A DNA stretch of 64,000 nt, taken from positions 160,001-224,000 of the forward strand of contig CAVYRF010000002.1 in assembly GCA_963770895.1 (NCBI GenBank), read 5' to 3'. Position numbers and translations under genes: made by a program. This document shows, piece by piece, positions 1 through 64,000 of this stretch (positions are counted from its first letter, which is position 1; each line of letters begins with the position of its first letter). The DNA comes from an uncultured Acidobacteriota bacterium. Lineage in GTDB: Bacteria > Acidobacteriota > Thermoanaerobaculia > Multivoradales > UBA5704. The notes under the pieces are model-generated. The model saw only the letters and a list, made by a program, of their open reading frames with translations. It was not told the origin of the DNA and did no database searches.

Positions 1-647
1 ATTCGCACGTCGGCCTGCAGGCGCGCCTGATGTCGCAGGCCTTGCGCAAATTGACCGCGATCGTCGCCAAGTCGCGCACCTGCCTGGTCTTCATCAACCA
101 GATCCGCGAAAAGATCGGCGTCATGTTCGGCAACCCTGAAACCACCACCGGCGGCCGGGCGCTCAAGTTCTACGCCTCGGTGCGCATCGACATCCGCCGC
201 ATCGCCTCGCTCAAGGAGGGTGAGGAGGTCACCGGCTCGCGCGCCAAGGTGAAGGTGGTCAAGAACAAGATGGCGGCGCCCTTCCGCCAGGCCGAATTCG
301 ACATCGAATACAGCGAAGGGATCTCCAAGACCGGGGAAATCATCGACCTGGGGGTCGACCACAAGCTGGTCATCAAGAGCGGCGCCTGGTACGCCTACGG
401 TGAAGTACGCCTCGGCCAGGGGCGCGAAAACTCCAAACAGTTCCTGCGCGAAAATCAGGACCTGGCCAACGAGATCGAAATGAAGCTGCGCGAAAAGCTC
501 GGCATGCCGGCGCAGGGGACCGCCGCCGCTCGCGAAGCCGCCGCCACTGCCCCGGCAACCCCAGCCCCCGTGTCCACGGCGGCGCCAGGCGCCGCGGCAC
601 CGGCCGCGCCAACCGGACGGGCCGCCCGGCAGGCTGCCGAAGGCTGA
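1..647 (+). CDS. recA: Recombinase RecA (5' end outside the window) with Ala/Pro-rich C-terminal tail
   Basis: Signature [14 protein letters not shown]...[54 protein letters not shown]. Confidence 0.98.
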
Positions 648-672
648 CGCCCGACGCCTGGATTCCCGGCAC

Positions 673-1314
673 CTAGCGCATCCAGCGCGCTTCGTGCCAG
701 CCCAAGTGCTCGTGCGAGTTGAACAGGCGCACCACCGGCGCCTCGCCCCAATCGATCACCGACAGGGTCGCGGGGTCCAGAAAGAGGCGCCGGGCGACGG
801 CCAGCGGCACCGCCAGGGCGGTGCACAGCAGAGCCTTGATCGGCCCGACGTGGCTGACCAGGGCGATCCAGGCTCCCGGGTGGGCCAGGGTGAGATCCGC
901 GGCCATCGCCCTCACCCGGCCCGCCACCGCCTCCAGCGATTCGCCGCCGGGCGGCGCCGCCGCCGCATCGGCCTCCCAAGCGGCCAGCAGCGCCCGGTCG
1001 CCCTGGCCGCGATCCAGGACCTGGGCGCGCGTCAGGCCCTCCCACTCGCCAAAGCTCTGCTCGCGCAGGCGCGGCTCGGCGGCCATGGTGATGCCCAGCC
1101 CGGCGGCGATCCGCTCGCCGGTCTGGGCGGCGCGCAGCAGCGGGCTGGCATACACTGCGGCGATCGGCAGCTGCGACAGTGCCGCCGCCACCCGCTCCGC
1201 CTGGCGGTGTCCCAGCTCGGTCAGCGGTTCGTCCAGGCTCCCCAGGTACCGCATCTCGCGGTTCGAATGGGCTTCGCCATGGCGGACCAGCAGCAGGCGA
1301 AGCGGCGGCGGCAT
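673..1314 (-). CDS. Histidine phosphatase (phosphoglycerate mutase-like) family protein
   Basis: LLLVRHGE motif, [25 protein letters not shown]. Confidence 0.92.
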
Positions 1315-1581
1315 GCCGGTACTCTACCCGGTTTCAGCGGGCGACCCGCCGCTGCCCGGGTGCGGGCGCGAAGTTTGCACGACGGTATGCGATACCTTTG
1401 CCCGTGGCGGGGCGCCGCGAGCGAACGGCGGAGGCAGCCAGCCGTGACAATGACAGTTTCTCCCTTGAATCGGCCGGTTGCCGAAGCCGCACCTGACACC
1501 GGCAGCCTGTCCGCAATACGGTCGGCGGCCCTGGATTGCCAGTGTTTCGGCAATCATGGTCGTATCCGTTCTTACAATGCG

Positions 1582-2073
1582 ATGGTCATTTTGCCAACGA
1601 ACGGGTCCCCCTCGGCCCCGCCTCCGGCGCTGCAGCTCGACGCGGCATCGCAGCCGCTGTCCTCGCCGCGGTCCAGCGCGCGGCGCGGGCTGGACACCGG
1701 CCGCGAACGCACCCTGCACATCCTGCTGGTGGAAGACCACCTGGATACCGCCGCGGCGTTGCGCGACCTGCTCAGCGGCCTGGGCCATCGGGTGACGGTG
1801 GCACACACCGTGACCGACGCGCTCGCCGCCGCCTCCCGCGAGCCGCCGGAGCTGGTGGTAAGCGACATCGGTCTGCCCGACGGCAACGGCCATGAGCTGA
1901 TGCGGTCCTTGGTCCAGCGGTTCGGACTGCACGGCGTCGCCGTATCGGGGTACGGCAGCGAAGAAGACCGCCGGCGAAGCCTGGCGGCCGGCTTCGACAG
2001 CCACCTCACCAAGCCCTTCACCGCGCAACAGCTGTGCACGGCGATCGCCCACGCGGCAGACGCCAGCGACTGA
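1582..2073 (+). CDS. Single-domain response regulator (receiver) with short disordered N-terminal extension; start approximate
   Basis: ILLVEDH, VSDIGLPDGNG (phospho-Asp), SGYG, HLTKP within ORF 694..2073. Confidence 0.85.
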   Translation: MVILPTNGSPSAPPPALQLDAASQPLSSPRSSARRGLDTGRERTLHILLVEDHLDTAAALRDLLSGLGHRVTVAHTVTDALAAASREPPELVVSDIGLPDGNGHELMRSLVQRFGLHGVAVSGYGSEEDRRRSLAAGFDSHLTKPFTAQQLCTAIAHAADASD

Positions 2074-2080
2074 GAGCCGA

Positions 2081-3235
2081 GTGCAAGCGCCGCGAACCCT
2101 GGGGTGGGCCTGCGTGGCCTGGCTGCTGGCGGCCGGGCTCACGCGCCTGTTGTGGGCGCCGGTTTTCCATTTCGTCCCGCTCCTGGCATTCTTCGTCGCC
2201 GCGGTCGGGGCGGCCTGGGCGTTCGGCCTCTGGCCCGCGGTCTGCGCCGGCGCGTTGGGCGCGATCAGCGGCTGCCTGCTGGTGGGGGCGCTCGGCGGCA
2301 CCGACCAAGCCCTGGCCGCGACCCAGGTCACGACCAGCCTGATCGTTCGCGCCGTCTTGCTGGTCGCCGTCGCCGCCTTCGTCGGCTATCTGCGCGACCG
2401 CTCCGGCCGTCTCGCCAGCCGGCTCGCCCGCACCGAAGGCCGGCTCGACGCGGCGCTCACGCAGCTGGGAGAGGCGCGGCAGGAGGCGGCCGAAGCCAAG
2501 CAGGCAAAGTCGCGCTTCCTGTCCAGCCTGTCGCACGAGCTGCGCACCCCCCTGACGCCGGTCCTGGCCATCGCCGGAGTGCTCGAAAAAGAGGAGCGCC
2601 TGCCGCCCTACATGCGGGAAAGCCTGGCGACGGTGCGCCGCAACGTCGAGTTGGAGGCGCAGCTGATCGACGAGCTGCTGGCCAGCGGCTCCGGCTCCGA
2701 GCCGCCGCCACCGCCGGTGGCGAGCAACCGCCAGGACACCAACGCGGGCGGCGCGGCGCCGGCGCCCGCGCAGCTCAGCATCCTGCTGGTGGAAGACCAC
2801 GCCGACACCGCCAGCGCCCTGTCCGATCTGCTCGACACCCTCGGCTATCAGACCACCATCGCCGGCAGCATCGCCGAGGCGCGCGCCGCCGTCGAGCGCT
2901 CGGCCGCCCAGCGCGCCGGCCGCCAGCCTTTCGACCTGCTGGTGAGCGACCTCGGCCTGCCCGACGGCAACGGCCAGGACCTGATGCGCGAGATCTCGCG
3001 GCGCTACCGCTTCCCGGGCATCGCGCTGTCCGGCTACGGCTTCGACGAAGATCGCGAAAAGAGCCTGCACGCCGGTTTCGCCCGCCACCTCATCAAGCCG
3101 ATCCATCCGCGCGATCTGCAGGCGGTGATCCAGGAAGTCGTCGCGGCGCCGGCTGCCGCCACGCCGGCGACCGCCAACGCGGCAGCGTCCAGCCAGCCCA
3201 AGAACGGCGTCCGGCCCGCGGGCTCCACAAACTAA
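2081..3235 (+). CDS. Membrane hybrid sensor-like protein (TM-HisKA-REC) lacking the HATPase domain
   Basis: N-terminal hydrophobic helices; H-box FLSSLSHELRTPL; short Pro-rich linker; receiver domain ILLVEDH/SDLGLPDGNG/HLIKP; no N/G1/F/G2 boxes. Confidence 0.85.
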   Translation: MQAPRTLGWACVAWLLAAGLTRLLWAPVFHFVPLLAFFVAAVGAAWAFGLWPAVCAGALGAISGCLLVGALGGTDQALAATQVTTSLIVRAVLLVAVAAFVGYLRDRSGRLASRLARTEGRLDAALTQLGEARQEAAEAKQAKSRFLSSLSHELRTPLTPVLAIAGVLEKEERLPPYMRESLATVRRNVELEAQLIDELLASGSGSEPPPPPVASNRQDTNAGGAAPAPAQLSILLVEDHADTASALSDLLDTLGYQTTIAGSIAEARAAVERSAAQRAGRQPFDLLVSDLGLPDGNGQDLMREISRRYRFPGIALSGYGFDEDREKSLHAGFARHLIKPIHPRDLQAVIQEVVAAPAAATPATANAAASSQPKNGVRPAGSTN

Positions 3236-3289
3236 GCGAAAGGCAGACCGCCCCTGCAAGGCTCCTCTTCCGCCCCGGCAGGCGGGCTG

Positions 3290-4450
3290 GTGCTGGTGCT
3301 CAACGCCGGCTCCAGCACGCTCAAGTGGTCGGCGCTCGCCGCCGCCGGCGACCCGCGCCCGCTGGCCGGCGGCACCGTCGACTGGGAGAGCGACCAGGCC
3401 GCGCGGCAGACCGAACAGGTGCGCCAGGTCTTCCGCCAGGCGGTGGCGGCGCTGCCCGCCGTACCGATCGCGGTGGGCCACCGGCTGGTCCACGGCGGCG
3501 CCCGCTTTCGCGCCGCGGTGACGGTCACCGCCCAGGTGCGCCAGGCGCTGGACCAACTGATTGAGATCGACCCGCTGCACACGCCGGCCGCGCTCGCCGG
3601 CATCGACGCGGTCAGCGCTGAAGCGCCGGACCTGCCGCAGGTCGCCTGCTTCGACACCGCCTTCCATGTCACCCTGCCCGAGGCCGCCGCCCTCTACCCG
3701 CTGCCCTGGGAATGGAGCGAGCGCTTCCAGCTTCGGCGCTACGGCTTTCACGGTCTGTCGGTCGCCTACGCCCTGCGCCAGGTGAGCGAACGCATGGGCG
3801 CGACGCCGGGGCGGCTGGTGGTCTGCCACCTGGGCAGCGGCTGCTCGCTCACCGCGGTGTCCGATGGCCGTTCGGTGGACACCACCATGGGATACACCCC
3901 GCTCGACGGCATGATGATGGCGACGCGCCCCGGCGCGCTCGACCCCGGCCTGCTGCTGCACCTGCAGCGGCGCTGCGGGGTCGGCCTGGACGACCTGGAA
4001 GCGGGCCTGCAACACGGCTCGGGGCTCGCCGGCGTTTCCGGAGTCGGCGGCGACCTCAGGAAGGTGCTGGCCGCCGCCGCCGGGTCACACCGGGCGGCCC
4101 TGGCCTACGACACCTTCCTGCACAGCCTGGTGCGTATGGCCGGCGCGATGATCGCGGTGCTCGGCGGCCTGGACGCGCTGGTGTTGACCGGCGGCATCGG
4201 CGAGCACAGCGACAGGCTGCAAGGCGACTTCGTGCAGCGGCTGGCCTATGCCGGCGTGCCGGGCATCGCACCGGCCGACCGGGCCGACGGGCGCGGCGGT
4301 GGCGGCGCCACCCCCACCCCGGCTGACGACGACCGCGAGATCTCGCCGCCCGGCTCGGCCGTGCGCGTCTTCGTCATCGCCGCGCGCGAAGACCTCACCG
4401 TGCTGCGCGACGTGCTGGCCGTGCTCGCCGCGCCCAAAGGATCGGACTAG
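3290..4450 (+). CDS. ackA: Acetate/propionate kinase
   Basis: LVLNAGSSTLK, GHRLVHGG, FDTAFH, RRYGFHGLS, HLGSGCS, DTTMGYTPLDG, GGIGE. Confidence 0.93.
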   Translation: MLVLNAGSSTLKWSALAAAGDPRPLAGGTVDWESDQAARQTEQVRQVFRQAVAALPAVPIAVGHRLVHGGARFRAAVTVTAQVRQALDQLIEIDPLHTPAALAGIDAVSAEAPDLPQVACFDTAFHVTLPEAAALYPLPWEWSERFQLRRYGFHGLSVAYALRQVSERMGATPGRLVVCHLGSGCSLTAVSDGRSVDTTMGYTPLDGMMMATRPGALDPGLLLHLQRRCGVGLDDLEAGLQHGSGLAGVSGVGGDLRKVLAAAAGSHRAALAYDTFLHSLVRMAGAMIAVLGGLDALVLTGGIGEHSDRLQGDFVQRLAYAGVPGIAPADRADGRGGGGATPTPADDDREISPPGSAVRVFVIAAREDLTVLRDVLAVLAAPKGSD

Positions 4451-5406
4451 CCGGCGGGAGACGCGGCGGGCTCGGCGGGCGGCGTGTTGGGCGGGGCCTC
4501 TCCCAGGCGGTCGCGCAGCGCGGCGTACTTGGTGTCCAGAGTCTCCCAGACGGCGGCGATCTGCTCCAGGCGCTGGTCCAGCTCGATCGTCCAGTGCTCG
4601 GCCCTGACCGGGTCCAGCTTGACGCTCGCCAGGCGATAGGACAGCGCCTCGAAGCGCAGCGGCACAGGTCCCAGCAAGAGCTTCGCCGACAGCATCTCAG
4701 CCCCCGCTTCCAGGTAACGAAAGAGCTCGTGCAGCACGCCGCCGGTCAGCGTCACGCGCGCCTCGTGCGTCGCCAGGCGCACGCTCCCCTTTTCGGGCTC
4801 GACCATCACTTCCGGCTCCTCGATCAGAGCCCGCAGGAAGCGGCAGCCCAGCACCGATTCGCCCGGCTCGCGCGGCAGCACGATGTCGCTCGCTTCGTCC
4901 ACCTCGGGGGCGGTGTCCAGCCACGGCGCCTTGGGCTCCGCCGCCACGCCCGCCTGGCGCAGCAGCGTCAGGACGCTCCCCAGGGCGCTCTTGGCTGTGC
5001 TGCCGACGTAGAGCAGGCCGCCGTCGATGCAGCATTCCAGGATGGTGCTGCGCGGCGCCTGACGGCGGATCAGCTCCTCCTCCGCCATCTCGCGCAGGCG
5101 TTTGCGCGTCTTGCCGCCGACGAACGGCGCGCCGGTCGCCTCCATCTCGGCGCGCACCAGCTCGCGCACCCGCTCGCGCACCGCCGTGGCGTCGGGACGC
5201 AAGCGGTCGATGCGCACGCGGAACGCATACCGCCCCTTGCCAACCTCGTAGGGCGCCTCCAGCTCGAACGGCACAAACCCCACCCGCTCGCGCACCTCCG
5301 ACCCCGCTTCGATGGCGTGAAACGGCGCCCGCTCGAAGTCGGGACCCTCCGCCGGCATCGCCACGTTGTAGCGGGTCACACTCACCGTTCCATGCAGGAT
5401 TCCCAT
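4447..5406 (-). CDS. Hypothetical protein, RdgC-like (exonuclease/recombination-associated)
   Basis: N-terminus MGILHGTVSVTRY...F..I....E..VGFV and RIDR motif resemble deltaproteobacterial RdgC-like proteins (recalled, not searched). Confidence 0.55.
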   Translation of the reverse strand: MGILHGTVSVTRYNVAMPAEGPDFERAPFHAIEAGSEVRERVGFVPFELEAPYEVGKGRYAFRVRIDRLRPDATAVRERVRELVRAEMEATGAPFVGGKTRKRLREMAEEELIRRQAPRSTILECCIDGGLLYVGSTAKSALGSVLTLLRQAGVAAEPKAPWLDTAPEVDEASDIVLPREPGESVLGCRFLRALIEEPEVMVEPEKGSVRLATHEARVTLTGGVLHELFRYLEAGAEMLSAKLLLGPVPLRFEALSYRLASVKLDPVRAEHWTIELDQRLEQIAAVWETLDTKYAALRDRLGEAPPNTPPAEPAASPAG

Positions 5407-5614
5407 CGTCCGCCAGCCTCGCCGCTCGACTTGGTGTCCCGTGCATTTGGCGCGGGAAACTGGATGCCCGCCTGTCCATGGGCAGCGCGGCCCGGATCAT
5501 AGCTCACCGTGTGCCGGCGGAAGGCGGCGGCAGTCCTGGCAGATCCCCTGGCCGGCGGCGGCCCGGTTGAACCCAGGCCGCCGCCGGCCCCCCAGAAACT
5601 GGTCGGCGACCGGA

Positions 5615-6976
5615 TCAGTGCTGGCTGGCGATCGCCTTGCCGTCGTTGACCCTGCCGTTGGCGTAGGTGCTGAACGGACCGATCGGGTCGGCCGTCAGGG
5701 CCAGGACCAGCGCCGTGTAGGCCGGCACCAGGTCCAGCGGCTTGCCGTCGAAGCCGTCGAGCTGCGCCGCCACCCCTGCCACCGTCGGCGAGGCGAAGCT
5801 GGTGCCGGCCCCCAGGACGTAGGAGTTCTCGTCGCCGCAGATGGCGCTGGAGCACGCGCCCAGGATGAGCGACTGTTCAGACTGCGGGATGGTCGGGCAG
5901 GCCGGCAGCGCCGCCTCCGGGTTGGGCAGATCGCCGCCCGGAGCGCCGACCCAGGTCACGGCGCCGAAGTTGGAATAGCTGGCGAGCTGGTCCTGGATGT
6001 TGGTCGCGTAGATGGCGATGGCCCCCGGCGACTGCGCGGGCAGCTCGATGTTGGGGCCGAACAGGTTGAGCTCGACGCCGTCGTTGCCGGCGGCCACCAC
6101 CACCAGCTTGCCGCGCAACGTGGCAAAGAACACCGCGCGGCCGATCGCGTCGATCAGCGACCCGTTGCCGGCCTTCGGCACGTTCGCCCCCAGGCTCATG
6201 TTGATGATGCGCACGTTGGGCAGGCTGGCCGCGTAGTCGATCCCGGAGATGACGTCGCCGAAGCTGCCGGAGCCCTGGCAGTTGAGCACCTTGACCATCA
6301 CCACGTCGGAGCGCGGGGCCAGGGCGCCCATGCCGATGAGGTTGCCGGTGATCTGGCTCGACACGAAGGTGCCGTGGAAGAAGTAGTCGAAAATCGTCGT
6401 CTCGTCGACGCTGCCGCAGGGCGAAGTGCCCGGCGTGATCTCGCTGACGCTATTGGTCAGGTCCACCTTGCCGACCAGGTCGATATGGTTGGGATCGATC
6501 CCCGTATCGAGCACCGCCACCTCCACCTTGGGCGAGCCGAAGGCCCCCTGCGCCCAGGCGCCGGGAGCATTGATCTGGGGAAAGTTCCACTGACAGCCAT
6601 AGAAGAATGCCCCCTGCGGGTTGGGCGGCGGCGTCGGCGGGTGGGACAGCGCGACCGCCCCCTGGATCACCTGCGAGGCCGGCGGAGTCCACTGCACCTG
6701 GGTGTCCAGACTGACGCTCTGGATACCGCCCTGCGCCGCCAGGTTGGCCGCGAAGTTGGCATTGGCGGAGGTGGCCTGGGCGACGCCGAACCCGGCATGC
6801 GTGTGTGTCAGGGTGCCGCCCGCGGCGGCGACCATGGTCGCCAGGTTGGCCGGCAGGCTGGCGCTGGAGGTCGCCTCGATGACGTACGAAGCGGCGGTTG
6901 CTGCCTGTGCCGGAAGCGCCGCCGCCAGAAGCAGAACGACGGCAAGCCCCGACAGGAAAACCTTCATCCTCGACAT
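5615..6976 (-). CDS. Secreted S8 (subtilisin-like) serine peptidase
   Basis: Signal peptide; catalytic triad motifs VLDTGID, FHGTFVS, GTSFASP; AAGND; RBS AAAGGAG. Confidence 0.93.
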   Translation of the reverse strand: MSRMKVFLSGLAVVLLLAAALPAQAATAASYVIEATSSASLPANLATMVAAAGGTLTHTHAGFGVAQATSANANFAANLAAQGGIQSVSLDTQVQWTPPASQVIQGAVALSHPPTPPPNPQGAFFYGCQWNFPQINAPGAWAQGAFGSPKVEVAVLDTGIDPNHIDLVGKVDLTNSVSEITPGTSPCGSVDETTIFDYFFHGTFVSSQITGNLIGMGALAPRSDVVMVKVLNCQGSGSFGDVISGIDYAASLPNVRIINMSLGANVPKAGNGSLIDAIGRAVFFATLRGKLVVVAAGNDGVELNLFGPNIELPAQSPGAIAIYATNIQDQLASYSNFGAVTWVGAPGGDLPNPEAALPACPTIPQSEQSLILGACSSAICGDENSYVLGAGTSFASPTVAGVAAQLDGFDGKPLDLVPAYTALVLALTADPIGPFSTYANGRVNDGKAIASQH

Positions 6977-7137
6977 GACAGAGCGCTCCTTTCCAGAGTG
7001 CATGAATACGTGATCAAGTTTGTTAAGTATACAGCCTTGCTACGATACTGCGTCAATCAGCATGGGACTGAATCCGCCGACCGCCGCTGCCCCTTTCCTC
7101 CATGAGTGCTTCCAGGACACAATCGCAGCCTCAAGAA

Positions 7138-7542
7138 ATGAAGAATCTCCACGGCTCAGCCCGCTCCGCCGCGGCGCCGCAGCCGGTCGACGAAGCCGGC
7201 CGCCTTGCCGCTCTCGACCAGATGCGGGCCGCGTACACACCCGCCGAAGAGCGCAGGATGGCGGTGGGGCGCTACGGCGGCGAAGAGTTCCTGATGGTCC
7301 TGGGCGGCTGCGATCGCGATGCCGCGGCAAGGATCGCCGAAACCGTCCGCCAGCGGGTGGCGGCGACCCCGGTGGCCTCCGGCGGCGGGGCGCTGCAGGT
7401 GCGCATCAGCCTGGCCGTGACCGCCACGGACCCGGCAGCGCCGCAGCCCGAAGTGCCGGCGCTGGTGCATGCCGCCGACCAGGCGCTGTACCGCGCCAAG
7501 GCCGCCGGACGCAACCGCGTCGAGCTGGCCGCGGCCCCGTAG
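7138..7542 (+). pseudogene. Internally deleted GAF-GGDEF diguanylate cyclase remnant
   Basis: GAF-start-like DEAGRLAALDQ..YTPAEER fused directly to GRYGGEEF...ADQALYRAKAAGRNR; N-terminal half of GGDEF (DxDxFK) is absent. Confidence 0.7.
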
Positions 7543-7601
7543 TCAACCAGGGGCCGCGGCGTCGCCGTGGGGCGCGGTGATGCGGTGAAAATCCGAGTTG
7601 C

Positions 7602-10600
7602 CTATTCCCGGTGATTGGACGACGTGCTGGTTCCAGCCGGCGGCACCAGCGACTTCACCCCGATCGCCGGATCCCCCAGCAGGGTGTACAGGTTCACCGT
7701 GTCCAGCAGGCCCGGCTCGTTGGCGTACTGGATCAGCGCCTGGCGCATGACGTCGCCCAAGCGCAGGCTGGCGGGCTGGGCCAGCTGCAGGTAGAACAGA
7801 CGCGACAGCTCGACGCCCTGCGGATGGAGCGACACGCCCGACGAGCTCCAGATGCCGACGACGCCGCCGCCGGGCTGGTTTGCCAGCAGCGCCCCCAACG
7901 GCGAGTAGCCGGGAACGTCGAAGCGGTTGACGTTGCAGGTCAGGGCCGCCATCATCGGCACCCGCGGCCCGTTGGTCAGCGTCACCGCGTCGGCCGACGT
8001 CAGCAAGCCGAGCGGCGACAGACGGTCCAGGCCGGCATGGCCGAAGTAGTTCACCAGGCCGGCGCCGCTGGCCAACCCGCTGAACAGCGCCGAGCGCGCG
8101 CCGGCCACCGTGTCAGGCGTCACCGCGATCTGCTGCGGCGCATACCCCGCGGGCAGGCCGCCGGCGATCGCCGTGCTGTCGGCCACGTAGTTGGTCACGC
8201 CGTCGTCGGGGCCCGGCGAATCGGCGAGCATCAGCGCCTGGTCGATCCAGGAACCGCTGGGGGCCGCTTCGAAGGCGGCCAGCTTGGAAACGTACGCCTG
8301 CAGCTCGCTGTTGCTCAACACCGGCAGGCGACCGACCGCAAAGTCGGGGATGCCGTCGCCGTCGACGTCCACCATGTGGTTGTCGGACGCGAACAGGCCT
8401 TCGTCGGTCTCGACCATCAGGGGCGGCACCAGCTCGCCCCCCAGGTTCAAGAAGTTGCGATAGTCGAAGCTGCCGTCGCCGGCGAACACCACGTAGCGCG
8501 GCACCGGGTTCCACCGCGCCCGCACGTAGGCCAGGAACGACTGGATCGCGTGCGGGTTGTAGAGGCCGGCGTTGAACTCGTCCATCACCGCGCCGACGTT
8601 GACGATCGCGGTGCGCAGCCCCTGCTGGGCGCGCAACGCCGCCAGCGCCGCGGCGCCCTGCGCCAGGTCCGTCGTGGTCAGGATCAGATAGTCGGCGCCG
8701 CCGGACTGTTCCGCCAGACCGGTGCTCACGCCAGCCTGCACCGACGCGGGCACCATCACCCCCGTCGGGCCCACCGCCAGATACGGCGTCGTCGCCGACG
8801 ACGGCACCAGGGTCAGCTGCGCGCCAGACTGCGTGGCGGTCACCTTGGCGCCGCTCACCACCGCCGGCTGGGCGGGATTCGTCAGGTCCAGCAGGTGGAT
8901 CGCCGGTCCCGAGAAGCCGCCGACCGTCACCAGGGAGTTGCCCGAGCCGTTGAAGGCAAGCATGTCGCCGGTGGCGGCAAAGGCGCGCTCGTAGGCAACG
9001 TCAAAGCTCTGCAGGTAGACGATGCTCGAGCTCGCCCCCTGGCCCAGCTGCGCGCTCAAGGTCACCGTGTTGCTGCCATTCGCATTCAGGCCCGAGGCCG
9101 CAAAGGTCGCGGTCTGGGCGGTCGTGCCCGACCACGACGTCGTGCCGAGCGCAACGCCGTTCAGGCTGACCGCCACCTCCTGCGGACTGGCGGTGGCGCC
9201 GGCAAGGTGCACCGTCAGCTGCTGGCCGCCGCCGGCATTGACGTTCGGCGCCGCGACCGTGTACGACTTGCTGCCATCCACCGGATCGCCGGCGATCAGG
9301 TCGTCCCAATACCAGTAGTCCGACTCGGGATCGGCCGGCACCGCCGTCGCCGCGAAGCTCGCCACGCGCGTCGACACGGTGTTCGAGAAGCTTTCCGTCG
9401 AGCTGCCCGTCCCGATGGGAGCGGCCGTGGTCACGCTCCCCATGGTGGCGCCGTTGCCGCGCACCAGCCAGTAGACGTTGTTCACCGTATAGATGCTCTG
9501 GATCGCCTGGCCGTAGAACAGCACCGAGCCGTCCGTATCCTGCGTCCACGCCACCGGCTGCCCCTGGTTGGTGAGCGTGTACTTGCCCTGCTTGCTGCCC
9601 AGGTTCGCCGGCAGACCCGCGCTGCCGTAGAGCGGCGCGAGCATCGCCGGCGCGATCCGATACAGGCCGTTTTGCGTCACGCTGATCTTGAGCCGGATGG
9701 GACTTGCGGCCGTCGCCGCGGCGCCGGTAGCCGGCGCCAGCGCGGCCTGGGTCGTCGCCTGCGCCGGAAGAGCCGCGGCGCCAGCCTCCGTCGCCGCGGC
9801 GGCAAGCCTGCCCGCCCACGCCGGGTCGCGGCGCGCCTGCCGATCCGAGGTAGATGTAGATGGATCGGACGCGGCCAGCGACGCCGGCGCGGTGCCAGGA
9901 GGCTCGATCGCGACCGCGAACGGATAGTGCCGCTGACCGCCGTTGATTTCGGTTTCGACCACCAGGTAGTGCACCACGCCGCTCGGCGGCGCGCTCTCGT
10001 CCAGCACCCGGTAGTTGCCTCCCTGAGGGGCGCCGGCCACGGCCCCCACCAGCGAACGGTTCACCTTGTGCCAGGTCCCCGTCGCCTCCTCCCGGCGGTA
10101 CAGGTCGAACCCGGCGGAAGCCATCTCGGAAGCCGTCTGCCAGCTCACCAGCACGCCGCCGTGATCGGCGGCGACGGCGCGCAGATCCGCCACCTCGGCC
10201 GCGCTCAACACCCCCTGGGTGGCGGCCAGCTCGCACAACGGACCGAACGTCAACGTCGCCCGCAGCTGCGCCGTATTGCCGGTCTCATCCACCCAGGTGC
10301 CGCGGGTGCCGTTGCCCGAAGCCACCGTGCCCACCACCGTGATGCGCTGGCCGGTCGTCGTCGGCGTCACCTTCACCAGGTAGTTGAGCAGCGCCGTCGT
10401 CCCCGCCGCCACCGTGGCAGGGTTCCAGGTGATGTTGCCGGTGCCGCCGGTCGCCGGCTGGGCCGTGATCGTGCCCTGCGTCACTCCCGCGCTGCCGCCA
10501 TACACCGCACCGCCGCCGGGAACGTTCACCGTCACCAGGTCGGTGCCCGAAAACGTGATCGCATGGGCGGTCGGATTGACCACCTGCACCGTCACCTGGA

Positions 10601-11804
10601 ACGTCGTCGCCGTCCCCACCACCGGCGGATTCGGGCCTCCCGCGCCGCCCAGGAACACGTAGCGCACCTCCTGCTCCATGTACGGCTTCACCGGCGCGCC
10701 GCCGGCGTCCGTCGGCACGTACACCCGGTACGTGTTCGGCGTCGGCGAATTGTTGGCCGGCGGCGTCGCCGTGCCGTTGGTCGCCAGGTAGATGTTGGCG
10801 TAGTTGCCGTTGATGCCGGCATCGTTGGTGTAATTGCCGATCGTCGCCTTCATCGACCAGATCCCGTAGTCGACCGAATCGGTGTCCGACGTATACCCCG
10901 TCACGTTGTTGGTGTTCCAGACGTCGTTCTCGGACAGCCCGGTGTTGGCGATGTTCTTGGTGAAACTGCCGAGGCGGCTGGTGAAGTCGATCGTCCCCAC
11001 TGCCTGGTTGGCGTTGCCGTTGTCCAGGTCGTAATCGAAGTCATTTTCCTCAAAGGTGCAGCCCGACGTGATGTACGGATAGAACTGGTACGTCTTGGTG
11101 CCGCTCCCCGTCGTCGGCGGGTTCTGCCCGATCTGGTTCTGCGCCTGGTAATACACCGGCAGCTCCGTGGCATCCGTCTGGCTGCCATCGTCAGCCTGGA
11201 TCCCGAACGCGTTGATATCCGAGTCGGCCGTCGTATCCACGGCCGTGCTCTGGTCCACGTCCAGCTCCCAATGCCCATTTGCGATCGGCGTCGTCGTCGT
11301 ATCCAAAATGCTCGACCAGGCGTTGTCCACGCAGAACGCCGTGGTCGTATGGGCGCAAGTCTGCGTCGCCACCGTCGTCCCGGCCGGATTGATCAATGTG
11401 TATTTAACACTGGAATTGAAAGCCGCATTGCGCGTCCGATCCCGCTGCGCCGTCGCCTCCCCCGTCCCCCCCGCCCCAAAGTCCGCATCAAAGATCTGGA
11501 TCCGCAACCGCGTAAGCCCCGAAGGCACCTCGATGTAGTACCGATAGATCGTGTCGAGCGGCGTCACACTGCAAGGCCCCGTGCACCCCGTACTGGCCAC
11601 GCTGGAGCTGACGTAGTCCCCATCCTGAGACTCCGCCCCCGTAGCCTGAGGCATGAACAGCGAAGCCGTCCCCGTGCTGGCCGCCTTCGCCGGCACCCCA
11701 CCCACCCACCCCAGCCCCAGCAACGACCCCACCGCCACCACCCGCAGCCCCACCCGCCATCCACGCTCAACCCGACCCAAAATCCATCCACTGACGGCAC
11801 TCAT
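7602..11804 (-). CDS. Large secreted C25 (gingipain) family cysteine peptidase with N-terminal beta-rich/DUF11-like domains
   Basis: Signal peptide; DYLIL, YVVFAGD, PDFAVGRLPV, YFGHA, LTCNV, YTLLGDP. Confidence 0.88.
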   Translation of the reverse strand: MSAVSGWILGRVERGWRVGLRVVAVGSLLGLGWVGGVPAKAASTGTASLFMPQATGAESQDGDYVSSSVASTGCTGPCSVTPLDTIYRYYIEVPSGLTRLRIQIFDADFGAGGTGEATAQRDRTRNAAFNSSVKYTLINPAGTTVATQTCAHTTTAFCVDNAWSSILDTTTTPIANGHWELDVDQSTAVDTTADSDINAFGIQADDGSQTDATELPVYYQAQNQIGQNPPTTGSGTKTYQFYPYITSGCTFEENDFDYDLDNGNANQAVGTIDFTSRLGSFTKNIANTGLSENDVWNTNNVTGYTSDTDSVDYGIWSMKATIGNYTNDAGINGNYANIYLATNGTATPPANNSPTPNTYRVYVPTDAGGAPVKPYMEQEVRYVFLGGAGGPNPPVVGTATTFQVTVQVVNPTAHAITFSGTDLVTVNVPGGGAVYGGSAGVTQGTITAQPATGGTGNITWNPATVAAGTTALLNYLVKVTPTTTGQRITVVGTVASGNGTRGTWVDETGNTAQLRATLTFGPLCELAATQGVLSAAEVADLRAVAADHGGVLVSWQTASEMASAGFDLYRREEATGTWHKVNRSLVGAVAGAPQGGNYRVLDESAPPSGVVHYLVVETEINGGQRHYPFAVAIEPPGTAPASLAASDPSTSTSDRQARRDPAWAGRLAAAATEAGAAALPAQATTQAALAPATGAAATAASPIRLKISVTQNGLYRIAPAMLAPLYGSAGLPANLGSKQGKYTLTNQGQPVAWTQDTDGSVLFYGQAIQSIYTVNNVYWLVRGNGATMGSVTTAAPIGTGSSTESFSNTVSTRVASFAATAVPADPESDYWYWDDLIAGDPVDGSKSYTVAAPNVNAGGGQQLTVHLAGATASPQEVAVSLNGVALGTTSWSGTTAQTATFAASGLNANGSNTVTLSAQLGQGASSSIVYLQSFDVAYERAFAATGDMLAFNGSGNSLVTVGGFSGPAIHLLDLTNPAQPAVVSGAKVTATQSGAQLTLVPSSATTPYLAVGPTGVMVPASVQAGVSTGLAEQSGGADYLILTTTDLAQGAAALAALRAQQGLRTAIVNVGAVMDEFNAGLYNPHAIQSFLAYVRARWNPVPRYVVFAGDGSFDYRNFLNLGGELVPPLMVETDEGLFASDNHMVDVDGDGIPDFAVGRLPVLSNSELQAYVSKLAAFEAAPSGSWIDQALMLADSPGPDDGVTNYVADSTAIAGGLPAGYAPQQIAVTPDTVAGARSALFSGLASGAGLVNYFGHAGLDRLSPLGLLTSADAVTLTNGPRVPMMAALTCNVNRFDVPGYSPLGALLANQPGGGVVGIWSSSGVSLHPQGVELSRLFYLQLAQPASLRLGDVMRQALIQYANEPGLLDTVNLYTLLGDPAIGVKSLVPPAGTSTSSNHRE

Positions 11805-12080
11805 CGCACATCTCCTCCTCAGAACCTTAAGAGGCTTTCCCGCAGCAGTTTACCACACGCACCCATCCCACCCCCTGCCGCCCTTCCCCCTGTTTCCCCC
11901 GCCACCCAGCGCCCCATGGCACCAGCCGCCGCGCCCGCCTGCCCCCCACTGCCCCCGTCGGAGTCCCTGCGGCGCCCACTCCCCCACCCCCATCCCTCCA
12001 AAGACCGCCAGCCCGAGGTCCATCTACACCAGTACGCACACCACAACCTCCACATTGGACCCGCAACCCACCAGCCTTAC

Positions 12081-12109
12081 TTGACCCGCTATCAACCTGG
12101 TCCTACCAT
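12081..12109 (+). promoter_or_regulatory. Sigma70-type promoter of tRNA-Arg
   Basis: TTGACC-17 bp-TACCAT ending 12 bp upstream of the tRNA. Confidence 0.7.
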
Positions 12110-12121
12110 GGCTCTCCCTGC

Positions 12122-12198
12122 GCGGCTGTAGCTCAGGTGGAAAGAGCAGGAGTTTCCTAAACTCTTGGTCGGGGGTTCGAGTCCTCCCAGCCGCACCA
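12122..12198 (+). tRNA. tRNA-Arg (anticodon CCT)
   Basis: Cloverleaf: acceptor GCGGCTG/CAGCCGC, D arm GCTC/GAGC, anticodon loop TTCCTAA, T loop TTCGAGT, encoded CCA. Confidence 0.97.
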
Positions 12199-12244
12199 TT
12201 AAAATCAATGGGTTAGGGATAGAGCCGGCTCCCGGTCCTATCCA

Positions 12245-12265
12245 AAAGTCAGCAGAAAGTCAGCA
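12245..12265 (+). repeat. Tandem direct repeat AAAGTCAGCA x2 just downstream of tRNA (possible integrase arm-type sites)
   Basis: aaagtcagca-g-aaagtcagca seen in sequence; function inferred from position. Confidence 0.45.
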
Positions 12266-12310
12266 ATCCGCGGAATGTCGGCCGCGCTCGCAAGATCACC
12301 CAGCTCTGCC

Positions 12311-12613
12311 ATGAACGCCAAAGTGCCAATCGATCTGGTCGCCATCAGCGATCTCTGCCGACGTTGGAGGGTCACGGAGCTCTCCCTCTTCGGGTCGGTG
12401 CTGCGCGACGACTTTCGGCCCGACAGCGACATCGACGTCCTGGTGACTTTCGCCGCAGACGCGCCGTGGAGTCTTCTCGACCTCGTGACCATGCGGGAGC
12501 ACCTGCGGCAAATCCTCGGCCGCGAGGTCCATCTCATCGAGCAGGAGGGCTTGCGCAACCCATTCCGGCGGCAGGCGATCCTGAGCCACAGAGAGGTGAT
12601 CTTTGCCGCTTGA
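12311..12613 (+). CDS. MNT nucleotidyltransferase antitoxin (MntA-like)
   Basis: FGSVLRDDFRPDSDIDVLV motif; overlaps downstream HEPN gene. Confidence 0.9.
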   Translation: MNAKVPIDLVAISDLCRRWRVTELSLFGSVLRDDFRPDSDIDVLVTFAADAPWSLLDLVTMREHLRQILGREVHLIEQEGLRNPFRRQAILSHREVIFAA

Positions 12614-12965
12614 GGACCGGGACCCGGCATACCTCTGGGACATGCTGGAAGCAGCTCAGACGCTCCACGAGCTGATCGCAGGCTTCTCCGTTGCCGCCTA
12701 CGTAGCCGACCGGAAAACGCAGCTCGCGGTCGAGCGGGCGATCGAAATCCTCGGCGAAGCTGCGCGTCGGGTCTCGCCAACCGTTCAGCAGGCACATCCC
12801 TAGATCCCGTGGGCAGGCATCATTGCCCAGCGGAACGTCATCGCCCACGAATATGGAGAGATCAAGCAGGAGCGGTTGTGGGTGGTGGCAACGGTGCACA
12901 TCGAAGACCTGATCCCGAAACTACGGTTGCTCGTGCCTCCAGTGCCGCCAGAAGGGATTGCCTGA
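12603..12965 (+). pseudogene. HEPN/DUF86 (HepT-like) RNase toxin interrupted by in-frame TAG at 12801-12803
   Basis: AVERAIEILGEAARR...HP*IPWAGIIAQRNVIAHEYG; RX4HXY motif lies after the stop; frame ends at TGA 12965. Confidence 0.85.
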
Positions 12966-13147
12966 TCCGAGGCGCCGCGCTGGCCGCGGGCAGTTCCGGC
13001 GGTGTCGCTGTGGGGTCGAGGCAGCCAACAGTTGCGGCGGGCGACCTGGCGCTGCCGCCGATTAGGCGCCTGTCGGGGCATGTGCCTATGACGACCTCGC
13101 CGGCTGGCCGCCTCAGTGGCCACCGCCGACCACATCTATCCAGCGCT

Positions 13148-13588
13148 TTAAGATGCCGAGGGCATCGGCTTGACCAGGGCGCTGTCCTGCGCACGGTTGC
13201 CGGCGCCGATCACGATCGAGCCTTGTGGCAAGGTGTACTCCCCCACCCGCCGCTCGTGCACCAGGCTATAAAACGCCTTTTGCACCTCGTACGAGCAGGC
13301 ATTCAGTTCATCTAGGAACAAACAATAGGGCTCCCTCCGGGCGATGGTCGCCGGCGGATAGAAGCGGCTTACTCCACCCTCGATCTTGGGCACCCCTATC
13401 AAATCCTCGGGCGCCAGCTGGCTTCCCAGGAGCGACACACAAGGGAGCCCCAGGCGCTCCGAGAACTGCGCCACCAGGCTCGACTTGCCGATTCCGGGCT
13501 GCCCCCAGATGAACACCGGACGCCGCATCGCCATATTGAGCAGGAAGTCGGCGAGCTGGGACTGACTAAGCGTGCGGACCGGGTTCAT
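13148..13588 (-). pseudogene. Truncated MoxR-like AAA+ ATPase
   Basis: Walker A WGQPGIGKS, Walker B LFLDELN, GAGNR; ends at PMPSAS* before the arginine finger and C-terminal domain. Confidence 0.75.
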
Positions 13589-13741
13589 GGAGATCGACGC
13601 CGCGGGAGCCCGGCCTCGGAGGGCAGCCTGTCCCCTCGCGACCCGGAAGGGACCTGGCGCGCCGCGGCAGCCGGGCGCCGGATCAGGTGGTCGAATCGTT
13701 CAGCTGACAGAAAGCGACGAGCCACACGCTAGGGTTTGAAC

Positions 13742-13894
13742 TCAGTTCTCTTCGATGCCAGTTGGGTTTGGCTGGTAGAAGTCAGTCGGTTTGGGCGCGG
13801 GCGAGGCGCCAGCACCGCCTGTCACCATGGCGAGATCTCCTTCGGAAGTGCGCTTCGGCGGCTTGAACGCGGCGGCAGGATTTACCTTTTTCAT
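13742..13894 (-). CDS. 50-aa putative double-glycine leader peptide (RiPP/bacteriocin-like precursor)
   Basis: GGGAG RBS; MKKVNPAAAFKPPKRTSEGDLAMVTGG-AGASPAPKPTDFYQPNPTGIEEN. Confidence 0.6.
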   Translation of the reverse strand: MKKVNPAAAFKPPKRTSEGDLAMVTGGAGASPAPKPTDFYQPNPTGIEEN

Positions 13895-14597
13895 TGCCGA
13901 CTCCCTTCGTTGTCGTTTTTGTAAGTCTATCAAACGCCCGCTTCGCCAGCCAGAGGAAGACACGGGGATTGGGCCGCCCGGGCCGCTCATTTTGCGCCTA
14001 CTCATTACGCGCCACGGTCCAACGGATCGCCGCTGCCCGCGGGAGCAGCGCCCTGGCAAACGTCGCGTTTGCTGCAAGAGCGCTCAGTGCAAACCTGCAG
14101 AGCTCCTCGCTGGGCTCGGCGCTGCAGCCGATCCGCCGCGACTGCCAAGCGCTGGAGGACGCAGTGAGGCGCGCGGAGGCCGAAATCACTGGCCAGGTCT
14201 GGCTCAACAATCGGCAGGAGTGGCTACAGACCAACGACGTCGTGATCAGCCGAATCATCGACCGGCTGGCCGAGATCCGCTGAGCGGCGCGTCTGAGCCA
14301 TGGTTTGCTCCCCCAGCGGCGCGCAAGCATGGAGCGCGGATCGGAATCGGCGATCGTGCGGCCGGCTGCCTTTCCTCGGAACGCCTTCTCCTTGCCAGTC
14401 GCGGCCTGGCGCCGGGGTCTGGGAATAGTGAGCGATTGCGCACCGACTTCAATTTTCGATGCATCGAAAATTTCACAGCCAGCGGAATGGCGGCGTGCGG
14501 CGTGGCGCCGAGAGGAAAGTGCGGCCTCAGCCCACGCAGGCCGTGTAGCGTGTAGAGAGGCGCTGGACATGTGGGCTGGTTGTGTTGCACCGCATCT

Positions 14598-14890
14598 GAG
14601 GAGCTGGCCGCGGGCGCCGACGCCGCCGGCCTGGCGCGCGAGGCGCGCGCGGGCGACCGGGCCGCGGCGGCGCTGGACCGCCGGGCGCTGCTGGCCGATC
14701 CGGCGCGCGAGACGGCCCGGCTGCAGGGCGAGCTGGCCGCGGCCGACGCCGAGTTAAGGCGGCTCAGCGCGGAGCTGGCAGCGCTGACCGTGCGGGCACC
14801 GTGCGCCGGCCGGTTGGGCGCGCCGCCGCCGCTGCTGCCGGGTGCGGCCGTCCGCCGCGGCGATGCGCTGGCTGTGTTGGCACCGCAGGC
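14598..14890 (+). pseudogene. HlyD/membrane-fusion-protein-like fragment
   Basis: Coiled coil followed by LTVRAPCAGRL...PGAAVRRGDALAVL lipoyl-like half motif; no proper start. Confidence 0.5.
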
Positions 14891-15133
14891 GGAGCAGCAC
14901 GTCGATGCCGCCCGGTCTGCGATCGAGCACCCCACACCTCCCGCCTTGAGGCTCGACCGGCGCGGTAGGATTGGCGCAACCGCGGCCAGCTGGCGGTCGG
15001 TGGGCTGGGTCGATGCATCAAGCCACGGTCTTCGCTAACCCCCGCCCAATCCCGGCAGCCGGTGTCACGCCGGGCCGGTTCCGCGCCTATCTCCTCAGAC
15101 GGGGCGAATGAACGCCCTGCAAAGGAGACCGAG

Positions 15134-15307
15134 ATGATGCGCAAGTTGAGCTGGCTGGCACTCGCCGTGGCGCTCGCGGCACCGGTGGGAGCTGCATGGG
15201 CTGGGGATGGCAACGCTGGAAACGGCGTCAAGGCCGACAGCGCGCCCTGCTGCTGCTGCCCGAAGCCTTGTCCCAAGCCCTGTCCGCCGGACCACTGTCC
15301 GAGATAG
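15134..15307 (+). CDS. 57-aa secreted Cys/Pro-rich peptide
   Basis: AAGGAG RBS; signal peptide ending AWA; C-terminus CCCCPKPCPKPCPPDHCPR. Confidence 0.7.
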   Translation: MMRKLSWLALAVALAAPVGAAWAGDGNAGNGVKADSAPCCCCPKPCPKPCPPDHCPR

Positions 15308-15328
15308 CACGCGAGCGGGTCGTACCGG

Positions 15329-15865
15329 ATGGAGCGCATCGAGCGGGAATCGCTGCAGCGTCAGATCGTCCAGCTGGCGGACGGGGATCGCGAGGCGTTC
15401 CATCCGGTCTTCGTCCGTCTGTGGCCGCTGCTGCGCGGCTTCGCCGCCCGTTGCCTGCCGCACGAGGATGCCGAAGATGCGGCGCAGGAGGCGCTGCTGC
15501 GCATCTTCGCGCGCGCCGCCGAGTTCGACCGCCGACGCGACGCGCTGCCCTGGGTCCTCGGTATCGCCGCCTACGAGATCCGCAGCGCGCGCCGGAGGCG
15601 CTGGCGCCGGCGGGAGAGTCCCGCCGACGCGTCCGGCGAAAGGCCCGACTGCGGACGATCGCCGGAAGACGCGGCAATGGCGAGCGAGCTCGAGCGGACG
15701 CTCGCCGCCGCGATCGCGGTCCTTCCTCCCGGCGATACCGAGACCCTGCTGGCCTACGCTCGCGGCGAGCGCCCCGATCTTCCCGCTCCCACTTTCCGCA
15801 AGCGCGTCGAGCGCGCGCTGGCCCGCCTGCGCGTCGCCTGGAGGCTGCACCATGATCGTCGATGA
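15329..15865 (+). CDS. ECF sigma-70 factor
   Basis: GDREAF, DAEDAAQEALLRIF, WVLGIA region 2; short, divergent region 4 (TFRKRVERALARLR). Confidence 0.85.
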   Translation: MERIERESLQRQIVQLADGDREAFHPVFVRLWPLLRGFAARCLPHEDAEDAAQEALLRIFARAAEFDRRRDALPWVLGIAAYEIRSARRRRWRRRESPADASGERPDCGRSPEDAAMASELERTLAAAIAVLPPGDTETLLAYARGERPDLPAPTFRKRVERALARLRVAWRLHHDRR

Positions 15866-16385
15866 AGCGGATCTCGCCGCACGCGCCCGCCGGGCCTACG
15901 AGCGCGGGCGCCTGGGCTGGTCGGTCCGGCGCGCCCTGACGGCGGTCGCCATCACCGGCGTGAGCCTGGTGTCCTGCCGAGAGCCCGGCGGCCCGGTGGC
16001 CTGTGCCGCGGCGCTTGGCATCCTCCTCACCTTTTGCCTGTGGCGCGGCGGCGCCTGGGCGCGCGGCGCCCGGCTCGGCTTCCTGGCCGGCTTGGCGCCA
16101 TGCTTGTTCCCTGCCGCGGTCCGTGCCGTCCATGCCTGCACGGATCGCGTTTGCCTTGGCCCGTCGGCCGTCTGTCTCCTACCGAGCGTAGCGGCTGGAC
16201 TCCTCCTGGCGTGGCTCGGCCTGCGCGCTCGCGGCGACAGCCGCTTCTGGCTCGCCGCAGCGACCGTCATGATCCTGGCCGGCGCGATCGGCTGTCTGTT
16301 TGCCGGTCTCGCCGGCCTCGCCGCCATGTCGATCGGCATCCTCGCCGGCGCCACCGCACCGATGCTCTTCGTCCGCGCTGCGTGA
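15852..16385 (+). CDS. Multi-TM Cys-containing membrane protein, putative anti-sigma factor
   Basis: Overlaps sigma gene 3' end; about 6 hydrophobic segments; HACTDRVCLGPSAVC. Confidence 0.65.
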   Translation: MIVDEADLAARARRAYERGRLGWSVRRALTAVAITGVSLVSCREPGGPVACAAALGILLTFCLWRGGAWARGARLGFLAGLAPCLFPAAVRAVHACTDRVCLGPSAVCLLPSVAAGLLLAWLGLRARGDSRFWLAAATVMILAGAIGCLFAGLAGLAAMSIGILAGATAPMLFVRAA

Positions 16386-16544
16386 GAGCAGGGACCGCTC
16401 GGCGGAAATCAGCCGCCAGAGCCTCTCCAAAGGGACCGCGGGGCGCAACCCAGTCCGGCGGTGAGCGGGTGTGCGCGGCGCACCAGCCGAGGATTGCTCA
16501 CAATTCAAGCCCTCCCCGACCGACCGCTTTGCACTGGCCGGGCG

Positions 16545-17186
16545 ATGATCAATCGGATCATCAAGGGCCGCAGCTTCCGCGGCTTGCTGGACTGGCTGGC
16601 GAGCCGGCCGGGGGCGGAGATCGTGGGCGGCAACATGGAGGGCGCCAATCCGCGCGAGCTGGCGCGGGAGTTCGGCTTCGTGCGCCAGCTGCGGCCGCAG
16701 CTGGGGCGCGCGGTGTTGCACCTGCCGCTGCGGCTGCCGGCGGAAGAGGCGCTGACGCGCGAGGAGTGGTGCGCGGTGGCCGAGCGGGTGCTGGCCGGGC
16801 TGGGGTTTGCGGACACTCCGTAAACGCTGTTCCGCCACCTGCACCCCGGCGGCCATCATGTGCACCTGGTGGCGTCGCGTGTGACCTACACCGGCCATGT
16901 GGTGAACGAATCCAACGACTACTGCCGGGCGATGGCGATCCTGCGGCGCATCGAGGTCGAGTACGGGTTGCGCAGGGTGCCGTGCCCGACGTGGCGGGCG
17001 CGGGCGGCGCCGGCGCGGGAACGGCACGCCGTGGCGCGCAGCGCGCGGCCTTCGATGCGGGCGGCGTTGCAGAGCGTGGTCGGGGCGGCGGCCCGCGACT
17101 CCGGCACGATCGCGGAGTTCCTGGCCGAGCCAGGCCAGGCGAGCGCGACCGGCAGTGCTGGTGGGCGGTACGAGTTGTGTTGGTGA
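16545..17186 (+). pseudogene. MOBP-type relaxase N-terminal remnant with internal TAA
   Basis: MINRIIKGRSFRGLLDW, VLHLPL, LGF..P*TLFRH....HHVHLVASRV (HUH motif); stop at 16821-16823. Confidence 0.8.
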
Positions 17187-17586
17187 TGGAGATCCCGGGC
17201 GGCCGGAACGGGCGGCGCCGGATGCTGACCGGCGCCGCGTCGACGAGGAGAGATGATAACGCTGGAGAGGAGGCGGGCCGACAGTGAGATTGTTACCGAG
17301 GGCCGGGACGCACGAGCCCGTCGCCGGGGCCGCGCCGGCAGCGGCTGTGGCGCCGGCGGTCGTGCACGCACCGCTTGACTGCATTCCCGCCATCTTGCAG
17401 CGCGGCGAACAACTTCGGCCGCGGCTTCGGCCACCTTCTCCGGCGGGACGTACGAGGTGCGCGACTCTTTGCTGGAGCTGCGCGTCCGCACGCCGCGGGC
17501 CGGCCTCCTCAGCTCCCGATCACCCCGGCGCGCGCGTAAGCCACCTGGCCGCGACCGCGGGCGGTGGACGGCGGCGCCGTCCCTGG

Positions 17587-18640
17587 CTATTTGACCCCGA
17601 CCCGCTGCGCCACGACCTCCAGGGCGAGGGTCTCCGTCGTGCCATTGTTGAAGGTGAAGACCAGGTGCCGAGTCTTCTGCTCGCTGGTCACCCCTTCCTG
17701 TCGGAGGTTGTTGAGCAGGACCGCGTCCTTGCCCGCGACCACAGGGCTCGACAGCTTGGTGCCATCCATCGTAACTGAGTCCAGGTTCGCGACCTTCTCG
17801 ACCGGCACCACCATTAGGTCGGTATTCTGAACGACCGGCGAATCCAACCCGATCTTGGGCAGCGCCGGCTTGGCCTGTGGGGTGGGCGGCGGCAGATCGA
17901 GGAGGATCGGACGTTGCGGGACCTTGTTCGCATCCAGCTTCTGCAGGACGAGCTTTTTATGAGTCGCGAGGAACGCCTTCGGCACCTCCAAGAGGACCAT
18001 CCGGTCCCCCGGCACGCCGTCCAGCGGCTGCAACCGGACCGTGGTATCCCCAACCACCTTCGCATGGGCCAACCCGTTGCCGACCAGCAGGTAGCTTGCG
18101 GTCCCCTTCTTGTCCACCGCGAGAAGCGTGACCTGCTCCACCGCCGCGTCGAGGGCAAAATCGGGCAGCGCATACTCGTCGCTCAAGCAAGGCTCGCCTT
18201 CGGGCCGCATCTCGCCGGGTCCGGAGGTCCTGACCGCAAAGAGCTCAAAGGCGCGGACCTTGCGGCTGGCAACGAGAAGCGCCGTGGGCACGATCGCCGA
18301 CATGCGGCTGTCGTGGTCGTTGCGGTCGATGACGGCGGCCGTATCGTTGAGGCCGAATATCTTATGGCCGATATCGAGCAACACCGGAGCGAGCGTATCG
18401 GGAGAGTCCTTTTCGAACTCAACTTCAACCTTAGAGCTGACGGCATCGACGGGGTCACTGTCACCTGCGCGATAGCGATCGTCTCGTCGCACTCCGCAGG
18501 GGTTTCATCCGGCGCCGTCGGCGCCTGTGGCGGCGACGGCGCACTGGGCGAAGTCGACGCCGCTGCCGGCGGCGGCTGTGCGCAGGAGATCTGGTCGATC
18601 TTCGGCACGTCCGGCTGTGCCAGCGGCTTCAGGATGTCGC
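17587..18640 (-). pseudogene. Hypothetical protein fragment, probable frameshift near 18452
   Basis: ORFs 18183..18752 and 17587..18492 join as AQVTVTP-VDAVSSKVEVEF if one base is added in the C run; no clear N-terminus. Confidence 0.45.
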
Positions 18641-19109
18641 TGGTTCGCCGCCGCCGCCGGCATGGCTGGCGTGAGCGAGCGGTGCGCGCAGTAAGCGAGC
18701 GGCAGAAGACCACGCCCCCGAGTTCGCGGAGCGGAGATTGATAGCGTACCACCGAGGAACTCCGAACACGATACCGCTAGACAGGTTGTCGCTTGAGACG
18801 AGACGCCGCTTGCTCGCCGAGCCAGAAGCGATCAAGCGCGGTAACTTGGCAGCTCCCTGATCAGCGCTTACATTGCTCCAGGCTCATAGACCTATCGCCA
18901 CGCGTCTATTGCTGGTGGCCTGGCGGATTGCTACGCTATCTTCGCCCTATCTGCCTGGTCCGTGCTGCTCTCGAAAGGGTTGGTGGATCGTAAATAGCAC
19001 TGCGGGGCCTGGGGTCGTCCCCCTGTAAGCTAACATTCACGAAAACAAAGCACTATTCTCATCGTAGTCCAGGAGCCGCTCGGATGCTGCGGTTGCAAAG
19101 GAGAACGAA

Positions 19110-20063
19110 ATGAGAACAAAGCTTGTGGCGTTCGTCCTGATTCTCTTAGGAGCTATCGCTTGCTCTAACCAGCTTACCAGACCCAAGGCAGAACAGCTTA
19201 TCAATGATCGTCCGGACTTCGCATCGACCTCCAAAATTGCTCTCACTGAGAGCGGCATCAAGCGGGACGGCTTGGATGCCGGTGCTCTGGAGGGTTTGTG
19301 GATATTGAAAAGTGGGCGGCGCCAGCTAACGGAGAAAGGCGGGCAGTTCTTCGCCGACACGACAGGGGCGCTCGTGCACCCGGCCACACGCCGAGTAGTC
19401 GAGGTCACCGGAATAGCTGATGTCCCGGGAGCGCAGAACTTGAAGGAGGTCGACTTTACGTGGAAATATAAGGATCTTCCGGATGTTGTTGAGCGCTATA
19501 CAGGTCAGAGTGCAACTCCAGATACAGGTGAAGCAGTAATGCAGCTGTTTGATGACGGTTGGCGTGTGCAACAGTTGAACTTCCAGGAATCATCAAGAGC
19601 CCCATTTCAATGGACAGATTCCCTCATGAAGCAACTGGAAGCCGAGAAGCTCTCTCGGCGGCCGACCAAGACGCTCGCCAGCCATCGCTTAGGTTGGGCA
19701 GAGTTCGTAATGGGTTCGGGTAGAGTCACTTTTATCGATCTGACAGATGCCACCGTGAAAGTACGCCTCCTCGATCTTCGATCAGGTTTCGATCAGTGGT
19801 ATCGCGACGGCAACGGCCCGCGTGGAATATTCGCAGTGAATTCTGATACGCAGATAGGACTATATGACCTTGCGGATGTGACAGATTGCAGCATAAACCC
19901 TACATCGATCGGTGCTCCGGCCTACAGCGTCACCCTGGAAACCACGAAGGAAACATTAACTATGCAGCACAATGCCGGAGAGAACCAGGGGGCTGTGGTT
20001 AAGGCCGTTTGCGATGATGTGCTGCGCGCCCGAGATGCCTGGCGCGCGAAGTGGCGGCATTAA
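19110..20063 (+). CDS. Hypothetical lipoprotein (lower GC than flanks)
   Basis: AAGGAG RBS; lipobox LGAIAC; 317-aa open frame with atypical codon usage. Confidence 0.75.
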   Translation: MRTKLVAFVLILLGAIACSNQLTRPKAEQLINDRPDFASTSKIALTESGIKRDGLDAGALEGLWILKSGRRQLTEKGGQFFADTTGALVHPATRRVVEVTGIADVPGAQNLKEVDFTWKYKDLPDVVERYTGQSATPDTGEAVMQLFDDGWRVQQLNFQESSRAPFQWTDSLMKQLEAEKLSRRPTKTLASHRLGWAEFVMGSGRVTFIDLTDATVKVRLLDLRSGFDQWYRDGNGPRGIFAVNSDTQIGLYDLADVTDCSINPTSIGAPAYSVTLETTKETLTMQHNAGENQGAVVKAVCDDVLRARDAWRAKWRH

Positions 20064-20283
20064 CCCAGCCGCCGCCGGCCTCACTGTTGACATAGACGTC
20101 CCTGGCGCCCTCGGATAACATCTCTTGAGCGTCGGAGTAGCGCCCCTCGTTGGCCGCGGCCATGAAGGCTTTCACGACCGCGGAAGGAGATTTCTCAAAC
20201 ATGATGGCACAGGATGCAAGGACTCCCAGCGCGAGGATGCAAAAGGTGGTAGCGGCGCTGTGCGCGGAAAGGAAGGCAGACAC
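20064..20283 (-). pseudogene. Truncated lipoprotein (DUF4878-like N-terminus)
   Basis: LASC lipobox followed by SPSAVVKAFMAAANEGRYSDA; frame runs into the convergent gene. Confidence 0.4.
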
Positions 20284-20342
20284 GTTGCCCTCCTCGATTG
20301 GGAGTCTTCCCGGGTCACCGGCACCCATTCCGCGGCGACCCC

Positions 20343-22286
20343 CTATTTGTTGCCTTCGGCCAAGCGCTCCGCCTCGCAGCGGATGTGCCGTGCTTCGTCG
20401 TGATCACCGCGGGCCTCGAAGATGTCGGCGATCCTGCCCATCGTCACCGCCCGCTCGCGCACGGCGCCCAGGCGTTCGAAGACTGGGAGCTGCTCCTCGC
20501 AGCGAATGCGCAGGGCCTCGTCGAGGTCACCGCGCGCTTGGAAGACGTCGGCGATCTTGCCCATCGTTACTGCCCGATCTCGCACGGCGCCCAGCCGGTC
20601 GTACACGGGAAGCTGCTCCTCCCGGCGGATGCGCAGAGCCTCGTCGAGGTCGCCACGGGATTGCAAGGCGTCGGCAATCTTGCCCATCGTCACCGCCCGA
20701 TCCCGCACGGCGCCCAGCCGTTCGTACACGGGAAGCTGCTCCTCCCGGCGGATACGCAGGGCCTCGTCGAGGTCGCCGCGGGAGTACAAGACATCGGCGA
20801 TTTTGCCCATCGTCACCGCCCGATCTCGCACGGCGCCCAGCCGTTCGTAGACAGGAAGCTCCTCCTGGCGGCGGATGCGGTGGGCCTCATCGAGGTCGCC
20901 GCGGGATTGCAAGACGTCGGCGATCTTGCCCATCGTCACCGCCCGATCCCGCACGGCGCCCAGCCGCTCGTACACGGGAAGCTCTTCCTCGCGGCGGATG
21001 CGAAGGGCCTCGTCGAGGTCGCCGCGGGATTGCAAGACGTCGGCGATCTTGCCCATCGTCACCGCCCGCTCCCGCACGGCGCCCAGCCGTTCATACACGG
21101 GAAGCTGTTCCTCGCGGCGGATGCGCAGGGCCTCGTCGAGGTCGCCGCGAGCGTGCAAGACATCGGCAATCTGGCCCATCGTCACCGCCCGCTCCCGCAC
21201 GGCGCCCAGCCGTTCATAGACAGGAAGCTCCTCCTCGCAACGGATGCGAAGGGCCTCGTCGAGGTCGCCGCGGGCGTGCAGGACAGCGGCGATTTTGCCC
21301 ATCGTTACCGCCCGTTCCCTCGCTGCGCCCAGCCGTTGATAGACGGGAAGCTCCTCCTCGCGGCGGATGCGCAGAGCCTCGTCGAGGTCACCGCGGGCCT
21401 GAAGTACATCCGCCAAGATTCCAGCAGCCGAAGCAGCGCCCCTATCCTCTCCTCGCGCTTGATCCAAACCGACCTTCTCCCGTGCGGCCGCAGCAGCGCG
21501 CTCCCAGTCCCCAGCGCGCCATGCCACGTTGCTGAGCATCCAAAGCAAGGCAGACCGTGCATCGTCCGTGAGAGAGCGTCGGAGCGATACCTCGCAAAAA
21601 CCCGCCCAGGCGTGCCAAGGACCGTGGTGCCAGGCAAAATCCATTCCTACGTGAGCCACTTGCACGGCCCCAATGCCGTCCAGACCGTCTAGCCAGAGGC
21701 CGAGCGCGTCGGCCTCTGCCTGGATCTCCTGCCAGCGCCTCGTTTGTTCCAGTTCCTGTCCGTACGGGAGAGCAGGGAGGCGCGCGAGAAACCATCCGGT
21801 AATCCGGCGATGCGCCGTCCGGTCGAAGTGACGCCGGCCCAGCGACCGCAGGAACTCCGCCAGCAGCGGGTGGATCCGATACGCCCGGCCAAGGCGTTCC
21901 GCTCGCGGGATGGGATCGAGGAGGGAAAGGCGGCGGGCGGCGACCGTGAGGTCTTCGAACGCAAGCGGGGCCAGGCCCGCGATCATGGCCCCCAGGCTGA
22001 GGCCGAATCCGGCGGCTGGGGCGTGACCGAGGTGGGCGAGGGCCGCCATCCAACGCTTGGCGTGCGTGCCGGCCTGAGCCTGCAGAAGGTCCAGAGAAGA
22101 GCGAAACGCGCCTGCCAACATGGAGCGCGTAGGATCGCCTTGGAGCGCCCGCTCGGCGGCGTCCGCGGCGCCCAGCGCCAGTCCTGCGCGGTGCAGATGG
22201 TCCACAAATCCGTCGACCGATGATCCGGCACGGAGGTGTCCGCCGGCCAGATGAATCGCCAAGGGCAGGAAGCCCACGGCCTGCAC
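20343..22286 (-). CDS. TPR-repeat protein, N-terminally truncated STAND/NB-ARC (NLR-like) remnant
   Basis: Begins at GFLPLAIHLAG (GxPLA-like motif) and YRIHPLL winged helix, no P-loop; C-terminal 41-aa TPR-like repeats. Confidence 0.75.
   Translation of the reverse strand: MQAVGFLPLAIHLAGGHLRAGSSVDGFVDHLHRAGLALGAADAAERALQGDPTRSMLAGAFRSSLDLLQAQAGTHAKRWMAALAHLGHAPAAGFGLSLGAMIAGLAPLAFEDLTVAARRLSLLDPIPRAERLGRAYRIHPLLAEFLRSLGRRHFDRTAHRRITGWFLARLPALPYGQELEQTRRWQEIQAEADALGLWLDGLDGIGAVQVAHVGMDFAWHHGPWHAWAGFCEVSLRRSLTDDARSALLWMLSNVAWRAGDWERAAAAAREKVGLDQARGEDRGAASAAGILADVLQARGDLDEALRIRREEELPVYQRLGAARERAVTMGKIAAVLHARGDLDEALRIRCEEELPVYERLGAVRERAVTMGQIADVLHARGDLDEALRIRREEQLPVYERLGAVRERAVTMGKIADVLQSRGDLDEALRIRREEELPVYERLGAVRDRAVTMGKIADVLQSRGDLDEAHRIRRQEELPVYERLGAVRDRAVTMGKIADVLYSRGDLDEALRIRREEQLPVYERLGAVRDRAVTMGKIADALQSRGDLDEALRIRREEQLPVYDRLGAVRDRAVTMGKIADVFQARGDLDEALRIRCEEQLPVFERLGAVRERAVTMGRIADIFEARGDHDEARHIRCEAERLAEGNK
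20360..21420 (-). repeat. About 8.5 tandem copies of a 123-bp coding repeat
   Basis: Unit RERAVTMGKIADVLQSRGDLDEALRIRREEELPVYERLGAV; gcccatcgtcacc recurs every 123 bp. Confidence 0.92.
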
Positions 22287-22720
22287 CAGGCGCCGGTAGT
22301 CCGCGGTGTCCTGGCGTGCTCCCTCTTCGCCCAGCCCCCGGCATCCTGATCCGCCTGCGCAACGAACGCACCGAAGCGTTCGATATTGCCTCCGTCGACC
22401 TCCTCGACCGTGCCGCCGCTACGGCTCCGGCTCCGCGGCAGGACGCATCCTGCTTAAGCGCGCCTTTTGGCTTGGAGCAGTTCGGCCACGAAATCAACGG
22501 GGGAGCTCCCCCCTCCCGGCAGCCTCACCGGCGAGCCGACCGGCATCAAGGCCGGAGCGGGCGACGCATCGGCGAACGCTGCGAGAGCCGCCTCGGCGGG
22601 GGCCCTGGCCAGCGCGGTGGACCTGAGCGCGTTCTAGTCTTCCAATATTGGAGTAACTGGAATATAAGGCCTATCCGGTTGTAGTGTGCGCCCACCCACG
22701 GGGGTCGGGTGTACGACAGT

Positions 22721-22987
22721 CTACTCATAGTGCGACCACATCCGGATCACCACTACGACCCGCTCCGCCTCGTCGATCCTGTAGACCAGCCGATGCTGAA
22801 TGTTGATCCGCCGGGAGTATGCTCCCGCGAGGTCGCCCAGGAGCTTTTCGAAGGGAGGATGGGGCTTGGACGGATTGTCAGCGAGGACGAGAAGGAGCTT
22901 TTCCGCCCTGGGGCGCAACCCCTTGGAGGCCAGTTTCTGCGCATCCTTCTGCGCCTGCTTGGTGAAAACGACTCGCCATGGGGTCAC
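22721..22987 (-). CDS. yoeB: Txe/YoeB family toxin
   Basis: FEKLLGDLAGAYSRRINIQHRLVY...MWSHYE; GTG start overlaps antitoxin stop. Confidence 0.93.
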   Translation of the reverse strand: MTPWRVVFTKQAQKDAQKLASKGLRPRAEKLLLVLADNPSKPHPPFEKLLGDLAGAYSRRINIQHRLVYRIDEAERVVVVIRMWSHYE

Positions 22988-23226
22988 CAGCCCGGATTCT
23001 CCGAGCACTCCTCGATTGGTGCCCTAAGTCCCTCGCGGATCGACTCTCGCATCCCGGGGATGGACAACAGGTACAGCGTCTCCTGCATCGCGCGCCAGTC
23101 CTGCTCCGAGACGAGCACGGCATTCCCCTTCTTGCCGGTGATCTGAACCGGCTCGCTCGACTCTGCGGTCTCGTCCAGCAGCCGGTAGAGATTGGCCCTC
23201 GCCGCGCTCGCAGTCATGCTCTTCAT
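22984..23226 (-). CDS. yefM: Phd/YefM family antitoxin
   Basis: TASAARANLYRLLDE...PVQITGKKGNAVLVS..W.AMQETLYLLSIPG. Confidence 0.93.
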   Translation of the reverse strand: MKSMTASAARANLYRLLDETAESSEPVQITGKKGNAVLVSEQDWRAMQETLYLLSIPGMRESIREGLRAPIEECSENPGW

Positions 23227-23261
23227 GCCGACAGCGTACGATAAAACGTACGCAGCGTCAA
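23227..23261 (-). promoter_or_regulatory. yefM-yoeB promoter with overlapping autoregulatory palindrome
   Basis: Minus strand TTGACG-17 bp-TACGCT, 6 nt before ATG; inverted repeat GCGTACG-ATAAAA-CGTACGC at 23234-23253. Confidence 0.8.
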
Positions 23262-23279
23262 GCTTCCTTCCCCGCGATG

Positions 23280-23852
23280 AGCAAGGAGCGCCAAGAAGAC
23301 GCCGTCCTCCCCGGTGAGCGCCGATCTTTCCTCGCCGTCGAGCCGGTTGCGCACCACGATCGTGACGCCCGCGAGCGGCAGGCCGCCGGTGGTGACGCGG
23401 CCGCGCAGCGTCGCGCCGCTCGCCGCCGCCTCCTGCCGCGCCGGCGCCAGCTTGGGGGCGGCTGGCCCGACCGGCGAGCCGATGGCACTCGCCGCGGCCG
23501 CCGGCTCCGCCGCCCGCGCCAGCCCTCCTCCGGCGCCCAGGCAGACCGCGACCATCCCGACGGCGAGGGCGGGAATGTATCGCGGAACAGACTGCGGCGC
23601 GGGCGGCGGGAGCTGGGGCTCTCCTGCCGTGACCAGGCGCCCGTCCTGCCGCGTCAAGCGCGCGCACAGCTTGCCGCGGCTCGCTTGCAGATGGGCGCGG
23701 ATCTGGGTGGGCGACATCTGCGCGAAGTCGAAAACCTTGCATTCGCACTCCCCGCAGAACCGCCGCACGCCATCACCTGTCATCTGCTCCCAGGAGGTGT
23801 GACATTCGAAACCGATCACCAACCGGTTCAGCGTCTCGCTCGCGTTTGCCAT
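23280..23852 (-). pseudogene. Truncated protein with Cys-motif N-terminal domain and carboxypeptidase-regulatory-like beta domain
   Basis: CHTSWEQM.GD...RFCGEC..KVFDF...LCARL; GRVT..GLPLAGVTIVV...TGEDGVF, then breaks off at the TA promoter. Confidence 0.6.
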
Positions 23853-24194
23853 GAAGCCTCCCGTCCCGCCCTTTGAATCGCGCAACTGCCGGAAGCGTTA
23901 CCGTCCTGAAGCTGCAACTAGATTGCAAATTGCGTACCGCCGGCGCGCCAGAGAGAACAACCGTCGGCTGGTTCAGGGTATTAGACTCAAAAAAATGGAC
24001 CATGCAACTCTGGATGTATCGCCGGCGGAGCCAAATCCGTCCATCTTGATGTGGAGTGCCCTGCTGGCACCTCGCCGTCCGGCCGCGCCGGCGATCCCGG
24101 CGATCAGGATCGGCCGTCGGCGGCATGCAACGGCGATGCTACGATTCGGTTGCGTAGACCGATCACGGCGCGGCATGGCGACAAGGAACTTACG

Positions 24195-25781
24195 ATGAAT
24201 CCCAAGCCTCCCGGGACGCCTGGGCCGGCCAGCTTCCAGGACGTCGGCCGCCTGACGCTGTTCTCGTACACGGTCGAGCCTCTGGCCTGGATGTACCGGG
24301 CTGTCATGCGCCACTTCCTGGAGGCCAAGGCTCGCTACCGCATCCAGCTGCGCCCCGATGAGATCGCCGCAGAGCTGCGGCTCTCCCTGCCCGTGGGCCA
24401 GGAACTTGTGCAGTCCTCCGTCGAGCGCTGCCTCGATAGCCTGGTTGAATGGGGCAATCTGCGGCGCAGCCACGACACGGGGAGGGTGGCGACGCTCGAT
24501 GATTTCAGGCGGCGTCACTTCGTGTACCAGATGACGCCGGCGGGAGAGGTGGCCGAGCGCGCGGTGGCCGAAGTGCTCGATGCGCTGGAGAGGAGCGGCT
24601 CCCTGCAACGGGTGATGCTCGGAACCATCCGGCGCAGCTTGGCGGCGATCGCGGCCGAAGTGGACACCGGCAGCCCGCGGCCCGAAACGCTCTTCGAGCA
24701 GCTGTTCAACGTCACCGAGCAGTTCAATGCGCTGACGCAAAATGCCGGCACGTTCCTCACCCGCCTCAACGAGGCGATCGATCGCGGCGAAGTGAACGCC
24801 GACGCGTTCATTATCTACAAGCAGGCGGTGATCGAATACCTGGACAGCTTCATCGGCGAGCTGTCGCGGGAAGCGCCGCGCATTGCCGAAACCATCGTGC
24901 GGATCGAGCAGGCCGGAGCGGAGCGCATGGTCGGTCTCGCGGCCTCGGCGGATGCCGCGCCGACGCCGCTCGGACTGGCCGATCCAGCGGCCAGGCTGCT
25001 CCAGAAGTGGCGGGGGATCGCCACCTGGTTCGTCGGCAGCGGTCAGGAGCCGCCCACGGTCGAGCTGTTGCGCTCTGCCGCACGCGGCGCGATCAATCGC
25101 ATCCTGCTGGTGCTCGAACGGCTGCACGAAAAGCGTTTCCGCCGCGTCAGCCGTACCGCCGACCTGCTGCGGCTGGCCGCCTGGTTCGACAGCCTGAGCC
25201 AGGAGCAGGAAGGCGGGCATCGCGCGCACCGCCTTTTCCAGGCCGCATTCGGTCTTTTCGGTTGCCGGCACCTGAGCGCGCGCGAGGAGGACGCCGATCT
25301 CACCTGGCCGGGCATGAGTTGGTGGGATGCGCCGGCCGTCGCCATCTCGCCGGCGCTGCGCGCCACAGGGCGCGTCTCCATGGCCGGCAGGCCGGCGCAG
25401 ATCGCCGACCACTCGCGCGAGAAACGCATGCTGGCCGATCGCCTGCGCGGTCGTCGCGCGGCCGTCGAGGCTGCGCTCGCCCGCTTCGCGGGTCGCGGAC
25501 CGCAGGCCATGGCGGAGCTGCCCTTGCTGACCGCCGACGAGCTTGCCTTGCTGCTGTCGCTGCTCGATCGGCTGCTCTCGGTGGCGAGCGCAACGCCCGG
25601 CCGCCGCGTGGCGCGCAGCCGGGACGGGCGGCTGCGCATGACCCTGGAGGACCCCGCCGGAGAGGAAGGCCAGCGGCCGGCGCTGCCCCGGGTCGCGGTG
25701 AGGACGGTCGCCGGCAGCCTGACCCTGCCGGCGTACGTGCTCACCGTCGAGGATCTGATGGCGCAAAGGACGATCGCTTGA
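24195..25781 (+). CDS. jetA: Wadjet type II JetA (TIGR02677/DUF2397-like)
   Basis: YRAVMRHF, LVEWGNL...DTGRVATLDDF.R..F.YQMT, YKQAVIEYL, SWWDAP; first gene of a four-gene SMC operon. Confidence 0.88.
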   Translation: MNPKPPGTPGPASFQDVGRLTLFSYTVEPLAWMYRAVMRHFLEAKARYRIQLRPDEIAAELRLSLPVGQELVQSSVERCLDSLVEWGNLRRSHDTGRVATLDDFRRRHFVYQMTPAGEVAERAVAEVLDALERSGSLQRVMLGTIRRSLAAIAAEVDTGSPRPETLFEQLFNVTEQFNALTQNAGTFLTRLNEAIDRGEVNADAFIIYKQAVIEYLDSFIGELSREAPRIAETIVRIEQAGAERMVGLAASADAAPTPLGLADPAARLLQKWRGIATWFVGSGQEPPTVELLRSAARGAINRILLVLERLHEKRFRRVSRTADLLRLAAWFDSLSQEQEGGHRAHRLFQAAFGLFGCRHLSAREEDADLTWPGMSWWDAPAVAISPALRATGRVSMAGRPAQIADHSREKRMLADRLRGRRAAVEAALARFAGRGPQAMAELPLLTADELALLLSLLDRLLSVASATPGRRVARSRDGRLRMTLEDPAGEEGQRPALPRVAVRTVAGSLTLPAYVLTVEDLMAQRTIA

Positions 25782-27001
25782 CCCCGGAGCCCGCGGCCGC
25801 GGCGGAAGCCGGTGACGGCATCCTGCACGCGGAGCGCCGGCGGGCGGTCCGGCTGCTGCTGGTCCACCCGCTGGTCACCGATCGAGGCCCCGACCCCGAG
25901 GGCTTCGCCCTCGTCCGGCGCCATGCCAAGGACCTCCAGCGCTGGTTCCTGGAACGGCTTGGGTTGCGGCTGGTGGTCGAGACCGAGTTCGCCCGGCTGC
26001 ACAAGCGGTGCGCTCCCGGCGCCCGCGCGCGGCCGCTGCGCACCGCGGCCCATGACTTCGACCCGCGCCGCTATGCGCTGCTCTGCCTGGCGCTCGCGGC
26101 GCTGGAGCGCATGGAGGTGCAGACCATCCTTTCCGAGCTTGCGGGGCAGGTGGCGCTGCTCACCGCCTCGGAAGAGGGCGTGGCGCGTCTCGATCTCGAG
26201 AGCCACGCTGAGCGGCAGGCCTTTGTGGACGCCGTGCGCTGGTTGGTCGATCTCGGCGTGCTCAGCCTGACCGATGGCGAAGACAGCTCCTTTGTCGAAG
26301 GGCATGGCGACGCACTCTACGACGTCCACAGCCGGCCTCTGGCGCAGGTCCTGTCGTCCGCGATCCCAGCAACGGCCGAAGAGCTGCTGGCCGACCGACT
26401 GGACGCGGAGAGCTATCCCGACACCGAGGATGGCGCCAATCTGCGCCTCCGCCACCGGCTGATGCGTCGGCTCGTCGAGGAGCCGGTTGTCTATCTGCGC
26501 GACCTCTCGGACGCCGAGCGCAGCTACCTGACCTCGCAGCGTCCCTTCCTGATCGAGCACCTGGCGGCAGGAGCCGGCCTGGAAGTGGAGGTCCGCCGCG
26601 AGGGCCTCCTCGCCATCGACCCCTCGGGCGAACTGACGGACCTGGCCTTCCCCTCCACCGGCACGCTGTCCCATGCGGCTCTGCTCCTTGCGGAGCACCT
26701 GGCGGGCCGCGCCAGGTCGACGCCCGAGCGCAGGCTCGAGGTGCCGCGCTGCGAGCTGGAAAACGTAATGGCCGAAAGGGTCGCCCGCTACGGGCACCTG
26801 TGGAGCAAGCAGGTGCGCGACGATCCGGCGGGTGCCAGCCGCCTGCTGGACGACGCTCTCGAGCGCCTGGAGCTGATGGGGCTCATCGACCGCCGGTCCG
26901 GGAGCGTCGAGCCGCTTCCCGCCATCGCGCGCTACCGGGTGACGGAGCCCCCGCGGCCCGCCGCGCTCGCGGGCAAAACGGACGATGCCGCAATCCGCTG
27001 A
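25778..27001 (+). CDS. jetB: Wadjet type II JetB (TIGR02678/DUF2398-like)
   Basis: TTGA overlap with jetA; ERRRAVRLLL.HPL, FDPRRYALLCL, RRLVEEPVVY..DL...ERSYL, E.R.EG. Confidence 0.87.
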   Translation: MTPEPAAAAEAGDGILHAERRRAVRLLLVHPLVTDRGPDPEGFALVRRHAKDLQRWFLERLGLRLVVETEFARLHKRCAPGARARPLRTAAHDFDPRRYALLCLALAALERMEVQTILSELAGQVALLTASEEGVARLDLESHAERQAFVDAVRWLVDLGVLSLTDGEDSSFVEGHGDALYDVHSRPLAQVLSSAIPATAEELLADRLDAESYPDTEDGANLRLRHRLMRRLVEEPVVYLRDLSDAERSYLTSQRPFLIEHLAAGAGLEVEVRREGLLAIDPSGELTDLAFPSTGTLSHAALLLAEHLAGRARSTPERRLEVPRCELENVMAERVARYGHLWSKQVRDDPAGASRLLDDALERLELMGLIDRRSGSVEPLPAIARYRVTEPPRPAALAGKTDDAAIR

Positions 27002-30000
27002 CGGCGCCGATCTCCTCTTGTACCCGGCGGCCGCGGCAGCGCCGGCCGCCGATCTGCCCCGGCCGTCACGGGAGCGTTTTCAACCGCTGCGCGCCGGCAT
27101 CGTCAACCTTTGGCAGTACGACGATCAGGAGCTGCACTTTCACGACGGCAGGTTGATCCTGCGCGGCGAGAACGGCAGCGGCAAGTCAAAGGCGCTCGAA
27201 CTGCTGCTGCCGTTTCTGTTCGATGCCGACCTCTCGCCGCAGCGCCTGGATCCCTTCGGCAGCACCGCGCGCACCATGGAATGGAACCTCCTGCAGGACG
27301 GCCGCTACGAGAGCCGCGTCGGCTACGTCTGGCTGGAGCTCGGGCGGCGCGAAAATGCCGATCCAAAAGCTGCCGCCGTTCTTCCAGGCGGCGGCGAAGA
27401 GGGCGCCACCAGCGGCGCGTCCGGCATGTCCGGCGTGTCCGAGATGTTCTGGACGCTTGGCTGCGGCTTGCGCGCCAGTGAGCGCACACGCCGCGTCGAC
27501 GCATGGTACTTCCTCACCCGCCTGCGGGTCGGCGGCGGGCTCGACCTGACGTCGGGCCGCACGCCATTGCTCAAGGAACAGCTGCGGCAGGGGATCGGCT
27601 CCTCAGGGTGGGTCTTCGAGACCGGAAAGGATTACCGGGAGAAGCTCGACCAACAACTCTTTGGGCTTGGCAGCGACCGTTTCGCGACCCTCAGACACCT
27701 GCTGCTGCAGCTTCGCCGTCCCCACCTCTCCGAAAAGCTCGATCCGCGCAATCTGGCCGAGCTCCTCAAGGAGAGCCTGCCGCCTCTCGACCGCGACCGT
27801 ATCGGCGAGCTCGCCGAGGGCTTCGAGCGTTTGGAAAAGGACCAGCAAGATCTCGCCAGGGCCCAGGCGGCGGAGCGCGGCGTCAGCGCCTTCCTCCAGC
27901 TGTACCAGGACTTCGCCAGGGGCGTCGGCCGTGGCCGCGCCAGCGAGGTGCGCCAGTCCGACAGCCGTTACCACAAGACTGCCGCTGAGGTCCGCGAAGC
28001 ACAGACGGAGATCGAGACGCTCGACCGGCTCGTCGCCGAGGTCGCCGAGCGCGAACGCCACGCCGACGAAGAGATCGCCGTAGCGACCGCTGCCATCGAA
28101 ACGCTCGCCGACTCGCCGGCGATGCGCTCGGCGGGCGTCCTGCGGGTGCGCCGCGAGCAGGCGGACCTCCTGGCCCGCAGCGCCACCGATGCGGCAGAGC
28201 TGGCCGAGGGCCAGACGCGGACCGTCGCCGAGCTGCGCGGCAACCTCGCGGGCGCGAATGACGAAGAACAGCGATTGGAGGGCGAACGAGAGGTGCGCAA
28301 CACCGCCGCCGCGGAGGCGGCCCGCGGCGCCGGTCTCGATGCGGCATATGAAGCCGCGCTCCGCGCCCTGCCCGGCAACCCCGGCGCGGCCAATGCGGTG
28401 GTGGTGGAAGCGGTCCGGCGGCGGCGCGATGGGATCGCCGAGCTGCGGCGCCTGGGGATCGAGCGCGACCGCGCCCAGAGCGCCGAAGAACGTGCCGCGG
28501 ATCGGTTGCAGGAGGCGGCCGAGCAGCTGCGCGCGGCGGCGCGGCGACGCCAGGCGGCCGAGACGGAAGCCGGCGTGCAGCGCGACGCCCTCGCAGCGGC
28601 GCTCATGGTCTGGTGGAACGGCGTCGGCGAGCTGCACTTGGAGGCGACGGAGGTCGCTGCGCTGCGCGCCCAGATCGCGACGTTGACGGCATCCGAGGAA
28701 GATCGCCTGGCGGCCGCGATCGCCGCGGCGGCACGCCGGCAGCGCGACTCCCTGGTCGCCCTTCGCACCTCGCTGGCGGCCGAAATCCGTCGCGTCAGCG
28801 CAGAGACGGAAGCGGCCCAGGAGGAGAGGCGACGGGTCGCGGCGGCAGAGGAGCTGGGACCGCAGGCGCCGCCCTGGCGCAGCGCCAGCCGTGCCGAGCG
28901 GGCTGGGGCGCCGCTCTACTTGCTGTGCGACTTCGCTCCGCAGCTCGACCTTGCGTCGCGAGCCAATCTGGAGGCGGCGTTGCAGGCAGCGGGCTTGCTG
29001 GACGCGTGGGTGATGCCCGACGGCGGCGTCCTGGGGGTCCCGACCTGTGACTCTTTCGTCGTGCCGGTCCACCGCCCACCTGAATCGCTGCCCGGTCCCG
29101 CCGTCGGGCAGAGCCTGGCCAGCCTCCTGGTGGCGGTACCCGGCTATGGCGTGGGAACCGAAGTGCTGGAAGCGTTGCTGGGGTCGGTGGCAGTGGAACC
29201 GCGGCGCGCCGATCTCGGCGGCCAGAACGCCGCGTCCGCGGCGATCGCGGTCAGCGCGGTCAGCGGCGACGGCGCCTTCCGTCTGGGTGCTCTGCGCGGC
29301 GCCGCCGCCAAGACCGTCGCCGAGCACGTCGGCGCCGGTGCACGCGCCGCCGCGCGGGAGCGGCGCCTTGCCGAGCTGGCCGCGCTGGTTGCAGAGCTCG
29401 AGCGCGAGCAGCTGCTCCTCATGTCGAGCGACCAGGCGGCCGGCGCCCGCCTCGCCGACCTCGATCGCGACGTGGCGGCGGCTCCGACGTCGGCGCCGTT
29501 TCGCCGCGCCCTGGCGCAGGCGGCGGCGGCGATGGCGGACGAAGGACGCCGCGCCGCCGAACAGACCGCCGCCGCGGAACGGGCGGCGGCGGCCCAGGCG
29601 GCCCGCGCCGCCGCGCAGGACCACCTCGAAGCGCGAGCCCGGGATCTCGATCTACGGGCTCATCTCGATCGCCTGGACGAGTATGCCGACCAGTTGCGAG
29701 GCTTCGTGGGGCGGTTTCAAGCCCTCTCCGCGATCGCGCCGGAGGTGGAGCGTGCCCGCGAGCGAGCGGCGCGCGCCGCCTCCCAGCTGGAGCAGGGCGT
29801 GAGCTTGCAGGCCGAGTTTCGCCGGCGGGCTGAGGAGACAGTCGAAGCGGCAGCGTTGGCAAAGGCCAAGCACGCTGAGCTGGAGGCGGTGGCGGGAGCC
29901 GAGGCCCGCGAGGTGGTGGCACGGCATGCCGCCCATCTCGAACGTCGCGACGCCTTGGTGAAGCGGCGCAAGTCGCTGGCGGCCGAGGCCGAGGAGCAGA

Positions 30001-31214
30001 AGGTCCGGCGCGGCGGCGTCCGCGAGCGGCTCACACTCCGCCGCGCCGAGCTGGAGGAGCGCGAAACCGAGCGCACGCTCGCCGCGGCCCGCCTGCGTAA
30101 GTTTACGGATGGCGGCCTGCTGCCCATGGTGCTCGCCACACCGCCGGAGGAGGCGCCGGCATCCTGGTCGCTGACCCGCACGCTCGAGGTCGCGCGCGAC
30201 GTCGAGCGCGAGAACGACGGCGTCGACCTGTCGCCGACGGCGGCAAGCCGGCGCGCGAACCGCCTGCACGAGCGTTTCCGGTTGCTCGAATCCGAATTGG
30301 GCGCCGACTACCAGGCGAGCCTGGAGCAGGATGAGGACCTTGCCATCGTGCGGGTGCTGTACAACGGCAAGGAGCACGACGTGGCCAGCCTGCGGGCCGT
30401 GCTGCGCGACGGTATCGAAGTGCGGCGGGCGCTTCTCGCCGAGCACGAACGGGAGCTGCTGCGCCGGTTCCTGCTCGAAGAAGTGGGAGGCCACCTGCGC
30501 GACCGCCTGCAACGCGCGCGCACGCTGGTGAGGAGCATGAACGAGATTCTGGAGTCGTGCCGTACGGCCTCGGGCATGGCGCTGAAGTTGGCCTGGGATC
30601 CTGCTCCGGAGGCGCCGGGCGAAGTCCGCGAGATCGTGCGGCTGCTGCAGACCGATCTGGAGATCCTGCCCGACGGCGAGCGGCGCCGGATCGAGGTTTT
30701 CTTTCTGCGGCGGATCGAGGAGGCGCGGCAACAATGGGAGACCGTACCCTGGCGCGACCACCTGCTCGGCGCCCTCGACTACCAATCCTGGTTCGCCTTC
30801 CGCATCCTGCGGCGCTCGGCCGGCGATGATGCCTGGGAGGAACTGACCCGGCGCCGGCACGCCGCCACCTCTGGAGGGGAAAAGGCCGTGGCGTTGCACC
30901 TGCCGCTCTTTGCGGCCGCCGCGGCGCACTATCGCTCCGCTCTGGCGGTGGCGCCCCGCATCATCCTTCTCGACGAGGCCTTCGTGGGCATCGATCAATC
31001 GATGCGCGGGCGCTGCATGGGGTTGCTCGTCGCTCTCGATCTCGACTTCCTGATGACCAGCCACGACGAATGGGGATGCTACGAGGAGCTGCCCGGTGTG
31101 GCGATCGCACATCTGTCTCGCGACCCCATGCTCGATGGCGTCATGGCGGAGCACTTCGTCTGGAACGGCCGCAGCCTGCACGAGGCACCCCAGCATCCCG
31201 GAGGCGGCGGGTGA
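26985..31214 (+). CDS. jetC: Wadjet type II JetC SMC-like ATPase (TIGR02680-like)
   Basis: Walker A GENGSGKSK; long coiled coils; signature SGGEK; Walker B ILLDEAFVGID. Confidence 0.92.
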   Translation: MPQSADGADLLLYPAAAAAPAADLPRPSRERFQPLRAGIVNLWQYDDQELHFHDGRLILRGENGSGKSKALELLLPFLFDADLSPQRLDPFGSTARTMEWNLLQDGRYESRVGYVWLELGRRENADPKAAAVLPGGGEEGATSGASGMSGVSEMFWTLGCGLRASERTRRVDAWYFLTRLRVGGGLDLTSGRTPLLKEQLRQGIGSSGWVFETGKDYREKLDQQLFGLGSDRFATLRHLLLQLRRPHLSEKLDPRNLAELLKESLPPLDRDRIGELAEGFERLEKDQQDLARAQAAERGVSAFLQLYQDFARGVGRGRASEVRQSDSRYHKTAAEVREAQTEIETLDRLVAEVAERERHADEEIAVATAAIETLADSPAMRSAGVLRVRREQADLLARSATDAAELAEGQTRTVAELRGNLAGANDEEQRLEGEREVRNTAAAEAARGAGLDAAYEAALRALPGNPGAANAVVVEAVRRRRDGIAELRRLGIERDRAQSAEERAADRLQEAAEQLRAAARRRQAAETEAGVQRDALAAALMVWWNGVGELHLEATEVAALRAQIATLTASEEDRLAAAIAAAARRQRDSLVALRTSLAAEIRRVSAETEAAQEERRRVAAAEELGPQAPPWRSASRAERAGAPLYLLCDFAPQLDLASRANLEAALQAAGLLDAWVMPDGGVLGVPTCDSFVVPVHRPPESLPGPAVGQSLASLLVAVPGYGVGTEVLEALLGSVAVEPRRADLGGQNAASAAIAVSAVSGDGAFRLGALRGAAAKTVAEHVGAGARAAARERRLAELAALVAELEREQLLLMSSDQAAGARLADLDRDVAAAPTSAPFRRALAQAAAAMADEGRRAAEQTAAAERAAAAQAARAAAQDHLEARARDLDLRAHLDRLDEYADQLRGFVGRFQALSAIAPEVERARERAARAASQLEQGVSLQAEFRRRAEETVEAAALAKAKHAELEAVAGAEAREVVARHAAHLERRDALVKRRKSLAAEAEEQKVRRGGVRERLTLRRAELEERETERTLAAARLRKFTDGGLLPMVLATPPEEAPASWSLTRTLEVARDVERENDGVDLSPTAASRRANRLHERFRLLESELGADYQASLEQDEDLAIVRVLYNGKEHDVASLRAVLRDGIEVRRALLAEHERELLRRFLLEEVGGHLRDRLQRARTLVRSMNEILESCRTASGMALKLAWDPAPEAPGEVREIVRLLQTDLEILPDGERRRIEVFFLRRIEEARQQWETVPWRDHLLGALDYQSWFAFRILRRSAGDDAWEELTRRRHAATSGGEKAVALHLPLFAAAAAHYRSALAVAPRIILLDEAFVGIDQSMRGRCMGLLVALDLDFLMTSHDEWGCYEELPGVAIAHLSRDPMLDGVMAEHFVWNGRSLHEAPQHPGGGG

Positions 31215-32545
31215 GCCCCAACCAGGAGGACGAGCCGGCCCCTCATGGGGAGCCACCTCCCGCCGCTTCCGCCCAGACGCGCGAGCTTCTGAGCTTCCTC
31301 GGCAGGCGCGACCTGGCGCGCCTCTGGCCCGAGGTCCGTGGTCGCCTGGAGCGGTTCGGCCAACCGCGCGGCACGGTGCGGCTCTCCGGAGCGACCGAGG
31401 CGGAGCGCCAGGCCGTCGCCGGCCTGTTCGGGCTGCCGATCGTCCCTGATGGCGAGCTGCGGGTGCGCCTCGATCACCTCGATCGCGCACTGCGCGCGTC
31501 CCGCTTTGCCACCGACCTTCGCACGGCGATGACCCTGCTCGGCGGGCCGCTGCGCGACCGGACGGAGGACCTGGTACGAGAGCGCCGCCGGCGCGAAGAG
31601 CTGTGGGCGGGCGCGTCGGACCATGCCACCGTGCGCACACGCCCCGATCTCCGGCGCTGGCTCGCCGAGCTGCGCGCCGGCGGCCTGGCGCGGCGCCTGG
31701 GAGGGCTGGACGGCGAGCAACGCCTGCTTCACCAGGCCCTCGACGTGCTGGGCGCCCTGGCCCTTGCGCCGGGCGGGGTGCGGCTGCCGGTGCTCGCCAG
31801 GACCACTCTCGGCCACAGCCACGGGCTGGACGCCGGCCGGCCGGTCGCCACGCTCGTCGTGCGCGCCCTCGCGTTCCTTGGCGGCCAGCCGCCGCCGCGA
31901 GGGGCCGCTGCCAGGCGGGCATGCTGGGAGCGGGCGGGGGTGATCGTCGACGATCTGAGCTGCGACGTCCTCTCCCTGGGCGTGGCGCCGCTCGGCGGCG
32001 GCCGGATCGGCGATGGCCTCCGAGCCTTCGCCGCGGCCGCAGAACCCGTCTGGATCACCTTGCGCCAACTCGCGGCAGGCGATCTGACGTTCCCCGCCGG
32101 GATCCGGGTCCGGGTGTGCGAGAACCCGGTGGTGGTCGCAGCGGCCGCAGACCTCGGGGCCGCCAGAAGCGGGCCCCTGGTCTGCCTGAATGGCTTCCCC
32201 AATCAGGCGAGCAGCATGCTCCTGGGGCTGCTCGCGCGGCAGGGAGCCGAGATCTGGTATCACGGCGACTTCGATTGGGCCGGCTTGCGCATCGCCAACC
32301 ACCTGCGGCAGACGGTGCCCTTTCATCCATGGCGCTTCACCGCGCCGGCCTATCGACAGGCCGTGGCGGCACTCGCCCCCGGCGCCGAGCGGCTGGCTCT
32401 GGGCGATGCGCCCACCGAGGCCGCATGGGACGATGCTCTGGGCGCCGCCATGCGCGACGCCGGCATTTCGATCGAAGAGGAAGCGGTGCTCGGCGACCTG
32501 ATGACGGATCTGCAGGCAGCTCAGCCGGCCGGGTCCTGGCGGTAG
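31211..32545 (+). CDS. jetD: Wadjet type II JetD TOPRIM nuclease (TIGR02679/DUF3323+DUF2399-like)
   Basis: GTGA overlap; H.LD, VCENPVV, YHGDFDWAGLRIA, EEEA. Confidence 0.9.
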   Translation: MSPNQEDEPAPHGEPPPAASAQTRELLSFLGRRDLARLWPEVRGRLERFGQPRGTVRLSGATEAERQAVAGLFGLPIVPDGELRVRLDHLDRALRASRFATDLRTAMTLLGGPLRDRTEDLVRERRRREELWAGASDHATVRTRPDLRRWLAELRAGGLARRLGGLDGEQRLLHQALDVLGALALAPGGVRLPVLARTTLGHSHGLDAGRPVATLVVRALAFLGGQPPPRGAAARRACWERAGVIVDDLSCDVLSLGVAPLGGGRIGDGLRAFAAAAEPVWITLRQLAAGDLTFPAGIRVRVCENPVVVAAAADLGAARSGPLVCLNGFPNQASSMLLGLLARQGAEIWYHGDFDWAGLRIANHLRQTVPFHPWRFTAPAYRQAVAALAPGAERLALGDAPTEAAWDDALGAAMRDAGISIEEEAVLGDLMTDLQAAQPAGSWR

Positions 32546-33360
32546 AAGGCGCGCAGGACCTCGTAGAGCTCTGGGTGCCTGCGCTGGAGGTTGGCCCCCT
32601 GTTCGAAAAACGCCTCGGTCACCACGGCGAAGAACTCGGCAGGGTTGGTGGCGCCGTAGGCATCGATGTCGCTCGGCCTCTGCTCGGCGACGCGGTCGAG
32701 CAGATCCTGGTACTCGGCGCCCAGGGCGTGCGCCCAGGCCGAGTAGAGGGCGCGCGTGCCGAGGTCGGGCGCACCGTTGAGGGCACCGTCCTCGGCGTCG
32801 AGCTGGTGGGCGAACTCGTGCAGCACCACGTTGTGACCGTCGTGCATGTTCGACGCGCCGCTCTTGACGGCGTCCCACGCCAGCACCACGGCGCCGCGGA
32901 CCCACGATTCGCCGAGCCGCCCTTGATCGCCCACCACCTCCAGGCCACCGAGATTCTGGCGCACATCCTTGACGATGTAGGCGCTCGGATAGACCAGGAT
33001 CGAAGAGAGGTCGGGGTAGTAGTCGGTCTCCCGATGCAGCAGCAGCACGCAGGCTTGCGCGGCGATGGTGAGCTTGATTTCCTGGGTGACATGCAGGCCG
33101 CCGCAGCCCTCGAACCGTTTCTCGGCCAGGAAAACCTGAATGTGTCCTTCGAGCTCGCGCCGGTCCTCCTCGGACAGGGTGGCGGCGTAAGCAACGTTGC
33201 GCAACACCATGGCGCGCTGGGCGGCCGACAGCGGCTGTGCGCGGAGCTTGGCCCGGCGCTTTTTCTTGAAGAGAAAGTCGAGCAAGCCGTCGATTTTATC
33301 AGGAACCACCGGCCGGCGCGCCCTGAAACCGGAGACCGCGATCGTTGGTAGTAGAGGCAT
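32521..33360 (-). CDS. MtfA-like zinc peptidase (M90); start uncertain
   Basis: F.GC.GL, IAAQAC, ILVYP, GESW, DGHNVVLHEFAHQLD, YGATNPAEFFAV.TE.FFE. Confidence 0.9.
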   Translation of the reverse strand: MPLLPTIAVSGFRARRPVVPDKIDGLLDFLFKKKRRAKLRAQPLSAAQRAMVLRNVAYAATLSEEDRRELEGHIQVFLAEKRFEGCGGLHVTQEIKLTIAAQACVLLLHRETDYYPDLSSILVYPSAYIVKDVRQNLGGLEVVGDQGRLGESWVRGAVVLAWDAVKSGASNMHDGHNVVLHEFAHQLDAEDGALNGAPDLGTRALYSAWAHALGAEYQDLLDRVAEQRPSDIDAYGATNPAEFFAVVTEAFFEQGANLQRRHPELYEVLRAFYRQDPAG

Positions 33361-33410
33361 CGGGCACCGCTGCCCGGATGGCGACGACGTGGCGGCGCGG
33401 AGGTGAGGCG

Positions 33411-35879
33411 ATGGGAAAGCGGCTCCAGGTGGCGATGGCACGGCTGGGCGGTTGGCTCACCGGCGGCGAGCTGCTGCAGGATCTACGCTTCACCCGCCGC
33501 ACGCTGCGGCGCGATGCCAGCTTCACCGTGTTCGCGCTGCTCACCGTCGGGCTCGGCATCGGCGCCAGCGCCACCATCTTCAGCGTGGTCAACGCCCTGC
33601 TCCTGCGGCCGCTGCCGTTCCGCGACCCCGGCCGCCTGGCGTGGGTCGCCAACGGCGGTACGGAGGGTCCGTCGAGCGTCACCATCCAGGTGGGCCATTT
33701 TCTCGATCTCGCGGCGCAAACCCGGTCGTTTTCGGAGCTGGCCGCCTACTACGCGTTCTATGGCGACGGCGATAGCAAGCTGACCGGCGCCGGCGAGCCC
33801 GAACGCCTGACTGCGGTGCCCGTGACGACCAATTTCTTTGCCCTCCTGGGGGTCCCACCACGGCTGGGACGGCTTTTCGCCAACGGTGAGGAGCAGGCGC
33901 GCTGGAACGCGCCGCAGGTGGCGATTCTTTCCTTCCGCCTGTGGCAACGGCGCTTCGCCGCCGACCCCGCCATCGTCGGCCAGCGGCTGGTGCTCAACGG
34001 CGGGCCGGTCACCGTCGTCGGGGTGCTGCCGGAATCGTTCGACTTCGGCGCCGTCTTCACCCCCGGCAGGCAGGTGGATCTTTTCATCCCGATGCCGCTG
34101 ACCGCGCAGACCGACCGCCAGGGCAACTCGCTTTCGCTCCTGGGCCGCCTGCGGCCCGGTGTCGCGGTCGACCAGGCGCAGGCGGAGCTGACCATCCTGG
34201 CCCGGCAGATCTCAAACCGCCATCCGGAACGCAACGAGGTGGCGCCGCGGGTGAGCGCGCTCGACCGCCACGTCAGCGGCTCCTTCCGGCCGGCGCTCGC
34301 CGTGCTCGCCGGCGCCGTCGGCGCGGTGATGCTGATCGTCTGCGCCAACCTGGCGAACCTGCTGCTGGCGCGCGCCGCGGCGCGCCAGAAGGAGATGGCG
34401 ATCCGCACCGCGCTGGGGGCGGCCCAGGGCAGGTTGGTGCGCCAGATGCTGACCGAAAGCCTGGTCCTGTCGTGCGGCGGCGGCGCGCTCGGCCTGCTGC
34501 TTGCCGTCGCCGGCACGCGCTCGCTGGCACATCTCGACGCCTTCCGCATTCCGCTGCTGGCGAGCGCCCACGTCGACGCCGCCACCGCCGCCTTTGCCGT
34601 CGTGGTGGCCGTCCTGGCCGGCCTGGTCTTCGGCCTGGTGCCGGCCTTCCAGGCCCTGGCGGCGGCGCCCCACGACGCCCTCAAGGAGAGCCATCGCGGC
34701 TCCAGCCAGGGTGCCCGCCAAGCCTGGATCCGCCAGGCCCTGGTGGTCGCCGAGGTGGCGTTCGCGTCGGTGCTGCTGGTGGGCACCGGCCTGCTGGTGC
34801 GCAGCTTCCTGCGGGTGCTCGACGTCCAGCTCGGCTACCAGCCGGCCAAGGCGCTGGCGCTGCGCATCGACGTCGGCGCCCGCAGCCTCACCCAGGCGCA
34901 GCGCAACGCCCACTACGACGAGGCCCTGCGACGCGCCAGGTCCGTCGCCGGCGTCGAAGCGGCGGCGCTGACCGACGTGCTGCCGCTGGGCGGCGACCGC
35001 AGCTGGGGCGTCGCCGCCGCCGGCCAGGTCTATCCGGACGGCAGGACCCCCTCCGCCTACGTGCGCATCGTCTCCGACGGCTACCTGCGGACCGCCGGCA
35101 TCCCGCTGCGCGCCGGGCGCGACCTCTCGCCCCGCGACACGCCGGCAAGCGAGCGCGTCATGCTGGTCAACGAGACGCTGGCGCGCACCCTCTGGCCCGG
35201 CGAAAACCCCATCGGCAGGATGGTGACCCAGGACGGCGGCTGTCGCGTCGTCGGCGTCGTCGGCGACGTTCGCCACAGCGCCCTCGAACAGACCGCCGGC
35301 GCCGAGATGTACCTGCCGCTGCGCCAGACCAACGACTACTCCCGCCTCGACCTGGTCGTCCGCTCCGCCCTCTCGCCCGTCGCCGCGGCGGCCGCCCTGC
35401 GCCGCGAGCTGCTGCCGATCGAGCCCAATCTCCCCGCCCAGGAGGCGCGCCCTCTCCAGCGCCTGGTCGACCAGGCGATCTCGCCGCGCCGCTTCCTGGT
35501 TTTCCTGCTCGGCGGATTTTCCGCCTTCGCCCTCGTCCTCGCCGCGCTCGGCATCTACGCCGTGATCTCCTACGCCGTCACCCAGCGCACCCAGGAGCTC
35601 GGCATCCGCGTCGCCCTGGGCGCCCAGCGCGCCGGCTTGCAGCTCCGCATCCTCTGCGAAACCCTCGCCCTCGCCGGCCTCGGCATGCTCCTCGGCACCT
35701 TCGCCTCCTGGAGCCTGGCCCGCACCCTGCGCGGCCTCCTCTTCGGCGTCACCGCCGCCGACCCGGCGACCTTCGGCGCCACCCTGGCCCTCCTCACCGT
35801 GGTCGCCGCCCTCGCCGGCTACCTCCCTGCCCGTCGCGCCTCCCGCATCGATCCCATCCTGGCCCTGCGCGGCGATTGA
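33411..35879 (+). CDS. ADOP-type duplicated MacB/FtsX ABC permease
   Basis: GGAGG RBS; QDLRF, GIGASATIFSVVNA, CANLANLLLAR, QRTQELGIRVALGA, PARRASRIDP. Confidence 0.92.
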   Translation: MGKRLQVAMARLGGWLTGGELLQDLRFTRRTLRRDASFTVFALLTVGLGIGASATIFSVVNALLLRPLPFRDPGRLAWVANGGTEGPSSVTIQVGHFLDLAAQTRSFSELAAYYAFYGDGDSKLTGAGEPERLTAVPVTTNFFALLGVPPRLGRLFANGEEQARWNAPQVAILSFRLWQRRFAADPAIVGQRLVLNGGPVTVVGVLPESFDFGAVFTPGRQVDLFIPMPLTAQTDRQGNSLSLLGRLRPGVAVDQAQAELTILARQISNRHPERNEVAPRVSALDRHVSGSFRPALAVLAGAVGAVMLIVCANLANLLLARAAARQKEMAIRTALGAAQGRLVRQMLTESLVLSCGGGALGLLLAVAGTRSLAHLDAFRIPLLASAHVDAATAAFAVVVAVLAGLVFGLVPAFQALAAAPHDALKESHRGSSQGARQAWIRQALVVAEVAFASVLLVGTGLLVRSFLRVLDVQLGYQPAKALALRIDVGARSLTQAQRNAHYDEALRRARSVAGVEAAALTDVLPLGGDRSWGVAAAGQVYPDGRTPSAYVRIVSDGYLRTAGIPLRAGRDLSPRDTPASERVMLVNETLARTLWPGENPIGRMVTQDGGCRVVGVVGDVRHSALEQTAGAEMYLPLRQTNDYSRLDLVVRSALSPVAAAAALRRELLPIEPNLPAQEARPLQRLVDQAISPRRFLVFLLGGFSAFALVLAALGIYAVISYAVTQRTQELGIRVALGAQRAGLQLRILCETLALAGLGMLLGTFASWSLARTLRGLLFGVTAADPATFGATLALLTVVAALAGYLPARRASRIDPILALRGD

Positions 35880-35964
35880 ACCGCCGCCGCCTTGGCGCGG
35901 CCCCGGAGCGGGTCTCCGTCGACCATGCGGTCGAGTGCTAAGATGTTGAAAATTGATTCCTCCG

Positions 35965-38900
35965 ATGCTCTCCACCTTGCGGCGGTCGCCTCCGCGGCCT
36001 GGGCGCGGCACACGACGGATCTGCGGCGCTTTCCTGGCGGCGCTGGCGTGCTGTGGGTCTGCCTGCGGCGCCGGCGCCGGGCGCGGCGGGGCCGCGAGCA
36101 GGGTGCACGTAGTGGTGGCGGGAGAGAATTTCGAGCGCTCGCCGCGTGCCGGCCAAAGCGACGAATACGAGCTGCGCCTCCGGGCGGGCCAGTTCGTCCA
36201 CGTCGTCGTCGACCAGCTCGGTATCGACGTCCTGTTGCGGCTCTATGCGCCGGCGGGCAGGCAGCTGACCGAGGTGGACAGCCCCACCGGCACCACCGGC
36301 CCGGAGCGGGTCGCCGTGGTGGCTCCGGTGGCGGGCCGCTACCGCTTGCAGGTCTCGGCGACGTCCGCCAAGCCGGGCGGGCGCTACGCGTTCCACGTCG
36401 TCGCATGGCGGGACGCGACGCCCGCGGATCGCCTGGAGGTGGCGGCGGAAAGGGCCTTCGATCGCGGTGAAGGGCTGCGCCGGGCGACGCTTCTGCGCGA
36501 CGCCCTGCCGCGCTACCAGCAGGCCCTGGTGGCCTGGACGTCGCTGGGCAACGTGGCCGGGGAGGCGCTGGCGCTGAATGGGCTGGGCGAGATGCACCAA
36601 CGGATGGGCGAGATGCACCACCGGCTGGATGAGCTCGATGCCGCGGTGGCGCTCTACCGCCAGGCGCTCAGGACGTTGGCGCCCACCGGCGACATCAGGT
36701 CCCAGGCGGGGATCTGCAACCGGATGGGCAGGGCGCTGCTGGACCTGTTTCGCTTCGACGAGGCGCTCGCCGCACACCGCCGTGCCCTGGCGCTCTTCCG
36801 CCAGCTCACCGATCGCAAGGGCATCGCCACGGCGCTCAACAACGAGGGCAACGTCTACCTCTGGCTGGGCAAAAACCAATCGGCCCTGGACGCCTTCGAC
36901 GCGGCGCTGCCGCTGTGGGACCGCCGCACCGAGACGCACGAGCGGATGCTCACCCTGATCAACATGGGCAACGTGCTGACCGCCGAAGAGCAGCTCGACG
37001 AAGCGGCGGCGGTCTATCGGGAGGCGATCGCAGAAGCGATCGCAGAAGCCGGCCGCCTGCACGATCCAGCCGCCCTGGCAAAGGTCCTTTCGCGCGAGGG
37101 CTTTCGCCTATACGCCGCTGGGCAGCCCGCCCTCGCCATCGACCGCCTGCGGCAGGCGATCGACCTGCATCGCCAGCTGCACGACCCGGTGGGCTACGTC
37201 GACGATCTGCTCAATCTGGGCGTCGCCTACCTCAAGCAAGGAGACCTCCGCCACGCCGGCGATGCCCTGTCGCAGGCCCGCCAGCTCTACCGGCAGGCGG
37301 GCAATCGCCACGGCGAGGCGATGGCGCTGCTGGACCTGGGACGCCTGGCGTACACCGCCGGCGATTTCCCGCGCGCCCTCGCACTGTACACCGCGGCCAG
37401 GCAGCTCTTCGTCGCCGTGCGCGGGCGCCAGGGCGAGGTGTCGGCGATCTATGGCTGCGCGTCCACGCTCCTCCGGCTCGGGCGGCCGGCGGAGGCCCGC
37501 GACCAGATCGCCCTGGCGGTCGACGGGCTGGAAAACCTGCGCGGCGAAACGGCGAGCCGGTCGCTGCGTCAGTCGTACTTCGCCTCGCGGCAGAACTATT
37601 GGGACCTGTACGTTCAGACACTGATGCTCCTGGACGCCAGGCATCCCGGCGGCGGCTACGCGGCGCAGGCTTTCGCAATCAGCGAGCGCCGCCGGTCGCG
37701 CAGCCTGCTGGACCTTCTGGGCCAGGCCGCGGCGGCTGCCCCCGCCGGCGGCGAGCGCGGCGCAGCCGCCGAGGAGAACGAGCTGCAGCAGCAATTGGAC
37801 GCCATCGACCGTCACCGGCTGCTGTTGATGGACCGCCAGGGGAGCGCCGCCGCGGTTGCCGCTCTCGATCGATTGCAGCAGCAAAAGGTCATCCAGCTCG
37901 ACCGGGCGCGGGCGCGCCAGGCAAGCCAGGACGATCTGACGGCGGCGCCGTCCCCTGCCGCGGCGCTTTCGCTGACCGCGGTACAGGCGCTGCTCGGCCG
38001 CGACGACATGCTGCTCGAATACGCCCTGGGCGAGCCCACCAGCTACCTCTGGGCGGTGACGCACAGCTCCTGCAAGAGTTTCCGTCTGACCGGCCGCGCT
38101 GCGATCGAAGCCGCCGCCCGCGCCGCGACCGACCTCCTGCGGCGCACCAGTGTCAAGGCCCAGACGGCGCAGGAGCAAGCTGCTCGCCAGCTGAGCTCCC
38201 TGGTGTTGGCGCCGGCCGCCGCCGAGCTGGGGCAGGCGCGGCGCCTCCTGATCGTTGCCGACGGCGATCTGCTGCTGGTGCCGTTTGCGGCCCTGCCGGA
38301 CCCCGCGGCGCCGCCATCCGAGACGTCGCCGCTCGTGGTGCGGCACGAGATCGTCACCCCGCCCTCGGCCACGGTCCTGGCCGCGCTGCGCCGCCGGTCG
38401 CGCCAACAACCCACGCCGCCAGCCGGCGTCGCGGTCTTTGCCGATCCCGTGTTTCGGTCCGACGACCCCCGCCTGGCGCCGGCGGCCCTGCCGGCGGGCG
38501 CGGCGCCGGGGCCATCCCTGCCGCCGGCGGAACCGCCGGGTCTCGGCCTGCTGCTGCGCGACTTCCACCTCGCCGGTCTCGCGCGCCTGCCCGCCACCGC
38601 CGGCGAGGCAGCGGCGATCGCCCAGGTCGCGCCATCGGGCACGGTCGTCGCGATGGGTTTCGCGGCAAGCCGCGAGCGCGTCCTGGACGGGTCGCTGCGC
38701 CGGTTTCGCTACCTCCACTTCGCCACCCACAGCCTGGTGGACGCGCTGCACCCGGACCTTTCGGGAATCGTGCTCTCGCTGCGCGACCAGCGCGGCCAGC
38801 CACAGGACGGGATCCTGCGTCTCTACGAGATCTACGACCTCGATCTGCCGGCGCGGCTGGTGGTGCTGAGCGGCTGCGAGACCGGTCTCGGGCAGCCGGT

Positions 38901-39168
38901 CGCCGGCGAAGGCCTGGTCGGCCTCAGCTGGGGCTTCCTGCACGCAGGGGCGCAGGGCGTGGTGGTGAGCCTCTGGAACGTCCAGGACGACAGCACGGCC
39001 GAGCTCATGCGCCGCTTCTACACCGCGCTGTTCGCCGGGCACGCCTCCGCGCCGGCGGCGCTGCGCCAGGCGCAGCTGTCGATGCTCGCGAGCACCGGCT
39101 GGCGCGCCCCCTATCACTGGGCCGGGTTTGTCTTCACCGGCGATTGGGAAGCCGCCGGGAAGCCTTGA
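35965..39168 (+). CDS. PPC-TPR-CHAT domain protease (His/Cys dyad present)
   Basis: PPC-like beta domain, multiple TPRs, LHFATHS, LVVLSGCET, SLWNV.D, PYHWAGF. Confidence 0.92.
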   Translation: MLSTLRRSPPRPGRGTRRICGAFLAALACCGSACGAGAGRGGAASRVHVVVAGENFERSPRAGQSDEYELRLRAGQFVHVVVDQLGIDVLLRLYAPAGRQLTEVDSPTGTTGPERVAVVAPVAGRYRLQVSATSAKPGGRYAFHVVAWRDATPADRLEVAAERAFDRGEGLRRATLLRDALPRYQQALVAWTSLGNVAGEALALNGLGEMHQRMGEMHHRLDELDAAVALYRQALRTLAPTGDIRSQAGICNRMGRALLDLFRFDEALAAHRRALALFRQLTDRKGIATALNNEGNVYLWLGKNQSALDAFDAALPLWDRRTETHERMLTLINMGNVLTAEEQLDEAAAVYREAIAEAIAEAGRLHDPAALAKVLSREGFRLYAAGQPALAIDRLRQAIDLHRQLHDPVGYVDDLLNLGVAYLKQGDLRHAGDALSQARQLYRQAGNRHGEAMALLDLGRLAYTAGDFPRALALYTAARQLFVAVRGRQGEVSAIYGCASTLLRLGRPAEARDQIALAVDGLENLRGETASRSLRQSYFASRQNYWDLYVQTLMLLDARHPGGGYAAQAFAISERRRSRSLLDLLGQAAAAAPAGGERGAAAEENELQQQLDAIDRHRLLLMDRQGSAAAVAALDRLQQQKVIQLDRARARQASQDDLTAAPSPAAALSLTAVQALLGRDDMLLEYALGEPTSYLWAVTHSSCKSFRLTGRAAIEAAARAATDLLRRTSVKAQTAQEQAARQLSSLVLAPAAAELGQARRLLIVADGDLLLVPFAALPDPAAPPSETSPLVVRHEIVTPPSATVLAALRRRSRQQPTPPAGVAVFADPVFRSDDPRLAPAALPAGAAPGPSLPPAEPPGLGLLLRDFHLAGLARLPATAGEAAAIAQVAPSGTVVAMGFAASRERVLDGSLRRFRYLHFATHSLVDALHPDLSGIVLSLRDQRGQPQDGILRLYEIYDLDLPARLVVLSGCETGLGQPVAGEGLVGLSWGFLHAGAQGVVVSLWNVQDDSTAELMRRFYTALFAGHASAPAALRQAQLSMLASTGWRAPYHWAGFVFTGDWEAAGKP

Positions 39169-39257
39169 CCAAGCCCGGCGAGCTGGTCGCGCCGCCATTC
39201 TCGCGTACTACAGGGGGGCATGAAATCAATGTAGTTTGACGAGGAGGAGACTTCTTC

Positions 39258-41525
39258 ATGATCGAACCTTCGCGCCAGCTGGTGCTCGGCGTCCCGGTCG
39301 AAGGCCGTCTGGAAGGCAAGAACGCGGACGTCTTCGATGTCCACCTCGAAACGGGTCAGTTCGTCCACCTGGTCGCCGAGCAGCTCGGCCTGGACGTCAA
39401 GCTGCGCCTGTTCAACCCCGGCCATCAGCTGTTGACGGAGGTGGATAGTCCGATCGGCAGCCGAGGCGCCGAAGAAGTGACGCTGGTCGCGGCGGCGAGC
39501 GGGCTCTACCGGGTGGAGGTGAGCGCGGGCGACGCCAAGCCGGGCGGCGGCACGTATCGCCTGCGGATCGAATCCCTGCGCGCCGCCACCGAGGCCGACC
39601 GCAGGACGGCGACGGCGGAGCACATGTTCAACTCCGCCGAGGTGCTGCGCCGCGGGGGCCAGACGCAGCAGGCCCTGCTGGACTACCGCCTCGCCTGCCG
39701 TGAATGGGAGGCATTGGGCGATCGGCCGCGCCAGGCGACCTGCCACTATCGGATGGGCTGGATGGAGCACGCCCTGGAGAAGCCACCCCATCTCGAGGAG
39801 GCCGACAGACACTTCCAGGCGGCCCTCGATCTGCTGGGCGAAACCGATCCGTCGCTCCAGGCGACGATCTGGAACCGCCGCGGCAGGGTCCTGCTGGCGC
39901 TCGGCCGGGTGGATCCGGCCCGCGCCGCGCACGAGCGTGCGCTCGCGCTGTTCCGCAACCTCGGGGACCGCGACGGCGAGGCCGAGGCGCTGCAAAATCT
40001 CGGCATGGTCGAAAGCCGCGGCGACGCTGCCCTTGCCAAGCAGCACTTCGTGAGCGCGGTCGCGTTGTGGCAGCAGCTGGGCAACATCAAGGAAGAGAAA
40101 TACACCCGGAGCAGCCTGGCGAGACTCCCGCGGCACACCGGCATGCCGGCGGCGCCGTCGTCCGCGGCGCTGCCGGGCAGCGGTGCACCGCTGGCGGTCC
40201 AGGACGTCGCGGAGCGCCACGACGCGGCCTTCGCTCCCATCCTGGACGCCGGCACCCTGGTGCTGCGCTACGAGCTGGGCGACGAGCACGGCACCCTGTG
40301 GACTGCGACAGCCGCCGGTCCGCTGGGCCAACACCCGCTGCCCGGGCGCGCCGCGGTCGAGGCGGTGGCCAGCCGGCTGTTCGCGGCGGTGCAACAGGAC
40401 GGCGCGCAGGCCCAAGCGGAATGGCAAGCCGCCGCCACCGATCTCAGCCGTATGTTGCTCGCACCGGCGGCGGCCCACTTGATGGAGCGCCGTCTGGTGG
40501 TGGTAGTGGACGGTTGGCTTGAGCGCGTGCCGTTCGCCCTGCTGCCGGAACCGCGGCCGGCGGCCGGCGAGCCGGCCCAGGAGGCCGCGCAGCCGCTGCT
40601 CGAGCGCCACGAGATCGTCTACCTGGCGGCGGCGACCGCGGCGGCCGTGCTCGACGGGCCATCGCGACGCCAGGGCGGGTTGAGGGAGCCTGGGCCGGCG
40701 GTGGTGGGCGCTCCGGTGCTGCGCGCCGACGATCCCAGACTGGCCGGCACCGCTGCCGGCGGCACCGCGGGCCGCCCAGAGCTGCCGGCGGACCTTGTCG
40801 CGGCGCTTGCCGGCGTCGGCCTGGAGGAGCTGCCGGCGCTGCCATTCAGCCTGGCCGAGGCGGAGGCGATCGTCGAGCTCATGCCGCAGCTCGCACCGGT
40901 CCACGCCCTGGGCCTGGACGCCAACCTGGACCTCCTGCGGGGCACCGCGCTGCGCGGTTTCCGCATCTTGCACCTGGCGGTCCTGGCCGTCCTGGCGAAG
41001 GCAGGGTCGGGCCTGGTCGTGTCCTGCTTCGATGCCAGCGGCAGGCCACGCCCCGGCTTTCTGCGCCTCGCGGACCTGGCCCGCCTGAACCTTCCGGCGG
41101 ATCTGCTGGTGGTGACCGGATCGCGGCTGTCCGGGGAAGCCGGCGTGGGCGGCCTCGAGCTGGTGGGCGCGGCAATGCAGGCCGGCGCGGCCAAGGTCGT
41201 GACGTCCCTGTGGAGCGTCGAGGACCAGAGCGCCGTCGAGCTGATGAAGCACTTCTACAAGGGGTTGCGGCAAGGCGCCCTGGAACCGGCGGCGCTGCGG
41301 CAGGCACAGCTTGCCGTGGCCGCGGATGCGCGGTGGCACGCCCCCCGCCATTGGGCCGGATTCCTGTTTTCGGGCGACTGGCGCCAGGGCCGCCGGGGGC
41401 ACCGGCCTGGCGGCGGCACCATCGAAGCCGACGACAAGGGCGGCACCGGCAGCTCGGGGCCGCAGGGCAACGACATGCCTCCTCCCGACGAGGACGTCAG
41501 CTATGACGAAGGGAGCGGGCAATGA
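39258..41525 (+). CDS. PPC-TPR-CHAT paralogue lacking catalytic residues (pseudoprotease)
   Basis: Same architecture but LHLAVLA replaces LHFATH and VVTGSR replaces VLSGC; retains SLWSVED and HWAGF; acidic tail. Confidence 0.85.
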   Translation: MIEPSRQLVLGVPVEGRLEGKNADVFDVHLETGQFVHLVAEQLGLDVKLRLFNPGHQLLTEVDSPIGSRGAEEVTLVAAASGLYRVEVSAGDAKPGGGTYRLRIESLRAATEADRRTATAEHMFNSAEVLRRGGQTQQALLDYRLACREWEALGDRPRQATCHYRMGWMEHALEKPPHLEEADRHFQAALDLLGETDPSLQATIWNRRGRVLLALGRVDPARAAHERALALFRNLGDRDGEAEALQNLGMVESRGDAALAKQHFVSAVALWQQLGNIKEEKYTRSSLARLPRHTGMPAAPSSAALPGSGAPLAVQDVAERHDAAFAPILDAGTLVLRYELGDEHGTLWTATAAGPLGQHPLPGRAAVEAVASRLFAAVQQDGAQAQAEWQAAATDLSRMLLAPAAAHLMERRLVVVVDGWLERVPFALLPEPRPAAGEPAQEAAQPLLERHEIVYLAAATAAAVLDGPSRRQGGLREPGPAVVGAPVLRADDPRLAGTAAGGTAGRPELPADLVAALAGVGLEELPALPFSLAEAEAIVELMPQLAPVHALGLDANLDLLRGTALRGFRILHLAVLAVLAKAGSGLVVSCFDASGRPRPGFLRLADLARLNLPADLLVVTGSRLSGEAGVGGLELVGAAMQAGAAKVVTSLWSVEDQSAVELMKHFYKGLRQGALEPAALRQAQLAVAADARWHAPRHWAGFLFSGDWRQGRRGHRPGGGTIEADDKGGTGSSGPQGNDMPPPDEDVSYDEGSGQ

Positions 41526-42955
41526 GCGATGCGGTGTATTTCAACGGTCTGGACGGGGACTCGGGCAGCTATCTGCTGGATCCCAGGACCGATGCGGAGA
41601 TCGCAACCGCTCTGCTCGCGCAGCGGCGGGAGCGGCGGCTCCCGGAGGAGTCGGAAAGCTTTCGCGGCCCGATCCTGGGTGTGGACGCGCAGAACCTCGA
41701 GCAGGCAGGTTGGGGGTTGGTGATGCCCGAGGATGTCGGCGACGGGCCCGCCGCGGAGCATTGGCGTGCCGTGCGCCGCGCGCTCGAGCCGCTTTGCGAG
41801 TTGCGCGCCCGCGAGGCCGGCCCGCTGTACCGCGACAGCCTGACCCAGCCGCGGCCCCTGTTCTATCGCCCGAAGGAGAGCGCGGAAGATTTCCTCTACC
41901 GCTATTGCGCAAGGCCCGAAGATCCGGTGGACCCTGCGGAGGTGCCCTACTATCTGCTCCTGGTCGGCGACCCGGAGACGATCCCCTTCGAGTTCCAGTT
42001 CGATCTCGACGTTCAATACGCGGTGGGGAGGATCTGCTTCGACCGCCCGCAAGACTACGCGGCCTACGCGACCGCAGTGGTGAACGCCGCCGGAGGCGAG
42101 GTGCAGCGGCAGCGCGAGGTGGCGATCTTCGCCGTCGAAAGGGACCCCACCACCTGCCTCACCGCGAACAGTCTGGCGCGGCCCCTGGCGGAAAACCTTG
42201 CCGCCGTGCGAGACGGCTGGCGGCTCCATACGCGCTTCGGTCCGGATGCCGACCGGGCCCAGCTCGCCGCCCTGATGCAGGCGGCGGAGCGGCGCCCCGC
42301 CCTGCTGTTCACCGCCAGCCACGGCGTGGGGTTTCGCGGCCAGTCCGAGCCACGGCAGAAGCTGCGAGAGGAGATGCAGGGGGCGCTGGTCTGCCAGGAC
42401 TGGGAGGGGCCCGGAACGCCGCTCGTGCGGCAGCATTACCTTGGGGCGCCGGATCTCGAAGACGCTCACGTGGACGGACTGATCGCGATGTTCTTCGCCT
42501 GCTACAGCGCTGGCACGCCGCAGTTCGACAGCTTCGAGACCGACGACCAGCGTCAGCCGCTGCAGATCGCCGCCCGGCCATTTGTCTCGCGGCTGGTGCA
42601 GCGCATGCTCAGCCATCCGAACGGCGCGGCGCTGGCGGTCATCGGGCACGTCGATCGCGCCTGGACCCATTCGTTCGGCGACGGCGCCTTCGAACGGTCC
42701 AGGATCGCGGTGTTCAACGACCTGGTCCAGGGCCTCCTGCAGGGCCTCCGGGTGGGATATGCAATGGAGCCGTTCGCATTCCGCTACGCGGCGCTGGGCA
42801 ACAAGATGTCGAACATCTGGGAGTCGCTGGGGACCTACGGTTCCCCCTTCACCCTGGACGACATCGGCAGCGCCTGGCGAAACCGCAACGATGCGCGCAA
42901 CTTCGTGCTCTTCGGCGACCCCGCCGTGCGGCTCGCCGTCGGCGAGTGGGGGTGA
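41522..42955 (+). CDS. Clan CD (C25/gingipain-like) cysteine-peptidase-fold protein, no signal peptide
   Basis: ATGA overlap with the CHAT paralogue; YYLLLVGDP..IP, YAVGR, FTASHG, FFACYS, LFGDPAVRL. Confidence 0.72.
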   Translation: MSDAVYFNGLDGDSGSYLLDPRTDAEIATALLAQRRERRLPEESESFRGPILGVDAQNLEQAGWGLVMPEDVGDGPAAEHWRAVRRALEPLCELRAREAGPLYRDSLTQPRPLFYRPKESAEDFLYRYCARPEDPVDPAEVPYYLLLVGDPETIPFEFQFDLDVQYAVGRICFDRPQDYAAYATAVVNAAGGEVQRQREVAIFAVERDPTTCLTANSLARPLAENLAAVRDGWRLHTRFGPDADRAQLAALMQAAERRPALLFTASHGVGFRGQSEPRQKLREEMQGALVCQDWEGPGTPLVRQHYLGAPDLEDAHVDGLIAMFFACYSAGTPQFDSFETDDQRQPLQIAARPFVSRLVQRMLSHPNGAALAVIGHVDRAWTHSFGDGAFERSRIAVFNDLVQGLLQGLRVGYAMEPFAFRYAALGNKMSNIWESLGTYGSPFTLDDIGSAWRNRNDARNFVLFGDPAVRLAVGEWG

Positions 42956-43101
42956 ACCGCCGGCTGGGCGCGCCGCTCGGCACGCCGGCGGCCCGCGTGT
43001 CCCGGCGACGTGGGCGGGGGGCACTGGAAAAGGAAAGGATCTTCGGTTGGGTGCTCGGCTCCGATCTCGGGGATACGAGCAAGGTCGAGGAGGAGGAAGC
43101 C

Positions 43102-43296
43102 ATGAAGAAGCATGCGCAGAGCTCCAAGGGACGCATCCTGGGACGGCGGCTGGCGCGCGAGCTGCCGAATCAGGAGCTCGGCCGCGCCGCCGGCAGCAGC
43201 GCAATCGGAGTGTGGACGTACACGCTGCTCTATCCGTCCGATCCCGGCGGCCCGAGCTGGGACAGCAGCGGCGGCGGTGGGACGATCCTGGTCTGA
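43102..43296 (+). CDS. 64-aa graspetide (microviridin-like) RiPP precursor peptide
   Basis: AGGAGG RBS; MKKHAQSSKGRILGRRLARELPNQELGRAAGS-SAIGVWTYTLLYPSDPGGPSWDSSGGGGTILV; immediately upstream of ATP-grasp ligase. Confidence 0.85.
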   Translation: MKKHAQSSKGRILGRRLARELPNQELGRAAGSSAIGVWTYTLLYPSDPGGPSWDSSGGGGTILV

Positions 43297-43322
43297 GGCG
43301 CCCACACCCCGACACCATCGGC

Positions 43323-43346
43323 CCCGGCCGGCAGCCGCCGGCCGGG
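43323..43346 (+). other. Perfect 10-bp GC hairpin between precursor and ligase (mRNA stabiliser/attenuator)
   Basis: CCCGGCCGGC-AGCC-GCCGGCCGGG, no U-tract. Confidence 0.6.
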
Positions 43347-43401
43347 TGCTCTGCATGATGCGCCCTGGCCCCTTCCCGTCGAGCGCTTTCCCCCTCCCGC
43401 C

Positions 43402-44550
43402 ATGCCCAGATACCTGATCGCGACCGAGCCGCGCGACCTGCACGCGGTCGAGGTGGCGATGGCGCTCGAGGAGCGCGGCGCCCAGGTTGCGCTCTGGATG
43501 GGGGCCGACTTCCCCACGCGGCTCGCGGGGTCGATCGAGGTGCGGGACGGGCGGACGTCGTGGGAGCTGCGCGCGGCGGGCCAGGCTGCGGTCACGCCGC
43601 CGTTCGACGGCGTGTGGATGCGGCGGCCGACGGCGCCGCGGCTGCCGGAGGGCCTGCACCCGGCGGACGTGGCGGTGGCCGAGCGCGAGACGCGCGAGCA
43701 CGTTGCCGGGCTCTACTGGCTGGCGGCGCCGGAGGCGTTCTGGGTCAACCCTCTCGCCAGCCGCGGGCGCGCCGAAGCCAAGGCGGTGCAGCTCGCCCTG
43801 GCGGCGCGCCTCGGCTTCCGCGTGCCGCCGACGCTGCTGTCGAACGACCCGGCGCGCATCCGCGCCTTCCTGGCCGAGCACCGCGGGAGCGCGATCTACA
43901 AGGCCTACTACCCCGCCGGCTGGGAGGGCGCCGCGACCACGGCAGTCCTGGGCACCGCGGAGGTCGCGTCCGAGGACCTGCCCGACGACGAGATCCTGCG
44001 CGCCACGCCCGGGATCTTCCAGGCGCGCGTCGACAAGGCCTACGAGCTGCGGGTGACGGTCTTCGGCGGCTTCCTTGCCGCGGCACGCCTCGACTCACAG
44101 GCGGTCGAGGAGGCGCGCCTCGACTCGCGCGCCGGCGGCCCGCGGCTGCCGATCCGGCCAGCCGAGCTGCCGCCGGCGCTCGCGCGGCGCTGCTTCGACC
44201 TGCTCGAACAGCTCGGCATCGTTTTCGGCTGCTTCGATTTCGCCGTCACCCCGGCAGGCGAGCCGGTGTTCTTCGAGGTCAATCCGGCCGGGCAGTTCCT
44301 CTGGGTCGAAGAGGCCTGCCCCGACATCCCGCTGCTGGCGCCCTTCGTCGACTTCCTGCTCGCCCGGCGCCGCGACTTCCAGTGGAGCCCCCATCCCGGC
44401 GCCATCCGCCACGCCGACCTGGTCGGCGCCGCGCTCCGCCGCACCCAGGAGCTGGCCGCCCGCCACGTCGAGCCGCCGCCCCCCTTCGTCCACCCCGAGG
44501 CGGACGCCGGAGAGGGCGAGGGAAAGCGTGACGGAGAGGGATTACGGTAA
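43402..44550 (+). CDS. MvdC/MvdD-family ATP-grasp RiPP macrocyclase
   Basis: FWVNP, KAVQL..A...GF.VP.TLLSNDP, IYK, IFQ..VDKAYELRVTVFG, FGCFDF, FFEVNPAGQFLWVE. Confidence 0.92.
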   Translation: MPRYLIATEPRDLHAVEVAMALEERGAQVALWMGADFPTRLAGSIEVRDGRTSWELRAAGQAAVTPPFDGVWMRRPTAPRLPEGLHPADVAVAERETREHVAGLYWLAAPEAFWVNPLASRGRAEAKAVQLALAARLGFRVPPTLLSNDPARIRAFLAEHRGSAIYKAYYPAGWEGAATTAVLGTAEVASEDLPDDEILRATPGIFQARVDKAYELRVTVFGGFLAAARLDSQAVEEARLDSRAGGPRLPIRPAELPPALARRCFDLLEQLGIVFGCFDFAVTPAGEPVFFEVNPAGQFLWVEEACPDIPLLAPFVDFLLARRRDFQWSPHPGAIRHADLVGAALRRTQELAARHVEPPPPFVHPEADAGEGEGKRDGEGLR

Positions 44551-44560
44551 GGTACAGGCC

Positions 44561-44803
44561 ATGAGCGACCCCCACACACCGCCGCCAACGCCGCCGCCCG
44601 CCGGCGACGGAACCCACGCCCAGCCGCCGGCGCCCGAGTCCGTCTCTCACCTCCAGGACCGCATGCGCAGCATCGCCGCCCGCCTGCGCGACGCCGCCCA
44701 GGACCTGGGCGCCGAAGTCATGGTCGACATCCCCAGCCGCCTGGGCGATCACTCGGGCCTGCTGATCGCCCTCGCCAACGAGCTCGAGCAGCTGGTGAAG
44801 TAA
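44561..44803 (+). CDS. Small hypothetical protein directly downstream of the ATP-grasp gene
   Basis: ATG 10 nt after the ligase stop; Pro-rich N-terminus and amphipathic helices; GC3-rich codons. Confidence 0.6.
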   Translation: MSDPHTPPPTPPPAGDGTHAQPPAPESVSHLQDRMRSIAARLRDAAQDLGAEVMVDIPSRLGDHSGLLIALANELEQLVK

Positions 44804-44919
44804 CCCGCCGCGCCGCCTTGAGCGCAGGCTCCGCCACACCGGCTGCGGTCGGCGAGCGCCGGCCGATGGCTTGACCGCGCAAGGCAGTTGCACAGCACCG
44901 GGCTGATTGGAACGGGCCG

Positions 44920-45531
44920 TCGAGGGTCGGCATGCATTTCGTGGCCAGCGCCGCTGGGCACGCGGAGATGATCTGGGCCACCTTCGAGCACGTCGCCAAC
45001 GCGCCCGACGTCACCTATTCGTACAACTCGACCAGCGGCGCCAAGACCGTCACCCAGAACACCGCGGGCACCTGGCTGTTTGCTGCCAGCGGCTCCACCG
45101 GCCCCTGGAACCAGGTGCACATGAGGGCCAACGGCAGCACTATCAACGTCATGGAGAACACGCCGAGCGACACGCTGCGCATGAATCCCTGGGGATCCTC
45201 GCCCAACCAACCGCCCAATCCCCTGGCGACCGCCGCGGCATCCAACACCGACATCATTTCGATCAACCAGAGCGTGCTCACCCAGCTCACGGTGGGCGAC
45301 GTGCGGGCCAACTACGTGATGCGCGGCTCGACCTGGACCGAATTCGGTCCCCCCGACCTCCCCTTCCCCAGCGGCATCGAAGTCGGCACCAGCCAGCTGG
45401 CCAACACCACCATGGAAACCTATCAACAGGGCACGGGCACCTTCAGCAAGAGCGTCAACTGCTTCTTCTGCCACAACACCAACACCACCGCCGTCAGCCA
45501 CGTCTTCTCCGACATCAAGCCGCTGTTCTGA
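44920..45531 (+). pseudogene. C-terminal fragment of a c-type heme (CxxCH) protein
   Basis: VGMH...WATFEH, LANTTMETY.Q, NCFFCH; no signal peptide or N-terminal part. Confidence 0.6.
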
Positions 45532-45606
45532 TTCCGAGCTGGAACCCGACGCCTTCGCCGTCTTTCCCATCCCCTCCCCACCGCCGGCCGCCGGCGCCGC
45601 CGCGAC

Positions 45607-48150
45607 CTACCGGCGGTCCGGCGCCGGCGGCGGGAAGGACGGTGGGGCGTCGCCGGCGGCGCTGCCCCAGGCGACGTCGGGAGCATCCGCCAGGTCGAAG
45701 TCCAGGCGGCCGCCGCGCGCGATGAACGACTCCGGCAGCCACGGACGGCTGGAGGCGGTGCCGTCCACCCGCAGCCGGCGCACGTACGGCGCGCCGGCGC
45801 CTGTACCGGCACGCGGCGCGTCCAGCGTCAGCACCGGGCCGCTGGCGCGGCGCACGACGACGTGCGGGAACAGCGGGCTCGCGAGCAGCAGCTCGGCCCG
45901 GCCGGGGATGCCGGGGTACATTCCCATGGCGGACCAGACGTACCACGACGACATCTCGCCCAGGTCGTCGTTGCCGGGGATGCCGTAGGGAAGGTCGCTC
46001 CACAGCTGGTCGAGCACCTGGCGCACCGTCTCCTGCGTGCGGTAGGGCTTGCCCGAGTACAGGTAGATCCAGGGGGCGCCGATCGACGGCTCGTTGTCCA
46101 TTTCGGCGTGCGTGCCGCCCAGGCCGGTGAGCGCCCATGCGCCGCCATCGCCGCTGTTGCCGCCATTGCCGGCATTGACGCCATTGCCGGCACCGGCGCC
46201 ATCGGCGCGATGGAAGAAGGCGTCCAACCGCCGGTTCGCCTGCGCGTTGCCGCCCATGGCGTCGATCAGGCCGCGCAGATCGAACGGCACCATCCAGGTG
46301 TACTGCGCGCTGCTGCCCTCCGCGAAGCCGTCGTCGGCCGCCGGATCGAAAGCGGGCCAGGTGCCATCGGGCAGGCGATCCTGGATGTAACCGCCGGCCG
46401 GAGTGGCGCCGGGGTTCCACACGTTGCGCCAGTAGCCGGAGCGCGCGGCGAAGCGCGCGGCCACCGCCCGGTCGCCGACGCGCAGGGCGAGCTGCGCCAG
46501 GCTGAAGTCGGCGATGGCGTCTTCCAGCGTCTCGCCGGCGCCGCCCCAGGCGTTGGCGCCGGCCGGGATGTAGTGCAGGGCCAGCCAGCGGTCGAGCGCC
46601 GGGCGCTGGCCAGGGCATTCCACCGGGCAGCCGGCGGCAGCACCGTCGTGCGCCGTGGGCACCAGCGCGGCGCGCGCCAGCGAGGCGAATGCCGCCGCGA
46701 CGTCGAAATGCGTGCCGCCGAAGGCGACGATGCCGGCGAGGGCGGCGGGCGACGGGTCGCCCTCCATGACGTGGGTGGCGCCCGAGTTGTGGGTCCAGCG
46801 ATCCCACTCGCCGCCGTTCTGGTCGGCCTGATTGAGCAGCGACTGCGCGATGTCGGAGGCGATCTCCGGCTCGAGCAGGGTCACCAGCTGGAGCTGCGAG
46901 CGGTAGACGTCCCAGCCGGAAAAATTGGCGTATTGGGCGCGCTGCCGGCCGCCGACCGTGTGCACCTGGCCGTCGAAGCCGCGGTATTGGCCGCCGGCGT
47001 CGCTCGCCAGGTTGGGATGCAGCAGCGCATGGTAGAGCGCCGTGTAGAAGGTCACCCGCTGCCGGCGGGTGCCGCCGCCGACCTGGATGCGGCGCAGCGC
47101 GCGGTCCCACTGCTCGCGCCCGCGGCCCGCCACGTCCTCGAAACGTGTACCGGCCGGGTTCTCGCTCGCCAGATTGGCCGCGGCATTGGCCGTGCTGACG
47201 TAGGAGATGCCGACCCGCACGCCGACGGTGGCGCCGGCTCCGTCCCGGAAGCTCACCCAGGCGCCCGACCCCTTGCCCACGACGGGGTAGCCGTCCCCGC
47301 CGTACCCGGTGCCGCCGCGCGCCGCCGTGGCCCCCGGCTCCAGGTGTTGGTCTTCCCACGTGCCAAAGCCGGCGAAGGCGCGGTCGAAAACCGCCACAAA
47401 GTACAGCGTGTAGTAGCTGCGGCGGTCCGCCGCGTCCAGGTAACCGCAGAAGTTGCCGCTGGTCACCGCGCCGCTGACCGTGCGCGCCGCCGCGTCGATC
47501 GCGACCTGTGCGTCGCTGCTGCCCACTTCCGAGTCCGACACACGGATCAACAGGTTGGCCGCGCCGCCGGCGGGAAACGAAAAGCGCGCCGCGCCGGTGC
47601 GCGCCGTCGCCGCCAGCTGAACGCCGATGCCGGACGCCAGGACCACCCGGTAGAGGTCCGGCGCCGCCGTTTCGTTGACATGCGAAAACCCGTCGGCGTA
47701 CACCGCGTCGGTGCCGTCGGCCGCCGGGGAGGAGCGGATCTCCCCGCCGTACGGCATGAACGGCACGTCGCCCGAGGCGCCGCGGCAGCCCGTGCCCGAA
47801 AGGTGCGTCAGGCTGAACCCGCGCACCCGCCGCGCATCGTAGGCATAGCCGCCGGGCGCCGCGACCCGCGTGGCATTGCCGCGCGTCGTCTCGGGGCTCC
47901 ACTGCACCATGCCGAACGGCACCACCGCACCGGGAAACGTGTTGCCGCCGTTGGCGCTGCCGATCCGCGGATCGACGTCCGCAACCGGATCCTCCGCGGC
48001 CGGAGCCTCCGCGGCCGGATCGCCCCCGCCACCCCGATTCGCCGAGCAGCCGCCCAGCGCCAGCGCGACCAACCACCAGACCAGCAACCCCCGTCGGATC
48101 GACTGCGGCAGAATCGCCCCCTCTTGCATGGAGACCGCGTCGCTTGCCAT
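45607..48150 (-). CDS. GH92 alpha-mannosidase family glycoside hydrolase
   Basis: GNTFPGAVVPFGMVQWSPET, FSLTHLSGTGC, FYTALYH, FSGWDVYRSQ, EGSSAQYTW, NEP, PGNDDLGEMSSWYV. Confidence 0.95.
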   Translation of the reverse strand: MASDAVSMQEGAILPQSIRRGLLVWWLVALALGGCSANRGGGGDPAAEAPAAEDPVADVDPRIGSANGGNTFPGAVVPFGMVQWSPETTRGNATRVAAPGGYAYDARRVRGFSLTHLSGTGCRGASGDVPFMPYGGEIRSSPAADGTDAVYADGFSHVNETAAPDLYRVVLASGIGVQLAATARTGAARFSFPAGGAANLLIRVSDSEVGSSDAQVAIDAAARTVSGAVTSGNFCGYLDAADRRSYYTLYFVAVFDRAFAGFGTWEDQHLEPGATAARGGTGYGGDGYPVVGKGSGAWVSFRDGAGATVGVRVGISYVSTANAAANLASENPAGTRFEDVAGRGREQWDRALRRIQVGGGTRRQRVTFYTALYHALLHPNLASDAGGQYRGFDGQVHTVGGRQRAQYANFSGWDVYRSQLQLVTLLEPEIASDIAQSLLNQADQNGGEWDRWTHNSGATHVMEGDPSPAALAGIVAFGGTHFDVAAAFASLARAALVPTAHDGAAAGCPVECPGQRPALDRWLALHYIPAGANAWGGAGETLEDAIADFSLAQLALRVGDRAVAARFAARSGYWRNVWNPGATPAGGYIQDRLPDGTWPAFDPAADDGFAEGSSAQYTWMVPFDLRGLIDAMGGNAQANRRLDAFFHRADGAGAGNGVNAGNGGNSGDGGAWALTGLGGTHAEMDNEPSIGAPWIYLYSGKPYRTQETVRQVLDQLWSDLPYGIPGNDDLGEMSSWYVWSAMGMYPGIPGRAELLLASPLFPHVVVRRASGPVLTLDAPRAGTGAGAPYVRRLRVDGTASSRPWLPESFIARGGRLDFDLADAPDVAWGSAAGDAPPSFPPPAPDRR

Positions 48151-48270
48151 CTACCCAGAAGGCCGCACGCACGCAGCAGACCCCCTGCTTTCGCCAGTAT
48201 ATCCACGCGCTTGCCCCGAGCTCTGGTCGGCGCGCCGCCGGCCGACGGCGACGGCGCACCGGCCGTGACT

Positions 48271-48486
48271 TCAATCGGTACAGCAGACCCAGCAGCCGTT
48301 GGGCTGGCGGCAGTACGGGCCGTTGCAATGCGGCAGGATGCAGACCAGTGCGGTCGTGCCGACGTTGCGGACCGACAAGGCGGCAGAATGGCCGGCGGTC
48401 GCTGCCGCCAGAGCCGGATGGGCAAGCGGCAATCCGGCGATGATCGAGATGAGCAGAACGGCGAGCAGGCAGATGAGCTTACGCAT
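48271..48486 (-). CDS. 71-aa secreted peptide with six-Cys C-terminal core
   Basis: GGAAAGGAG RBS; signal peptide; core VCILPHCNGPYCRQPNGCWVCCTD. Confidence 0.75.
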   Translation of the reverse strand: MRKLICLLAVLLISIIAGLPLAHPALAAATAGHSAALSVRNVGTTALVCILPHCNGPYCRQPNGCWVCCTD

Positions 48487-48736
48487 GGAGCGCTCCTTTC
48501 CCCAGAGGGAAGTCGAGCGCCGCTCCGCTCGCTCGGTGCGGTCATGCGCCTCGCGGCGGCGCGGCACTACCATCAAGAGTGGTGCCGCTGACGGTCCGCC
48601 GCGGCCCCGGCGACACGCGCCAGAACGAATCGTGCTCGCAAGCTCCTTCCCGTCGCCGGTCCCCGCTGCGCAAGATTGGAACCTCGGCGCACCGATCCTC
48701 GTAGGTGCCTTGGATACCTGACCAGGAGGGAAAACC

Positions 48737-49366
48737 ATGGACCGTCGCAGCTTTCTCAAGCATGTGGCCCGCGCCACCGCCGTGGCCGGGACAGCCGCCG
48801 GTTGGCCGGCGGCGAACACCGCGGCGGCGGTCCGTGCCGCGGCCGCCGGCGGCTTGCCGCCCAATGCGCAGAGCGGGCCGGCGCCGGCGATCGCGCCGGA
48901 CGCCGGTTCGTCTGCCGCCGCTCCTGCTCCGTCCGGCACCCTGACGCTGGTCGGCGCCGGGGACTGCATCCTCAGCCGCCGCGTGCGCGACGTGAAGGAC
49001 CCGGACTTTGTCTTCTTGCAGGGCGAAACCAGCCGCTACGCCCCGGCCGAGGACTACGCCGGAGTCGGCCTGGACATCCACACCGCCGATCCCGCCGCGA
49101 TCCTGCGCCGCATCGGTTTCGCCAAGCAGCGCCGATTCTGGCAGAGCGTCCTGCCCCGCCTCACCTTCGATCGCGATCGCCTCGCCTCCGTCGAGCTCTT
49201 CCCGCTCACCCTGGGCTTCGAAAACCCGCCCTACCAGCGCGGCACGCCGCGCCTCGCCCGCGGCCCCGAAGCCGCCGCCATCCTGGGCACCCTCGCCGCC
49301 CTCTCCGCGCCCTACGGCACAGTCATCGACATCCAGGAAGGAGTGGGCCGGGTGCGTCTTCCCTAA
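48737..49366 (+). pseudogene. Tat-exported CapA-family (metallophosphatase) protein with large in-frame internal deletion
   Basis: DRRSFLK Tat motif; GAGDCIL N-terminal motif joined to C-terminal FWQSV...ELFPL.LG....RGTPRLA; core NLE/ANNH/GHGPH motifs absent. Confidence 0.65.
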
Positions 49367-49505
49367 ACCCTACGGACCCCTGTTTTCGTGCCTGGCGGGT
49401 TGCGCGGCGCCGCCTGCTCCGTGATTCTGAACATACGTTCACGGACGCCGGGGAAGCACGTCTGGCGGCGCGCGCAGCGCCGCCAGACGCGGGGGAAAGG
49501 GCGGG

Positions 49506-51218
49506 TTACTGGTTGTTCTGGTATTGGGTCTGGAAGTAGGTGCCGGTGGGCTGGATCTGGTTTTGCTGGTTGTAAAGGCCGAACTGGTTGTCGTCGATCA
49601 GGACCCATTCGAAGGTGGCGGCGACGCCGTCGGCGAGGGCCGTGGGCAGCAGGCCGCTCAACCAGGTCTGGATCGAGGAGTTGGCGAACTGTGCTTCACT
49701 GAAGCCGATCTCCCCCAGGACGATGCGGCTGGTGGCGGACTGGGCGGCGATGGTACCCAGGTCCTGGGTGAGAGTCTGTTCGCAGGTTGTAAGCGAGCTG
49801 GTGGTGCAGGTGTTGATGCTTTCGTAGGAGGAGTAGGACACGGCGTCGGGATGCAGGCCCGGCAGGACGTTGTACAGCACGCTTTGGTAACCGGCGCTTT
49901 GCAGCGCGCGCACGATGTTGATTTCGGCGGTGTGGTACACGGCGACGCCGGCGATGCCTTCCGTTGCGGCTTGCGAGCGGGCGGCGGCGATGCCGCCCTG
50001 GCGGGCGCTCAGCCAATCGGCCAGACCCTGCATGCCGGTGTCAGGGTTGGGGACGTTGGGGTAGAGGGTGGTGTAGTTGGAGTTGCACCAGCTGGTGACG
50101 CTGGCATCGGTCGCATAGCCGTAGGCGTTCGAGCAGTAGACGGCGTTGTCGCCTTCCCAATGCGAGATGTAAAAGGTCTTTCCTGAATCGTGGTAGGTCC
50201 GGTAGAGGTAGAGCGCCAGGTTTTCGAACTCGGCGGACGTGGCCGCCGAAAACGCCGTGGTCGCGCCGTTGGATACGTAGAGCGTCGGGTCGACGTAGAT
50301 CCGGCCGCTCACGCATTGGCTGTTCAGGTCAAAGGCGCTGATCGCGTAAACCTGGACGTTGGGGTTGGATAGCGCTTGCTGGGCGTCGGCCGAGCTGATC
50401 ATCTGCAGCAGCGTCTGCGGCTGGCTGCAGTTGGGAACCAGGGATATCTTGAGCGCGCGGCCGCCCAGGCCGGTCACCATGGCGGCGCCGGACGCCAGGT
50501 ACCCCGTCCCCCGCGAATCGTAGACTCCCACCGACTGCAGGTATTGCGACACCGCATCCGCTCGCACCTGGAAGGTCACCGTGGCGGTGAAACCGCCGAT
50601 GCTTGCCGTTTTGGTCCAGGTGCCGGCGTTGCCGGCGGACCAGGCGCCGCCGCTGGCGCTCCAGTTGCCGTTGCCGTCGGTCGCCTGCCCATAGTCGGCG
50701 TTGTTCTCACCGGTCGAGGCGCCGTTCAAGGTGCTCGACCACAGGATCTCGGTGTTGGGCGGACCGCCCTTGATGGAATAGGTCGGCGCCTGGCCGGCCA
50801 CGTAGACCGGGCGGTCCAGGGTCAGCCGTTCGACGACCGTGAACGATACCGACAGCTGCGTGCCGGCGATCGAAGCCTGCTTGGTCCAGCTGCCCACGTC
50901 GCCCGCCGGCCAGGCGCCCGCCAATGCGTTCCAATTGCCGTTGGCGTCGGTGGCCTGACCGTAGTCGGCATCGACCTCGCCGGTGGAAACGCCATTTTTC
51001 CAGCTGGACCACAGGATCTCCGCATTGGCGGGTGCGCCGGTGATCTGGTAGACGGTGCTCTCTCCGATCATCGGGCTGCTGCGGTCGACGGTGAGCGTCG
51101 CCGCCGCGGCGCCGATTGCAAAAACTGCGGGGAGGACAAAACCGAACGCCAGGCATTGGCGCGCCGGTCCGTGCGAGCCGTTGGAGTTGATGCCGTGGGA
51201 TGTCGTCTCTCTATCCAT
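49506..51218 (-). CDS. Secreted hypothetical protein: two tandem Trp-rich beta domains plus possible GH-A-like TIM barrel
   Basis: Signal-like segment; about 90-aa repeat (EILWSS..NG.STGE..ADYGQATD.NGNW); SHWEGDN and VLGEIGF motifs. Confidence 0.65.
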   Translation of the reverse strand: MDRETTSHGINSNGSHGPARQCLAFGFVLPAVFAIGAAAATLTVDRSSPMIGESTVYQITGAPANAEILWSSWKNGVSTGEVDADYGQATDANGNWNALAGAWPAGDVGSWTKQASIAGTQLSVSFTVVERLTLDRPVYVAGQAPTYSIKGGPPNTEILWSSTLNGASTGENNADYGQATDGNGNWSASGGAWSAGNAGTWTKTASIGGFTATVTFQVRADAVSQYLQSVGVYDSRGTGYLASGAAMVTGLGGRALKISLVPNCSQPQTLLQMISSADAQQALSNPNVQVYAISAFDLNSQCVSGRIYVDPTLYVSNGATTAFSAATSAEFENLALYLYRTYHDSGKTFYISHWEGDNAVYCSNAYGYATDASVTSWCNSNYTTLYPNVPNPDTGMQGLADWLSARQGGIAAARSQAATEGIAGVAVYHTAEINIVRALQSAGYQSVLYNVLPGLHPDAVSYSSYESINTCTTSSLTTCEQTLTQDLGTIAAQSATSRIVLGEIGFSEAQFANSSIQTWLSGLLPTALADGVAATFEWVLIDDNQFGLYNQQNQIQPTGTYFQTQYQNNQ

Positions 51219-51389
51219 ACGCCGTTCCCTTCTGCAAGCGCGGCTTGGCCGCCTGCCACCTGGACCAGGCCGCGGTGGACAAGAATGCGCCGCAAGACGG
51301 CGCCGCTCCGGCAGCCGTCTCCGGCCGCCCGAAAGGCGTGCAATCCCCCTACCAACCTGCTTGCTTGCGGATGTAGTAGGGGAGGCGAC

Positions 51390-51431
51390 ACCTGTTGACA
51401 GTCTACAGGTTGCTCCTGTAGGGTACCTACA
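51390..51431 (+). promoter_or_regulatory. PadR promoter with two operator palindromes
   Basis: ACCTGTTGAC-A-GTCTACAGGT (contains TTGACA) and TGTAGG-GTA-CCTACA overlapping the start codon. Confidence 0.7.
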
Positions 51432-51778
51432 TGAGCGACGAAACCGATGCAATCCAGGACAGGTCGGAGCTGTTGCAGGGGACGCTCGACCTGATGGTGC
51501 TGCGGACCCTGGCGCTCGCGCCGATGCACGGCTACGGCATCGCGCAGCGCATCCAGCAGATCTCGCGCGACGTGCTGCGCGTCAACCAGGGCTCGCTGTA
51601 TCCGGCGCTGCTGCGCCTGGAGCAGCAGGGCTGGATCTCGTCGGCCTGGGGCACTTCGGAAAACAACCGGCGGGCGCGCTTCTACTCGCTGACGCGGGTC
51701 GGACGGCGCCAGCTGGCGGTTGAAACCGAGCGTTGGGAACGGTTTTCCCAAGCCATAGGCCGGCTGCTCGAAGCGTGA
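51431..51778 (+). CDS. PadR family transcriptional regulator (acidobacterial type)
   Basis: LLQGTLDLMVL, HGYGI..RI, QGSLYPAL.RLE..GWI...WG.SENNRRA..Y.LT. Confidence 0.95.
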   Translation: MSDETDAIQDRSELLQGTLDLMVLRTLALAPMHGYGIAQRIQQISRDVLRVNQGSLYPALLRLEQQGWISSAWGTSENNRRARFYSLTRVGRRQLAVETERWERFSQAIGRLLEA

Positions 51779-54672
51779 TGCGCACCGTGCGATGCTGGTT
51801 GATGCGCGGCGCCGGCTTGTTGCGCCGGCGCCAGCTGGACGCTCGTCTGGACGAGGAGCTGGGCTTCCACCTGGAGATGCAGACGCGCGACAACCTGTCG
51901 CGCGGCATGAGCCCGGCGGCGGCGCGGCGCGCGGCCCGGCTCAGCCTGGCGCCTGGCGGCTCGTGCGAAGCGGTGCGCGAACAGTTCCGGGCGCAGCGCG
52001 GCGTGCCGATGGTGGAGACGCTGGTACAGGACCTGCGCTACGCCCTGCGCATGCTGCGGCAGAGCCCGGGCTTCACCTGCGTGGCGCTGCTGTCGCTGGC
52101 ATTCGGCATCGGCATCAATTGCGCCATCTTCAGCGTCGTCGACGCCCTGCTGCTCAAGCAGCTGCCGGTGCGCGACGCCGGCACGCTGCTGTTTCTCAAC
52201 CGGCGGGCGCCCTCCGGCGAGCTGCCGGCGCTGTTCTCCTACCCCGCGTTCCAGCACCTCGCCGAGGCGCGCTCGGTCGCCACGGACATGGTGGCCGTGA
52301 CCGGCGATTTTCGCGCCGTGGTGCACAGCGCGGCCGAGAGCGGCGACTCCCGGCCGGCCATTGCCGCCAGCGGCCTCAGCAGCGCCGGCGGCGCCACAGC
52401 CATGCCCGCTGGCGCCGACGCCGGCGCCGATTTGCCCACTTCCTCCGACACCGCCGCGGCGCCGGCGTCAAACGCCACCGGCGAGCTGGTTTCGGGCAAC
52501 TTCTGGAGCGCCCTTGGCGCCGGCACCGCGGCGGGCCGCACGTTTACCGCCGCCGAAGACACGGTGCCGGGCGCCCACCCGGTGGCGGTGCTCAGCTACG
52601 GCTACTGGCAGCGCGCTTTCGGCCGCGATCCGCGCGTCGTCGGCAGGGTGCTGCGGATCAACGGCGCGGCGGTCACCGTGGTGGGCGTCGCGGCGCGCGG
52701 CTTTGCCGGCGTCTATGCGGATTGGCAGCCCGACCTGTTTCTGCCGCTCACCCTGCGTGACGTGCTCAAGTACCGGGGCGACACCTATACCGACGGCCCG
52801 GCGGACCCCCACGCGCCGGTCTGGAACCAGATCAACTACCACTGGCTGCAGCTGATCGTCCGCCGCCGGCCGGCGACCGATGTGCGCCAGGTCGGCGCCC
52901 TGCTCAACCTGCTGTTCGAGCGCGACAAGCAGAGCCAGGCGGCGACCCGCACGGACGCCCAGGACCGCAGGGAAACGCTGGGCCAGACGATCGTGCTGCA
53001 ACCGGCGGCGCGCGGCCTGGCGATGACGCGCGAGCAGCTGGGGCAGCCGCTGCTGATCCTGATGTCGGTGGCCAGTGTGGTGCTGCTGATCGCCTGCGTC
53101 AACGTGGCCAACCTGCTGCTGGCGCGCGCCGACCGGCGGCGCAAGGAGATGGCGGTGCGGCTGGGCATCGGCGCCGGCCGCGGCCGCCTGGTGCGCCAGC
53201 TGCTGACCGAGAGCCTGGTGCTGTCCGGCCTTGGCGGCGCGCTGGGACTCCTGCTTGCCTCGCAGGGCAGCCGCCTGCTCATCGGCCTGATGCAGAACAG
53301 CTCGCCGCCGCTGGCGCTGGACGTGGCGCCGGACGGCCGCAAGCTGGCCTTCGCCGGCGTCGCGGCGCTGTTGACGGCGGTGGTGTTCGGCCTGGCGCCG
53401 GCGCTGCAGGCGACCCGCGTGGACCTGGCCGCGGCGCTCAAGGACGGCGCCAAGGCGCTGACCGGCAACGCCCGGCGCCGCGCTCGCCGCTGGCTGCCGC
53501 CGCTCGGATCGCTCCTGGTCGCGGCGCAGGTCGCGCTGTCGCTGTTGCTGCTGATCGGCGCCGGCCTGTTCGTGCGCAGCCTGCAGAACTTGACGGCGGT
53601 CGCCCCCGGATTCGCCAGCGACCAGCTGATCCAGGCCTACATCGATCCGCACCTGCTCGACTACGACGCCGCCCACCGCAGCGCGCTCTACGATCGCCTG
53701 CGCGAGCGGGTGGCGGCGATGCCGGGGGTGCGCTCGGCCAGCCTGTCGCTCAACCCGCTGTTCAGCAACATCCAGCGCACCAGCAACGTTTCCACCCCCA
53801 GCTCCCCCGCCGAACAGGGCGCCGACGAGGACACCGAGTCGCAGACCGTCACCGCGGACTACTTCGCCACCGTCGGCATGCAGCTGCTCGCCGGCCGCGG
53901 CTTCGCGCCGCAGGACCGGCCGGACTCGCCGAAGGTGGCGGTGGTCAACCAGGCTTTCGCCCGCCGCTTCCTGGGCGGCGCCGCGGTGGGCCAGCGTTTC
54001 GGCCTGGGCGGCCGCCGCCACAGCCGCGACTACGAAGTGATCGGGCTGGTCAAGGACGCCAAGTACCACTCCCTGGCGGAAGGGGCGCACCCGTTGGTCT
54101 GGTTCGCATTTTCCCAGAACCCGGAGGACGTGCTGCGCGACCTGGAAGTGCGGGCGCAGGCCGGCGCCGCCATCGCGGTGGCAGGGCAGCTGCGCCGCGT
54201 CATCGCCACGACCAGCCCCGACCTTGCCGTCTTCGGCATCGCCACCATGACCGACCGGCTGTCGCACTCGCTTGCCCGCGAGCGGGCGGTGGCGCGCCTC
54301 ACCGGCTTTTTCGGCCTGCTGGCGCTGCTGCTCGCCGCGGTCGGCCTGTACGGCGTGATGTCCTACAGCGTCGCCCGGCGCACCAGCGAAATCGGCCTGC
54401 GCATGGCGCTGGGCGCACCGCGCGCCCAGGTGCTGGGGCTGGTGCTGCGGCAGACGGCGCAGCTGATCGCCATCGGCGTCGCCGCCGGGCTGGCGGCGGC
54501 GCTGGCGGCCACGCGCGTCGCCGCCAGCCAGCTGTTCGGGGTGACCGCCCACGATCCGGCAACCATCGCCACCGCCACCGTGGTGATGGCGACCGTGGCG
54601 CTCGCCGCCGGCTTCCTGCCCGCCCGGCGCGCCGCCGACACCGATCCGATGGTGGCATTGCGCCGCGACTGA
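51778..54672 (+). CDS. ADOP-type duplicated ABC permease with N-terminal prefix domain
   Basis: LDEELGFHLEM, QDLRYALR, CVNVANLLLAR, RRTSEIGLRMALGA, PARRAA..DPM; TGATG coupling to PadR. Confidence 0.93.
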   Translation: MRTVRCWLMRGAGLLRRRQLDARLDEELGFHLEMQTRDNLSRGMSPAAARRAARLSLAPGGSCEAVREQFRAQRGVPMVETLVQDLRYALRMLRQSPGFTCVALLSLAFGIGINCAIFSVVDALLLKQLPVRDAGTLLFLNRRAPSGELPALFSYPAFQHLAEARSVATDMVAVTGDFRAVVHSAAESGDSRPAIAASGLSSAGGATAMPAGADAGADLPTSSDTAAAPASNATGELVSGNFWSALGAGTAAGRTFTAAEDTVPGAHPVAVLSYGYWQRAFGRDPRVVGRVLRINGAAVTVVGVAARGFAGVYADWQPDLFLPLTLRDVLKYRGDTYTDGPADPHAPVWNQINYHWLQLIVRRRPATDVRQVGALLNLLFERDKQSQAATRTDAQDRRETLGQTIVLQPAARGLAMTREQLGQPLLILMSVASVVLLIACVNVANLLLARADRRRKEMAVRLGIGAGRGRLVRQLLTESLVLSGLGGALGLLLASQGSRLLIGLMQNSSPPLALDVAPDGRKLAFAGVAALLTAVVFGLAPALQATRVDLAAALKDGAKALTGNARRRARRWLPPLGSLLVAAQVALSLLLLIGAGLFVRSLQNLTAVAPGFASDQLIQAYIDPHLLDYDAAHRSALYDRLRERVAAMPGVRSASLSLNPLFSNIQRTSNVSTPSSPAEQGADEDTESQTVTADYFATVGMQLLAGRGFAPQDRPDSPKVAVVNQAFARRFLGGAAVGQRFGLGGRRHSRDYEVIGLVKDAKYHSLAEGAHPLVWFAFSQNPEDVLRDLEVRAQAGAAIAVAGQLRRVIATTSPDLAVFGIATMTDRLSHSLARERAVARLTGFFGLLALLLAAVGLYGVMSYSVARRTSEIGLRMALGAPRAQVLGLVLRQTAQLIAIGVAAGLAAALAATRVAASQLFGVTAHDPATIATATVVMATVALAAGFLPARRAADTDPMVALRRD

Positions 54673-54758
54673 CGCACTGTCGCCCGGGCGGGCGCGCCCC
54701 GGCCGGCACGGCACCGGCGGTTCGATGGACACCGGAGGGACCGGCAGCCCCTCTGAGG

Positions 54759-54796
54759 CGGCGGCGATCGCCTCTATCGCGAGACGATCGCCGCCG
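54759..54796. terminator. Hairpin between convergent genes
   Basis: CGGCGGCGATCG...CGATCGCCGCCG 12-bp stem. Confidence 0.5.
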
Positions 54797-54840
54797 GGGA
54801 GCTGAAACCAGTCGGTCCGCCTGCGGCAGCGGCGAGCGCC

Positions 54841-57800
54841 CTAAGCGCCAGCGGCGCCGGCGCCGCCGGCGTTGCTGGACCGGCCGCCGCGCCGGGCGAG
54901 CATCGCGACTCCGGCGCCGGCCAGCAGAAGGCACAGCAGCAGCAGGCCGATGGTGCCCAGCGTCGGGACTTCGGCCAGCGGGTCGACCTGGAAGGTGGTG
55001 GGGCCGCCGCCGTTGCCGTTGGCGGTGTCGGCGGTGGATTCGTTGGTGCCGTTGCCGTCGGCGTCGAAATGGATGACGCCCTGGTTGGAGATGGTGGTGC
55101 CCGCGGTGCCGCCAGCGACGGTGGCGTGGATGGTGATCGTGACCGTGCCGCCGTTGGCCGCGAGCGAGCCGTTCCAGCTGACGCTGTTGGTGGCGGTGTC
55201 GGCGACCGCGGTGCCGCTGGTGGCGGAAGCGCTGGTCAGCACCAGCGTCGACGGCAGGACGTCGTCGAATTCGTCGCCTGGATTGTCCTGCTGAACAGAG
55301 GTGCCGTTGTTGGTCAGCACGATCGTGTAGGTGACGGCGCCGTGCTCCTGGAACGTGCCGGCGACCGTCTTGACGCCCGAGACGGAGGAGGGCGAAAGCA
55401 CCTGCACGGTGGCACCGGCGCTGTTGTTGGCGTTGTTGGGGTCGGCGGTGGTGGACCCGGCGGTGCCGTTGTTGGTCAGCGGGCCGGCGATCGACGGCGC
55501 GTTGACGGTGAGTGCCAGGGTCTCGGTCGCTCCCTTGGCCATGCTGCCCAGGTTCCACATGCCGGTGGCGGCGTTGAACACGCCCGCCGAAGCGGTCGAG
55601 CTGGTGGGGGTCAGCGAGGGGTAGCTGGGGAACGCCTCGTGCACGTTGACGCTGTAGGATGGGTCGTCGCCGTTGTTGGTCAGCGTCAGCGTATAGGTCA
55701 CCGCGCCGCCGGCGACGACCGTCAGGCTGCTGGCCACCATGCTGAGCGCGACGTCGGCCGAGCGCGGCGCCGTCACGTCGACCTGCGACTGGTTGTTGGC
55801 GGGGTTGGGATCGAGCACGCTCGATTGGGCGATCTGTGCCGTGTTGACGATCGGATCGGTGGTGGCCACGGTGGCGACGATATGGAGCGTGGCGCTCGCC
55901 GACACGCCGAGCGCGCCCACCGTCCACTGGCCGGTCGCGGAGCTATAGGCGCCGCCGCCGTCGTCGCTCACGTAGGTCAAGCCGGCCGGCAGCGCGTCGC
56001 CGACCACAATACCGGTGGCGGCGCTCGGCCCGGCGTTGGATACGGTCAGGGTGAAGGTCGCGTTCTGCCCCAGGGTGGGGCTGGCGGGCGACATCGACTT
56101 GACGATGGACAGGTCCGCCGACGCGGTGCCCTGCAGAGGGATCACCTGCGCCGCCGTGCCGGCGGCGTTGTGGTGGTGCAGCAGCAGCGCGCCCAGCGAA
56201 CCGTTGGTCGTCATGTTGGCGGTGTTCCAGGTCACCGGGATCGCGCCGCCGGCCAGGTCCTCCAGCAGCGAGGCGCCGCCAAAGTTGAGCCCCTGCGCGC
56301 TGGCGCCGTACGCCCACTTGAAGGGGCCGGCCACCTGGTCGACCGAGCCGTCGAAGCAGAGCGGATCGTACATGCGGCAGGTCTGCACCGACCAGGTGAA
56401 CGGGGTGGTACCCGAGGTGAGCCCGAGCGCCGCCGGTGACGCCGCCAGGATCATGACGTTGTTGTCGAACAGCCGCGAATCGATCGAAGAAGGGGCCAGC
56501 CGGTTGACGAAGGTGCCGATCGAAACGCCGCTGGTGCTGGTGTTGAAGATGCCGGTGATGGGCGTGTCCTGGCCGGTGGCGCTTCCTGTGCCGAACAGGT
56601 TGAGCGCCATGTTGCCCGGGTCCGAGTTGAACAGCACGCGGGTGCCGTTGACGATGACGTTGAAGGCGACGTCGGAAGGGGTAGCCCAGGGACCCCAGGT
56701 CGACACGCCGAACAGCAACAGGTTGTGTGTGCTGTCGTAGGCGACGCCGGCATACTGGATGTTGAAGTAGCCCGGCAGGCTGGCATTTTGCGGATGCACT
56801 ACCTGCAGCTCGAAGGGCGACACCAGCGACACTTCATCCGTCGGGAAGCTCCCCGTGCAGGCCGGCCCGGCGCTCAGCGTCCCGGTGCACACGGCGGTGC
56901 CGGACAGCGGGATCGTGGTCGAGCCCGTGGGGGCGCCGCCGGTGGCGATCACCATCTGGCCCGCCATCGTCGAGGTCGGCCGCGCCGCGGCGTAGACCGG
57001 CAGCCGCATCACCGTCTTGCCCGCCTGACCGAAGGTGATGTACGCCCCGGCCTCGTTGAGAAATTCCCGCGACAGGCTGCCCAGCGAGGTGAGCGGCGCG
57101 GGCGCCGCCTGCACCGGGGCGATGGTCCCCGGCAGCACGTGGGTCATCTGCGACGACGTGCCGCTCATCTGGACGTCGAAGGTGGTCGATTGACCCGCCG
57201 GGACGGTGACGCTGGTGCCGCCAGGCAGCGAAAAGACGACGCCCGCCGCGGGGTCGGTGGGATCGATGCCCAGGTTGAACGTCTGGTCGGTCGCGCCGTG
57301 ATTGACCAGCCGCACCGTCTTGACCTGCGTCGTGGTGCCGACGATCTGGTCGCCGAACGACAGGCTGACCGAGCCGATTCCCAGGTCGTCGAAGCTGGTG
57401 ACCGTGGCCGTCGCCGACACCGCGTCGTCGACCCGTCCGGCGCCGACGCGCCCCAGGCCCATGCGGCCGCCGGAGCCGCCGGAGCTGAAGGTGACGTCGT
57501 GCACGGCGCCGTTCATCAACAGCGCCTTGATCTCTTCGACCGACCAGTCGGGATGCAGCTGGCGCAGCAGCGCCGCCGAGCCGGCGACGTGCGGCGTCGC
57601 CATCGAGGTGCCGGACAGCACCAGCAACTGGCCGCCGGCGTCGAAGCCGGTCGCGGTCGGCGTGATGCAGCCGCCGCCGGTCATGCAGGTCATGCCGGTC
57701 TGGGTGGACGGGATCGATTCGCCGGGCGCCGTGATGTCGGGCTTGAGGAAGATCGGCGGCGTGGCGTTGCGCGGGCCGCGCGACGAAAAGGTGGCGATGC

Positions 57801-59445
57801 TGTCGGCGGCGCTGACGCTGCCCAGGGTGGCGTTGACCCCCGGCAGGTTCGCCTTGATCGTGGCGCCATCGTTGTACGAGATGAGCACCGCGGGAATGGT
57901 GATGTTGGGCTGCGTGGCGTCGCCACCCATGGTGAGCAGCGTCGGGTCGCCCGGCACGTTGTTGACCACGATGACGCCGATGGCGCCGGCGGCCTGCGCC
58001 GTCGCCGCCTTGGTCTGGAACGAGCACGTGCCGCGATCGACCAGGGCGATGTTGCCAGCGACCGCCGCGGCGTTGGTCAGGGCGCTGCAGCCCTGGCCGG
58101 CGACGCCACTGCCGGCGGCCACGTACACCACCGACCCGGTCTGGCCCGAAGGGTTGGGCGCGCCGTTGCCGAAGGCGTCGGGAGCCGCCGAATAGGGACC
58201 GGCGATACCCGCCGGCGCGTTCACGGTCAGCACCGCACCCGGCACCCCCGGATCGGCGCTCGCCGCCACCGCAATGGTGCGCGTCGAGCTGCCCGGGCTG
58301 CCGTGGATGAAGTACGTGTCGCCGGCGTTGCCCGCCGCGGCGACCACGATCACTCCCGCCAGGGCGGCGTTCTCGGACGCCATCGCGGAGGTGTCCGAAA
58401 TGCCGCCGTAAGTCGAGCCGAGCGACATGTTGATGACGTCAAGGTGGTCGGAGAAGTCGTCGTCGCCGTTGGGGTCGATCGCCCAATCGATCGCCTGCGG
58501 GGTCAGGCTGGTGCTCCCCTGGCAGCCGAAAATGCGCAGCGAATAGAGCAGCGCCTGGGGCGCCGCGCCGGGGCCGATGCGCAGCGAAGAGAACGGCGTC
58601 GACGGGCCATAGGGGCCGGTGTAGGGGGTGCCGTCGGCGTTGACGCCGAAACCCGCCGCCGTGCCGGCGACGTGCGAGCCGTGGCCGTAGCAGTCGGTGG
58701 GGTTGGGGTCCGGCACCGGAGTATTGCCGCCGGTGTAGGCATCGCCGGCGAAATCGGTGCCGCCCACCACCTTGGCGGTCGGGAAGAGGCCCGGATGGAT
58801 GGTGACGCGGTCGTTGGCCTGGTAGTCGGCGAGCAGCCCCGAGCCGCCGAACATCGGGTGCTGATAGTCGATGCCGGTGTCGATGATGCCGATGGTGATG
58901 CCGGCGCCGGTGATGTTGCCGGGCAGTCCCAGCGTATTGGCCCACAGCTGCGGGGCGTTGATGAAGGGGACGCTGGTCGCGTTGAGCGGCACTTCCGGCG
59001 TCAGCAGGTGCACCGCCTTGACGCCGGGGAGCCGTTGGATGGCCGCGATCTGGTCGGCGTCCACGAACAGCGCGATGGCGTTGAGCGCGCGGTGGATGCG
59101 ATAGATCTCCCGGCCGTGGAACGGCGCCGCGGTCAGGCGGGCGGCCAGGCTGGCCTGCGCCGCGACGATCGGCGGCGTCTGTGCGTGCACGGCCGCGACC
59201 GCGTTCTGACGCGCCTGCTCGCGCGACACGGTGCGGTCGGCCAGCGCCGCCGCCCAGACCACCGCGGCAGGCGGATCGACCAGCTCGACCAGGACCTGCC
59301 GCTGTTCGGCGCGGGCGGCCGGAGGCGCGATCTTGATTTCACCGATCGACGGCAGACCCTGCGCCACGATCGGCGCAGCGGCCGCGACCAGCGTCAGAGC
59401 GGCGACATGAAAACGGCGACCAACGAAGCGAGCAATTGCTTGCAT
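54841..59445 (-). CDS. Large S8 subtilase with PA domain, DUF11 repeats and IPTL-CTERM sorting signal
   Basis: IIDTGIDY, GHGSHVAG, SGTSMATPH; PA motif ALVDRGTCSF..K; ADLSI.K repeats; VPTLGTIGLLLL...LARR. Confidence 0.93.
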   Translation of the reverse strand: MQAIARFVGRRFHVAALTLVAAAAPIVAQGLPSIGEIKIAPPAARAEQRQVLVELVDPPAAVVWAAALADRTVSREQARQNAVAAVHAQTPPIVAAQASLAARLTAAPFHGREIYRIHRALNAIALFVDADQIAAIQRLPGVKAVHLLTPEVPLNATSVPFINAPQLWANTLGLPGNITGAGITIGIIDTGIDYQHPMFGGSGLLADYQANDRVTIHPGLFPTAKVVGGTDFAGDAYTGGNTPVPDPNPTDCYGHGSHVAGTAAGFGVNADGTPYTGPYGPSTPFSSLRIGPGAAPQALLYSLRIFGCQGSTSLTPQAIDWAIDPNGDDDFSDHLDVINMSLGSTYGGISDTSAMASENAALAGVIVVAAAGNAGDTYFIHGSPGSSTRTIAVAASADPGVPGAVLTVNAPAGIAGPYSAAPDAFGNGAPNPSGQTGSVVYVAAGSGVAGQGCSALTNAAAVAGNIALVDRGTCSFQTKAATAQAAGAIGVIVVNNVPGDPTLLTMGGDATQPNITIPAVLISYNDGATIKANLPGVNATLGSVSAADSIATFSSRGPRNATPPIFLKPDITAPGESIPSTQTGMTCMTGGGCITPTATGFDAGGQLLVLSGTSMATPHVAGSAALLRQLHPDWSVEEIKALLMNGAVHDVTFSSGGSGGRMGLGRVGAGRVDDAVSATATVTSFDDLGIGSVSLSFGDQIVGTTTQVKTVRLVNHGATDQTFNLGIDPTDPAAGVVFSLPGGTSVTVPAGQSTTFDVQMSGTSSQMTHVLPGTIAPVQAAPAPLTSLGSLSREFLNEAGAYITFGQAGKTVMRLPVYAAARPTSTMAGQMVIATGGAPTGSTTIPLSGTAVCTGTLSAGPACTGSFPTDEVSLVSPFELQVVHPQNASLPGYFNIQYAGVAYDSTHNLLLFGVSTWGPWATPSDVAFNVIVNGTRVLFNSDPGNMALNLFGTGSATGQDTPITGIFNTSTSGVSIGTFVNRLAPSSIDSRLFDNNVMILAASPAALGLTSGTTPFTWSVQTCRMYDPLCFDGSVDQVAGPFKWAYGASAQGLNFGGASLLEDLAGGAIPVTWNTANMTTNGSLGALLLHHHNAAGTAAQVIPLQGTASADLSIVKSMSPASPTLGQNATFTLTVSNAGPSAATGIVVGDALPAGLTYVSDDGGGAYSSATGQWTVGALGVSASATLHIVATVATTDPIVNTAQIAQSSVLDPNPANNQSQVDVTAPRSADVALSMVASSLTVVAGGAVTYTLTLTNNGDDPSYSVNVHEAFPSYPSLTPTSSTASAGVFNAATGMWNLGSMAKGATETLALTVNAPSIAGPLTNNGTAGSTTADPNNANNSAGATVQVLSPSSVSGVKTVAGTFQEHGAVTYTIVLTNNGTSVQQDNPGDEFDDVLPSTLVLTSASATSGTAVADTATNSVSWNGSLAANGGTVTITIHATVAGGTAGTTISNQGVIHFDADGNGTNESTADTANGNGGGPTTFQVDPLAEVPTLGTIGLLLLCLLLAGAGVAMLARRGGRSSNAGGAGAAGA

Positions 59446-59709
59446 CTTTCCCCCTGACAGACGGGCGCAAGGCAGGGAGGCTGCCATCGAGAGCCACCAC
59501 CGGTGAAGCAACTACCGTGCGGCCCCTGATCCCGTGAGTCCCTGCACTCTGATGCCGTCCGCCGAGCATGTCAAGCGTGCCGGGTGCCCTCCATCCTGGC
59601 GACGCACCGTGCTGTAACGCCGGCACACCGCGCCGCGCCCATGGGAAGACGGTTTAACATCACCAGATCGAAACTGCATTCGACCGTGAGGTCAAAGGAG
59701 GCTCTCGCA

Positions 59710-60681
59710 ATGTTGCAACCGCTGCGCGCGCTTGTCCGCTTAACATTCGCCGTCGTGCTGCTGCTGGCCACCGTCCTGGCGGCGCCGCCGCCCGCGGCCG
59801 CCGGCGATCAGACGGCCGGTGCCAATTCCGCCGGCACCCACAACCTGCTGCTCAATCCCGACTTCGACAGCAGCCTTGCCGATTGGACGACGATCGGCAG
59901 CGTGGTCTTTGTCAGCAACATGGATGCAGGCGGCAATGCCTCCTCGGGCTCCGCCGGCTTGCAGGAAAAGCCGGGACAGTCGGCGGACCTGGTGCAGTGC
60001 GTGGACCTGCCGATCTTCTGGCGCAGCGTGAACCTGTCCCTGTCCTGGTATTCGCTGGCCCATACCACCAACGGCGCCAGCTTCGCCCAGGTGCAGTATT
60101 ACGCCTCGCCGGGCTGCTCAGGCCAGATTCTGTCGCAGACGAAGCAACCGACCGATTTCACCAACTCCAACTGGAACCAGTTTTCGCAGCTCGGCGTGGC
60201 GCCGCCCGCCCTGGCGCAGAGCGCCAGCGTGGCCTTCGGCGCCTTGAACGGCGATCCGACGACGCAGGCGACGGCGGTCGTGGATACGACGTTTTTCGGC
60301 TACACGATCACCGCCGGCGTCTGCGGCCAGGACCCCACCCTGCTGTGCGCCGACGACAATCGCTTCCAGATCAAGGCGAAGTTCAGCCAGGCGTGCAGCT
60401 CCGGCAACGGCGACAGCGCCGCCGGCGTCCAGGACACCGCCGCGGGCGGGTTCCTGTGGTGCTTCGATCCGGGCAATCCCGAGATCTTCGCCAAGGTGCT
60501 GGACGCCTGCACCCCGGCAACCGGCAATACCTATTGGGTTTTCCTGTCCGGCCTGACCAACGTCGGCGTCACCATCACCGTGACCGACACCAAGACCGGC
60601 AAGTTCAAGACCTACAGCAATCCCTCGGGCACCAACTTCCAGCCGATCTTCGACACCGCCGGCCTGGCCGTCTGTCCCTGA
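59710..60681 (+). CDS. Secreted hypothetical protein with CBM-like N-domain and Cys-bounded C-terminal domain
   Basis: AAGGAGG RBS; signal peptide; NLLLNPDFD..L..W; C-terminal LC...RF...N.E...KVLDAC...YWVF..GLTNV...VTDT.TG...Y.NP....CP. Confidence 0.8.
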   Translation: MLQPLRALVRLTFAVVLLLATVLAAPPPAAAGDQTAGANSAGTHNLLLNPDFDSSLADWTTIGSVVFVSNMDAGGNASSGSAGLQEKPGQSADLVQCVDLPIFWRSVNLSLSWYSLAHTTNGASFAQVQYYASPGCSGQILSQTKQPTDFTNSNWNQFSQLGVAPPALAQSASVAFGALNGDPTTQATAVVDTTFFGYTITAGVCGQDPTLLCADDNRFQIKAKFSQACSSGNGDSAAGVQDTAAGGFLWCFDPGNPEIFAKVLDACTPATGNTYWVFLSGLTNVGVTITVTDTKTGKFKTYSNPSGTNFQPIFDTAGLAVCP

Positions 60682-60754
60682 ACGACGCCCTGCCGCCTGC
60701 CGCAAAGCGCTGCCTCGGACCGCACCGGCCCGAGGCAGCGTCCACCGCGCGCGA

Positions 60755-61348
60755 TCAGAAGTGCCAGACGACGCCGACGTTGCCGCCGGGACCGCCCAGC
60801 TGCAGGTCGGTATGAGTGAAGTTGAGGTTGCCGACGTCCGGCCCGGTCACCGTGCCGCGCACGCGCCGATATTGGAATTCGACGACCAGTCCGAACTGGC
60901 GATTGAAGTTGATGTCGGTGCCGGCGACGCCGTACCAGCCCCACTCGTTGCCGGCATGGCCGAAGGTGTCCTCGTTGACCTGATGGATCAGGTAGTAACC
61001 CGCGCCGCCGCCGATAAAGGGAGCGATCGGCGTGAATTCCTCGCCGTTGTGATCGAATTTATAGACCAGGCCCGCCTCCAGCGGCACAAAGTTCAGCTTC
61101 GGCTTGTTGTTGGCGCAAAACGGCGGACAACCGCCGTTGTTGGCCTGCTGGTAGGTGATGTCGCTGAAGTAGGTGCCGCGCAGCTCGAAAAAACCGAAGC
61201 GGAACTTGGCCCCGCCGCCCCAGGTGTTGTCGGCGTCCTGCGGCTTCTCATAGGAGCCAAAGATGCTGAAGTCGCTGGTCATCGCCGCCAGCGGGCTCGC
61301 CAGCAGCAGCAGCACCGCGCCGGCGCGCACGATCGATTTTGCATTCAC
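60755..61348 (-). CDS. Outer-membrane beta-barrel protein
   Basis: GTG start after AAGGAGG; signal peptide; alternating beta strands, PFIGGGAGYY; C-terminal Phe (VVWHF). Confidence 0.85.
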   Translation of the reverse strand: MNAKSIVRAGAVLLLLASPLAAMTSDFSIFGSYEKPQDADNTWGGGAKFRFGFFELRGTYFSDITYQQANNGGCPPFCANNKPKLNFVPLEAGLVYKFDHNGEEFTPIAPFIGGGAGYYLIHQVNEDTFGHAGNEWGWYGVAGTDINFNRQFGLVVEFQYRRVRGTVTGPDVGNLNFTHTDLQLGGPGGNVGVVWHF

Positions 61349-61774
61349 GTCCTGACCCTCCTTACCCTTACCTGGTTGTAACCGGTCTCGTTGCGAACCC
61401 ATCCCGCCGGCACGCCGGTCGCGCAGCGGCGAGCACCGCTCGAACGCCGCCGGCGCGCCGCTTCCGGCCACGCCGCAGCCCCAAGCCGCGAGCCGGCCAA
61501 CTGCAACAAGCGTTCCAAGCATCACGGAGATGCTCGGCGATTTTTCGCAGCGGGGGTTCGGGATTTTCAGGTTGCGCGGCCGCGGCCGGATAGCGCGAGT
61601 GGCGCCGGCGTGGCAGCCGGCACGCGACCGGAATCGACGAACGGGTTGATCCAGGTGGGCCGCCGCCAGGGTGGTGGCGGTGACCGCCGCCAGCCGGCCG
61701 CCGGCCCGCAGCGTCACCTGATACGTGGTGGGAGACCGGCGGGGCGGCGTGGACCGCCGGCCCCGCGCAGCGGG

Positions 61775-61912
61775 TCAGGGCATGGCCGTCTGTCCGGGGT
61801 TGTCCACGTGCTGCTTGAGCTGCACCGGCGGCTGGCCGTCGGTTCCGTCGCCCCCTTGCGCCAGGCTGAGGGCAGCCTTGGGAAGCCGGCGAGCATTGAG
61901 CAGTTTCCGCAT
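61775..61912 (-). CDS. 45-aa putative double-glycine leader peptide
   Basis: AAGGAGG RBS; MRKLLNARRLPKAALSLAQGG-DGTDGQPPVQLKQHVDNPGQTAMP. Confidence 0.6.
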   Translation of the reverse strand: MRKLLNARRLPKAALSLAQGGDGTDGQPPVQLKQHVDNPGQTAMP

Positions 61913-62066
61913 TGCATCCTCCTTGGGGCGGTTGACGATGGAGTCCGCCCAAGAGGGATAGTGCGCAACGCCGGCGATCGAGCGCCGCGGCGGCGGCCCC
62001 GTCCCTCCCCGCCTGCCTGCGCCGTGGCGCGCGGCGGCGATATTTGCGATACCGTAGCGCCAAGAC

Positions 62067-63335
62067 ATGTCCCTGCGTGAGATCGCCAGGCGGCTGGTGG
62101 CGGTGGCGCTTGCCGCCGTCGATCCCGAACGGCTTGTCCGCGAAGCGCTGGCGGCGCGCCCCGAGGCGTGGGCGGGAATCCTCGCCCTGGGCAAGGCGGC
62201 GCCCGCCATGGCGCGGGGCGCCGGCGCCGCGCTCGCGCCGGGCAGCAGGGGGCGGCGCCTGCTGGTGCGCACCCATACCACTCCGGCCCTCTTCGACCCC
62301 GCCTGGGAGCAGCTGTCCGGCGGCCATCCGCTGCCCGACCGCATGAGCCTTGCCGCGGGCCGCAGGGCGCTCGACTGGCTGAGCGGCCTGCCGGCGGACG
62401 CGCCGCTGCTCGCCCTGGTGTCGGGCGGCTCTTCGGCCTGCATCGAAGCGCCGGCGGGCAACCTGGCGCTGGAGCAGCTGATCGCCACGCAGCGCACGCT
62501 GCTGGGATCAGGCCAGCCGATCCACGCCTTCAACGCGGTGCGCAAGCACCTGTCGCTGTTCAAAGGGGGCGGCGCCCTCCGCGCCTGCCGCGGGCCGGTG
62601 GTGGCGCTGCTGCTGTCGGACGTGCCGGGCGACGACCCGGCGACGATCGGCTCGGGGCCCTTCGCCGCCGATCCCACCACCTTTGCCCTGGCGCTCGCCG
62701 CCGTGGCTGGGCTGGCGGTGCCCGAACCGGTGCGCCAGCGCCTGGCTGCCGGCGCCCGCGGCGATCTGCCCGAAACCCTCAAGCCGGGCGACCCGCTGCT
62801 GGCGCGGCTTGACCAGATCGTGCTGGCCAGCGCCGCCACCGCGGCAGCCGCGGCAGCCGCCGAAGCCCGCCGCGCCGGCTTCGCCGCGGCCACCGGCACG
62901 CTGTCGGGCGAAGCCGCGATGGCGGGACGGATCCTGGTCGAGCGCGGCCGCGCGCTGCCCGGTCCGCGCGCCGCCCTGGTCCTGGGCGGCGAGACCACCG
63001 TAACGCTGGGCCCGGCGCCCGGCAGGGGCGGGCGCAACCTGGAGCTGGCGCTGGCGGCGGCGCGCGCCCTCGCCGGCGCCCAGGGCGAGGTGGTGCTGAC
63101 CCTGGCCACCGACGGCGAGGACGGCCCGACGCGCTGTGCCGGCGCGCTGGTGGACGGCGCCAGCTGGACCGCCATCGAACGCGCCGGCCTGGATCCCGCC
63201 GCCGCCCTGGCCGGCCACGACTCGCACACCGCCCTGGCCGCCCTGGCCGGCGCCCTGCTCGAAACCGGCACCACCGGCACCAACACCGGCGACCTGGCGA
63301 TCTATCTGCGCGGGCAAGCCGCCGCCGCGCCATAG
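62067..63335 (+). CDS. Glycerate 2-kinase (DUF4147/MOFRL family)
   Basis: GKAA..M, GHPLP, LVSGGSSA, N.VRKHLS..KGG, SDVPGDD...IGSGP, GGETTV, GGRN.E, TDGEDG, TGTN..D. Confidence 0.93.
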   Translation: MSLREIARRLVAVALAAVDPERLVREALAARPEAWAGILALGKAAPAMARGAGAALAPGSRGRRLLVRTHTTPALFDPAWEQLSGGHPLPDRMSLAAGRRALDWLSGLPADAPLLALVSGGSSACIEAPAGNLALEQLIATQRTLLGSGQPIHAFNAVRKHLSLFKGGGALRACRGPVVALLLSDVPGDDPATIGSGPFAADPTTFALALAAVAGLAVPEPVRQRLAAGARGDLPETLKPGDPLLARLDQIVLASAATAAAAAAAEARRAGFAAATGTLSGEAAMAGRILVERGRALPGPRAALVLGGETTVTLGPAPGRGGRNLELALAAARALAGAQGEVVLTLATDGEDGPTRCAGALVDGASWTAIERAGLDPAAALAGHDSHTALAALAGALLETGTTGTNTGDLAIYLRGQAAAAP

Positions 63336-63535
63336 ACACCACCCCGAAGAGGGCGGTCAAGGCCGCGCAACCACCGCATCCTTCCCAGACGCTCCGCTAG
63401 GCGCTCCCCCGCCCTGCGGGATCACCGCGGCGCCGGTCCACACAGAGGAGCCAGCCTTCCTCGCTGGCCAGCTTGCGGGTCGCCCTCGGCGGCCACCGTT
63501 CGCGCCCAACACCGGTGCGCAGCACCCAGCCAAGC

Positions 63536-63553
63536 ACTAGATTGCAATCTAGT
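63536..63553. promoter_or_regulatory. Perfect 18-bp palindrome in AT-rich intergenic region (putative operator)
   Basis: ACTAGATTGCAATCTAGT. Confidence 0.55.
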
Positions 63554-63786
63554 TGGACTATATTGTGTCTTCTGTGTATGCTAAGGACAATTACGATGGT
63601 GTTACAGCGACGCGATACGCCAATTTGATCCGCGAATTGTCTTTGCGGCCAGGCGGCTTCGTTAATTCCGCTTGCCCGGCCCGGTCCAGGCAGCTGCACC
63701 CTGGCCCGCGCTGACCGCCGGCGGAACAGCCACCCATCGCATGCCGCCGCCGTCAAGCGGCGGCAAAACCTAGGAGGAGGTTGCCG

Positions 63787-64000
63787 ATGAACAAGACTGT
63801 CCGTATCGGCCTGGTGTCCGCTTCCCTCTTGGCATCCCTCGTCGGGCTCGCACCGACCCTCGCCGCCGCCGACGACCAGATGCGGCCGGCGGATCCTTCC
63901 CTGGTCCAAACCCCTGAGGCCCAGGACCAGACCCTGGCGGCCGACGAGCAAGCCGCTCCGGCCGACGATGCGATCGCCGGCGACGACCAGGCCCCCACGG
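63787..64000 (+). CDS. Secreted hypothetical protein (runs off the window end)
   Basis: AGGAGG RBS; MNKTVRIGLVSASLLASLVGLAPTLAAA signal peptide, then acidic low-complexity stretch. Confidence 0.7.
   Translation, partial: MNKTVRIGLVSASLLASLVGLAPTLAAADDQMRPADPSLVQTPEAQDQTLAADEQAAPADDAIAGDDQAPT

Follow-up and report, generated by a model that had tools for sequence, protein, structure and literature searches.

The window analysed here, a stretch of 64,000 nucleotides of DNA from an uncultured Acidobacteriota bacterium, carries a small gene and an adjacent ATP-grasp ligase gene that are best explained as a two-gene graspetide (omega-ester RiPP) cassette. We consider its product to be an ester-only, probably bicyclic peptide, probably released from its leader in trans and likely to act as a protease inhibitor, and give this reading as a whole a probability of about 0.75.

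A precursor gene strictly paired with a graspetide-type ligase

The features of the cassette, all on the forward strand, are as follows:

43087..43099, +, ribosome-binding site GAGGAGGAGGAAG with two overlapping AGGAGG, read from the sequence and ending 2 nt before the ATG
43102..43296, +, graspetide precursor gene, 64 aa plus stop (homologues, alignment, codon-change pattern)
43132..43164, +, leader recognition motif R11-L21, RILGRRLAREL (conservation, complex model)
43162..43197, +, double-glycine-type processing region L21-S32 (conservation, GG in paralogues), with predicted cleavage after S32
43198..43293, +, predicted core peptide S33-V64 (from the processing site)
43216..43263, +, putative ring-forming segment T39-D54, TYTLLYPSDPGGPSWD, with donors T39 and T41 and acceptors D47 and D54
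43324..43345, +, perfect 9-bp GC hairpin CCGGCCGGC-AGCC-GCCGGCCGG in the 105-bp spacer (centroid structure)
43402..44550, +, ATP-grasp graspetide synthetase, 382 aa (PF21068, TIGR models, solved relatives)
43897..44013, +, predicted leader-binding region of the ligase, residues 166-204 including E191-D192 (model interface)

The first-pass annotation had described a 64-aa ORF with an AGGAGG ribosome-binding site, 105 bp upstream of an ATP-grasp gene and forming the tail of a longer ORF, and the coordinates agree on each point. The precursor (MKKHAQ...TILV) runs from an ATG at 43102 to a stop codon ending at 43296, the last AGGAGG of the ribosome-binding site stops 5 nt short of the ATG, and the longer ORF is a spurious 661-aa frame (41311-43296) that overlaps a C25-like gene (41522-42955) using another frame. 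A collection of 5.8 billion proteins yielded 36 precursor homologues at E<=1 (best 1e-28). Among five orthologues, codon changes were 18 synonymous to 2 non-synonymous in the leader motif and 17 to 8 in the core. Because of these homologues and this codon-change pattern, the precursor ORF is a real gene, beyond chance. It is very improbable that the ORF arose by chance or encodes an unrelated small protein instead of a RiPP substrate: Pfam and NCBIfam searches with the 64-aa precursor returned no family, and the window peptide itself is missing from the protein collection (best match 86% identity) while the window ligase is present there (P0037), but against this stand the homologues, selection that is purifying exactly where leader motif and core lie, and a ligase next door at every locus of the family described below. 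In the ESM Atlas, the nearest clusters to the precursor were unnamed Acidobacteriota peptides (0.90), with lantibiotic and ComC leader clusters at 0.85-0.88 as leads only.

The downstream gene product matches the MvdD pre-ATP-grasp domain PF21068 above cut-off (E 2.7e-8), and aligns over residues 5-318 with TIGR04187, TIGR04185 and TIGR04184, in each case below cut-off (213 bits against 350, 164 against 425 and 157 against 475, respectively). Its closest solved structures are MdnB (5ig8, E 3.6e-39) and MdnC (5ig9, E 2.4e-33), in a top group comprising MdnB, AMdnB, MdnC and, in fourth place, CdnC (E 2.6e-27); PsnB is a distant relative (E 2.2e-7). The E-x-N motif (E292, N294), K167, R74/R75 and R217 are invariant in the ligase alignment, and R72 and R213 of PsnB have been reported as conserved substrate-binding arginines. 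On the strength of its enzyme family, the ligase would phosphorylate Asp side chains and close lactones with Thr hydroxyls. It is also, as noted at first pass, the single ligase at the locus: one MvdD-type pre-ATP-grasp domain was found in the window, with three more matches at other places in the genome, and the other ligase paralogues are located as follows: C2:4.47 Mb, C2:2.09 Mb, C1:0.38 Mb, C1:0.85 Mb, C1:1.84 Mb. A graspetide-type methyltransferase was found neither in the window nor above cut-off in the genome; the best TIGR04188 score in the genome was 108.8 bits against a cut-off of 380, and the nearest match (C2:278848) lies outside the window.

A pattern scan of one genome per species retrieved 16 loci, all in metagenome-assembled genomes (MAGs) and all from Thermoanaerobaculia (Acidobacteriota). 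The ligase lies directly downstream of the precursor in 16 out of 16. One of these ligases is interrupted by a contig end and another is divided between two frames; in related copies, two precursors (L058, L039) and one ligase (L063) are out of frame, which could be due to assembly errors or decay. Clustering of 711 ORFs from 17 loci showed no other neighbour in more than 5 loci, save out-of-frame shadows of the ligase, and no conserved accessory gene (protease, exporter, methyltransferase or second ligase) beside the cassette. Precursor and ligase thus form a two-gene unit that is conserved within one group of soil Acidobacteriota. The ligase clades track the core subfamilies (SH-aLRT 100, 95, 99 and 99), and a profile search gathered 62 small-peptide clusters, 60 of which have the leader in common. 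GC composition showed no anomaly at the cassette, and no RNA run was listed as containing the stretch. An intrinsic terminator or attenuator was considered for the spacer hairpin and rejected: it has no U-tract, the whole-spacer fold is not significant (z-score -0.93) and it does not appear in the terminator listing. Since the spacers of relatives range from about 20 to 130 nt, the hairpin is not a family feature.

Predicted leader docking and processing

RILGRRLAREL had been put forward as a possible ligase-recognition motif, and both conservation and modelling point the same way. R11, I12, L13, G14, R15, R16, A18, R19 and E20 are invariant in 37 aligned sequences, and the motif occurs in exactly three peptides of the genome, which adjoin one each of the three closest ligase paralogues. 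In models of the complex, leader residues 8 and 10-23 rest on ligase residues 166-204, and the confident contacts involve precursor residues 8, 10-23 and 26. The leader-ligase model reached an ipSAE of 0.78 over three runs (0.77-0.79; best control 0.00), passing a mark that was attained by 58 of 80 solved complexes but by just 2 of 110 mismatched pairs, although this pass may reflect the model's memory of the solved MdnC-leader and PsnB-leader complexes. Contact agreement among runs was at least 36%, the pLDDT of the peptide partner was 44-47, and the core was placed without confidence. Residues E191-D192 of the ligase align with E191-D192 of MdnC, named as leader-recognition residues in PMC12848669, and D192, L193 and P194 are invariant in the ligase alignment. 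Docking of the leader at a site matching the MdnC leader site is therefore supported in silico: the precursor would bind through the helix formed by RILGRRLAREL to residues ~166-204 of the adjacent ligase, with its acidic pair E191-D192, where microviridin ligases take PFFARFL. The absence of PFFARFL noted at first pass is correct for the string itself, in place of which the 64-aa precursor has RILGRRLAREL, but not for the residue pattern, as in our reading ILGRRL and FFARFL appear to share the order hydrophobic-hydrophobic-small-Arg-x-Leu.

The leader was also said to fit the double-glycine consensus. In leaders of this type, Leu stands at -12, Glu at -8, Leu at -7, a hydrophobic or small residue at -4, Gly at -2 and Gly, Ala or Ser at -1, and L21, E25, L26, A29, G31 and S32 fall in this register. 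In the 37-sequence alignment, L26 never varies and G31 reaches at least 90% conservation, and paralogous precursors have a true GG at the place of G31-S32, which bears the assignment out. A C39 peptidase-ABC exporter was found neither in the window nor beside the 16 family loci, and the genome encodes three proteins combining C39 and ABC domains at other places (C1:1.78 Mb, C2:2.97 Mb and C1:0.57 Mb). As the 16 loci have no conserved peptidase or exporter next to the cassette, leader removal is a matter of conjecture; the cut would probably fall after Gly31-Ser32 and be made by such an exporter acting in trans.

Alternatively, the C25-like peptidase and TPR-CHAT proteins encoded upstream could belong to the pathway, as leader peptidase or as the target protease of the product. 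Their genes are on the same strand as the cassette, those for the CHAT and C25 proteins overlap by 4 nt (41522, 41525), 146 bp separate the end of the C25 gene from the precursor, and Carter et al. (2026) note proteases next to several graspetide groups. However, no homologue of either protein lies within ~6 kb of the cassette at the 16 other loci or at eight loci of relatives (four of which are on the same contigs as four of the 16), and we regard involvement of these proteins as improbable.

Core peptide and predicted ring pattern

The 64-aa sequence confirms that the core has neither Lys nor Glu, as first stated; its acidic residues are two, D47 and D54, separated by the six-residue insert PGGPSW. 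Without Lys, no lactam is possible. In the 37-sequence alignment, T39, T41, Y44, P45 and D47 are invariant, P51 and D54 reach at least 90% conservation and S46 varies. Microviridin-type lactones join Thr(i) to the acid at i+6 and Ser(i+5) to the acid at i+8, and the spacing of T41 and D47 is identical to that of the microviridin Thr and Asp. The Thr41-Asp47 ester proposed at first pass is supported by this spacing and invariance, and would close a seven-residue T-x-x-Y-P-S-D ring as in microviridin and marinostatin. For the second ring, Thr39 or Ser46 had been suggested to pair with Asp54. Because the core has just two acidic residues, this ring has to be argued from conservation, which favours Thr39: the Thr is invariant, whereas the position of Ser46 is Ala or Pro in a sister subfamily. 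An outer Thr39-Asp54 ester would give a nested bicycle, and a peptide with two esters is the most likely product.

The same cassette might instead install other rings, either crossed (Thr39-Asp47 with Thr41-Asp54) or restricted to a lone Thr41-Asp47 lactone, with Thr39 and Asp54 conserved for target binding or folding. Conservation yields two donors and two acceptors but no connectivity, the rings of microviridins are interlocked and not nested, and monocyclic and bicyclic microviridins both exist. Nevertheless, T-x-x-Y-P-S-D matches exactly the spacing of the Thr-Asp ring in microviridin and marinostatin, conservation of Thr39 and Asp54 equals that of the inner pair, and position 39 in the sister group is occupied by Thr or Cys alone, both of which are nucleophiles. 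We therefore consider these other patterns unlikely, though deserving of more weight than a role for the upstream peptidase, and retain the nested double ester.

The core pattern extends across the wider family. A donor-x-T-x3-P-x-D core is present in 31 of the 62 clusters, and the acidic residue that follows stands at +2 in 19 of these clusters, at +5 in six and at +7 in one. Conservation of both motifs in short ORFs beside ligase homologues had been proposed as a check; in the 37-sequence alignment the leader motif recurs, as does TxxYPSD except for its variable Ser. In microviridins, position 5 occupies the S1 pocket, and Leu or Val there leads to inhibition of subtilisin and elastase. By analogy with microviridin and marinostatin, the product of the cassette would probably inhibit serine proteases in a substrate-like manner, with Leu42 occupying the S1 pocket.

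Relation to known graspetides

The cassette has the hallmarks of the graspetide class, namely an MvdC/MvdD-like ATP-grasp ligase with a pre-ATP-grasp domain and an adjacent small precursor with a conserved leader and donors (Ser/Thr/Lys) ahead of acceptors (Asp/Glu). Its nearest counterpart in the core is marinostatin E (ATMRYPSDSDEDGFN) of Algicola/Alteromonas, a bicyclic inhibitor of chymotrypsin and subtilisin that likewise has a Lys-less, ester-only core, a single ATP-grasp ligase and a T-x-x-Y-P-S-D ring segment; the T-L-R-Y-P-P-D-x-D of related clusters is very close to marinostatin T-M-R-Y-P-S-D-S-D. The marinostatin leader, however, is of the PFFARFL kind, whereas the cassette family has RILGRRLAREL and a double-glycine-type end. 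The second ring of marinostatin is Ser8-Asp11, with the Ser preceding Asp as donor. This Ser is not conserved in the cassette family, where the likely donor is the invariant Thr two residues upstream, and the D-x-D clusters (19 of 31) mostly carry Pro in its place. In addition, the second Asp follows the first by two residues in marinostatin (D-S-D) and by seven in the window peptide.

Microviridins (group 1) share with the cassette the YPSD segment, the Thr-Asp spacing, the ligase fold family and E191-D192 at the leader site. They differ in having TxKxPSD with a lactam Lys and a C-terminal Glu/Asp pair where the window core reads T-L-L-Y-P-S-D-P-G-G, in their PFFARFL leader and in their two paralogous ligases (MdnB/MvdC and MdnC/MvdD), for which the window ligase scores well below the MvdC and MvdD equivalog cut-offs (164 against 425 and 157 against 475 bits). 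Chryseoviridin (CdnA/CdnC, Chryseobacterium) is made by a single ester-forming ligase from a microviridin-like core without lactam, but its precursor, from Bacteroidota, is multicore with a microviridin-type leader, in contrast to the single core and different leader found here. Plesiocin (group 2; PsnA/PsnB) has a single ligase and nested, hairpin-like double lactones, the topology predicted for the cassette; its core consists of TTxxxxEE repeats and its leader binds through Phe15, unlike that of the cassette. SAV_5884-type ligases of actinobacterial graspetides/graspimiditides provide the best-scoring curated HMM for the ligase (TIGR04187), but the score stays below its cut-off (213 against 350 bits), no PIMT-type O-methyltransferase is co-located and the host phylum differs.

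The cassette family could quite well be in a published in-silico catalogue already, for instance as one of 43 RODEO/SSN groups, a prospect to which we attach somewhat less than even odds. In Carter et al. (2026), 21,584 graspetides are predicted in 43 groups, of which groups 27, 28 and 35 consist of synthetase and precursor alone, and some relatives of the window genes are already in NCBI nr as hypothetical proteins. On the other hand, motif strings searched in the full text of published articles led to no graspetide paper but one with the marinostatin sequence; full-text articles did not mention 'graspetide' jointly with Acidobacteriota or Thermoanaerobaculia, and one article has 'graspetide' and a single mention of 'Acidobacteria'. 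The genomes that Makarova et al. (2022) mined date from March 2016, and the accession series of the 16 MAG loci look later than that.

Because marinostatin is a known Lys-less, ester-only relative with a single ligase, what is new is not the absence of Lys but the leader, together with the ligase clade and the ring pattern predicted here. Tentatively, and as a reading that is less likely than not, we propose a distinct graspetide group confined to Thermoanaerobaculia, with about 60 clusters, a RILGRRLA double-glycine-type leader at the PFFARFL site, a nested double lactone and a Cys-donor thiolactone. In its T-x-T-x-x-Y-P-x-D...D cores, the microviridin Thr-Asp ring would lie within another Thr-Asp ring, 11 to 16 residues in size, a nested Thr-Asp/Thr-Asp connectivity that is undescribed for microviridin-type cores.

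Graspetides combine compactness with resistance to proteases, and many of them, each the work of one enzyme, are potent inhibitors of proteases. As the chemistry is well known and dozens of predicted groups exist, the gain from a further group would be incremental unless its topology or its Cys-donor variant is new. The cassette may have a new ring topology, and it would place an inhibitory loop like that of microviridin and marinostatin on another leader-ligase pair, offering a probe of how leader recognition and ring choice evolve and a starting point for re-engineering, in a minimal system of two genes from a phylum of which few natural products have been characterised. In one sister subfamily, 9 of 10 copies have Cys as the outer donor, and this would make for a natural thiolactone, a linkage reported so far as non-native only.

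The precursor gene and its family

The predicted graspetide cassette consists of a short precursor gene and an ATP-grasp ligase gene, placed as follows.

43087-43099, +: ribosome-binding site GAGGAGGAGGAAG, directly 5' of the precursor ATG
43102-43296, +: precursor gene as read from the sequence, ATG at 43102, 64 codons, stop ending at 43296
43402-44550, +: ligase gene, 382 aa, starting 105 bp after the precursor stop

The first-pass annotation had described a 64-aa ORF 105 bp before the ligase, at the tail of a longer ORF and with neither Lys nor Glu in its core nor PFFARFL in the peptide, and our reading of the sequence bears this out on every point. The longer ORF, a 661-aa open frame (41311-43296) that overlaps the upstream C25-like gene in a different reading frame, is an artefact of the 69–75% GC content. 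The peptide matched no Pfam or NCBIfam family. A search of 5.8 billion proteins retrieved 36 relatives of 55–87 aa (best E-value 1e-28), all named 'hypothetical' and, wherever a taxon was named, belonging to Thermoanaerobaculia. In the alignment of the window peptide with these homologues (A1, 37 sequences), K2, R11, I12, L13, G14, R15, R16, A18, R19, E20, L26, T39, T41, Y44, P45 and D47 were invariant and M1, K3, L17, G31, G36, P51 and D54 were at least 90% conserved; a sister subfamily has Ala or Pro in place of S46. In a comparison with five orthologous DNA copies, synonymous versus non-synonymous codon changes numbered 18 versus 2 in the leader motif (residues 11–20) and 17 versus 8 in the core (residues 38–54), and non-synonymous changes exceeded synonymous ones over the whole peptide; selection is therefore confined to the leader motif and the core, in the precursor's frame. 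Judged from its sequence, the peptide gene is real and a member of a family.

Searching the A1 profile against 1.84 billion cluster representatives (E<=0.001) gave 64 matches, 62 of them peptides of 42–80 aa. By regular expression the leader was present in 60 of the 62, a donor-x-T-x3-P-x-D/E core in 31 and T-x-x-[YF]-P-x-D in 22. The next acidic residue after P-x-D lay at +2 in 19 clusters, +5 in 6, +7 in 1 and elsewhere or nowhere in 5, the single +7 cluster being of the window's type. The typical related core, T-x-T-L-R-Y-P-P-D-x-D, is very close to marinostatin E, reported as ATMRYPSDSDEDGFN (PMC10125368), and the window peptide is thus a variant within a marinostatin-like family that carries an insertion (D-PGGPSW-D).

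The ligase and its predicted leader contacts

The ligase carries an MvdD pre-ATP-grasp domain, and its residues 5–318 align with three curated graspetide-maturase models at scores below every cut-off (213/350, 164/425 and 157/475 bits). Its closest solved structures are MdnB, AMdnB, MdnC, CdnC, 9bou and PsnB. Across 15 aligned ligases, K167, R74, R75, R217, E292 and N294 did not vary; ATP-grasp enzymes usually carry an E-x-N motif for metal and nucleotide. In PsnB, substrate binding is reported for two conserved arginines. None of the 225 ligase relatives at E<=1e-30 bears a public name other than 'hypothetical protein' or 'glutathione synthase/RimK-type ligase-like'.

The ligase and the precursor were modelled as a complex, each with its own alignment, and the model gave an ipSAE of 0.78 (0.77–0.79 between runs) versus 0.00 for the best control; 58 of 80 solved complexes attain that mark, as do 2 of 110 mismatched pairs. 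Agreement between runs covered at least 36% of contacts, partner pLDDT was 44–47, and confident contacts joined peptide residues 8, 10–23 and 26 to ligase residues 166–204 and 244. Because MdnC-leader and PsnB-leader complexes have already been solved, this pass may reflect resemblance to them and not binding. In the ligase, E191-D192 fall opposite E191-D192 of MdnC in the alignment, and the MdnC pair has been named as leader-recognition residues (PMC12848669). On our own reading, ILGRRL and FFARFL share one pattern of two hydrophobic residues, one small residue, Arg, any residue and Leu. The proposal that RILGRRLAREL is a candidate ligase-recognition motif is consistent with the conservation of R11–E20 (L17 at least 90%, the others invariant) and with the modelled contacts of residues 10–23.

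Locus make-up, distribution and paralogues

Pattern scanning, with each prokaryote species represented by one genome, found 16 loci; all lie in MAGs whose titles name Thermoanaerobaculia, Thermoanaerobaculaceae, Acidobacteriota or Acidobacteria. A ligase starts shortly 3' of the peptide in 16/16 (one ligase truncated by a contig end and one split over two frames). For the window's TPR-CHAT gene, C25-like peptidase, 80-aa ORF and 199-aa ORF, no homologue was found beside any of these 16, nor beside eight loci from relatives, four of them on contigs that also supply four of the 16. When 711 ORFs from 17 loci were clustered, no further gene was common to more than five loci except out-of-frame ligase shadows. 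With no other conserved neighbour, the unit is therefore two genes. The surroundings in the window are as follows.

26985-32542, +: 1409-aa SbcC/RAD50-like ATPase, then a DUF3323+DUF2399 protein, a pair of the kind known from Wadjet-type (JetC/JetD) anti-plasmid systems
33345-35876 and 51733-54669, +: two MacB/FtsX-type permeases flanking the region, not conserved beside the cassette at other loci
35953-39165 and 39258-41525, +: two tandem TPR-CHAT proteins, the second with a PPC domain
41522-42955, +: weak Peptidase_C25 match (27 bits), overlapping the second TPR-CHAT gene by 4 nt
44561-44803, +: 80-aa ORF starting 11 nt past the ligase stop, Pro-rich N-terminus, then helical-looking
44932-45531, +: 199-aa ORF in a GC dip (0.65)

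The stretch 35953-42955, directly 5' of the cassette, encodes a group of clan-CD-like proteases that is not kept beside it elsewhere. The 80-aa and 199-aa ORFs, absent beside related cassettes, matched no Pfam or NCBIfam family.

A ligase with 57–77% identity occurs in 7 of 60 related genomes, at eight places. An even 400-genome sample of the phylum gave only weak or leader-only matches outside the window's source genome (8/401 including that genome, with 15 candidates scored in each genome). The source genome encodes exactly three peptides with a RILGRRLA-type leader, each adjoining one of the three closest ligase paralogues. Two cassettes of the same superfamily lie outside the window.

L002, G000:C2:4464439-4468530
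L003, G000:C1:378034-382035

Their ligases are 47–48% identical to that of the window, and their precursors, just 3' of the ligases, have a leader of the MKK...RILGR[RK]LA...GG type and Cys/Asp-rich cores (45 and 48 aa) unrelated to the window core. Placing the ligase in a tree, as the first-pass annotation had suggested, grouped 32 ligases by core type (quick search, midpoint root; partial L053 and frameshifted L063 left out), with SH-aLRT support of 100 for type A, to which the window's ligase belongs, 95 for A+B, and 99 both for C and for the four P-x-D types together. Graspetide-type ligases had at least one match in 27 of 36 other genomes of the window's taxonomic family and up to nine in one genome of that family, and these many paralogues point to a lineage-wide expansion of graspetide cassettes. 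The reading frame is broken in three related copies (L058 and L039 in the precursor, L063 in the ligase), through decay or assembly error; several source assemblies may carry indel errors.

Predicted rings and comparison with known systems

Microviridin-type lactones are described as joining Thr(i) to acid(i+6) and Ser(i+5) to acid(i+8). Thr41-Asp47 has the former spacing in the same Y-P-S-D context. Asp54 had been paired with Thr39 or Ser46; Ser46 is not conserved while Thr39 and Asp54 are, and for this reason an outer Thr39-Asp54 lactone is predicted. The Thr41-Asp47 lactone would then lie inside it as a nested bicycle; a crossed pattern, or one ring only, may form instead. The sister subfamily C has the core x-W-T-L-T-D-P-P-D-G-P-Y-R-D-H, with Cys aligned to Thr39 in 9 of 10 copies (L055, L057, L059-L064, L037) and Thr in L056. 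Should this residue serve as the outer donor, the Cys copies would bear a thioester ring.

The leader had been called double-glycine-type, and its sequence agrees: L21, E25, L26, A29, G31 and S32 match the register, and the paralogous precursors carry GG at that position. Three C39-ABC proteins are encoded in the source genome, far from the cassette. Microviridin position 5, the residue after the ring Thr, is reported to occupy the S1 pocket, where Leu or Val favours subtilisin and elastase (PMC7823629); by analogy, Leu42 would be its counterpart.

The cassette resembles marinostatin in its single ligase, T-x-x-Y-P-S-D and ester-only rings as predicted from sequence, but differs in its leader, a defining feature there, and in the predicted pattern of the second ring. 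Four microviridin hallmarks are lacking (the Lys motif, PFFARFL, a second ligase and a ligase score above the HMM cut-offs), and the cassette likewise fails the SAV_5884/PIMT tests. The predicted nested bicycle resembles the hairpin connectivity described for plesiocin. Full-text literature searches with the family motif strings returned nothing relevant except the marinostatin sequence, and found no paper linking a graspetide with Acidobacteriota or Thermoanaerobaculia; one graspetide review mentions Acidobacteria. The genomes mined by Makarova et al. (2022) are given as those of March 2016, and in Carter et al. (2026) 21,584 predicted graspetides fall into 43 groups, some of which comprise synthetase and precursor only. 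That the family is already catalogued in silico we put at somewhat below even odds, group contents lying in supplementary data outside the searches. Nothing in the literature searched points to a characterised member. The observation of the first-pass annotation is confirmed and its interpretation supported, with Thr39 rather than Ser46 as the likelier second-ring donor. The cassette is a minimal system, clean and open to test, in which the ring pattern is probably new, although the class is already large.

The A1 profile search also returned P0171, a Lys-rich protein of 301 aa from another organism with seven T-x-x-Y-P-S-D-D-G-G-E repeats and no RILGRRLA-type leader. In appearance it is a multicore precursor of microviridin/marinostatin-like kind, with a Y-P-S-D-x-G-G reminiscent of the window core.
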